A DNA stretch of 47,229 nt, the filler included, from Jimgerdemannia flammicorona (Eukaryota), in the NCBI GenBank assembly GCA_003990765.1. It is 2 parts of 2 records of this genome, joined end to end, with 100 filler letters (N's around TTAATTAATTAA, not from the genome) between each part and the next. Parts side by side here need not be neighbours in the genome. Positions count along the whole stretch, not along the records: positions 23,671 to 47,229 come from RBNJ01001093.1; 1 more part is not named here. One strand, given 5' to 3'. The notes beneath the pieces were generated by a model. The model was not told the origin of the DNA and searched no databases. It saw only the letters and a program-made list of their open reading frames with translations. Below, piece after piece: positions 1-47,229 of this stretch; position 1 is the first letter of the stretch, and each line of letters begins with the position of its first letter. A program made the position numbers and the translations under genes.

Positions 1-198
1 CCCCCCTCCCCCTACCCCTTCTCACCAAAAGACCGCTTTATCAAACACCATCTCCACCCACCCACCACTCTGTTCACAGATCCCTTCCACCAGATGGTGA
101 CATTGTCCACCTTGTGGTCCCCATCCAACCCATCACCCCATCAGTAGATCTGCCACCAACTCCTCCAATCTCAATAACTTCTCTTGTATCCCTATCTG

Positions 199-3100
199 CT
201 ACCCCTCCTCAAAAATAAAGAGCCAATGTCCAGCCAACCCCACCCACACTGCTACAACCCACCCTACAGTAAGCCACCTATTGCTGACACCTCCCACAAG
301 CCTAGATTCCAGATCTTCCCAGCGACCTTGCTCTCTATCTGGTCTCCTTTCAACCCCTAGCCAGTCCCCTACAGCTATCCAAAAGTCTCTCAGTACCTCA
401 CACTCCCCCAGCCAATGTTCTGGCATTTGTACAAATCTCCTAACTTGCCCAACATTATAACACTCCTCACAATCCAGCTGACCACCATCTACCAGATGCT
501 CAGCATGGAAGTTCAACATAACATTCCTCCACAACATTCACCACTACACTACCCAGAACTTGGGAGGAAGCTATGCCACACCTCTGTACTCCAAGACCAG
601 ATCCCTGCCCAGTCCCACTCCTCACCAATCCTCACTGCCTGTCAACTACTCAGCCAAAGATCCTGGCCAAATTACCACTGACACTCTATGTCATCTCTAA
701 TGTCAAACTTAGCAAGTGGAACTCCCCCTAAAAGCAGACAGTCCCATCTCCACATAACTGGACCCCATACCACCTCCCCCTCATTGCCATGCCAGTGCAA
801 GCCTATCCAGTGCACCCCATCGACCACTCTCCACCAGAAGCCCTTATACTGTAACTGTCGGCTTCCATTCAGACCCACCAAAGAGAGTAGATCCCCTGAG
901 GACCCCCGGGGGGAGACTCTCATCTCCCACACCTTCTTCATCAATGGTACCCAACCTCCACCCTGCAGATCAATAGCCCTTCTCAACCACCAAGATCACA
1001 GGCAGTGTAGGTGCTTAGGGAAATCCACAAGGCCCAGGCCTCCCCTAAGTACTGGCTTGACAAGGGTATCCCAACTGATCTGGGCCCTTCTACCTGTCCA
1101 AATCCAATCTCTAGCCAGTTTCATCAGCCTCTTCACCACCCAAGCAGGAAAGTCTAAGTGATATGCCATATACCACAGCTTGGGGAACCAGTATACATTC
1201 AGAATTGCCACCTGCCCCGCCAGGGAGATGTGACAACCCCCCCAACCCTTTAGAGCCTCCCCCCAAATGTCCACCCTCTTCTCCCACCATATCCATGGTA
1301 GGACAGATCCATATATAGAGAGAAAGATACCTAGATACCTCACCACCTCTCCTGTGGGGACAATTGTTCCAATGACATCCCCTCCCACTAGCCCATTCTC
1401 TAACACCATCATCTCACACTTATACAAGTTGAGCTTTGCTCCAGAGTGTATCTCATACTACTCCACTGTTTCCCAAAGGGCCTCTACATTCACTACTGAT
1501 CTAAGTCCAACTACCATATCATCTGCAAAGGCCTCCACCTTCTACTCCACATCATACACAGAGAGCCCAGTCACCCTCTTACAGATCCTGTCCATCAAAG
1601 ATTCTAAGGAGAGCATATAAAAGATAGGAGACAGCAGGTCCCCTTGAGGGACTCCTCTCCCCAAGGGGAATACCAAACCCCTGTGACCATTACACATCAG
1701 CACCGCTCTACTCCCTTCCAACAAACTCAACATAGAGGCCCAAAACTGTGGTGGAATGCCAATTCTGTCCAGTACCTTGTCCAGCCAAACCTGCTGAACA
1801 CAGTCATAGGCCTTCTCCTGGTCCAAAAGAACCAGTCTACCATCCAGTCCACAGGTCTGGGCTCCTTCAATGATGCCATGCACCCAGGCAGTTCCATCTC
1901 TGATAAGTCTACCTCCTACAAAGCCCCACTGCTCCTCCCCCAGTACCTGTTGAGCAACCTTCTGTAGCCTTGCAACAATCACCTTAGTCACCAACTTCCG
2001 ATCCATATCCAGAAGCATGATTGGCCTCCAGTTCTTCCAATCCTCATGCTGGCCCTTGTCTTTGTACAATAGGGCCACCAGCCCTAAGTCCTGCTCTCCA
2101 ACCCACATGCTATTAAGTAGGAAATAATCACAAAGGGCCACCATCTCTCCCAGCATCTCAGGGATTTTCACCATCTTCTTCCAGAAGTCCCATGGTAACC
2201 CATCCTCCCCTAGTGCTGTCCCAAGTTTAGTCGCTGCCAGGACTCCTTGGATCTCCTTCTCCTGGACTGGTAAGATCAAGTTACCCAGCCCCTCTACCTG
2301 CGGCAGCTCCCACTCCTCCAGTGTGTCACCAATCACCTCTACATCAGCTCTCCCTTCTTTCTCACTCCACAGACCCCACCAATTCTCCTTCAATACTCCC
2401 AGGATCTGCTGTAACTCTCCCTCAGCATCCAAGATCCCATCCCACCTATATCTCACCTGCCTGGCTTTGAGGAGTCTAGACAAGTACCTAGTAGGCTGCT
2501 CCCCCTCCTCAAGCCCCTGCCATCTTAGCCTGGCTGCCATTCCTCACATATGAATCTCCTCCTCCTCTCTCAACATCTGTTGCAGTTCTACAACTTCTAA
2601 TTTCGCCCTCTCTAACCTCCAATCCTCTATCTCATTAGACGTAAGCAAATCAGCCCACTCCAACTACAATCTCCTCAGCCTATTTGAAGCACACTGTATT
2701 CGCCTCCTCCTCCATCTCCCTGCCTCTCTACCAGCTCTACTCTAATAAACCCTCACAGCCTTCTTCAATCTCATCCAATGGACACCCATAGACAAACCCT
2801 CCTACCTCCAAAGTGGAATCTTTGCCTGGACATCCTCCACCTCTTCCAGACATCAGTACCCCAACATTCAGCTATCAGAATCCAGTAAATCCTTGTCCCT
2901 AAGCCATTCACCCAGTATGTGTAGATCCTGGAGTCACCCTACCATGTTTGGCCCATATCTCCTAAGGAGCTATGGTTTTCCACCTCCTCCCATGCATCTA
3001 GACTACCACTCCTCCCAACTGCATTCCTCTCTCCATCAGTCCTATCTAGCTGCAAATCTCGAACCATGTTAAAATCACCACCAAGAACATTGACCCCTTC

Positions 3101-3487
3101 CTCCAAGAGAATGCCCTCCTCCAGTAGCTCCTTAGTCTACACAATCCTCTCTCCCCTAGCTGCTGGGCAGTAACAAGAGCCCACCCTCACTGATTCCCAC
3201 CCAGGCTGGTACCAATTACCCCAGACCAAGTGATTTCCCCAGCTCTTGATTCCCTCCAAATCTCCTCTACCTTTCTTTACCAGAATTGCCACCTTTCCAA
3301 ACTAAGTGGTAGCCCCACCCCATTCTCTAGTCCATTCTACCCGATCATCCTCATTCTCATACCATATATCCTGCAGTAAAAAGAGATCAGCCTCCAATCC
3401 CTTTAGCCATATAAAAATGTTCTTACACTGCCCAGATCCTCGAAGGCCATTCACATTGAGAGAGAAAATGTTAGTTGTACTGTTCAT
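199..3487 (-). pseudogene. LINE ORF2 (APE endonuclease + reverse transcriptase), interrupted by stops
   Basis: ORF fragments 3302-3487 (endonuclease start), 1542-2540 (RT), 996-1427, 672-986 and 199-537. Confidence 0.9.
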
Positions 3488-3498
3488 GAGGAATATTG

Positions 3499-5518
3499 TT
3501 AAAGATTAAATCTCTCCTCTACAAATCCGCACTCAAGTCCTCTTGTGCCAAATCCAAGGTATGTTCCACAGCCAGTTCCTTCTTCTCAGCTCCTTGTGCC
3601 TCCAACCTCTCCATAAGTTCAACCATTGTCCCATTCTCTTTCTCCTCAAAGTCCTCTCAGTACTCCCCACAGACCTCCTGCCAGAATTGCAAACCATGGC
3701 GTTCCACCCAACAGTAGGCAGCCCAATCATCAGCAACAACCACCAGCTCTGCCTTTCTCACCTCATCCACCTCATAACTCTCATCTTCCAGTAATATTGT
3801 AAGAATCTCCATCTTCAGCGCCCCCAACACTCCATCACCTCACAGAATCTGTGCCCAGTGCTCCTCTGGCATGACCCTCAGATCCACTTCCCCCAATACC
3901 TCAGCCACAAGGTTATCCATCACCTTGCTCATCTACAGCAGATTCCCAATCTCCTTCCCTCCAGGGGTCCCTGGCTGCCCTGCATCCAGCATCATAGTAT
4001 CCGCACCTATACTGGCATCCTTATTCCACTCCTCCTCTGGGACATCCACCAGCTCGTCCTCACCAACTGCCACCACCTGGCCCCCTTTCGCCACATCTGG
4101 GACCCCAAAGGTAACTCACTGGGCCCCCTGCATCAGTACATCTTCTGCTGCCCCTCTTCACCCCACCAGGCCCCTCCTGACAAGCAGGGGGGGGGGGGGG
4201 TGCTATCCGACTCCTCCTCCCAGACCTCGAAAGTACTGTTGGCATAGAGATCCTTGCCCAGCACCTTCACAGCCCATTCCTCCATCACCACTGCCTCCTT
4301 TCTGCCTTCTCTAGTCCATACACTGGCTTTGATGCCTCCAGACCCCTCAGCCCTATCCACCTTCCTCTTCTCCCCTTCTGTCATACTTGCCAAAAGCTCC
4401 CTCTGCCTCAAGCGCCCCTGGGCCCACTCTCACTGCCTCTTGTCAGTGTGGATATACTTCTCCTCTACAATCTCTAGGTGCTTCGACTCCTTATAGAGCT
4501 TCCAAGCCTTCACCCGCTATTCCACCATATCACTCATCTCCTCCAATACTTCCAACAAATCCTCCTCCTCCTCCTCCTCACTCTCCTTCACCCTCAAGAC
4601 CTTACAAATAAAAGCCCCCCACATCAACACCGAGGGCCAGTTACCTGCCTTCTCTGTAGCCTCCCTCTCTGCCAGCCAAATCCTGACATCAACATCGCCT
4701 ATCCTAATCATCATCCCCTCCCACACCTGGAAGCCAATATCCACCACATTCCCATACTCCACCATCACCTCCTCTACCCTCCTCCTTATCTCCTCCTTCA
4801 TCATGGTGGGCACCCCCTTCACTAGCAGCTGCACCACTCTGGGGTCCCACCTCTAACAGTACACCATAGGGACCACTACCTTCCCAACTGCTACTCCAGC
4901 CCTCAGCATCTCTTTTAGTGGTCCTGCCTCCTCAAAGCCCACCTCAACCCCCTCCAGACCCTTCAGGAATTTCACCGAAGCTGCCCCAGCTACCTGCTTC
5001 AAGATAAGCCCCAAGACCATTCTTGCTGTCATCTCTAAGCCTCGGAAGCACAGTATCATCACAAACTCTGAGATCGATTTCTTGAGTAATGGCACCACTA
5101 CCAGCCCTGTTACACCATCAGCCAGGTCCCCCTTCTACATCAGGAATCCCTGCCCCACTCTACCATCAGCTGTCACATCTCTTTTTTTTTCCTGATCCCC
5201 CATCACACTCCTATCAACAGTCACACCCCCAGCCACAGTACTACCAGCCCCTATACTCACCACTCCCCCCTGAGGGCCACTCCCCCTCCTGACACTAGTC
5301 TTGCCCTTCCCCTCAGCAGTACCAGCCCTTGTCTCAGTAGGCCATCCACCTGCCTTCACCTTGTCAGCAAAGCTGGAGGGACCAGACCTTCCTCCAGATC
5401 CACCAGATACTGGTCCACCTCCAGAGCCTTCTCCCACTGTCGACCCTCCAAAAGCCCCCATCCCCAGTCTATAACCTCTCCCCACCTTCTGCCAGCCGAA
5501 AGCCCCAGGTCCACACAA
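3499..5518 (-). pseudogene. LINE ORF1 (gag-like / RNA-binding), degenerate
   Basis: Fragments 5135-5518 (SFADKVK), 4853-5098 and 4517-4837 (LLVKGVP..EYGNVVDI, RRM-like). Ends 12 bp before the ORF2 ATG. Confidence 0.7.
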
Positions 5519-5779
5519 CTCAACATGCCCATCAGAACTCTTGCTCGATGATATTCTTATAATACCTTTTCTCTAAGTTGTGTTGAAAACTATTGCTTGA
5601 AGTTTTGTGTAATGTGAATTATACAGGAGAAAGGTGTCAGGTCCATCGGATTTTAAACACTATTATCAATTCTCAATCTCCAGCCTCTTTGCCCTCTAGC
5701 CAAGAATCCTAGAGCTAATATCTATCATCCATACATCCTACAAGAAGGGCCCTCTCAGTAAGAAGATATTCAGATGTTA

Positions 5780-8095
5780 ATGTCTATGCCCTTTGACTAA
5801 ACTAATACTCCTACAATCTTTCAGATACTGATAAATACTATCCTATACCCATATCTAGATAAATTCACTATTGTCTTTATTGATAATATCCTGGTCTTCA
5901 GCAAAACTCTGAAGAAACATCTTGAATATCTTGAACTAGTACTACTAAAACTCTAAGAAAACTGACTCTTTATAAAACTCAGCAAATGTAAATTCCTTCT
6001 GAAGGATATTTAATTCCTTAGATCCATTGTTACTTCTAATAGAATCAAAGTAGACCCTAGTAAAATCTTCACAATTAAGAAATAGTCCAGACTCAAAAGG
6101 CTAGTCATTTCTAGGATTAGGAAACTATTACAGATGATTTATTTTAAACTTTGCCAAGATAGCTACTGCTATTACTCAACTGACTAAGTATGATAAAAAA
6201 GAAGATCAACTCTAGACTACAAAGTAAGGAAAAGACTTTAACAACTTTGTTTAATAGAGATCTAAATAAGATATAGTCTTCTGAGTCTTGAAAGATATCC
6301 TGATAATCACTCTAGTACTGTAAGTCACAAATTCTGCCCTACTATATGAAGTTACTACTGATGCCTCTGACCTAGCTCTTGGAGTAGTATTCATAAGAAG
6401 GACATCTTGTGGCTTTTTATTCTCACAAGTTCAACAATATCAAAATTAACCATACTACCTATAAAAAAGAAATGCTAGCTATATATTATAGACATTCTGA
6501 TCAAATAGTATTCATATCTTAAAGAAGTATACTTTACTATATTGATAGACTACAAGTTATTAATTAATATTAGAACTCAGGCTATTCTTTTTCAAAAGTA
6601 AGCCTGATGAATGAAAGTTCTCACCAATTTTAACTATAAAATCCAATACTATCCTGGTAACAAAAATATTATCACTTATGTAATCTCTAGACCACCAATC
6701 AAAAAAGTTATACAAATCCTCACCTTGGTCACCAATTCCATCATAAAACAAATTATTTCAGTATATGCTAATAATAAGGAAACTCAAGTACTTCAAGAAA
6801 TTCTGAGTAGTAATAATATCAAAAAGTACCCTCAGTATTATCAATACCAATTGAAAGACAATACTATCTGTTATAAGAATAGATTGTGTATTTCTAACAA
6901 TTGAGACCTCTAAAGAACTATTCTGTTTGAATATCATGATACTCCTACAGCCAGATATTTAAAATTTAATAAGTAATATGAAGTTATTTTCTAAAACTTC
7001 TATTGGCTCCATAAGGCAGACCAGTTAAAGACCTATATCACTTCTTGAGATATCTGCCAATGCAACAATTCTTTAACTTTAGCAAAATCTGAACTACTTC
7101 ACCCTATCTCAGTATCATCTGCTAATTGAAACTAAATCTCTTTGAACTTCATTATATAACTACTCTGAACTAAGAACAGAAAGGATACAATTATTGTCTT
7201 TATAGATTATCTTAGCAAATAAGCCCACTTCATACCTATTACTAGTATAACTATAACAGTATCTGAAATTGTTATACTATTGTTTGATAATATCTTTTGC
7301 TATTATAGTCTTTATAAGATCATTATTAGTAACTGAGATTCAAAATTCATTAATTATTTTTGAAAAGCTCTCTATGTATACCTTGGAACAAAACTAATAC
7401 TATCCACAGTCATTTATCTTGAAACAGATAACCAAACTAAATAGATAAACTAAACTCTAGAGCAAATACTAAGGAACTATGTTTTCTTAAATAAGATGAT
7501 TAGTATAAATACCTCACTACAGTCAAGTTAGCCTATAACAATAGCAAATAAGCTTCTCTTAAAATGACTCTATTTTTACTAATATAGAACAAAATCCAAA
7601 AACCCCTCTGATCCTTATTAGAACTATAGATAAACTCTCCACTATTGAAACCATTGAAGAATTCCTACTCTAAATATATAACTTGACCCAAATTCCAATT
7701 GAGAACTTATTCTGAGCACAAAATCAACAATCTCAATTATCAATTAACACTACTAAGAAGAAGCTTTTGATATCAGTGAAAAGGTTATAATAGATATTTG
7801 AGAATACCAAGTTAATAACCTCTAGTATAGACCCTCTATAAAGCTGAACAGTAAGTTCATTAAACTATTTGAAGTTAATATATAGATTTCTCTAATATTC
7901 TATAAACTAGTCCTACTAGATATGTACAATCAAAATTCATCCAGTCTTCAATATTCAACATCTTAAGTAATATAATGAAAATGATGATAAACTATTTTCA
8001 AATCAAACTACAAAATCACCAGTACTTATTATTATTAATAACAAAACGAAATATAAAGTTAAACAAATTCTCAATAAATATGGCTATAAGAATAA
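5780..8095 (+). mobile_element. Ty3/gypsy (chromovirus, family B-related) pol remnant: RT, RNase H, integrase and start of chromodomain; heavily mutated
   Basis: Eroded MPFGLTNAP (~5786), VFIDDILVFS (~5873), TDASD (~6357), integrase HDTPTAG (~6933) and EYKVKQILNK (~8048). 7829-8090 is collinear with 42686-42945. Confidence 0.88.
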
Positions 8096-10026
8096 TGATC
8101 TTTCTGGATCAGAAAAAGGTCTATGATCAAGTATAGCAAGTCTGAATAGAGAATATATTGAAGAGGATTGATATTCCTCACCAGTTTTAGTTATTAATAA
8201 TCAGTTTTTTTTTTTTTGGAGAGGAGCCAGACTATAATTTTGTATAATGAATATTATAATATCTTATTCTCATTGGGGAAGAGAGTCTCTCAGAGGGACC
8301 TGCTGTCTCTATTCTATATATTCTATCATTAGAACCTTTGATAGATAGAATTTACTATAAGATATTAGGGCTTTCTATCTTAGAGGTAGTCTGAAAGATT
8401 GGGGCCTTTATAAATAATATAGTAGTGGAACTTAACTCTGTTGATGATATTGATGAACTAAGGATGCTCTTGACTAATATAAGGAGTGTTCTGGGGCTAA
8501 GCTTAGCTAGCATAAGTGTGAGATAATAGTTCTGAAGAATGATTTAGTGAGTAGAAATATTGTGGGTACTATTATCTCTACTAGAGAGGTGGTTTGGTAT
8601 CTGGGCAGTATATAGATCAATCTTGCTAGAGTTTGATAGGAAAGAAAGATGATAGAATAGAGAGAGGTCTTTTGGAATTAAGAGGGGCACTATATTTCTC
8701 TTACTGAGCAGATATCAATTCTGAATATCTACTGACTACTAAAGTTATAGTATTTGATATATATATTACTTGAATATTCCAGCATAGATAGTGAAGAGGT
8801 TAAAAAGAGCTAAGGACTGAATTGGAGCTGAGAGATAGTACCAAATTGGTTGAGAGATCTTGGCAGCCTTGGAAGATAGAAGAGGTTTGAGTCTGGTGAA
8901 CTTTCTGAAGTGGTTGAATTATCTTAAAGTTTGATAGATAAAAAGAGCTATCAAATTATAGAGTAGAGAATAGTGCCATTGATGCAGAAGGTCTGAGAGA
9001 CAAGGTTCTTACCTAGAGAATCTTCTGGTAATTTATTGTCAATAGTTAGACTGAGCAGTAGTTAGTATCTACAATATAGAGAATTTAGATAAGAGGTGGT
9101 GGAGGGAGCTCACTGAATTGGTTTTTGTTGATAAGATAATAAGGGAGAGGTATAATAGGGACCTGCAATATAGAGGTAAGATAGACTTCTTTTGAGTAAT
9201 TCACTAGTAATAAACTTTGATATTAGTTCTGTTATTAAGTATCAATAGGGGGTGAGATAGGATTTGTAACCAGTGGGCTGATAGTTGGCAGATATTGATA
9301 AGATATAGAACTGGGCTGGAGTTAGTCTTAGTATAGTAGTGGCTTCCTCTAAGATTCTGAGTGGTATGGTAGCATACCTTGAGGAGAGATATCATAATAA
9401 ACTTTAGATTGAGATACTTGGTTGAAAGAGGGGTTTTTAAATATAAGGAGTATTATAATGTCAGAGATTGTACAGATGTCAGAATATTGGTTGAGCAAGT
9501 ATAAGATTCTTGGTAACTTCTGTATAATGGTTGGAGATTACTCAGGAGTAAGATGGTAAAATAGTAGAAAGGAGAGGAGATGGAATAACTTGAGGGAGTA
9601 ATTATTTGATTGTATTGATAATGAATAGCTCATAGTTAGATGAGTGTTGGTAATATGAGTGAGATTAGCTAGATACTAGCAGTATGTATTTAAGAATAAA
9701 AGATGGATGATTTTGGAAGAAAGAGTAGTAAGGTTAAAAGAGTTGATAGTAAATATTCTGTCAGGCTGATAGAGGTGGTGGGGCCCTCAAGAAAGTTATT
9801 GTAGATATCTAGTAGAAGAGATATTCAAGAGAAGTAGTGAGCAGATTGAAGTAATTAATAATCTGATAGTTTTTAAAAGAGAGAGAGTGGGGGAGAGAAA
9901 GAGTATTGAGATAGTATAGAGTAGGGTTGAGTTGGGGCTACTGATATAGCATGAGAACTATATATTTATTATAGATTGATTAATAAAGAGGCCTAGTGCT
10001 AAGGGAAAAAAGAAAAAAAAAAAAAA
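8096..10026 (+). mobile_element. 5'-truncated LINE copy (same family as 1-5520) with poly(A) tail
   Basis: Collinear with the reverse complement of ~1-1830 (FLDQKKVYD, SQRDLLS.., WYLG). A-rich tail at ~10006-10026. Confidence 0.85.
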
Positions 10027-10466
10027 CTATTTTCTGAAATAGAAGAAAAATCTCTATAATAGAGTAACCTAGATATAGAAAGAGTAATGAAACAGATATA
10101 GATACTGAGAATACTTATGGATATTAGAATGATGACTAAAGAACAGTCTGAGGATAGATTATTCATTAGTGAGAGCTGATGTGATGAGCAAACATTATAG
10201 TATATATAACCAGATAATGTATAAATTATCAGTATAGTTACTCTATATAGTTATCTCTATACTACTTATATAAATAACTGATATACCAAATTAGAATAAA
10301 ATCTGTATACATTCATATATATATATATTATTAGCATATGTACATATATATTATTAGCATACAAGTATGTTGTTAATATATATGTTCCCACTTGCATATA
10401 TATTTCTAAATTAGCCTTACTGTATACTTTATAATAGCCATATAGTAACTAGATAGTAATCACAAT

Positions 10467-10660
10467 TGTATAAAATACTCCAGTAACAAGAGTGAATAAA
10501 CCTCAGTCTGAAAATCTGAAGCCAAAATCAAAAGACAAGTCTGCGTACTACACTTTGATGGGTATGCCTGCCAAAAGCCACTTGATCCAAAAAGAATTGC
10601 AACACTTAGGAGAAACACCTGCTCAAAAGCCACTTTTAGGAGATTGTGAGCTTTTCCAAA
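10467..10660 (+). repeat. LTR-like relic related to the 36528-37003 LTR
   Basis: TGTATAAAATACTCCAGTA..GAGTGAATAAACCTCAG matches TGTATAAATAACCCAGTA..GAGTGAATAAACCTCAG at ~36785-36825. Boundaries uncertain. Confidence 0.5.
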
Positions 10661-11180
10661 TTTGAACTCTGGTCCACTTTCCAATACAAAGAAGAGAAGA
10701 TCTGATTTGGTACACTTGCCGGACTAAGCCAGTAGAACTTGAGAACTCTGCCATTTTGAACTTGAAGTCCGCTGCCATCCCTTGCCTAAAGCCTGTCAAC
10801 CAGACGCACCTTTGCAGTGAACTCATTGGCGCAAATGAAGCAGTCAATTGACATAACTTGCCACCAAGAGAAGTCTGCAATACTCAAGAGAAGTCGCCAA
10901 TATTTGAGAAGTCCGCCACCATCCGCCATTCAAGAAGACCGCCATTTTTGGAAGAACGTGAGAATTCTGCTGAATCCGCCATGTTATACCGATTCCGCCT
11001 AATTAGGAAATACCGCCGCCGAAATCGTCCGCCGAAATCGTCCATGTTACGCGAACAGAACTTGCACCTATTTTTGACTGAACATTTTGTTACTTTTTGA
11101 CAAACTAACTGGGGGCTCAAGCCAATCTACATAGCAGCCCCAACCTTGTAATTTGCCTTCATTGAGCCAGCAAGTTACAT

Positions 11181-11189
11181 TATATAAAG
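11181..11189 (+). promoter_or_regulatory. Candidate TATA box for the CHAT-like gene
   Basis: TATATAAAG 56 bp upstream of ATG 11237. Confidence 0.4.
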
Positions 11190-11236
11190 AGTTTCATTGT
11201 AGAAGTCGCACCGCGAACCTACACGCATCTGCCCTA

Positions 11237-11997
11237 ATGGACATTCAATTTATCGATGATGCACCAAAAGATAACGAAGTCCACCTATCGAAAAAAATGG
11301 AAACCAACAAACGGCGCTGCAACAACTGAGAAAAGAGCAGACAAAAATGATCACTGGATTAGGTTCTTGGAAACAAGCCACCGATTGCGTGTCTGATCGG
11401 GGTAAGGACGGAGCGAGCAGGTTTGTCAAACTGGAGAAAGCACCTACACCCACACCCGCACCTACACCCACACCCGCACCTACACCCACACCCGCACCTA
11501 CACTCACACCCGCACCTACGCACTCACAAACATGCTAATATCCTTGTCAAAGGATACCAACAGTGACAACCTTAAAGAAACTAGAGCCCGTGTCAAGGTT
11601 TCCGTCGCCAATGATCACCTGGCTAAGCTCGTTGAAAACCATTTCTTCGACCTTCAAGAAATCCAAGAAGGTCGATCTATCGCCGTCGATGTCTTCAACT
11701 TGGAACCAAACTCTACGAAGCTCAGAAAATATGGCAAAAATTTATTCTGGGCCCTCTTTTCGAAAAACGAGTCTAGCCCCGCCTTGCGTCTGCTGCAGGT
11801 TATATTATCACTTCAATCAAAGGGTCGGATCCTACTTGACCTCAACGGCGACGACGACCTTGACGTCATCCCCTGGGAGTACGCGTGGGGCAAAAATGCA
11901 TATCTGACTACACAATGCATATTTGCACGCCTGCAAAAACCGAGAGAGCCTGAGCCATCAAATTTTTCGCCACTTTCGCTATTTTCGCTGGAGGATA
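11237..11997 (+). pseudogene. CHAT-domain-like (caspase/HetF clan) gene, N-terminal part only, truncated by an LTR
   Basis: Predicted exons 11237-11278, 11363-11401 and 11553-~11997 with phase-0 GT..AG introns. Motifs LRKYGKNLFWALF and RILLDLNGDDDLDVIPWEYAW..IFARL resemble the region preceding the CHAT catalytic core. From ~11998 the sequence is LTR. Confidence 0.6.
11440..11525 (+). repeat. 18-bp minisatellite (GCACCTACACCCACACCC), ~4.5 units, inside a predicted intron
   Basis: Direct tandem repeat between the GTAAGG donor (11402) and the GCTAAT branch / AG acceptor (11552). Confidence 0.85.
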
Positions 11998-12743
11998 AGA
12001 TACCAGAAGTCTTCTACTTCATCACTATTGAGGGTGATAGTGGACTAGACTTCTGTAGCCACTCTGGTTTCTAGTATATTGATATGGCAGGCTAATAGGT
12101 CTCTGAAATCTAAGACTCTAACATACTCCAAGTTGGGGATCAACCATGGTACATACCTGAAGATCTGATGGATCTTCTTAGCTATCCTTGCTTCAAGTAT
12201 ATCTATAGAAGTGGCATCTTGTAACTCTTGGGGGCTGGCCTGTGGGAACTCCCAGCAGAGGAGGTTTCCTATTTTGTACTCCTGCCACATTTGGAGGTAT
12301 TTGGTAGAAATGGTGATCCTTGTTTCCATTTTACAGCAGTAGAGAATACATATAATAATAAAGGTCACTAGTACTCAGATTGATACTAGGAGTCCTTCTT
12401 GAGTGGGTCCTCATGGCTCTTCTGATATCTTGGAACTTTCTTTCTTTGACTAAGGTATCTTGGTAGTTTCTTAATCTTGAGGTTTAGTGAGCAGCAGACA
12501 TTTTATTTGTAGTAAGTCTTTGAGCTATTTTGGAATTGGTGGGTTTTGTTGGTTGCTGCTATTGCAGTTCCTTGATCCTTCTTTTATATTCCTCAAGATA
12601 CTCATACTGTGGTCACAATAACTCACAATTGGTCATTATTACTCATCTTGTATACCATATGATCTTTTTGTACTCTGATCTGATGACTTGTAAGGAAAGG
12701 TTATCTCTTGTACTGATGTCATCATTCTGGGATCACCATTATA
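11998..12743 (-). repeat. Family A 3' LTR (truncated), containing the N-terminal part of the U3 ORF
   Basis: Collinear with 19268-19920 and 26694-27434. Begins right after the PPT. Confidence 0.88.
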
Positions 12744-12753
12744 TCTTCCTCCT
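12744..12753 (-). other. Polypurine tract of family A
   Basis: AGGAGGAAGA on the minus strand, abutting the LTR start. Confidence 0.75.
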
Positions 12754-13089
12754 GAATAAGAATCTTCTTGAGCATCCTTATTCATTGGTCTAGTCCTGAA
12801 AAATTTACTGATCCCATAACCTCTGGCAAGGGATTGAAAAGTGGTATTTATAGGCTGGTATCTTCCTTATGTATTTTGGTGTAATGGTGAAGAGTCACTT
12901 CCTTCATATAGAGCAAGGGCCTGATTCTGATCTTGACCAATTAGTTAATAGTTCAAACTCTTCTAGCTTTGAAAGTCTTATGGATGAGTAGTTGCTAGTA
13001 CTGTATCTCTTAGAGAATAGTTCAGATAGATAGTCTGCTAGTTATGGAATATGCTGTTATGATTTATAGACTAGAACCTTATAGGTGGT

Positions 13090-15730
13090 CATCATATTTT
13101 ACTTCTCTTATATAGATTCATAGTACTTCTTAAGTCTGTTCTTATATACTGTAGTAGACAGTATGGTCTCTGGGATTTTTCTAAGTCAGAAGGTAGTTCC
13201 CTTAATATCTTGTATATAGAAGGGTCCTTCTCATTTGGGCTTCAGTTTTCACAACCATGAGACTTCTATCATATTTTGATATAGTAGGACCTTTTCTCCA
13301 ATTTGAATAGGTTCTAGGGTCTTGTGATTCTTTTCTACATTCTTCCTTATCAGTGCTTGTGACTTGATGATATAATCTTCAGCCTTCTTTCTGATTTGGT
13401 ATAGTCTCCAGATTTCTACATCAATCTGTCTCTAAGTTAGGTCTAGATTTGTAGCTGAGATTCCATCAGAATCTTCTTCTCTGAAGAGAAGTTCTCTTGG
13501 GATAAAGTGTGTACTCTGTAACTATATATCTTATAAGACAGAGAGAGCAGTTGGGAGATAGTTATCCCAATTTTCATATGTCTCTGAGATCTTTGCCAGG
13601 ATGTTCTTGAGGGTCTTATTGGTTCTCTCTATCTGTTCATTTTCTTGAGAGTGATATATGGTGGTCTTGATATACCGGATCTTGTATTTCTGATACATTA
13701 ACTCATGGAATCCATTGACAAATTCTGTACCATAGTCTGTTGTGATTTACTTCAGTGTCTTATAGTGACAGATAATTTCTCAGTTCAGGAAGTCAGCTGT
13801 AAAGAGGGTATTGACTTCTTGTAATGCTTCTGCTTCTATCCATTTGATAAAGAGGTTTACAATAACTATAATATAGCAATTTCCTGATAGTGTTACTGGT
13901 AGTGGTCCAATGATATCCATTGTAATATTGTGGAAGAGAATAGGCTCAATTCTTGATGACCCAGATGTCTGGTCTTGCTGATCTTGTTTCTGTTTTTAGC
14001 ACTTGTCATACCCTTGGACAAATTGGTACAGGTCTTCTTCCATCTTGGGCCACCACATGGTTTTTCTTATCTTGCTATATATATTGGTTTCTCTTAGGTG
14101 TTTTTGTTCATATACTTCCTTCATTACTTGATACATCTTATGTTTGGGTATTATGAACTTTCCATGTATTATTGTCTAGTTCAAACTTTTTCTAAGTTCA
14201 GTTGATAATAGTGATTGTCCAGAGTTTAAGGTGGTTGGACATCTTCCACAACCCAAGGTAGCTGATTAATCCATAGTATAACTCCTTATTCATGTTGAAT
14301 AGTCTTGATGGTAGTGTTTTGAGATGTCCTTGAGAGTACATTGGCATTGGTGTTGGTTTTCTCTGAGTAGTGCTTAATAGTACAGTCATACTCTTATAGC
14401 CTATAGATCTATCTGGCATATATTCCTTTGGGGTTTAGAGTGTGGAACAGCCAGGCAAGAGCAGAATGGTCTGTTTGAATAGTGAAGTATTTCTCAGCTA
14501 GGTAGTAGTGGAACTTATCTACTGCCCAAACTACTGCTAAGTATTTGAGCTTATATGACTCATAGTTCTGTTCTACTCTATGGGTACCTTGACTTGTATA
14601 GGAGATGATGTATTTATGTTCATCTTTCTTCTGAGTCAGGACTGCTCCAAGTTCTATAGCACTTAAATATATCTGCAAGATAAATTCTAGGTTCCAATCT
14701 GGTCTTCTAAGGATAGATGCTTGGGTCAACCTAGTCTTGAGTTTATTGAAGGTTTCTTAGTATTTCTTGGTCCATTCAAATTTGGTTTCCTTCTTCAGTA
14801 GCTCATAGATAGGTGCTGTAATGTTGGAGTATTCTTTGATGAATCTTCTGTAGTAGCTGGCCAGTCCAAGGAAGGTATAGACTTCTGTAGTTGTTCTGGG
14901 TCTTGGGTAGGCTGTAATACCCTCAATCTTCATGGGTCTGTGTGGATTCTGGTCTGGTTAATGAGATGTCCTAGGTAGGCAATTTTCTAAGCCACAAACT
15001 TGCATTTCTTGGGCTTGATGTAGAGGCCATGCTCCTTGAGCTTCTTGAGGGCTAGCTGTATATAGTTGACATATTTCTATACAGTGTTGCTGAAGATAAT
15101 CATATCATCAATATTGACAAAGAGCTATTTCCCAATCTCATTGCTGAAGACTCTGTTTATCATTCACTGAAAACTTGCTGGGCATTGTATATTCCAAATA
15201 GCATTCACAGGTAGATATAGGTGATATCAGGTATGATGAAGACTGATTTCTCACTGATATCTTGAGTGAGACCAATCTGATAGAAGTCTGAGAATAGATC
15301 CAAGGTGGTGTAGTATTTGGCTTTACTTCCAAGAGTGATAAGGATTTCTTAAATATTTGGCAAGAGCTGCTTATTCTTCTTGATGATTCTATTGAACTTC
15401 TTGTAGTCAATACAAAGTCTTGGCACAAACTCTCCAGGCTTACTTCCTTTCTTCAGAGTAAGAATAATGAGTGAAGCCTAGAGACTGATAGCTTGCTTGA
15501 TAATTCTGGCTTCTTCTATTTCCTTGAGTTCTGCTCATAGCTATTCTCTGTAGACAGGTGGTATAGGTCTAGCTTTCTGGTAAATAGGCTTAGTATCACT
15601 AGTATCAACTTCATGATAGTACTTGGGTTCTTGATTGTGGATATCTCTGAAGTCTGTAGCAAGTACTCCTTCATTCTGATACAGGATCCTGAGAAGTTGT
15701 TCTTCCAGGGGAAAGTTTTCTCCCATGGTA
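13090..15730 (-). pseudogene. Family A RT-RNase H-integrase, degenerate
   Basis: Fragments 15541-15726 (KPIYQKARPIPP) and 14409-14729 (RNase H: GAVLTQ, LAVVWAVDKFHYYL, TDHSAL). Integrase MDIIGPLP (~13900-13920) and eroded GPF/GNRLKK end. Confidence 0.85.
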
Positions 15731-15799
15731 TATGTGTGCTTGTTCTGGTTCTTGTCTTTCTTGTGCTCAAGTTTGGTAATCTTGGTGGTGGCAGAGGCT

Positions 15800-16200
15800 C
15801 CTTTTCCAGTAGATTCAAAGCCTTATTCTTCTCTCTTGGTCTTGATGAGTTCAATGGCTTCAGTGATCTTGGGCTTCTTGATTTCATAGATCAGCATCTG
15901 GCCAATCCTGTCATGCTTCTTGACTTTGAATAGAGTGGTGGGATTGTGATTCCTGACTATGAGGAAGATCTTGCCAGTATAATCAGGGTTAATTACTCCT
16001 CCTTTGACTGAGATTTCACTTTTGGCCAGACTGCTCCTAGTCTTGATAATTATGACATAGTTCTCTAGCAGCTTGATTCCAATTCCAGTACCAAGTAGGG
16101 TGTTGGTCTGTGGTTTGAGAGTAGCTTCTTGAATACTGGTAAGGTCCATTCCTATGGCTCCTTCAGTCTTATATTCTGGAATCTTGGCTTTAGGGTGAAA
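15800..16200 (-). pseudogene. dUTPase domain between protease and RT
   Basis: Motifs DL, TGI, RSSLA, GGVINPDYTGKI and DRIGQML, plus eroded motif 5 (RE.*GFESTG). Confidence 0.88.
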
Positions 16201-16599
16201 CTTCTTGACCTTGAGGGTGATGTCTGGTTCTTATTTCTCCTCATCATCACTGTTAGCTTGCAGCTCTGGGGGCTGGTCATCTTCTTCAGTTTTTCTTTTG
16301 CTTCAGCAGCTTCTTGCTCATATTTCTGTTGGCAGATTTTCCTAACTTCACTGATATAGGACCAGTAGTCATTTAGGTGTTCAGAGCAGTATATCCTAGT
16401 ATCATGAAGGAATCTTCCTTGAGAGACATAGCCATTGATAATCTTGGTATATCACTGCTCATCTGTGAGCTTGGGTGTCTTATTCTTGTTCTTGTTCACC
16501 AAGTACATAAAGACTTCTGTGTCCTCTTCATCAATTTCCTCTATGTCTGGTAGAACTTCCTTGTGGACATTGATAGAGACTTGTACCTTTCTTCCTCTA

Positions 16600-18310
16600 T
16601 AGTTGATTTATATCTTTTGGACATTGAGGTCAATGATGGCCTTGGCCTTGTAAAGCCATTGATTGCCAATGAGGATGTTATAGTTGGTGGTACTTGTAAC
16701 AATCACATCTACTAGAATAGTGGCTCTTCCTATCTTGATAGAGACTTCTCAGATTTTGCTAAGAAGGGTAGCTTATATACCATCTGCTGTAACATAGATC
16801 ATTTTGGTAGACTCTTCAATGTCCCAGTCTAGACAGTCAATTGTCTTCTTGCTCATGAGATATCCTCTAACACTGATATAATGATAGTATCAAAGATACA
16901 ATCTTCAATCTGATATGTATAGGGTATAGGCTGATGTCTTGTACTGATCTTTAGATTCTTCATCTGAGTTTTTGGATTCTTTCTATGCATTGTGAGCATC
17001 CACAATCTTGGACTCTTGATTCTTGGCAGTAGTTGTAAGTTCTACTCTCACCTACTGTCTGAAGGCAGAGACTTTGGCTAACTGTCCAAAAGTAGCATTG
17101 ACCTTCTGTTTCTTAAGATCCTTGATATTATACTGATGGATCTTGGTCTTACACAGCTTCTGTTCCTTCTTGCTTTTACTTTTTTCTGAGACTGGAGTAG
17201 TGTCTTCAATAATTTGGTAAATAGCTTTATCTAACTCTATATCTTGATCAATTTCCTCAGATTGGGTCTTGCTTTGAATAGTGATAGCTGGGGTCTTCTT
17301 TGGTCTTCCAACTAGCTTGTTATTACTCTTCTTGTCTTAGGGCTTGGACTGGGTTCTGGTACCTTCAGTAGCAGGGCAGAATTCAAGCTCTTTATAGTAT
17401 TATTCATCATCAGTGTCATGAATCTCCTTGATGACTACTATATTGATTTGTTCTCTAGTTCTGCTAGCATTGCTTGGTTGGGCTTTGCAGCTTATTTCAG
17501 TTATACAATTCTTTATATAGTGGCCTTCTTCACCACATCTGAAGCATGTGATATTGTGTTCTTCTGTAGCAGCTGCAAATCTCTATACTGGTCTTCTGTT
17601 AGCACTTCAGACTTCTCTAACAATATCACCAAGATATACAGTTATCTTAGTGAACTGCTTGGCAAGTTCCTCCACTAGGTCAGCTTTGGCTACCTTGGAG
17701 ATAGGTGGAGATAATTATCTGTTTATAACTGTAGTAGGTATGATACCAATTGGTTTTGATAGCTCTATCTTGATGCTAGTTATTTTCTCTATTAAGTATT
17801 CAGTATGATGTCTAGCAGTCCAATATCTCTATACAAAGACCACTTTCTGATCAAGAGTTAGTACAGCTGAGATAGATCAGATTGCTAGGGCAATTTCAGG
17901 GTTAACTCCTTTGAGGAAGGTTAAATCTGCTATTTGTTTATTCCTTGAGGGTATCATCATAGTCAGCCAAGACAATCTGGTAGCAGATTCAGATATTGAA
18001 TGAGTTAAGATCTTCACTGAGTTCTTGGCAGATAGTATTGAGTTGATTCTTGAAAGCTTGCTTGATCTCTTCAGTATAGTATATTGTTCTGAAGAAGGCC
18101 TTCATATTGGCAAGTTTGGCTTCACCAGCATTAGTAATAGTAGCTACATTGAACTTATCTCTGATAGATCCTCTGAGGCTGACTAGTAGAAGGGTCAATT
18201 GTACATCCACACCAAGAGCTCATATGGCAGAAAATTGTTCAAAGTCTTCAATGAAGGTCAGGATTGACTCTTCAGTAGTATATCTATAGAATATGGGGAG
18301 ATACATTTCT
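16600..18310 (-). pseudogene. Family A gag and aspartic protease, degenerate
   Basis: Gag start (PIFYRYTTEESILTFIEDFEQF), zinc knuckle at ~17500-17550 and protease with ILIGNQWL (~16660). Confidence 0.8.
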
Positions 18311-18411
18311 ATCTTATCTTGAATTCTATAGGGGTAACTCTTGTAGTCAGGGTTGTTATTGTGATAGTTATTTATTTTTCAGCTTAAAAGTGAGAGATTT
18401 ATCTTGAATCA

Positions 18412-18428
18412 CCAGCCAATGGGTACCA
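18412..18428 (-). other. Primer-binding site TGGT(G/A)CCCATTGGCTGG
   Basis: Lies 3 nt after the LTR end. Same PBS at ~25866-25882 (-) and 37007-37023 (+). Cognate tRNA uncertain (possibly His). Confidence 0.75.
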
Positions 18429-18431
18429 AGT

Positions 18432-19920
18432 TGTCACATAGTGGTCACTGAGTCCTTCAAATATATCAGATTCTCTTTAAGATATATCTCTTAGCTAACT
18501 TAAGTTTGTTATAAGTAAGTTCTTATTAGAGTACCTTCCTTAGATCTTATAGTCCTCAAACTTCTTATCTTTAATGTTTTTTTATCTCTTAGATTGCTTG
18601 CAAGACAGTGTATATAAGTGAACCAAAACTGACTTTATTTCAAAAGAAATAAGAGAGGTATTTATACAAAATATAATTCAATGATTGCTAAGATATAAAG
18701 CTAAATATAAATTTCAATAACTAAAATAAAGTACTAGGATAGGGAAACCTGTTAAGTTCCAGTATTGGCACTGATGGTTACATAGGTTCAGAATACTAGT
18801 ATAATTTCAGTGATATAGGAAAATAGTACTGAAATAATTCAGAGTCACCTCAGAATACCAGTAGTGGAACAGCTGTTATATAGGAAAAGAGTGCTGAAAT
18901 AATTCAGTATAACTAAGGGACTTTTAGAGCAAAATGTTCAGGACCATAGGGGCTTCATCCTCATCAGAGGTCAGGATGTCTTTGAAGGAGATGAGGTTCA
19001 CAAATATCTCATCTATCTCATCATCATAATCATTATATAGATCACACATTTTGTGTATATCATATGGGATTATGTCATTGCTGATAATGTCATCATATTT
19101 AGTAGTGATAGAAACAAAGAGGTCTAGAGCTCTCCAGTCTATGAGATTCTCTTCTATGAAATAGGGGACAAATGTGGGGTCATGAGGAGGTAAAACCTGG
19201 ATGCTTGGGCCTTGAAATACTGAGATCAATCCTTACAGAAATTGGTCTGAGTTGTCCTGGAGGATGGGATGCCAGAAGTCTTCTACTTCATCACTATTGA
19301 GAGTGATAGTGGACTGTGCTTCTGTAGCTATCCTGGTTTCATATTGATACAGCAGGCTAACAGATCTCTAAAATCTGAGATTCTAATATACTCTAAGTTA
19401 GAGATCAACTACGATTCATGTCTGAAGATCTGATGGATCTTAGCTGTTCTTGCTTCATATATATCTATAGGAGTAGCATCTTATAACTCTTGAGGGCTGG
19501 CCTGTGGGAACTCCTGGCAGAGAAGGTTTCCTATTTTATACTCCTACTATATTTAGAGACATTCAGTAGTAATTGCAATCCTTGTTTCTATTTTAGAGTA
19601 ATAGAGAATATAATGATAAGAGTCACCAGTACCCAGGTTGACACTAGGAGTCCTTCTTAAGCAGATTCTCATAACTATTCTGATGTCTTGGAATATCCTT
19701 TCTTTGACTGAGATACTTTGGTAATTCCTTAACCTTGAGGTTTGGCAAGTAGCAGGTATTTCATTTATGGTAAGTCTTTGAGCTATTTTGGAATTGATAG
19801 GTCTTATTGGTTACTGCTACTATGGTTCCTTGATCCTTCTTTTATATTTCTCAAGATATCCATACTGTGGTTACAATGACTTACAGTTAGTCATCATTAC
19901 TTATCTTATATACTGTATGA
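18432..19920 (-). repeat. Family A 5' LTR, copy 1 (first ~80 bp missing)
   Basis: Collinear with 25886-27350. TATA (TGTATAAATA, ~18658-18667) and AATAAA (~18634-18639) on the minus strand. Confidence 0.88.
18924..19672 (-). pseudogene. LTR(U3)-encoded ORF of family A, ~250 aa, unknown function
   Basis: Same frame recovered in three LTR copies. ORF track fragments 18924-19229 and 12045-12368. Confidence 0.7.
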
Positions 19921-20149
19921 TAAAACCATTTTGTCATGGCTATAAAGATAATAAATATAAAAAGCAAAAAAAGAGAGACTAAGATAGAATATACAAATGC
20001 TCAGTACCAACTATAGAAACAATATTGACACCTAAACACCAAACAACTGACATGAGATATATAACTCTATATACTCTTAACAATAAGAGAACCAACTGAG
20101 GTGAATGAGGGAAAAGAAAGAAATAAAGAAAATATGTAATTGCTCAATT

Positions 20150-20745
20150 ACCCAAGTATCTTCATAATCTCAGTCAGGCAGAACCTGACTATGAGATGAT
20201 CACCAGAGTTATATATAGTATCAATAGTATGGTAGGCTGTCTCATGATGAGTATGAAGAGGATAGGCATAAAAGCTCTTTTATCATTCATTACTAGTAAA
20301 CCAATTGAGCTGTTCATTACAATCAGAGGTATCTTGGAAGATAGAATAGGAATCATTGAGAAGACCATATCTGAGGAGATAACTATAATAAAACTTATTT
20401 CCACAGAGACAGTGACAGGATTGGCCAAAATAACCATAGCACTAGGCAAGAGCAGAATGCACAAGCTGGGGAGGGAAGGAGAGGACACAGTCAGTGCCCC
20501 TAGACTGCAAGTGGTCTTAAGTTATAATGTACTGAATGAGTGCTTGAGAGGAGAAGACCCATTCCTATAGCAGCTAGTCCTAGAGGAATGACTGAAAGAA
20601 GGAGTTGAGCAGGTGAGTCTTGTAGACCTGGGGATAGAGGTCCTATATTATAACTATTTCAGTAGTTGTAACTTAGAGATAGAGAATAAAGATACTGCAC
20701 TTATAAAAGAGTTCTGAGAATTTGTAAGTAATTAGTTACTGATAT
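20150..20745 (+). pseudogene. Degraded coding-like segment of unknown origin
   Basis: 124-aa ORF 20196-20570 continues past stops to a GTAAG at ~20744. CpG-free like the neighbouring repeats. Confidence 0.3.
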
Positions 20746-20749
20746 TGAG

Positions 20750-22810
20750 ATATTTCAATAATATCTATTCCTTTGTCTGTAGATAAGATCGTCTTTTAAA
20801 ATCTTTTAGCAGACAAATTAAAGTTTGAAAAAAATAATTTTTTAAAACATTATTTTTCTGTTAAAAATTTATCTCAATTTGTTTAAAAACAAAATACCAA
20901 AGGTAGAATTATTATATAAAAAATTATTAGTAAAATTTTTTTTAAAAGCTATTATGATTTTAAAAGTTATAAACTTTTAAAATCTTGCCTCTAAATATAG
21001 GTGCAAAACAGTCAAAGGGATATAATAGTTATAGCTAACTATATCTTCTAAGAGATAACTGATCTAATAGTAGCTTGAGATTTATTTAATTTGGTAAAAT
21101 TTACTAAGTATGTTCAGAACATTCTATTGGACTTTTATGAAATAGAGGAGTACTAGACTAAGAATATTTATAAGGAGTAGAGAAGCTATAGCTTAGTTAA
21201 TAATAGTATTCTAAATATTAGTATAAATATAGTTATAGATCTCAGTAGTTATAGCTAGATATATATTTAAGAGTTATAGTTATTTATCTAGTTTGTTATA
21301 GTTATCTATTTTAATATATAGTATTTTTAATACATATACTTTTAGTTCTGATTAGTAAGGTTTCATTAGTATAAATCTTATATTCTGTGACTTCAAGTTG
21401 ACTCAGCTTTATGATCTGTGACTTTGAGTTAATTTCTTTAAAGAGTGATATATAATTATAATAGCTTAGAGATTATGTACTTATATACTTTATAGACTAT
21501 TATGAAATTTATTTAAAAATTTTAAAATATAAATATAATCTTTTATAATACTTGAGATTTATTTATAATATTTTAATTTTAAATTTATATTAAATATTAT
21601 ATACTTTACTAATTTCTTATTAAAGATCAGAATAGATATCTTGGTTATATGTATATTTATATTAGAATTATATTTATATATTTATACTAGTTATATCTAT
21701 ATTTATTATAAAAACTACTTTTATTATTACTAAAATACTTATAGTTAATATACTTATATTTAAATATTATTAGACTAATTTTAGCTTATCATAATATAGT
21801 ATATATTTTTATATATTTATTTATAAATATTTAGTACCAATATAACTCTAATTTATAGTTAATAAAAAGTAATTTTTTTATAATATAAATTAAATTAAAT
21901 TAAATTTAACTTTAGTTCAATTTAATTTAAAGTTCAATTTAAATCTATTATTTTAAAATTCAGTAACTTACTAAACTATATCTAAATTTAATAAACTTTA
22001 GTAAATTAGATATGTTTTATTAAGATAAATCTAATATAATAAATAATATTAAATTTGGTTATATATTTATTAAGTTATTGTATTTGATATTTATAACAAA
22101 AAAAAAATAAATTAAATTAAATTAAATAAAATCTCAGTTTAATTTGAACTTAATTTAATTTATTTAGAAGTACTAATTATAATTACTAATAATATAAATC
22201 TAATAAAATTGTATAAAATTATGTATCTTATAAAGTTTATATCTTAATATAATAAATTAATAATAGTTAATATAAAGATAAATAATATAATTTTTTTTTT
22301 TTTTTTTTTTTTAACTTTAAATAAAGTTATATATTTTCTATTTATTAGTTAATAAGTATTAAGTTTTAATATAATAGATTTATAACTTAAAAAATATATC
22401 TTTTAAATTATTTTTAATATTAAAGCAAGTAATAAAATATACTTTATAATTATAACTAAAGATATTATTACTAAACTATTAAAATAAAACTAAAATATAA
22501 AATAATATGCATATATCTTAATATTTTATTATTAGAATGTACTTATTTTACTAAGCTTTTCTGTTATTTATATATGTTTAGAGTGTAAAGTTTGAGCTAT
22601 TAATTATAATATTAAGTTAAATTTAAACTATATTATATTATATATAAATATATTTTATTAATTAATTAGAAATATAAATTTAAAGTAGGTAGTAATTATA
22701 TATTATTATACTTTTAAGATAAATATATACAACTACTAAATCTTTAAAAAATATAAAATATTATTAGAAATCTTTAGAAATTTTAAATTTATAAATTAAG
22801 AGTAAACCTC
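20750..22810. repeat. Extremely AT-rich eroded repeat relic
   Basis: Nearly all A/T with abundant TA dinucleotides. Abrupt transition to GC-balanced DNA at ~22810. Confidence 0.6.
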
Positions 22811-22936
22811 TAGTCATCGATTTGTAAGTAATGTTTTACAGAAGTCAAAATTGGTCTGGCTTCTACCGTATTTGGTCCGAAATACGCCGCTGCCTAAAAC
22901 ACGCCCAACCACCACCACGAAATACTCCAAACCACC

Positions 22937-23400
22937 ATGCCCAAAACTCACAAGGTCCGACCTACTACCTTAAATAGAAAGCGACCAAAGAACAAAGACA
23001 AAGGCCAAGTGATTCAAATGGATTCAAGAAGCCAAAAGAAACGTAAACTCTCAGATAGTGAGGAGGCCGATGAAGGTAAATAGTTATCTTGAACTGAGTT
23101 GTACTTTGCAAGTCTCTCGTGTGATAATGTATGCTATATGCACCAACTCAAACTTACTGTTTCAACAGTCGCCAACCGGCAATCACCTACGCCAGGTGCG
23201 TATCACTCTGGGAAACGATTGTGGCCTGTTTCTCCTAGTGGTCGTGATTTGACTTTGCATTTGATGGAGTCAAAAAGCTCTCTGCAACTTGCCGACTTTT
23301 ATTCATAGCTCCTCTTAACTCTCTTCTCTACGCACAGGACTGGAGGACGAGGCCTGTGATGACCCTGAGAAAAAAAAGGCCAAAACGTCCAAAATAAGAG
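22937..23400 (+). CDS. 5' exons of an unknown basic/acidic (NLS-like) protein; continues into the assembly gap
   Basis: ACCACCATG start. Exons 22937-23075, 23169-23195 and 23338-23400 with GT..AG phase-1 introns in one frame (MPKTHKVRP..KKRKLSDSEEADE/VANRQSPTP/GLEDEACDDPEKKKAKTSKIR). Confidence 0.6.
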
Positions 23401-23570
23401 GTAAGCGAGCAATCATTCGAATGGTTAGAGTATCAATTTCTATTCGGTAGTGCGTTTTCAGCAATGGGAGAAAGGGGCTAGGAACCATAGTTACGTAGAG
23501 CTCCATATTCTTGAACGTCCAGTTAAGAGAACATATCTGATCATTCGCGCTGGTTTCTTCACTTCACGGC

Positions 23571-23670
23571 NNNNNNNNNNNNNNNNNNNNNNNNNNNNNN
23601 NNNNNNNNNNNNNNTTAATTAATTAANNNNNNNNNNNNNNNNNNNNNNNNNNNNNNNNNNNNNNNNNNNN
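23571..23670. other. Assembly gap spacer (N44-TTAATTAATTAA-N44)
   Basis: Symmetric 100-nt artificial linker with stops in all frames. Confidence 0.95.
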
Positions 23671-23834
23671 AATTTAGGGCTGCTGTTTTGTTTGCTCGTG
23701 ATGCGGCAGGAAAGAACAAAGAAAAAGAACAAAGAAAAGAGAGGGAACAAAGGAAAGGGTGATGTCACCAAAGTGCGGCAGGAAAAAAAAACAAGAGCAA
23801 AATGAACAAAAGAAAGGGTGACGTCACCAAAGAT

Positions 23835-24017
23835 TTCAATCCGAATGGATCAATCCGGATGGGTCAATCCAGATGGGTCAATCCGGATGGATCAATCCAG
23901 ATCAATCCAGATCAATCCAGATCAGATCACAAGACCAATCCGAGTTGATTCGAATCCATCACATGACGAATCTGAATCGAATCTCATCTGGATCAACTCC
24001 ATTCGTTCAGAGCACTA
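23835..24017 (-). mobile_element. Possible DNA-transposon terminus (hAT-like) with subterminal GATCAATCC(A/G)G repeats
   Basis: Ends in GTTCAGAGCACTA (reverse complement TAGTGCTCTGAAC) exactly where the family A protease is cut. About 8 short repeats inside. Partner end not seen. Confidence 0.4.
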
Positions 24018-25885
24018 TTTGTGGACATTGATAGAGACTTATACCTTTCTTCCTCTATAGTTAATCTGCATCTTCTGGGCATTGAGATTAATGATGGCCT
24101 TGGCCTTATGAAGTCATTGATTATCAATAAGGATATCATAGTTGGTGGTACTTATAACAATCACATCTACTGAGATAGTAGCTTCTCCTATCTTGATGGG
24201 AACTTCTCAGATTTTGCTAAAGAGAGTAGCTTGTGTACCATCTGCTGTGATATAGACTATCTTGGTGAACTCTTTAATGTTCCAACCTAGGTGGTCAATT
24301 GTCTTCTTGCTCATAAGATATCCTCCAGCACTGGTATCAATAATGGTATCAAAGATACAATCTTTGATCTGACATGGGGTATAGGCTGATGTCTTGTGCT
24401 GATCTTTGGATTTTTCACCTAAGTCTTCTGATTCTTCTTGTGCATTGTGAGCTTCTACAATCTTGTACTCTTGATTCTTGGTAGTAGTTGCAAGTCCTAC
24501 TCTCAACTGCTATCTGAAGGCAGAGACTTCAACTAGCTGTTCAAAAGTAGCATTGATCTTCTGTTCCTTGAGGTCCTTATAGATATCATACTGGTGGATC
24601 TTAGTCTTATATAGCTTTTATTCCTTCTTGCTTTTGCTTTCTCCTGAGACTAGAGTAGTATCTTCAATAATTTGGCAGACAGCTTTATCTAACTCTATGT
24701 CTTGATCAATCTCCTCAGATTGAGTCTTACTTTGAATAGTAACAGTAGGGGTCTTCTTTAGTCTTCCAACTGGCTTGCTGTTGCTCTTCTTGTCATAGGG
24801 CTTAGACCAGATTCTGGTACCTTCAGTAGCAGAGTAGAATTTGAGCTCTTGTAGTATTCTTCATCATCAGTATCACCAATCTCCTCAATAACTACTGTAT
24901 TGGTTTGTTCTCTGGTTTTGTTAGCATTGTATAGTTGGGCTTTGCATCTTATTTCAGTTATATAATTCTTTGTATAGTGGCCTTCTTCTCTATATCTGAA
25001 GTATATAATATTGCATTCTTCTATAACAGCTGCAAATCTCTATGCTGGTCTCCTGTTGGCACTTTAGACCTCTTTAACAATATCACTAAGGTGTACAGTT
25101 ATCTCAACAAACTACTTGGCAAGTTCCTCTACTGGGTCAGCTTTGATTATCTTGGGGGTAGGTGAGATTGATTGTCTGTTTATAACTGTAGCAAGTATGA
25201 TACTAGTTGGCTTTGATGGCTCTATCTTTATGCCAGTTATTTTCTCTATTGAGTGTTCAGCAGGGTGTCTGACAGTCCAATATCTCTGTGCAAAGACCAC
25301 TTTCTGATCAAGAATCAGTGCAGCTAGGGTAGACCAGATTGCTAGGATAATTTCAGAGTGAACTCCTTTAAGGAAGATTGAATCTGCTATTTGTTCCTTA
25401 AGGACATCATCATAGCCAGCCAAGACAATCTAGTGGCAAATTCAGATATAGAATAAGTTGGGATCTTCACTGAGTCTCCGGCAGATAGTATTGAGTTGAT
25501 CTTTGAGAGCTTGCTTGATATCTTCAGTATAGTATATTGTTCTGAGGAAGGTCTTTATGTTGGCAAGTTTGGCTACACCATTATCAATAATAGTGATTAT
25601 ATTGAAATTATCTCTGATAGGTTCTCTGAGACTGACTGGTAGAAGGGCCAATTGTGTATCTACACCAAGAGCTCATACTATGGCAAATTGTTCAAAGTCT
25701 TCAATGAAGATCAGGATTGACTCTTCAGTAGTATATCTATAGAATGTAGGGGGATATATTTCCATCTTATCTTAAATTCTTGCAGAGATGACTCTTGTAG
25801 TCAGGGTAGTTATTGTGGTAGTTATTCATTTTTCAGCTTGAAAGTGAGGGATTCATCTTGAATCACCAGCCAATGGGCACCAAGT

Positions 25886-27434
25886 TGTTATGTAGTAGTC
25901 ACTGAGTCCTTCAAATATGCTAGATTCTCTTCAAGATATATCTCTTAGACTAAATTAAGTTTGTTATAAGTAAGTTCTTATTGGAGTATCTTCTTAAGGT
26001 CTTATAGTTCTCAAAATTCTTATCTTTAAACTATCTTATTATCTCTTAGATTGCTTGCAAGAGATTGTATATAAGTGAACCAGAACTAACTTTATTTCAG
26101 AGGAAATAAGAGGAGTATTTATACAAAATATAATTCAATAGTTGCTAAGATATAAAGCCAAATATAAATTCTAATAACTAAAATAAAATACTAGAACAGA
26201 AAAAACTGCTAAGTACTAGGGTCAGTACTGGTGGTTATACAGGTTCAGAATGCTGGTATAATTTCAATAGTATAGGAAAATGGTGCTGAAATAATTCAGT
26301 ATCATATTAGAATGCTAGTATTGGTATAATTCAGTATCACCAAAGGACTTTAGAGCAGAATATTTAAGACCATAGGGGCTTCATCCTCATCAGAGATCAG
26401 GATGTCTTTAAAGGAGATAAGGTCCATGAATTTGTCATTATCACATAGGTCATGTGTTTCATATATATCACATATCTTGTATATATTGTATGAGATGACA
26501 TCATTACTGATGACATCATCATTTTCAGCAGTAGCAGGAATAAGGAGGTCTGGGGCTCTTCAGTCTATGAGGTTCTCTTCTACAAAATAGGGGACAAATG
26601 TGGGGTCTTAGAGAGGTCTAACCTGGATGCTTGGGCCTTGGAATATTGAGATCAATCCTTACAGAAATTGGTCTGGGTTATTCTGGAGAATGGGATACCA
26701 GAAGTCTTCTACTTCATCACTGTTAAGGGTGATAGTGGACTGGGCTTCTGTAGCTATCCTGGCTTCTAGTGCATTAATACATCAGGCTGATAGATCTCTA
26801 AAGTCTGAGACTCTAACATACTTCAAGTTAGAGATTGACCATGGTACATGCCTGAAGATCTGATAGATCTTCTTAGCTATCTTTATTTCATGTATATCCA
26901 TAGGAGTGATATTTTGTAGCTCTTGAGTACTGGTCTGTGGGAACTCCCAGCAGAGGAGGTTTTCTATTTCATACTCCTACCATATTTGAAGGCATTTGGT
27001 AGCAATGGTGATTCTTGTTCCCATTTTATGATAGTAGAGAATATAATGATAAAAGTCACCAGTACTCAAGTTGATACTAGGAGTTCTTCTTGAATGAGTC
27101 CTCATGACTCTTCTGATGTCTTGGAACATTCTTTCTTTGACTGAGGTACCTTAGTGGTTTCTTGACCTTGAGGTTTGATGAGCAGCAGATATTTCATTTA
27201 TAGTAAGTCTTTGAGCTATTTTGAAATTAGTGGGTCTTGTTGATTGCTGCTACTGTGGTTTCTTGATCCTTCTTTTATATTCCTCAAGATATCCATATTG
27301 TGGTCACAATGACTCATGGTTAGTCATTATTGCTCATCTTATATACTATATAATCTTTTTGTGCTCTGATCTGGTGGCTTGTAAGAAAAGACTATCTCTT
27401 ATACTGATGTCATCATTCTGGGATCACTGTTACA
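25886..27434 (-). repeat. Complete family A LTR (1549 bp, TG...CA)
   Basis: Minus strand begins TGTAACAGTG and ends ..TAACA, followed by ACT and the PBS. Confidence 0.88.
26350..27105 (-). pseudogene. LTR(U3)-encoded ORF of family A, 251 aa when read through point stops
   Basis: ATG 27105 to TAA 26350 spans 756 nt in frame (MRTHSRRTPSINL..EDEAPMVLNILL). Confidence 0.72.
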
Positions 27435-27950
27435 ATAGTTAATAATCTATAAATATAAGCTATATTTATTATTCAAGATAGTAAGTATTACTATATTTGA
27501 CTAGTTTATTATATATATTCTCTTAAATAAGATAATTGTATAATTTTTTATTAAAAAATAGTAGAGACTATTATTTCAGTAATACTAAAAATGACAGAAG
27601 ATATTTAGTAAGTTATACTGATAGTTTATAATATAGAATAAAAAATATAATAAAAAATTAGATCTAATAAAGATAACTAATATTTAAATATCTTTAAAAC
27701 AATCTTCTCTAACTTATATAAAATAGAAGCATACTATCTCATATAATGAGTAGAAGTATACAATAGTTAGCTTTAATAATATATTGTTCTTATAAAAGAT
27801 AAAAGATAAGATAATAGATATCTTATATGTATAAGCTATTACATATACTATAGTAATATAACTATCTTGACCACCTTGTACTTATTAGTATATCTCCTAT
27901 TACAAAGATATAATACTAGAATATATCTATAATGACAGCAACACTCTGCA
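27435..27950. repeat. AT-rich eroded relic
   Basis: TA-rich and CpG-free; no recognisable domain. Confidence 0.5.
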
Positions 27951-28254
27951 TATCATACTCAGCTGCAAAAACTATACAATAATCTAGAACAAAAACATCA
28001 ATACTGCATACAACCTCTGGGCCATTGTACTGCATATAAGCACCCATAGAGGCATAGTGTCAGAAATCTTCAAGCAAGCAACAAAAACCAATGAGCAGCC
28101 AAGGCCCACTATATTTCCATAAAACATGTGTATTTTTGGATTTTAATCAACAAAGGGACTTTTTCAGTTAATTTGAAATATAACACTAGCCTTCCAAAAC
28201 AAATTTTAACTGCAGCCTTAATAATGGTGATATGTACGTTCGACAACCTGCTCA

Positions 28255-29491
28255 TCACGATTCTATCGCCACATGCTTCTCGCCCTTCGTCCCCTCCACC
28301 TCCATCCCCACCCCATCCACCTGCTGGTCGGCCACCAATGCCACCATGTTCTTCAAATTGTTCGGGTCCTGTACGCGCAGGGTCTTGATACGCGCGATGC
28401 TGTTGCGGTCACCGTCCCATTGTCTATATAGGATGGAGGGAATTGTGAGTCAGAAATTTCGAGTGAGAGATGGAACGTGACGGATACTGATCGAATAAAA
28501 ATGATAAAGATGGACGGACCTTATGATTTGAACATTCTTGGGGTTGGTCAGGTCCGGTACCTCTGCGTGATGGAATGGGAAGTCGTTTTCCGGAAGGAAC
28601 AGATTAGACGAACGAAGCGCACATTTTACGATACATATCATCACGTTCATGATCGAGACCTCAAAGTCAACCCCTTTTTGTCGACCAACATTACATCAAT
28701 GCATCCACCATAATCACCCGTCCCTTCCCATCTCCTTCCCGCCAACGGTACCTCCCTACACCCATGTCAATGAAGACACTCAAAAAAGCAAAGCACGCAC
28801 CAAACCCCTTCGCATACTCGTCCCGCTCCTTCTTAATCAACGCTATCAGTAAATCCTCCCTGGCAGCTTTTGGTCGCTGCCCTTTCCGATGGAGCGCTTT
28901 AAGCTCTGTGAGCTCCTCGTCGTGCCGCTTCAGGTACCTGTTAACGGGGGAATGATGCACGAGTGAGCGAACGTCGCAAGATGCGGCGATGAACGATTGG
29001 GAGTTCGAACCGTACATGTCGATAAGGTCGTGCAGCTCCAACCGGGTCGCGCAGGGCAGTGCGTCGTCCAACGCGTAGCGAAACCAGAGCCAGCGTTCGA
29101 CTGCGTTAGGAGGAGAACGGGTATGAGCGAGAGAAATAAGCGGGCAAAGTTCTTTGTAGTCGTCCATACAGTTTCCGAAAACCCCTCGCTGCGACGACGG
29201 CACACTATCACACCGAAAACACAAAGACGCCCAATGTCAACCCACCCAAAGGGTTCGCCGCTAACCTCCTCTCTGCCATCTTCTTTTCCAACCTATCGTT
29301 GCGCATAAGGACTCGCGTCAGTTGGCTCGCCTTGCGCCCTGATGGGTGCAGTGTGTCGCGGTTCTTGATCGTTTTGAGCGTATGACGTTTGTTGTTGGGC
29401 TGCGTTGGCGATTGGACGAAGAGGGAGGTATGAATGACTATGCGCAGATGAAAAAGAAACTTGATTGCAACTGAGTCCGAGATGGTACCAT
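28255..29491 (-). CDS. TMA16: Translation machinery-associated protein 16 (pre-60S factor), 6 exons, 196 aa
   Basis: Exons 29491-29489, 29399-29246, 29100-29016, 28937-28801, 28562-28520 and 28423-28255, all GT..AG and in frame. Motifs LHPSGRKA, RHDEELTEL..RPKAAREDLL..EYAKGFEVPDLT..WDGD. Confidence 0.9.
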
Positions 29492-32400
29492 TATCAAAAG
29501 TGTGATTGCTGTGTTGGTTTGTTCGAAGAAAAATTAAAGGTCGCTGTCCAAGCCACAATTTTGTTTTACCGTCACAACGAGTAACGCGGTCGTCGTGGCA
29601 AGCAGGATAATGTATTCAACATATTTATTTATTCAACTACATGATATATCATAAACAAATGTATAACTCTCAAAAAAAAAAAAAAAATGCATCCCTCTCG
29701 GCATTACCCAGAAGCCACCACGAGGAAGTACTTTATAGCGCGCCGTCTTGAAATCTACCACCCATCCAGATCACCCCCTATGCCAACCCCGCCGACTTGC
29801 CGCCCCCTCTTCTTTTTCTTGCTGCACCGGTACGACGGTCCATCGTAAGCCGATTCTAATATGGGCAGGACTTATCCGTGGGAATCATCCACTTGCCTAG
29901 GAGACTGTTGCTGCAGTATGACTGTTGCTACAGCGTCCTCTTGACTTCATCCGGCCAGGTATATATATATACGTGAGTGAGAGACGGAGGTGACGCCATC
30001 CTGCTTGACTCTGTGCTCGCATGTGACTCAGCACGGTTCCTGTAAAAAAGGAAAAGAAAGAAAAGAGAGAGTAAGAACGCGAAAACGTGAAATCAAAATG
30101 GCAGTTCGGTCTTGGGACACGGAGTTGAGTGGCCCTGTGGAAAAATAAAAGGGTTTCCGATCAAGTGCAGGGGGTTGTCAACGGAAGCTTGGGAAAGCAC
30201 AAACTAAAGCATGAAAAGGAAAGAAAGAATGAAGGATGGGAGGATGGCGACAGATGGACGGTTGGTCGTATAGATAACATGGCGTTCATGCGAGAAACGC
30301 GCATCGCCCGAAACCTGAAACAGCAATCACAAATTGTGATGTGGGTGTTTTCGGAGCCGCCTTCTTTTCCGGTTAATCCGGTTAGTCTATTCTACTTTGA
30401 CGCGAGACGTCATTGAAAATTTGTAATTGATAGACACGACCAAGTAGGGAATGCAATTAATTCGTCATAGACAGGCTGCCTATGGATGGCCCGCGTAAAC
30501 ACAAACAAAATGGTCTTGGACGAGCCTCATTCTTGCTCAAGGATTATCGTTCACACGAGTGTTAAAGTTTCATGGGTTTGTGGGCATAGCAGTTACTCGA
30601 TCTCACATTGGTGCCAAGTTAGCCGTTTGTCACATCACTCTGTTTATATATACGTCATCTTTATTCGCCTGGAACTTGGTGAGATTTATTTTTGACTTTA
30701 CGAGAAATAGAATGCATCCAGAAAATCTTCAAGTGAAATTATTGGTCGGCATGTCCGGTCGCTCTCACTTCGCTCGTGCCCGACGTGTCTATGGCTCTTC
30801 GGGCCCTTTCCACACCAACCTTGCACTCTGCTTCATCTTCGCCATGCCTTTTGCTGTGCACTGCGCCGTGCCTTGCGGTGGGCCTTACTTCATGCTCTGT
30901 TTTACTCCTGCCTTTCTTGCCTTGCTGCCAAATACCGCTTTCTTGTGCATCGGCATCTTGTCTTTACTAACGAATTTTTGTAATGGTTTGGGCAGTTTCC
31001 TTCTCACTGCCTGTACGAAGGTGGCTATATCGGAGCCTTGATTCCAGATGTTGACCGTTGTCGTCTCGGTGCCGTTATGCTCGACCACGAGTGTATTTCC
31101 CAGTTGTTCTACATGTCTGAGCATGTTGTCTATGCTCCTATTATTAGCGAGCCTGCTCTGATTGCATCGCATGCTTCAAATGTTATGTATGGTCTGCACG
31201 GCTTCGTCTGGTCAATGTTCTCATACTGCTGCTACTGTCGCTGCTGCGCGTCGCCTGGCTTGCATTTACCGCTATGGCCTATATATCTTTTCTAGCGCTT
31301 GCGCTATTAATTTTCATCGCCTTCATTGACGTCATCTCGGATTTTCTTCTACACTTTATTTCTTTGCCATGCTTCGTCTGAGCTGCATCCTCGAGCACGT
31401 CACATGGTATTATTACTTTACATATCGCAGATTTAATTATTCTCATCTCCATGTCACTTCAGTCTCGTCATCAATTCCATCGATACTATGTTCAATGGTG
31501 AAGTGACGAGTGATTGCATGAGGAGGACCTGATGTACGTAGGTATGGCAGTTCGCGAAGAATGAATGCAATGCATCCGTTCAGGCCTGTAAATATTGAGG
31601 AAGAATTTGCATAAAAAATAAGCTCGGCAGCGGGATGAATGTCGCGGAGGGGAGAGATATCGGCGGATGCATTGCAGCAGAGAAATTGGCAGAGAGATCT
31701 CGGCGGAGGGGCTTAAAACTGAGATTCAAACAAAAGGGAATGCATACTATTTCTGGAACCAGTAAAGGCGTAAACATCAAAAGTGCCAACTATATGTCTT
31801 AGGCGATTCCACCCTGATGGCTGTCCAATGTAAAGGTGTCTCACAAAGAATTGGATGTCATCATTTATCTCAGCTGTCCGTCCAGCCAGCACGATCGTGA
31901 ATATTGGCATTTGTGAGAGGTAGAGAGGTGGAAGTAAGGAAAGCACACTTAGGATATATCCCAAGAATATATAGCTGACAGAATTTGGTAACGCAGGCAA
32001 ATATGTCTAATGTACATCTTTTTTTTTTTTTTTTTTTACGAGACTAATGTACATCTTACCCAATACTTACATCCATGCAGCAAGCTTGGATATTTTGCCT
32101 ATACACTATGCCCATTTCAAAACTTAGCAAGTAGAACGATAGCGCATGTTATATACATCCCGCATACCGCAAGCTGCAAGCCACAAGCCGTTAATAAGGG
32201 TTAATAAGGGCGGAGATTGTTGGATCTTTTGCGTTTTGCTGGAACCTGTTGAGGCCTAAAATGAACCTGCAAGCTGTGAAAGATTACCTGTATGACGTCA
32301 CTATTACTTTGGTTAAAATGATAATGCAGTTCTTTACTTTACTTCTTACTAAACCCAAACTTCGACGCGGACGCGTTAAGTAAGTTCACCGAGCTCGCTG

Positions 32401-34092
32401 ACTCTGCCATTGCCACCTTACTTCCGGATCCACTGCCGTCAACCCTCCTCTCCCCCGTCAACAAGGCACCTGAGACTCCAGCTACAACCATCCTCGCGTC
32501 GTTGGGCTTTCGTAGGTCAGATCAACTCCCTCTAATACACCAATGCGATGGGTGGTGGGAGTCAACTGGGTGACTGCATGGTTGGACGCACAAAGACTGG
32601 AAAAAAAAATTATGAAAGGTGGAACCAACAGAGGTAAATGTTGGCCTTTGTTTTTCGTGTTTGCGCGCAAGCGCAGCGGGGGTGCAAAGTGAAAGGAAAG
32701 ATGCATGCAAGGGATATAGGAAATCCAACAGGAAATGTACCGACGCTTTCTTTTTTCTTTTTGTTTTTTGGTCACCTTGACACTTCTAGGAGATCTTACT
32801 AACCTTGCGTTCATACCTGACGTACCACATTTCCAAAAGAGGAGATACAATCCTACGGACGTGATAACGGGCTCACGCTGGTGATATACAAGATTTTTGA
32901 TGAACTCATTCTGCATGACAGTATGTATATGTTATACGACTATATTACACCATGCATGGAATTTTTCTAATAAAATCTGCATTAACATCTTTTCGGCAAA
33001 TATTTTCACTCATATGATTACTTTGTCATGATTGACAGAAATCCGTTATTTCAGCAAAGCCATCGCTCCAAGGCGCCGCTTAGTAGCGTGGGTACATGCA
33101 CGCAATGCAAGCCATGCTGCTGTTATGGTTTCATGGTTCAATGTCATTTTTTGCATGATATAATTCCGTATAGAAGAATTGTGTGGTCTCACAGAATTCA
33201 CATTTTCTCTTTTTTCTTATACCAAGCAATAACAGAAGCTCATTGAACCATCGGTTGCCAGAAAAACGATACTGGGAAAGGGGAAGGAGATGGCCAGCAA
33301 ATTATGCGCGATATTGGAGGTGCCAGAGAATAGATAAATAGATGATTGCGATATATACGTCGAGGTTTTCAAGCCCTATGTGGGTTAGGTAGTGTACAAT
33401 CGTAAACAATCGGAGTCGTGGAGCCAGGTTGTTTTTTTTTTTTTTTTTTTCTAAAAATCTTCGGCAACAGGAAGTAAATCGTTCCCGTGTTCCCATGCAA
33501 TTCCTATGCCTATGCAGCCAGACAGCAACGTGAATATCAAGAAGTTGTTTTTGGTGATATGGGGCGGTGTGCCCAAAGCTTTGGCGATATGACCGGCATT
33601 GTGTATCTCATATCTTTATCGTTGAAGCGGTTCGCAATGTTTTTGCAGACAATCTTGAGGTGAACGACCTTTTCCACGCACCTTGCCGCCCACATTGAGT
33701 TCGAAGTTTTGTCAGTGGAAAGCGAACGAATCTCTATGTATTTCCTGTGCTGACCTTGCCACTAAATAAGACATTGATTTAAATGTATGATTGATCGATG
33801 ATACAGCATTACAATGCAATTACCTTTTGCATTCAAGACAACCAAATCATAAACCATTTCTTTGGATGCGCTTTCAAAGCTAGTATATACCTCATTTGGC
33901 TTAGACCAAATATATCCGAATACAATCGCGCTGCGCAACACACAGTAACGTCGCGCAGTCGCGTAATTAGTTGTACAGTCGTATGACTAAAGAACTGCTG
34001 TAAGACACAGCACTTATACTAAAACCGCGTGACGTCAGCCGGTGGCGGATGTGACTGCCATATAATCCAACTATCGACTAATTGTTGTTATC

Positions 34093-34121
34093 ATCGACCA
34101 TCGACCATCGACCATCGACCA
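34093..34121 (+). repeat. 7-bp tandem repeat (ATCGACC x4) just upstream of the F-box gene
   Basis: Seen directly in the sequence. Confidence 0.8.
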
Positions 34122-34161
34122 ATTGACTATTATCATTGACAACCCACTACTCTTCTCAACA

Positions 34162-35355
34162 ATGCCTTACAAGCCTAGACGCAGTAAGCGCAAGGTACAC
34201 TCTTTCAAGATGTCCAAGACATACAGCCTTTCTGTGGACATTGCTACACGCATTCTTGGCTACATCAAGATCGACAACAACTATAGCCGCAATATGTATA
34301 ACTTCGCTCTGGTCGAAACTTCATGGCGTAATCCTGCCATACACTTCCTCTATACTCACCTCAAATTTACAAGTTATGACAACATGATCAACTATCTCCT
34401 CAAGATTCACTATCATCCAAACTACGCTAGTCTCGCTCGCTCTATTTGCCTTTCGAGCCTCGCAGGACCCTCAAACCTGGAAATACAACTCTGCCACCTC
34501 GTCCAATCTTGCCCGAACATCATTTCGTTTAAGCTATTCAAGTGCCCTCCGACCTGGGTTACTGATCTGGTCCTCTTGACCATGGGGGCTTATTGGCCAA
34601 GCCTCACCGAACTCTCTCTCCAAGGCCGCAAATGCTGCCATGGCAGCGCGTTAATAATTGCCATCAAAAGCTGGCCAGACTTAACCCGCTTGGACCTTAC
34701 CAACGTCTCGGGGATCAATACAAACCAGTATCACGAAATTATCCGGAGTCTCCCGAATCTTCGCTTCCTTCGCTTGTCCCGCCTAGTCAATGAGCCATCG
34801 TTTCCCGACCTCATGTTGGACAGTCACCTGCGCGCAATCAGCGACACGAGCCAGCATCTCGAGGTCATTGACTTCAACAACTGCAAGCGTCTCTCTAACC
34901 CGTGCATGCTCAACTGCTTCAATAACCTCACCAACACTCTCAAGTGTCTCAAAATCACAGGGTGCACCCAAATCACAGGTATCACTCTCGCCAGGATCAT
35001 TGTCGCCTGTGCCTCCCTTCGATTTGTCAATATCTCTCGCTCCTCCTTCAACGATGAGGCCCTCTACCACCTTTGCGGCACCCATGCCTGCCAGTGGATT
35101 GAGCAATTCGCAATGTCCAACTGCTCTGGCATATCGTTAGCACCATTCTGTCTTTTTGCCAACAAGCTCGAGTCCCATGTGCGCGACGGACACGTCAAGA
35201 AGTGTATCGTGTACATCCAGGGAATGGCGTTGAAATTGCCCAGGAACCGTATGAAGAAGATTGAGAAATCTAAGCCTGGCCTCATAATCAAGGCGGATCA
35301 CGAGGGGTTTGTCCTCGATGAAATTATGGAGTCCATCATTGGACTGGTTGTCTGA
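34162..35355 (+). CDS. F-box-like + leucine-rich repeat (RNI-like) protein, intronless, 397 aa
   Basis: Divergent F-box (LSVDIATRILGYI..ALVETSWRNPAIHFLY). Cys-containing LRRs (LTELSLQG, LEVIDFNNCKRLS, LKITGCTQIT). Confidence 0.85.
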   Translation: MPYKPRRSKRKVHSFKMSKTYSLSVDIATRILGYIKIDNNYSRNMYNFALVETSWRNPAIHFLYTHLKFTSYDNMINYLLKIHYHPNYASLARSICLSSLAGPSNLEIQLCHLVQSCPNIISFKLFKCPPTWVTDLVLLTMGAYWPSLTELSLQGRKCCHGSALIIAIKSWPDLTRLDLTNVSGINTNQYHEIIRSLPNLRFLRLSRLVNEPSFPDLMLDSHLRAISDTSQHLEVIDFNNCKRLSNPCMLNCFNNLTNTLKCLKITGCTQITGITLARIIVACASLRFVNISRSSFNDEALYHLCGTHACQWIEQFAMSNCSGISLAPFCLFANKLESHVRDGHVKKCIVYIQGMALKLPRNRMKKIEKSKPGLIIKADHEGFVLDEIMESIIGLVV

Positions 35356-35559
35356 AAAGATATGGGCGGGGTAGAGCGTATCTGTATCCCTATTCATATG
35401 TAAATATGTAGCTCAAACATCTTGTCATCAGTGCTCTTCCTAGTATTATAAAATGTCCTCGTTCTTTTCCTTTGCACAGTATCAAAGATGTCTTTCACCT
35501 AAAAGTTGTCAGCTTTAATGATTTTAAAGAGTTCCCCCCCCCCCTCTTTTTTTTTAAAA

Positions 35560-36527
35560 AAAATATAAAATGAATAATTTGAAAATAACTAATTATATAT
35601 ATATATCTTCTATAATAATTATCAATATCACATCTGCTAATATTCTCTCACTAACTTATAAAGATCTCTTTTTTAATATATCTTAGTTATACTTTTGAAT
35701 TATAACTAAGTTATATTATCAATATAGTAATTTTATATAGATTATAATATTAAAGATAGAGTCTTTAAATAAAATAAAATAAATAAAATATATTTCTTAG
35801 TTTATAGAGATAAATTTGGATAATATATAAAGTTAATTATAAAAATAAAAATAAATTTAATATTATTATTATTAAAAAAAAAATTAAATTTTTATAAGTA
35901 ACTTATAAATATAATATATATTATATTGATCATTTGTGTTGATCTCGAGTGCAGCATATGGACAGTGGTGTATGTTTGTCTGTTTATGAAGATAAGGATG
36001 ATATCACCAAATTCTGATCAATGAGATTAATTATATTATATAAAGTATATGGCAAAATTTGCAGGTAAATTTTGCAGGTAAATTTATCTATAGATTGTTA
36101 ACAATATAAGGGATAATTATAATCTATATAATTATCTAAATTTATTAATAATATTATTATAAAAGAACTAATTTTTTAAGATAATAACTATAGATAAAAT
36201 AGATAAATTAATTAAAAAAAAAAAAAAAAAAAGTAAATATATATTATAATAGATATTTTTTAAAATAAAAATAATAAAGAGTTATAATCTATAAAAGAGT
36301 AATAATGTAAAGTAATATTTAAGATAGTGAGAATATGTATTAAAGAAGTTAAACTACTAATTTTAATAGTAAAAATAATAATAAAAGTTAAAGAGATTAA
36401 ATAATTAAATTTATGAAGTATAATAAAAATAATAGTCTAACTAATATAATTAGCAAATTTAAATATTATAAATATAAATTATAATATATAATATATCTTA
36501 TATATATAATATAAAATATAAATATAT
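35560..36527. repeat. AT-rich eroded relic
   Basis: Nearly all A/T apart from a short island at ~35930-36085. Confidence 0.5.
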
Positions 36528-37003
36528 TGTGACGATACAGCCAAATTTGGAAGAAGGAAATAGGAAATAGATACTTGATTACACCCATTCCCAAAGTAGT
36601 ATAACCTTATAGTTAGTAGTTCTCGATTTCGACATTGTCTAAGTTCTTAGACATTGTCTAAATTTTAGACATTATCCAAATTGGATACCCCGATTTAGTA
36701 TAGCATTTAGACATTGTCCAAATGTTTCGACAAAGTCCAAATGACTCATTTATTACTTAGCCACCCTCTCATAGCTAGTAAACTTGTATAAATAACCCAG
36801 TATCTTTGAGTGAATAAACCTCAGATCGAAATAGTTCAAAGCAAAGAGATAGCAAAGGAACTAGTAAGTCTGTGGGCAGATACACTTCGAACTCACCCAC
36901 CCTCCCCTGCCACTTCAAGAGACTCTACGAGAGTCAGAACAGTCAAGTTTTCAAGATACAGAAATCTGACATACTTTCAAGAGTAAGCATCCGCTACATT
37001 ACA
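36528..37003 (+). repeat. A2 5' LTR, 476 bp (TG...CA), no ORF
   Basis: TGTGACG start and ..ATTACA end. TATA ~36787, AATAAA ~36813, internal GACATTGTC(T/C)AA repeats. Confidence 0.82.
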
Positions 37004-37006
37004 ACT

Positions 37007-37023
37007 TGGTGCCCATTGGCTGG
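37007..37023 (+). other. Primer-binding site TGGTGCCCATTGGCTGG
   Basis: 3 nt after the LTR end; same as family A. Confidence 0.8.
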
Positions 37024-37433
37024 TGATTCAAGATGAATCCCTCACTTTCAAGCTGAACAACAAACAACTGCCACTACCCGAACAACCATACAAACCGAGC
37101 CCCAATACCCAGACAAGATGGATATGAGACCACCAGTATTCCATGGATATACCTCAGATGAATCAATCATCACCTTCATTGATGATTTCGAGCAGTATGC
37201 TGCCGTAAGGACTCTGACAGCAGCACAGCAAGTAGCTCTCATGCCCTTCAGCCTACGAGGCCCTGCCAGAGCAGCATTCACAGCTGCAACCTATGCAGGA
37301 AATGATGCCGATGCTATATATACTGACAGTACAGAAGACCTGGCTCCGAAACACATATTATACAGATGAGATCAAGCAAGCCCTAAAGGATCAGCTCAAC
37401 ACAACATGCCAAGGAATGAGCGAGGACCCAAAC

Positions 37434-39498
37434 TATAAGCGCACAACCTCCAAGCCACCGAAACTACACGTCACCCTCTGAACCAAGCCACTGAAATCAC
37501 ACGCGACCTCCGAACAAATCTGGAAATCACCTGCTTGATCACGAAGCTGAGTCAAACCGAAGTCACAGCGCACAAAGCTGAGTCAATATGAAGTCACAGA
37601 ACATAAGATCTACACAAACAGAACCTTACCAATCAGGACCAAATGCATATATACTGAGCACTGAGACACGTTGAATCAGAGAACTAAAACAAACAATAAC
37701 CACAACTTCCAAACACACAAACATGACCACTGAGATCTACAACTGTATCCGCACTGACATTTGGAATGCCATTGTCAACTGAGCCACACCCCCCCTGCCC
37801 CTCATGAATATCCATAGCCTGGCACCCCTCTACTTCGTGGAAGCCTGATGGAATGCCCTGAATATGCTTAGCAAGGCCCACCGAATCGGACAAATCTCAA
37901 GCTACTACCAGATTGGCCGCCTCCTGGAAGACATGATCAAATACCACCATGATACAGACATTACCCAGATGTCTCAACACCAGAAGCTCATCGCCCGTAA
38001 ACATCGAGAACTCTTCTATGAGTACAACACCTTTATTCCCCGCCTCCGAGTTACTACCAGTGAAATGGTTACTACCCTGTCCTACAGCCAAATCGATGAC
38101 ATGATACAAGAGATCAACCACAAGTACCTCAAATATGTCCAGACTACAGACAGAACCTTTCCGCACCCTGATGACCATATCCTGCAAATGCCCCAAGTTG
38201 GATACACCATGAAGGACATCTATGATATAATCCACTTTGATGAAGATGAAGCAGAAGACAATGATCCCTCTGATGCCGACATGACCTCCAGCCAAGAATC
38301 TCTGCCAACCCTGATCACACTGCCAAACTTACCGATGAACTTGCAACAGTTCATAACTGCATACGAGACTTATTGGGACAATGACCACTGGCACGAATAC
38401 CAACCCGCATTCACCCCCGATTACTTCAATTACAATGAAGAGACCAGAGAACACAACCTGTACCTTCAGACAACCCTTGAGATCGAACCAACCACTCCAC
38501 CACCCAAGTACGAGCGACATGAACCACAGCTGCCAGCATACTATAACCCTGCAACTCATAGTGCCATAACCTATAGAAGGTACGCAGACAGTGAATCCGA
38601 TGAAAGTGAAGACAATACACCCATCCTTTGTCCATCAACACCTTATCCAGCATACGAAACAGACGATGCTATCCTGTGGGACGGAGATGAAGTTCCAATG
38701 TATTATTACCTCAGCAAACAAGGAGAAGTAATCCGCAAACTACTCTTCCTAGATAACTACTTCATCAGAGATGATGCAATTGATGGTGATATCATCGAGG
38801 ACTACCCAGATAGTGTCTAAACCTATAAATAGTCTAGCAGTCATAGTATAGTTAGATTAGCCTTGTACGACATAACTGTGAACTGACTCAGCAGTCAGAC
38901 GATCTCTTGATATGTCAGATTACACTTGTACTACGTGACTGCATTCCGACTCAGCAAGGTACTTAGTGCTACATCCATATTCAGTATAGTCCAAATAGCC
39001 CCTCACTAGTATAAATACCCCCTCCCCCAGACCTCAGAATCTCAGACTTGAACAATCCGAACACAACTCCTGAGCACTTCCCCACAATATCCCTTCACAC
39101 AAATACTCCTAGTATAGCAATATCATGAATAGCAAATAAACCTATTCCATAACCCACAAACCACTCTTAAGTAAATTCGCTCCCTGTTAGGTCCTACTCC
39201 TAACCCCATCACGAAATTTCCTAATTGGGTATTGTCTGCAGCGATATGCCAATTCAACTAAGCTGGTCTTAGTTTCTTGAACTTCCTGAAATACGGAAAA
39301 TCCTGAACATCCAGAACTAGTCCGAAAAAGGACTTTGGTTGAGACGTCAACCCGATCTAGAAATCAATAAGTGTAGAGAATGTACTCCATACGAAATTGA
39401 TCTTGACCATAAGAAAATAGTCTTCCAGAACATCCAGAATATCCAGAAAACCCTCCCAGAACTATATAATGGTTACCCTAAAAAGTAACCCTCTTACA
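37434..39498 (+). repeat. Element B 5' LTR (2065 bp)
   Basis: Direct repeat of 43480-45548. TATAAATA ~39010, AATAAA ~39135. Confidence 0.93.
37723..38820 (+). pseudogene. LTR(U3)-encoded ORF of element B, 365 aa (two CGA->TGA stops near the start)
   Basis: Starts MTTEIYNC. The stops are CGA in the 3' LTR copy. 318 aa remain open (37864-38820). Confidence 0.8.
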
Positions 39499-39501
39499 AC
39501 T

Positions 39502-39512
39502 TGGTAGCAGTG
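39502..39512 (+). other. Primer-binding site TGGTAGCAG (initiator tRNA-Met type)
   Basis: 3 nt after the LTR end; complementary to a tRNA ending CUGCUACCA. Confidence 0.75.
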
Positions 39513-41524
39513 GTTTACAATCCAATTCCACTTCAAGACGCTTCCTTACCCCACTACAAACCCTTCTGCGAATTCCTACAAGTTGGTATAAAGCCCAACC
39601 TCTGAACTGGAATTTATCTGAACCATCTGACAATCTGGAGAGAATTGAACCTGACGTACAAGGACAATTTGACCTCCACACCTACAACAAGTGGGACAAA
39701 CTTTATTCTAAGAAAGAAGTACTCAAGTTAAACCAGCAAATAGGCGAAACCCTATTCACCGAACTCCTTGCACTACACCCAGCAAGTCAAGACGAAGAAG
39801 GTCTTATTAAAGCCTTCTTTACTCTTCTCAACAAGAGTTTTATCAGCTCCACAAATCTGAGCAACCTAGGACAACCAGCAGCAGTCTTTCTAGCCTTAGT
39901 TCCTCACGAAGCCCAAGCCTCTGTAGCCAAGTGGCTCAACTCTACCGACTTTTACCGCACCAGGACCAAGACCGCCTTATACTATCGATTCCAGAACAGC
40001 AAGGCCTGCCATATCCTCAAAGAAGAGACAAGAGAAACCCTTCATCAACTACCTGACCCTGAACCTGAAGCAGGCCCTGCTACAACCCTACCTGAATCTG
40101 AAACCAATACCGAACCTGAACTTGACTTTGAATTAAGTCCATCTGAAATCAGATATACAACTGATTCTGTCTACTTTGACGCTGAGCAAACCCAATTACA
40201 CAGGGACCAAACCAAAGAAAAGGAGGAGTATCTCACCGAATTCGATCTTGGATACACCACCGAAGGAGACACACATCCATCAGGACAGAATACACCTACA
40301 TAGCAACAAATAGCTATCTATCAAGCCCTCACTCCAGATCCACAACTACTACTCCAGCAACTTACACAGACCCAAAGAACTCCATCACACTCTGCACCAG
40401 TACCTCAAGTAGTACCAGTAACACCACTACAAGCAGTCCAACCGCCTCTAGCAATCAACATGGCAAACCAACAGATTCTAGACCTCACAGCCCAAGTAGC
40501 TATAATGGCAGCAACCATTACTGCCTTAGCCGAACAGACCTGACCTATCAAAAATCTGAGCCTACCTACCTTCAATGGTACTGCACAAGAAGTCCAAAGC
40601 TTCATTAGTGTAGTTGACACCAACTTCAAAGCCAATCAATGGACTAATGAGCGAGTCGCTGACTGCGTTCTGACAAACAATCAAGACCACACCCTGGAAC
40701 AACTCTTTGCTACAACTACAGCCTATGTCTGCCAAGTTGTTACATTCTTCCAAGGACCTGCTGAAGAATGGTGGTGAACCCTTCCTGAAAAACCCCTCAT
40801 ATGGGATACCTGACCTGCAGTAGTTGCTCAGAATGCAGCAAACAATGCCCCAGGATATGGAGCCCATCCTGTAGCCCCTGGACTCAAACAACTCATAATT
40901 GTCCAATACCGCAGCGAAATCATGATCGCTGAATCTCGAGTAAAACTCCACAACCTCAAATTTGATATACATGGCAAAGAAGAATTCGAAACCTTCTGTA
41001 CAAAACTCGAGTCACTCCTGAACACTGTTGGCCTAGAATATATTGCCAATGATGAAGCACGAAATGGTACAAGAGCAGACCATTTATTCGATGCCCTACC
41101 TGAATAGCTTACTAGAAAAATCTGAGAACAAGGCTGCCCAGTTGGTTGTGATCACCAACAATGGTGCCTGGCAAGAATCAAGACCATGGTCAAGTGAATC
41201 CTAACAGCTGGACCAATTCTGCCTCGAAGACAATTCAATAATAAGAAAAAGACTTGGACCAAGAAAGAAGAACCCAAGCATAAAGTATCTCGAGCTCCCT
41301 CCACATCCACCTCTTGGACACCCAGAAATCATGAACCCACCCAGCCAAGTACCTTCAAGAAACTTACTGAAGGTAAAAGAAACGAACTTTGAAGAAGCGG
41401 AGCATGCTTCTATTACCGAAAGACAGGACACATGGCCAGTGTCTGCCCCAACCAAAAACCCCAAACAGCAATACGAGCAACTGTTACCACTCTGCACCAC
41501 CTCAACAACCTGACCACCAGAACA

Positions 41525-41935
41525 CTGGACTTTGTCAAGTTAAGACAAACTGCTAAGGCCCCAACCAAAGGAAGTCAAAAAGCAGCCGGATATGACCTGT
41601 ATACCACCGAAGAAGCTACAGTCTCCAACCGAGAAGTCAAACAAGTCTACACAGGAATCAGTATCCAAATTCCTGAAGGACATATTGGAAGAATATGCTG
41701 TCGCAGCAGCCTAGTATTAAAAGGACTCTCAGTAGAAGGAAGAGTCATTGACGAAGATTATACAGGCGAAATCATTGTCCTCATCCGAAACCACAGTTGG
41801 ACACCCTTCAAGATCCCTATTGGCTTCTGCATTGCCCAGATCTTGTTCGAAAAAATCAAGTCAACCCTGACAGTCAAGAAAGTCCCTGAACTACTACCCA
41901 CCATCAGAGGATCCAAAGGATTTGGCTCATCAAAC
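41525..41935 (+). other. dUTPase domain between zinc knuckle and protease
   Basis: All five motifs: AGYDL, RSSL, VIDEDYTGEI, IAQ and RGSKGFGSS. Confidence 0.93.
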
Positions 41936-42897
41936 AAGGCCCCAGCCCAACCTACTATAAGCAAAGAAGAACAATTCTATAAGAAGATAGAAGATGGATA
42001 TGTACCAAGTGGCCGATGCCCTCATGGTATTGGAATGTACTCTTCCCGAATGATTGATGATTGCTTCTCTTGTGTCAACGAACTGGCTCAAAGAAGAACC
42101 AATAGAAGAAAAGCTCCTACAACTGAAATCACCACCATTGGATCAGACAAACTGCTCACCCTTAAGGCTTTTATCAATGGAGCACCTGTTAAGATTATGA
42201 TAGACAGTGGTGCCTCAGGCAATTTCATCAATGAGGAGACAGCCAACAGACTCAAGGTCTTCACCTCCCCAGTACAGCAAACTCAAGCAGTTGCTACAGC
42301 TGATGGAACCTCACATGTTATTAGCAAAGAAGTCCGCAATCTACTCTTCTGAATTGGCGACTACCGAGTACATGTTACCCTCCAAATCGTACCACTTCCT
42401 GACAATGAAATCATCCTTGGAACCCCATGGTTGAAACGAGAAAACCCCATGATCGATTGGGTAAACCATTCTCTGACCATCAAGAAAGGACACTACAACT
42501 TCAAACTACAAGGTGAAAAGGACTCACTCAACTCTAGTGACCCTGGACCAAAGATCACTCACATCAACAAGCTACAACTCAAGAAATTGGCCAAGAAATG
42601 TCCTCTCTTTGCTATCTCCATCTGCCCATCCAAAGGAGAACCCGAGAACTTTGAAGAAGATTTTTCCAAAGTTGACAGCCGTGTCAGACCATCTACAAAG
42701 CTGAACAGCAAGTTCATTGGACCATTCGAAGTCATTGCACAAGTCTCTCCAACCTCCTACAAATTGGCGCTACTGGACACCATTAATATTCACCCAGTCT
42801 TTAATGTTCAACATCTCAAGCGATACAATGACAATAATGACGAGCTATTTCCAAATCAGACCACCAAACCACCTGCACCTGTCATCATTAATGACCA

Positions 42898-43055
42898 AGA
42901 AGAGTATGAAGTTGAACAAATCCTCAACAAACATGGCAACAAGAACCATCCTGAGTACCTGGTCAAATAGAAAGGTTACCTGATCCACGATGCAACCTGG
43001 AAACCTAAGACCAATCTCCAGAATGCTACCAACCTAGTTCAGGAATATGATTCCT
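42898..43055 (+). other. Chromodomain
   Basis: EEYEVEQILNKHG..EYLVK*KGY..DATWKP..L.NA..LVQEY. Confidence 0.88.
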
Positions 43056-43465
43056 TGAACAACTAGAACCAAATACTCTGCACCTATCTGTACATACTAT
43101 ATATTATCCTCCTGAACATTATAACTATCACGAACTCAGCAAAACAAGACAAGAATACCGACCCTCTGAAAAAATAGCAAAACTGAAAGCAAGCCTATTC
43201 TCCCTGTACCACTAGTGGGAAACAAGGCATAGACATTTAAGAAGATTTCTTAGAGGAAATTCTCTAGCAGTGAATGACGTCAGAATCACTTCTGGTGCAT
43301 GGCATTGAATACACAACCCTTTAACATGTGAATCCAACGCATTAGGCAACTGTACTATGAGCATGCCACTTTCTGAGAAAATGGACCTTACCAGACTTTT
43401 GACCTCCCAAACGGTGTAACAATACTAGAACAAATTAGAAGGTCCCAACGAGGATGTCAAAAGCT

Positions 43466-43478
43466 AAGAAGGAGAGAG
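43466..43478 (+). other. Polypurine tract of element B
   Basis: AAGAAGGAGAGAG just before the 3' LTR TG. Confidence 0.85.
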
Positions 43479-43479
43479 T

Positions 43480-45548
43480 TGTAAGCACACAACCTCCAAG
43501 CCACCGAAATTACATGTCACCCTCTGAACCAAGCCACTGAAATCACATGTGACCTCCAAACAAATCTGGAAATCACCTGCTTGATCATGAAGCTGAGTCA
43601 AACCGAAGTCACAGCACATAAAGCTGAGTTAATATGAAGTCACAGAACACAAGATCTACACAAACAGAATCTTACCAATCAGGACCAAATGCATATATAC
43701 TGAGTACCGAGATACGTTGAATCAGAGAACCAAAACAAACAACAACCACAACTTCCAAACACACAAACATGACCACTGAGATCTACAACTGTGTCCGCAC
43801 TGACATTTGGAATGCCATTGTCAACCGAGCCACACCCCCCCTGCCCCTCATGAATATCCATAGCCTGGCACCCCTCTACTTCATGGAAGCCCGATGGAAT
43901 GCCCTGAACATACTTAGCGAGGCCCACCGAATCGGACAAATCTCAAGCTACTACCAGATCGGCCGCCTCCTGGAAGACATGGTCAAACACCACCATGATA
44001 CAGACATTACCCAGATGTCTCAACACCAGAAGCTCATCACCCACAAACATCGAGAACTCTTCTATGAGTACAACACCTTTATTCCCTGCCTCCAAGTTAC
44101 TACCAGTGAAATGGTTGCTACCCTATCCTATGGCCAAATCGATGACATGATACAAGAGATCAATCACAAGTATCTCGAATATGTCCAGACTACAGACAGA
44201 ACCTTTCCGTACTCTGATGACCATATCCTGCAAATGCCCCAAGTCGGATATGCTATGAAGGACATCTATGATATAATCCACTTTGATGAAGACGAAGCAG
44301 AAGACAATGATCCCTCTGATGCCGACATGACCTCCAGCCAAGGATCTCTGCCAACCCTGATCACACTGCCAAACTTACCGATGAACTTACAACAGTTCAT
44401 AACTGCATACGAGACTTATTGGGACAATGACCACTGGCATGAATACCAACCCGCGTTCACCCCCGATTACTTCAATTATAATGAAGAGACCAGAGAACAC
44501 AACCTGTACCTTCAGACAACCCTCGAGATCGAACCAACCACTCCACCACCCGAGTACGAGCGACATAAACCACAGCTGCCAGCATACTATAACTCTGCAA
44601 CTCATAGTGCCATAATCTATGGAAGGTACACAGACAGTAAATCTGATATGTAAAAGCAAAGACAATACACCTATCCTTCGTCCACCAATACCTTATCCAG
44701 TATACGAAACAAACGATGCTATCCTGTGGGATAGAGATGAAGTTCCAATGTATTATTACCTCAGCGAACAAGGAGAAGTAATCTGCGAACCACTCTTCCT
44801 AGATGACTACTTCATCAGAGATGATGCAATTGATGGTGATGTCATTGAGGACTATCCAGATAGTGCCTAAACCTATAAATAGTCTAGCAGTCATAGTATA
44901 GTTAGATTAGCCTTGTACGACATGACTGTGAACTGACTCAGCAGTCAGACGATCTCTTGATATGTCAGATCACACTTGTACTATGTGACTGCATTCCAAC
45001 TCAGCAAGGTACTTAGTGCTACATCCATATTTAGCATAGTCCAAATAGCCCCTCACTAGTATAAATACCCCCTCCCCCAGACCTCAGAATCTCAGACTTG
45101 AATAATCTGAACACAACTCCTGAGCACTTCCCCACAATATCTCTTCATACAAATACTCCTAGTATAGCAATATCATAAATAGCAAATAAACCTATTCCAT
45201 AACCCACAAACCACTCTTAAGTAAATCCGCTCCCTGTTAGGTCCTACTCCTAACCCCATCACGAAATTTCCTAATTGGGTATTGTCTGCAGTGATACGCC
45301 AATTCAACTAAGCTGGTCTTAGTTTCTTAAACTTCCTGAAATACAGAAAATCCTGAACATCCAGAACTAGTCCGAAAAAGGACTTTGGTTGAGACATCAA
45401 TCCGATCTAGAAATCAATAAGTGTAGAGGATGTACTCCATACGAAATTGATCTTGACTATAAGAAAATAGTCTTCCAGAACATCCAGAATATCCAGAAAA
45501 CCCTCCCAGAACTACATAATGGTTACCCTAAAAAGTAACCCTCTTATA
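43480..45548 (+). repeat. Element B 3' LTR (2069 bp)
   Basis: Direct repeat of 37434-39498. Confidence 0.93.
43769..44870 (+). pseudogene. LTR(U3)-encoded ORF of element B, second copy; net 4-bp insertion near 44648 frameshifts the tail
   Basis: ORFs 43769-44653 and 44619-44870 match 37723-38820. Confidence 0.8.
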
Positions 45549-45553
45549 CAAAT

Positions 45554-47229
45554 ACATTCTATACCAGAATTCGATATTAGATAATTTTTGCAGATTATAC
45601 TGCTGCTACCTGAGATCAAGTAGCTAAAGCAATCTTCATGAAAGGAGTCCATCCAGAAATAGCCATGGCCATCTGCTCATCACCAGTGATTCTGGATCTG
45701 CCACAGAGGGTCACCTATACTCAGTAATACTGGATAGCCAGACACCCATAAGACTATATAATGGAAAGAGTTACAGGAGTCAGAATCGAGGCATCTAAGG
45801 CAACCAGTGTGATCCCCACCACAATGATCAATTGAAACACACCTCAGCCAAAAGCTATAGAGCAGCAAAAGAACAGTGACCCTATGGAGGAACTTGCCAA
45901 AAGGTTTGCTGAAATGACTGCCCACCTGGGAGATGTGGTAAAGGAGATTCGAGGAAGAGACCGCTGCCCTGTCCAGAAGTTTGCCACCACCTCAGACAAG
46001 AAGAAAGGCACCTACTATACTTGCAGAGAAGAAGGCCACTACTCCTATGAATGTATGAGCGAAACCAAGTGCAAGGCTCAACCAAGCAATGCCATATGAA
46101 ACAAGGAGCAGGCCAATATAATTACCTTCGAGGAGATCGGAGATTCTGACGAAGAAGAATGGGAGGCCTATTCTGCTCAGACCACTAAGAAGGATGTTTG
46201 CAAAGAACCCTACAAGAGACTGCCAGGAAGACCCAAGAAGAATCCAGTGGAAAAGCAGATGGAAACTGCCACAGAAAGTCAAGTTGAAGAGATGGACCAG
46301 GATATCAAGCTGGAGCAAGCAGTTCAAGATATCATCCAAGGAACCACTCCAGCCAGTGAAGGAGAAAAAGAAAAGAAGCTTCACAAGACCAAGACCTTCA
46401 AGTATGATATCTTCAAGGATCTCAGTCAACAAAAGGTCAATGCAACCTTTGGTCAGCTCATAGAAATCCCAACATTCAGATAGCAAATGAGGTTTGGACT
46501 TGCCGAAACAACTAAGGAACAGGGATGGAAGATAACTGAGGCCAATAATATTCAAGAGGACTCAGAAGAAGAAAGTGAGGACAATCGCAAAACCTCTGCC
46601 TATGCAACATGCCAAATTGAGGATTGAGTCTTTGAAGCCATCATTGACATAGGAGTAGGAGGATGTCTCCTCAGTAAGAAGGCAGCAGACCGCCTAGGTT
46701 GGGATGTGGAAGAAGCAACCAAGCTAGTATTCGTCACAGCCGATGGCACAAGAGCCACACTTCTGGGAAAGATCCGAGATGTTCCCATCAAGATTGGAGG
46801 AGTAACAATCCCAGTAGATGTAATCGTAACCAATGCCACCAACTATGACATCCTCATTGGCAATCAATGGCTTCACAAAGCCAAGGCAGTAATCAATCTC
46901 AATGCTCAGAAGATGCAGATCACCTACCGGGAACAGAAGATACGAATTCCCATCAATGTCAACAAAGGGGTCCTGCCTGATATGGAGGAAGAAGAGAGTG
47001 AGCAAGAGGAAGCTTATATGGTGACTACCCCAAAGAAGAAGAAAGTCGGATAGATGAGTGAAGAAGAATGGTGCAAGAAGATTGCAGAAGGTTATGCCCC
47101 ACAAGGAGTCTGTCCTCATGGAATCAAGATGTACTGTATGGAGCATGTCAATGATTGCTACCAGTGCACCATCGGAACCAGGAAGATCTACTAGGAAAGA
47201 AGCCAGAAAGCTCTCGAAAAACAGATCAG
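45554..47229 (+). pseudogene. A2 gag C-terminus, zinc knuckle, aspartic protease and Cys module
   Basis: KGVHPEIA, TCREEGHYSYEC, IIDIGVGG..DILIGNQWL and GVCPHG..DCYQC. Confidence 0.85.

Follow-up and report, generated by a model that had tools for sequence, protein, structure and literature searches.

A decayed copy of a conserved orphan gene in the LTR of a dUTPase-bearing Ty3/gypsy retrotransposon, with a probable remote homologue in a second lineage

An open reading frame situated in the U3 region of a long LTR, in a minus-strand Ty3/gypsy element of Jimgerdemannia flammicorona, is best read as a decayed copy of a conserved orphan gene. The element belongs to a dUTPase-bearing family (family A), and the N-terminal domain of the encoded protein probably has a remote homologue in the U3 of a second dUTPase-bearing family (family B) present in the same DNA. 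For this reading, taken as a whole, we estimate a probability of about 0.6.

Results

The window, i.e. the whole stretch of 47,229 nucleotides that was analysed, is a nest of LTR retrotransposons around ordinary genes; these genes lie at 28-35.4 kb and include those for a Tma16-like protein and for an LRR protein.

Self-comparison and a three-copy LTR alignment identified family A as a minus-strand Ty3/gypsy family. Element X of this family has a full 5' LTR and about 1.9 kb of internal sequence, reaching position 24019. As delimited by the three-copy alignment, motif coordinates and self-blastn, its 5' LTR (25886..27434, minus strand) is 1,549 bp long, starts with TGTAAC and ends with ACA. 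Two motifs are found 3' of the ORF, within 26090..26124 (minus strand): a TATA motif, TATAAATAC, at 26124-26115, and an AATAAA within 26098-26090; they were recognised at the motif level and are putative TATA and poly(A) signals. The PBS (TGGTGCCCATTGG, 25870..25882, minus strand) follows the end of the LTR after a 3-nt spacer, as seen in the three-copy alignment and from motif coordinates. The layout originally predicted for the 1.55 kb LTR (ORF, TATA, AATAAA, LTR end and PBS) was confirmed by the alignment and the motif coordinates.

Element Y begins with a 5'-truncated 5' LTR (18432..19921, minus strand; blastn, LTR alignment and motifs). In its internal region (12754..18431, minus strand), which contains many stops, Pfam searches of three stop-read-through frames detected gag (CCHC), PR, dUTPase, RT, RNase H and integrase. 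The pol domains come in the Ty3/gypsy order, namely RVP_2, RVT_1, RT_RNaseH, Integrase_H2C2 and rve, and the dUTPase (PF00692, E 6.9e-22) is located after PR; Pfam detected no chromodomain at E<=0.001 in the three frames of this decayed copy. A PPT (AGGAGGAAGA, 12753-12744, minus strand) directly precedes the 3' LTR (12743-11988, minus strand), which is truncated by unrelated DNA and carries the N-terminal part of the U3 ORF (~12392-11988).

In copy X, the U3 ORF spans 26350..27129 on the minus strand (259 codons plus stop), with five in-frame stops and no frameshift; a single frame runs from 27138 to 26353, that is over 262 codons, the stops being TAG, TGA, TAA, TAA and TGA. An ORF had been placed at 26350..27105: it is real and on the minus strand, but its start is at 27129 (MFQDIRR), because intact external relatives begin at that Met, and 27105 corresponds to an internal Met. 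In LTR coordinates the ORF covers positions 306-1085 of 1,549, with the TATA at 1311. The copy in the 5' LTR of Y (18924..19696, minus strand) has six in-frame stops and one frameshift, which splits it into 19705-19331 and 19340-18927. The third copy, in the 3' LTR of Y, extends from 12443 to 11991 and is cut off at 11988 after about 135 codons. A ~250-aa ORF had been described as recoverable from three family A copies and all three LTRs do carry it, the third one in truncated form. The A peptide quoted earlier does belong to the family A ORF, but its source is this third copy and not 26350-27105. No intact copy exists among the three of the window.

Relatives of the family A ORF were found outside the window. 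With the X-read copy as query, a word-indexed search scored 174 candidates, four of which matched P0004, with E-values from 3e-62 to 4e-110; these four relatives, of 247, 271, 215 and 174 aa, show 63-72% identity. A profile made from them retrieved eight proteins at E<=1 among 8,000 scored, all with an open frame. The eight matches are metagenome-derived and show 36-76% identity (E 6e-42 to 3e-157); their records, from JGI or ENA, go no further than 'hypothetical protein' in naming them. P0021 is 58% identical to the family A ORF, and P0023, a protein of 342 aa from a 4,848-bp contig, is 36% identical over 100% of the A query (E 5.9e-42). Several blocks are conserved (EYEIG.LL, AKKIHQ.F.H.PW.IPNL.YV, LWNPILQD.PDQ, FQGP, PYF and a C-terminal LNF), and six of the eight aligned A sequences, window copy X included, stop at the same ..LN(F/I)LL. 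All five in-frame stops of copy X coincide with Q, R or W residues of the relatives; such changes to stops are those that C-to-T and G-to-A decay produces. Since eight external proteins match it at these levels of identity, the family A ORF is, on sequence grounds, a real, conserved, orphan protein gene located wholly inside U3. The description of an uncharacterised LTR-borne ORF given in the original prediction holds: A has a conserved unannotated U3 gene, and B has one in the same place and orientation.

The metagenome contig scans yielded 243 pattern matches with the A alignment and 21 with the B alignment, and a viral contig scan with A yielded 125, none of which was confirmed in any of the three scans. 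Among the 20 sequencing runs listed, none had half of the query words (the best had 0.26), and none was an RNA run.

Family B is represented by an element on the plus strand. Its 5' LTR (37434..39498) is 2,065 bp long, has TG..CA ends, a TATA at 39009-39018 and an AATAAA within 39133-39141, and is followed by the PBS (TGGTAGCAGTGG, plus strand) after a 3-nt spacer, ACT, the same as in A. The internal region (39499..43479, plus strand) encodes gag (CCHC), dUTPase, PR, an integrase SH3 domain and a chromodomain; as it has neither RT nor RNase H nor the integrase core, this copy is non-autonomous. The dUTPase (E 5.9e-31) precedes PR, and the chromodomain (PF00385, E 3.1e-10) is at the integrase C-terminus, which identifies B as a chromovirus. 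The 3' LTR (43480..45548, plus strand; 2,069 bp) is preceded by a PPT, AAGAAGGAGAGAG. The element is flanked by a 5-bp target-site duplication (CAAAC/CAAAT) and interrupts the gag of a plus-strand element of A-like type. Both A and B thus have the LTR hallmarks of Ty3/gypsy (Metaviridae) elements (TG..CA ends, PPT and PBS), and both carry the dUTPase inside gag-pol, as do the dUTPase-bearing fungal gypsy elements.

The U3 ORF of the B 5' LTR (37723..38820, plus strand) has 365 codons, two of which read TGA instead of the CGA seen in the 3' copy; that of the 3' LTR (43769..44867, plus strand) is open for 293 codons, up to a frame-shifting 4-bp insertion. Because each LTR copy is open wherever the other one is broken, the B gene was, judging from the two copies, intact at the time of insertion. 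It occupies LTR positions 290-1387 of 2,065, with the TATA at 1576. An exhaustive HMMER search of 1.84 billion representatives returned two relatives, P0011 (247 aa, ~65-66% identity) and P0012 (128 aa, 88%). A third match, P0013 (E 1.7e-5), was rejected as spurious: six-fold repeats inflate its summed score, its 24 stray Pfam names come without a significant stretch, and it does not match the A profile.

A heavily decayed, third B-like U3 ORF remnant (20649..21252, minus strand; tblastn, HMM scan and blastn) shows ~49% amino acid identity and lies in an AT-rich stretch. A sense-strand U3 ORF between the LTR 5' end and the TATA is therefore found in three A LTRs out of three, in both B LTRs, and in one remnant. 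An HMM scan of the six-frame window revealed no U3 ORF copy beyond this remnant; the LTR of the A-like element hosting B (~35.4-37.0 kb) gave no match in that scan.

One alternative is that the U3 frames code for nothing, being either open by coincidence or artefacts of gene calling in repetitive DNA. The window has no intact copy, no family matches were obtained and AlphaFold confidence is low (see below), all of which would suit this explanation. Diverged non-coding DNA, however, is not expected to hold a frame, and P0023, at 36% identity, aligns full length with the conserved motif blocks and without a single stop; similarly, the B frame still had its 365 codons intact when the element inserted, and it matches P0011 at 65% identity over a stretch of 247 open codons. 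We regard this alternative as highly improbable and retain that of a genuine gene.

The copies of the window have evidently decayed. All 103 differences between the two B LTRs are transitions, and the CpG observed/expected ratio falls from 0.97 in the host genes to 0.44 in B and 0.01 in A. By this signature, a C-to-T hypermutation aimed at transposons has put every copy in the window out of action and has spared the host genes. Among the A copies, transitions are distributed as 51/21/51 over codon positions 1/2/3, with no clear third-position excess, and no pattern of purifying selection by codon position is seen among them; the comparison tells nothing about selection, as transitions acquired after insertion make up most of the differences. 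The A copies of the window being relics, it is the external proteins that make the case for selection. Decay may also affect the reading of motifs. The A LTRs have an upstream TATA-like motif, GTATATAAG, but one copy has a C there, which makes it suspect as a TATA since it may be a product of C-to-T decay; in B, CATATATAC is found about 70 bp before the ATG in both LTRs.

The U3 proteins are orphans in the databases searched. None of nine ORF proteins reaches a curated cut-off in Pfam, the two matches listed being at chance level (E 0.026 and 0.088). Searches against PDB sequence profiles gave no match for A and two non-significant ones for B. In the ESM Atlas the best values were 0.89 for B and 0.86 for A, both below 0.9 and to be taken as leads only; the family A leads, all below 0.9, point weakly to Basidiomycota. 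Taken with the presence of dUTPase-bearing Ty3/gypsy elements, a type known from basidiomycetes and Tuber, and with a hypermutation confined to the transposons, these leads suggest a fungal origin. The AlphaFold2 models, with pLDDT of 44.8 (A) and 34.8 (B), are too poor to use. An acidic tail had been claimed for both proteins and the charge computation bears this out: the net charge of the whole A and B U3 proteins ranges from -20 to -39. The two tails are also rich in bulky hydrophobic residues, and the A protein has a basic N-terminus. The short P.F.P..F..E motif noticed earlier is present in both proteins.

The A and B proteins were then compared with each other. BLASTP detected no similarity between them (best E 0.78 and 0.37). 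With shallow profiles, made from close A sequences and fragments, hhalign gave an E of 0.14 against B; with the divergent P0021 and P0023 added to the A profile, E was 3.4e-4, with a probability of 37.6% and ~21% identity over 107 columns. The match is colinear and N-terminal, pairing A residues 16-125 with B residues 25-131. It falls in the same register as the alignment first made by eye and reaches further upstream (A PS.NL...DPYHFIL versus B PLMNI...APLYFVE). Across profile depths, the significance went from an E of 0.14 to a P of 7.3e-5 and the probability from 0.4 to 62.5%, always below the customary 90%, with A and B profiles that are themselves shallow (Neff ~1.3-2). The best values were obtained without any window sequence, by opposing seven A proteins to P0012 (P 7.3e-5, probability 62.5%). 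Beyond the N-terminal domain, there was no confident alignment of A and B.

Several controls were applied to this match. The real pair scored 35.2, against a mean of 14.5 (sd 2.6, maximum 24.4) for 200 shuffles of the B columns, none of which reached the real score; reversal brought the score down to 14.5 for B and 15.8 for A. When all 67 stop-to-stop ORFs of the window that reach 100 aa or more served as decoys for the A profile, two A fragments came first and the B copies directly after them, with scores of 28.9 and 27.8; the next best was at 19.9 and the median at 11.8. When 28 pairings of sub-profiles were compared, P was 0.03-0.09 with P0014 alone and 0.01-0.09 with the four close A sequences; with the diverse A sets, of three and seven sequences, the best pairings went down to 7e-5 to 2e-4, and the other two B sets gave 1e-3 to 2e-3. 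The alignment register was nearly constant throughout. When the A HMM was run over the six-frame window, the B ORF was the only other colinear match, a weak one (5.4 and 2.0 bits). Under the hhalign register the predicted helices coincide (A 26-62, 79-102 and 115-128; B 34-73, 85-110 and 121-141), though they come from the poor models mentioned above (pLDDT 44.8 and 34.8).

Because the signal grows with profile diversity in a fixed register and the shuffles are clean, we consider that the first ~110 residues of the A and B U3 proteins are probably homologous, which falls short of proof. The idea of a single A/B protein family put forward in the original prediction is thus upheld in part: the profile-profile match and its clean controls speak for it, and the BLASTP null and a probability of at most 62.5% speak against it. 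The competing explanation is that both U3 ORFs are real but unrelated, the N-terminal match reflecting a similar helical, amphipathic composition. Along with the BLASTP result, it can invoke the E of 0.14 with shallow profiles, the modest best probability, the C-terminal halves that lack a confident alignment, and the fact that the elements share only their dUTPase by tblastx. Yet the reversed sequences, in which composition and periodicity are kept, score far below the real pair; more diverse profiles give a stronger match while the register stays put; of the 65 window ORFs that do not come from A, none ranks above the B ORF; and both ORFs occupy the same U3 position and strand. We find this explanation rather unlikely and keep a probable N-terminal homology as our reading.

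How far apart the two lineages stand was assessed on the rest of the elements. Comparison of the A and B elements by tblastx detects the dUTPase and nothing else (39% over 94 aa, E 6e-16). To have spoken of distant clades was therefore fair, with the reservation that both are dUTPase-bearing Ty3/gypsy elements. The A and B LTRs have no blastn match to each other (word 11, E<=1e-10), in agreement with the absence of obvious DNA similarity first reported. Short motifs are common to them: the TGTAA start, the GTATAAATAC TATA box (26124-26115 in the X LTR) and ACA-ACT-TGGT at the LTR/PBS junction. In A the protease comes first and the dUTPase second, in B the reverse; the position of the dUTPase also varies among Postia placenta families, according to the portion of PMC2864245 consulted.

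These data bear on how the gene came to be in both lineages. A transfer between them, by recombination or by template switching of co-packaged RNAs, would also make the A and B genes homologous, and corresponds to the 'exchanged' of the original prediction. The location of the dUTPase on different sides of the protease is compatible with such exchanges, as are the varied dUTPase positions in fungal gypsy families, for which independent acquisitions are suggested in the consulted part of PMC2864245, and the extra ORFs that bdelloid retroelements of diverse types have in common, as described in the available part of PMC5408684. Against this, the ORFs are at ~21% identity when the dUTPases are at 39%, and gag and protease are undetectable by tblastx. 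A recent exchange is not required, since at that level of identity the ORFs show no greater similarity than the other parts of the elements do. Transfer between lineages looks unlikely to us; common descent or an old exchange may lie behind the resemblance.

Discussion

To our knowledge, fungal LTR retrotransposons are usually described as gag-pol only, and accessory genes are what sets the 'complex' retroviruses apart from simple retroelements. The closest known arrangement is that of MMTV sag, a superantigen gene encoded wholly in the LTR U3. Like the A and B ORFs, sag is a sense ORF of several hundred codons inside the U3 of an unusually long LTR, upstream of the TATA; both LTRs carry it, and in the genomic RNA it forms the 3' end. 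The A and B proteins are not related to it in sequence, none reaching a Pfam cut-off, and the A and B genes differ in belonging to elements without env, in a fungus-like host, and in specifying an acidic protein. HIV/SIV nef and foamy-virus bel/bet overlap U3, and Tas and Tax are retroviral trans-activators. All are accessory regulators encoded at the 3' end, and the A and B genes might, by analogy, work alike, through a subgenomic mRNA and an effector acting on the LTR or the host. However, nef and bel/bet only overlap U3, whereas the A and B ORFs are wholly inside it, and no homology was found.

In full-text literature searches, no account turned up of a family of ORFs borne in U3 by fungal LTR retrotransposons; papers under subscription may hold one. 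Additional genes are documented elsewhere. According to the available part of PMC5408684, LTR retrotransposons of bdelloid rotifers have extra ORF3s, beyond gag and pol, which diverse types of retroelement have in common, and three of the four bdelloid lineages have a dUTPase. Domains recognisable as Env, GDSL esterase or DEDDy occur in the ORF3s; the A and B proteins, in contrast, are orphans encoded inside U3 and unrelated to them in sequence; a location of the ORF3s in the LTR is not described in that part of the text. The dUTPase-bearing fungal Ty3/gypsy elements covered in the consulted portion of PMC2864245 are those of basidiomycetes and Tuber, including PosPlaTy3-3 and PosPlaTy3-5 of Postia placenta and elements of Phanerochaete; some of them have the dUTPase N-terminal of the protease, the B arrangement, and others have it between protease and RT, the A arrangement. 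A figure legend of the same source mentions, for some fungal elements, an 'add. ORF ... unknown function', which may be a partial earlier sighting of the U3 ORF.

Since the genomic RNA would contain U3 only at its 3' end, expression of the protein would resemble that of the U3-overlapping accessory genes of retroviruses. Two routes can be envisaged. In the first one, a subgenomic or spliced mRNA would carry the U3 ORF; in the second one, transcription would start from a promoter within the initial 300 bp of U3 and make use of the LTR's own poly(A) signal. As to function, a predicted helical binding domain followed by an acidic and hydrophobic tail, with a basic N-terminus in the case of A, would suit a nuclear regulator, and our best guess, a speculative one, is that the U3 protein may be a trans-activator of the element's own LTR.

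The main alternative would be the role of an accessory factor countering host cytosine deamination or silencing, in the manner of the retroviral anti-APOBEC factors. It would make sense of the all-transition, transposon-specific hypermutation undergone by these elements and of the presence, in both lineages, of a dUTPase, an enzyme tied to uracil avoidance; MMTV Rem, moreover, is said, in the part of the source consulted, to inhibit AID/APOBEC mutagenesis. But the argument is one of context: neither sequence nor structure ties the protein to a factor of that kind, and we hold this role to be the less likely of the two, behind trans-activation of the LTR. More generally, it is conceivable, though we would not bet on it, that dUTPase-bearing fungal Ty3/gypsy elements possess a family of U3 accessory genes, ancestral to a number of deeply diverged lineages or exchanged between them, whose products would trans-activate the LTR or counter a C-to-T defence.

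A conserved gene embedded in an LTR would be repeat-masked in nearly every fungal annotation, and here a U3 gene is present in two deeply diverged dUTPase-carrying lineages. If the gene is functional, solo LTRs could be coding: with a gene in the LTR along with promoter-like and poly(A) motifs, every LTR, solo ones included, would be a potential expressed copy. In that case it would also provide a handle on the self-regulation of these elements or on their fight against genome defence; and even if it turned out to function in no living copy, it would still be a useful marker for classifying lineages.

Short motifs common to the A and B LTRs

No blastn match was found between the LTRs of families A (minus strand) and B (plus strand), the two dUTPase-bearing Ty3/gypsy elements with a protein frame wholly inside U3 (the U3 ORF). 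Both LTRs start with TGTAA, both contain the identical 10-mer GTATAAATAC, a putative TATA box (26115-26124 in A, 39009-39018 in B), and both have the same LTR end/PBS junction, ACA-ACT-TGGT (25883-25889 in A, 39494-39504 in B).

The family B copy and its surroundings

The internal region of B (39499-43479, plus strand) retains gag, dUTPase, protease, the integrase SH3 domain and a chromodomain in a single, nearly open frame. This copy, which has no RT, RNase H or integrase core, is a non-autonomous deletion derivative, and its U3 ORF was intact at the time of insertion. It interrupts gag in a third element, which is A-like and lies on the plus strand (36963-37433 and 45549-47229; about 70% nucleotide identity to A), and it is flanked by a CAAAC/CAAAT target duplication. 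The gag CCHC motif and protease of the interrupted element resume beyond the insertion. The LTR region of this host element (about 35.4-37.0 kb) has a GC content of 24-32%, and no U3 ORF was recognisable there.

The two A elements are separated by a very AT-rich block (20000-24018; GC as low as 17%). This block contains a decayed B-like LTR remnant (21424-20649, minus strand) and adjoins the truncated start of the 5' LTR of element Y, the A copy at 19921-11988. The DNA truncating the 3' LTR of Y (about 11400-11990) is higher in GC (0.47); it carries a GTG/GCG-type microsatellite, read on the minus strand as GAGVGV repeats, and a plus-strand open frame of 222 codons (11406-12074). More retroelement remains lie in 1-11000, including an RT remnant (1542-2543, minus strand) and a chromodomain/integrase-tail-like match to B (7829-8092); the U3-ORF profiles, built from the A and B proteins, matched none of them. 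In the first 5 kb, C strongly outnumbers G (GC skew about -0.5).

Hypermutation of the transposons

The two B LTRs (37434-39498 versus 43480-45548) differ at 103 of the 2,061 positions compared, by transitions only and mainly at CpG and CpA. The CpG observed/expected ratio is 0.01 for family A (11988-27434), 0.44 for B and 0.97 for the host-gene stretch (28000-35400). Hypermutation in the window is specific to transposons, and LTR divergence therefore overstates insertion age.

Follow-up and report, generated by a model that had tools for sequence, protein, structure and literature searches.

The window, i.e. the whole stretch of 47,229 nucleotides from Jimgerdemannia flammicorona that was analysed, shows in self-comparison a single pair of long direct repeats (37436-39496 and 43482-45546; 95% identity across 2065 columns by self-BLAST and MAFFT alignment), which corresponds to the LTRs of a mobile element referred to as element B. 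The limits of both LTRs, given in Table 1 together with the remaining features, were set by pairwise alignment and reading of the flanks. The LTR termini read TG/TA...CA/TA, the departures from TG...CA being transitions. The element is bordered by a TSD and equipped with a polypurine tract and with a primer-binding site, which we take to resemble the 3' end of initiator tRNA-Met. Contigs of public runs add two observations: run X4 holds another copy of the family with the same junction between purine tract and LTR start, and in two runs contigs pass from 37433 straight to the sequence 3' of the 3' LTR, thus displaying the empty site. Taken together, the LTR pair, the TSD, the primer-binding site, the polypurine tract and the empty-site contigs establish element B as a true LTR retrotransposon, whose insertion site is the gag region of another element.

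Concerning the internal region, the gag part is long and all coding pieces between 39482 and 43063 share one frame. Pfam recognises in it a dUTPase (PF00692, E 7.7e-32) upstream of an aspartyl protease (E 2.7e-9), directly after which comes the C-terminal SH3 domain of an integrase (SH3_Tf2-1, PF24626, E 3.4e-16), with a chromodomain (Chromo, PF00385, E 1.6e-11, one stop being read as X) at the integrase C-terminus. The pol end, at about 43063, is found some 400 bp ahead of the polypurine tract. The Pfam search of the element's frames returned no RT, RNase H or integrase core, and this is read as an internal deletion in a member of a chromovirus family; element B is a dead, internally deleted, non-autonomous Ty3/gypsy chromovirus with a dUTPase. 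A polyprotein search for relatives of the dUTPase-protease ORF matched only a frog retroviral-like protein.

Table 1. Features of element B and of a related relic, in window coordinates.
Feature	Position	Strand	Description	Basis
Relic of element B LTR	20651..21424	-	old, AT-mutated, many stops	tblastn, blastn
TSD, left copy	37429..37433	+	CAAAC, 5 bp	flank reading and empty-site contigs
5' LTR	37434..39498	+	2065 bp; first bases TA, last CA	repeat alignment, flanks
Tandem units	37540..37599	+	two 31-bp units, each with TGAGTCA, upstream of the frame	repeat detection
LTR-borne frame, 5' LTR copy	37723..38820	+	365 codons + TAA, two internal TGA	translation
TATA box	39010..39017	+	TATAAATA; likely main LTR promoter; 190 bp past the frame stop	sequence; identical in both LTRs
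Possible transcript 5' end	39062	+	would-be U3/R border	one contig of run X19, hint only
AATAAA	39135..39140	+	likely polyadenylation signal near the R end	sequence; identical in both LTRs
gag-pol frame	39482..43063	+	one frame, stop-broken: gag, dUTPase, protease, integrase SH3, chromodomain	Pfam
Primer-binding site	39502..39513	+	begins TGGTAGCAG; 3 nt past the 5' LTR	sequence reading
Polypurine tract	43466..43478	+	13 nt; one base between its end and the 3' LTR	sequence reading
3' LTR	43480..45548	+	2069 bp; first bases TG, last TA	repeat alignment, flanks
LTR-borne frame, 3' LTR copy	43769..44870	+	4-nt insertion near 44645, frameshift	translation, alignment
TSD, right copy	45549..45553	+	CAAAT; one transition relative to the left copy	

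A preliminary description of this DNA had claimed that both LTRs carry a sense-strand frame of 365 codons, that this frame is located inside the LTR, and that its lesions are specific to each copy, the ancestral ORF having been intact. Translation and alignment bear out all of these points, the frame lying wholly within both LTRs: it starts 289 bp into the LTR and its stop falls 678 bp short of the LTR end. In the 5' LTR copy the internal TGA codons are at 37780-82 and 37846-48, and both are CGA in the 3' LTR, the stops being two CGA>TGA changes. The 3' LTR copy shows no premature stop before its insertion, and after the shift no stop interrupts the final 84 codons in the new frame. As the TGA sites read CGA in the other LTR, and the insertion occurs in one LTR alone, the lesions are copy-specific, and the 365-codon frame, as reconstructed from the two copies, is intact in the ancestor. 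The ATG at 37723 has an A at -3 and is preceded, 16 codons 5', by an in-frame stop, hence the frame is no continuation of pol. Across 37723-38820 the remaining two sense frames contain 14 and 33 stops, and one antisense frame contains only 5. The sense strand of the frame is A/C-rich, a composition that by itself leads to fewer stop codons per length.

The frame is predicted to encode an acidic, soluble protein with a high content of Tyr and Pro (pI 4.5, 18% Asp+Glu, 8.7% Tyr, 7% Pro). Its charge is unevenly distributed, the first 120 residues being without net negative charge and the remainder strongly acidic, while the highest hydropathy over 19 residues, 0.62, indicates the lack of a membrane segment. 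No Pfam family is matched at E <= 0.01, the full-length query of 365 residues, in which X replaced the two stops, included, and a PDB sequence search gave no match below E 0.1, the best having E 0.12. Since it matches no Pfam family and has no hydrophobic segment, the protein is neither env-like nor Sag-like. The ESM Atlas offered two leads, a cluster without a name (best feature score, 0.89) and a eukaryotic (Mucoromycota) protein cluster (0.87), and none of its named clusters provided a usable match. AlphaFold2 models reached a mean pLDDT of 32.7 for residues 43-365 and of 42.8 for the N-terminal 180 residues, with helices in the N-terminal 175 residues and little besides; models this poor (pLDDT 33 and 43) yield no fold evidence, and the N-terminal third is probably helical. 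A helical N-domain and an acidic tail had been proposed beforehand: the composition fits this picture, but the helices come from low-confidence models. Activation domains typically look like acidic, aromatic-rich tails, and by this resemblance the data allow the idea of a transactivator. Our guess is that the product would be a putative trans-acting accessory factor.

To place the frame within the LTR, the transcription signals have to be considered. The preliminary description had located the TATA box, TATAAATA, 190 bp after the stop of the frame and AATAAA further downstream, and both landmarks are right, AATAAA starting 125 bp downstream of TATAAATA. Additional information comes from contigs of run X19, whose RNA nature is a guess. 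One of them begins at 39062 and is preceded by a 22-nt loose end, presumably the end of an Illumina adapter. Summed contig depth in this run amounts to 101 at 38989-39105, 1425 at 39106-39222 and 837 at 39223-39339, compared with 0-15 across most of the frame and 59-65 in the bins 37468-37701; contigs are unreliable for transcript starts, levels or splice forms, and the 5' end is taken as a hint only. Again as a hint, the pattern fits a frame located in U3, with transcription beginning near 39062 and with lengths of ~100 nt for R and ~340 nt for U5. If X19 is RNA, the low depth over the frame gives no sign of its expression, and it was counted neither way. The earlier assignment of the frame to U3 draws on the TATA box and AATAAA, both 3' of the frame, and on the contig end at 39062 and the depth peak over 39106-39339 in a run guessed to be RNA; the placement is plausible.

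The LTR segment upstream of the frame also contains signals. The tandem repeat in it (period 31, 1.9 copies, 86% matches) carries in each unit TGAGTCA, which we take to be an AP-1/Gcn4-type site, and a TATATA is located at 37648-53, 70 bp before the ATG. These repeats and the TATATA may constitute a promoter of the frame's own, which could drive either a frame-only message or a transcript whose long leader includes the frame.

The latter case corresponds to a different reading of the locus, in which the gene is real but is found in a very long R or 5' leader. With a transcription start within the initial ~290 bp of the LTR, the frame would be the first ORF of the genomic RNA, repeated at its 3' end, in a manner that can be likened to the ORF0/ORF1 upstream of gag occurring in some plant elements. 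The upstream repeats and TATATA, the ATG with its A at -3 and in-frame stop 16 codons upstream, as well as the X19 depth at 37468-37701, higher than that of the frame (the run being RNA by guess), agree with such a leader. However, it needs an R of about 1.5 kb, which to our knowledge far exceeds the R lengths of retroelements, and the canonical TATAAATA with AATAAA 125 bp on makes up an ordinary U3/R/U5 layout 3' of the frame. The X19 depth at 39106-39339, ~100 times that of the frame, and the adapter-tagged end at 39062 point in the same direction, as a hint only. A leader position is hence regarded as unlikely, and in what follows the frame is treated as a candidate U3 gene.

Whether or not the frame is in U3, several lines of evidence concern its coding nature. 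When the LTR was shuffled 5000 times, the longest sense open frame had a mean of 101 codons and a maximum of 270, and none reached 271, compared with the 323 and 310 codons observed (365 before the lesions). Codon frequencies of the frame correlate with those of the element's own pol, for which the dUTPase-protease-integrase region of element B served as reference, with a coefficient of 0.55, as against 0.20 and 0.19 for the other two frames, and the base composition at each codon position follows a pattern like that of this pol.

Relatives were sought exhaustively with HMMER among 1.84 billion representative proteins, with three matches at E <= 0.001. P0001 (247 aa, E 8.5e-103) spans codons 115-365 of the frame with 163 of 247 residues identical (66%) and 83% positive; it shows two in-frame gaps of 2 residues each, and its C-terminal end is the same residue as that of the frame. 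P0002 (128 aa) is 90% identical, has the same start Met and carries Arg at both stop sites of the 5' LTR copy. These two are protein-library entries alone and the sole relatives found there; in word-indexed searches of protein libraries, 1 of 268 and 1 of 21 candidates were upheld as relatives. The third match, P0003, was rejected: it is a tandem-repeat protein in which a 38-residue match, repeated six times at 30-32% identity, inflates the score, and it also matches 22 unrelated Pfam families. Concerning the DNA of the relatives, pattern matches in metagenome contigs (379 and 92) and in viral contigs (152) were obtained, with 0 confirmed in either set, by tblastn in the case of the metagenomes.

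The divergence between P0001 and the frame was compared with neutral expectation by mutating the window codons 115-365 randomly to 66% identity, in 3000 runs per model and with transition:transversion ratios from 1 to infinity. The simulated frame was stop-free in only 0.6-3% of the 3000 runs per model, a statistic that is biased because gene calling admits only open frames, such as those of P0001 and P0002, to the protein database. The share of positives is much less affected by this bias: simulated means were 75-77% and maxima 0.817-0.833, against the 0.834 observed for P0001.

A second comparison is provided by the copies within the family, which is highly repeated in the four public runs, as judged from the contig pieces on the LTR (4541, 503, 515 and 313 pieces). 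It was restricted to the 40 best-supported of the 803 places at which the window departs from the majority of copies. Among these 40 places, 13 fall in the frame, and 11 of the 13 differences are common to both LTRs and are therefore older than this insertion. The two frame copies of element B differ from each other at 63 sites (22 synonymous, 41 non-synonymous), and these differences, having accumulated since insertion under the same mutation process, provide a neutral control. Synonymous changes make up 9 of the 11 pre-insertion differences taken from the best 40 of 803 places, as against 22 of the 63 (Fisher one-sided p = 0.005). The frame decays neutrally in this dead copy. Conservation in P0001 and the excess of synonymous differences, drawn from the best 40 of 803 places, are signs of past purifying selection. 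Together with the length of the frame and its codon usage, these comparisons indicate that in its family the frame has evolved as a gene coding for protein.

An explanation that also accommodates an open frame is that of a passenger, i.e. a fragment that the LTR captured from a host gene or from some other mobile element, open for a while from its earlier history and without a role in the element. The frame has no match to known retroelement domains, just two relatives were found, both of them protein-library entries, and the element B copy is non-autonomous, all of which would suit a passenger. Against it, a match to a captured fragment, which the preliminary description had named as the contrary outcome, did not appear: neither Pfam nor the 1.84 billion representative proteins contain a host gene, host-like homolog or known TE domain matching the frame. 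The frame agrees with the element's own pol in codon usage and in base composition per codon position, P0001 keeps the same C-terminal end at 66% identity, and 9 of the 11 pre-insertion differences between family copies (best 40 of 803 places) are synonymous. A further argument is the older LTR relic elsewhere in the window (Table 1), which extends over the 5' part of the LTR up to about codon 115 of the frame; tblastn aligns 38 aa at 53% identity (E 3e-6) and 49 aa at 47%, and blastn aligns 364 nt at 70% (E 3e-39). Since this older relic carries the same frame, the gene has long been part of this LTR. Apart from the relic at 20.6-21.4 kb, tblastn against the window detected no paralog of the frame in gag or in other elements. 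Overall, capture of a passenger appears improbable. It should be noted that no autonomous partner of element B was seen, and the LTR-borne gene might for this reason belong only to a non-autonomous lineage.

The weakest explanation, a chance open frame in T- and G-poor sequence that never coded for protein, can appeal to the lower stop-codon density of the A/C-rich sense strand and to the antisense frame with only 5 stops, but it is close to refuted already and very improbable, as its length was reached in 0 of 5000 shuffles, codon usage agrees with that of pol in this frame alone, the indels of the diverged relatives are all multiples of three and leave the frame open, and synonymous differences are in excess.

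The reading that we favour, and consider fairly probable, is that element B is a dead dUTPase-bearing Ty3/gypsy chromovirus in whose family the 2-kb LTR contains an entire, genuine gene of 365 codons, likeliest in U3. As the polypurine tract is upstream of the gene, reverse transcription puts the gene in both LTRs. In the genomic RNA the frame would be the last ORF, after pol, in the 3' U3, and it would need a message of its own, either a spliced subgenomic RNA or one whose promoter falls within the 290 bp at the start of the LTR, for which the two 31-bp TGAGTCA repeats and the TATATA box are the candidate region. This message would end at the LTR's own AATAAA. The accessory product would aid the family, for example, by way of a guess, as an acidic activator of the LTR promoter or as an antagonist of host silencing.

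A bolder version of this proposal is that every LTR, solo LTRs included, is a self-contained gene for an acidic trans-acting factor serving the family. The ORF of 365 codons, enhancer-like repeats and a TATA box of its own, and the LTR polyadenylation signal would then form one unit, and the factor would activate the family's main LTR promoter or blunt host silencing. If true, hundreds of dispersed LTRs would supply a helper protein to the family, non-autonomous copies included. This extension is speculative and we deem it quite improbable.

The closest known system by layout is the sag gene of MMTV, a superantigen gene in the U3 of a betaretrovirus LTR, whose product is a type II membrane glycoprotein. 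As here, a sense ORF of ~1 kb is found wholly in the LTR, upstream of the TATA box; an ORF so placed is in both LTRs and needs its own message. The two differ in that the frame protein shows no sequence likeness to Sag (it has no Pfam family) and no hydrophobic segment, and in their carriers, a vertebrate retrovirus in the case of MMTV and an env-less chromovirus retrotransposon in the present one. Lentiviral nef and foamy-virus bel/tas/bet run from the 3' internal region into U3, and some of their products transactivate the LTR. They resemble the present frame in that the 3' LTR accommodates both cis-acting signals and accessory coding sequence. However, they start upstream of the polypurine tract and merely overlap U3, whereas here the whole gene, together with 289 bp of upstream sequence, is inside the LTR, after the polypurine tract.

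Among Ty3/gypsy elements, extra ORFs are described as plant aORFs (PMC7264820), as the ORF0 of Retrosat2, RIRE3 and RIRE8 (PMC3485330; the Retrosat2 LTRs are 3.2 kb long) and as the ORF3s of bdelloid rotifers (PMC5408684). According to the accessible parts of these papers, they are lineage-specific, of unknown or non-canonical function, often orphan and under weaker constraint than pol, and they occupy internal positions, either ahead of gag or in the interval from pol to the 3' LTR. The element B frame differs from the ORFs presented in those parts by its position after the polypurine tract and inside both LTRs, and shows no sequence likeness to them. With respect to the backbone, the dUTPase-bearing chromoviruses of the fungi Postia, Phanerochaete and Tuber share with element B, as far as the available text of their report goes (PMC2864245), the single gag-pol frame, the dUTPase beside the protease and the integrase with a chromodomain at its C-terminus; unlike them, element B has lost RT, RNase H and integrase core. 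A figure legend in that report mentions an "additional ORF of unknown function" and does not place it in an LTR. A full-text literature search, with most subscription journals outside its coverage, yielded no paper in which the LTR of a non-retroviral LTR retrotransposon is described as containing a protein-coding ORF. An LTR-borne protein gene is known from some retroviruses but apparently unreported for gypsy-type retrotransposons.

Retrotransposon LTRs are usually handled as non-coding control regions, masked in annotation and assumed neutral for dating. If the conserved LTR gene is true, some retrotransposons would have independently evolved the LTR-borne accessory gene of a "complex retrovirus", solo LTRs could be protein-coding loci, and LTR-divergence dating would be biased in such families. 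The protein itself is an orphan, and its function could reveal a novel strategy of mobile elements towards the host. A final point of a different kind relates to this host, which seems to apply a strong C-to-T mutation defence.

Pairwise comparison of the two LTRs (37434-39498 and 43480-45548) of element B, an internally deleted Ty3/gypsy chromovirus, gives 102 substitutions, every one of them a transition. CpG-derived sites account for 43 of these, and in a further 42 a C/T precedes A or a G/A follows T. Judged from sequence, this pattern looks as if the repeats had been subject to C-to-T mutation, either RIP-like or driven by methylation, and LTR divergence is therefore unusable as a clock for element B. 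An older relic of the same LTR family (features collected in the table) is found within a stretch of 17-32% GC (20000-23000) and is flanked by copies of another element. The relic shows that the LTR family, together with the 365-codon sense frame carried in its LTRs, are long-time residents of the genome.

Features of the window and the evidence for each
Feature	Position	Strand	Remarks
Second Ty3/gypsy-like element, split by element B in its gag region	37037-37433 and 45554-47229	+	
Zinc knuckle of the element carrying the B insertion	~46020	+	Pfam search
Aspartyl protease of the element carrying the B insertion	46628-47050	+	Pfam search
dUTPase of element B	41393-42349	+	between gag zinc-knuckle region and protease
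Relic of the element B LTR family, strongly AT-mutated	20651-21424	-	includes start of the LTR-borne frame
Third element family, tandem array	11988-27427		
Reverse-transcriptase fragment of yet another element	1542-2540	-	RVT_1, E 5e-18
Tma16 domain, likely host gene fragment	28691-29233	-	E 6e-15

Concerning the coding region of element B, the first open stretch after the 5' LTR spans 273 codons (39482-40303, +). It lacks a Met and starts while still in the LTR, within the final 17 nt, and a Pfam search of its translation returned zero family matches. Since it lies in the frame of gag-pol, element B has about 640 codons upstream of its protease, and the stretch may represent an additional N-terminal gag domain whose start codon was lost. 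For the ORF comprising dUTPase and protease, the best long database match is a frog retrovirus-like protein, with 43% identity and 47% query coverage.

Contigs of public sequencing runs aligned to the window contain insertion-free copies of the element that received B. Their summed depth over the R-U5 portion of the element B LTR (39106-39339, +) exceeds the depth elsewhere in this LTR 2-3x in the three DNA runs and ~100x in X19, a run whose RNA nature is only guessed. This excess may reflect a part common to related families, or a source of abundant short transcripts.

The window as a whole is a eukaryotic region, rich in repeats and poor in host genes. The tandem array of the third family contains three occurrences of a ~750-bp repeat (at 11988, 19257 and 26683), spaced ~7.4 kb apart and showing 82-85% identity. 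The internal part of this family is 73-74% similar to the protease region 46588-46990, in opposite orientation.
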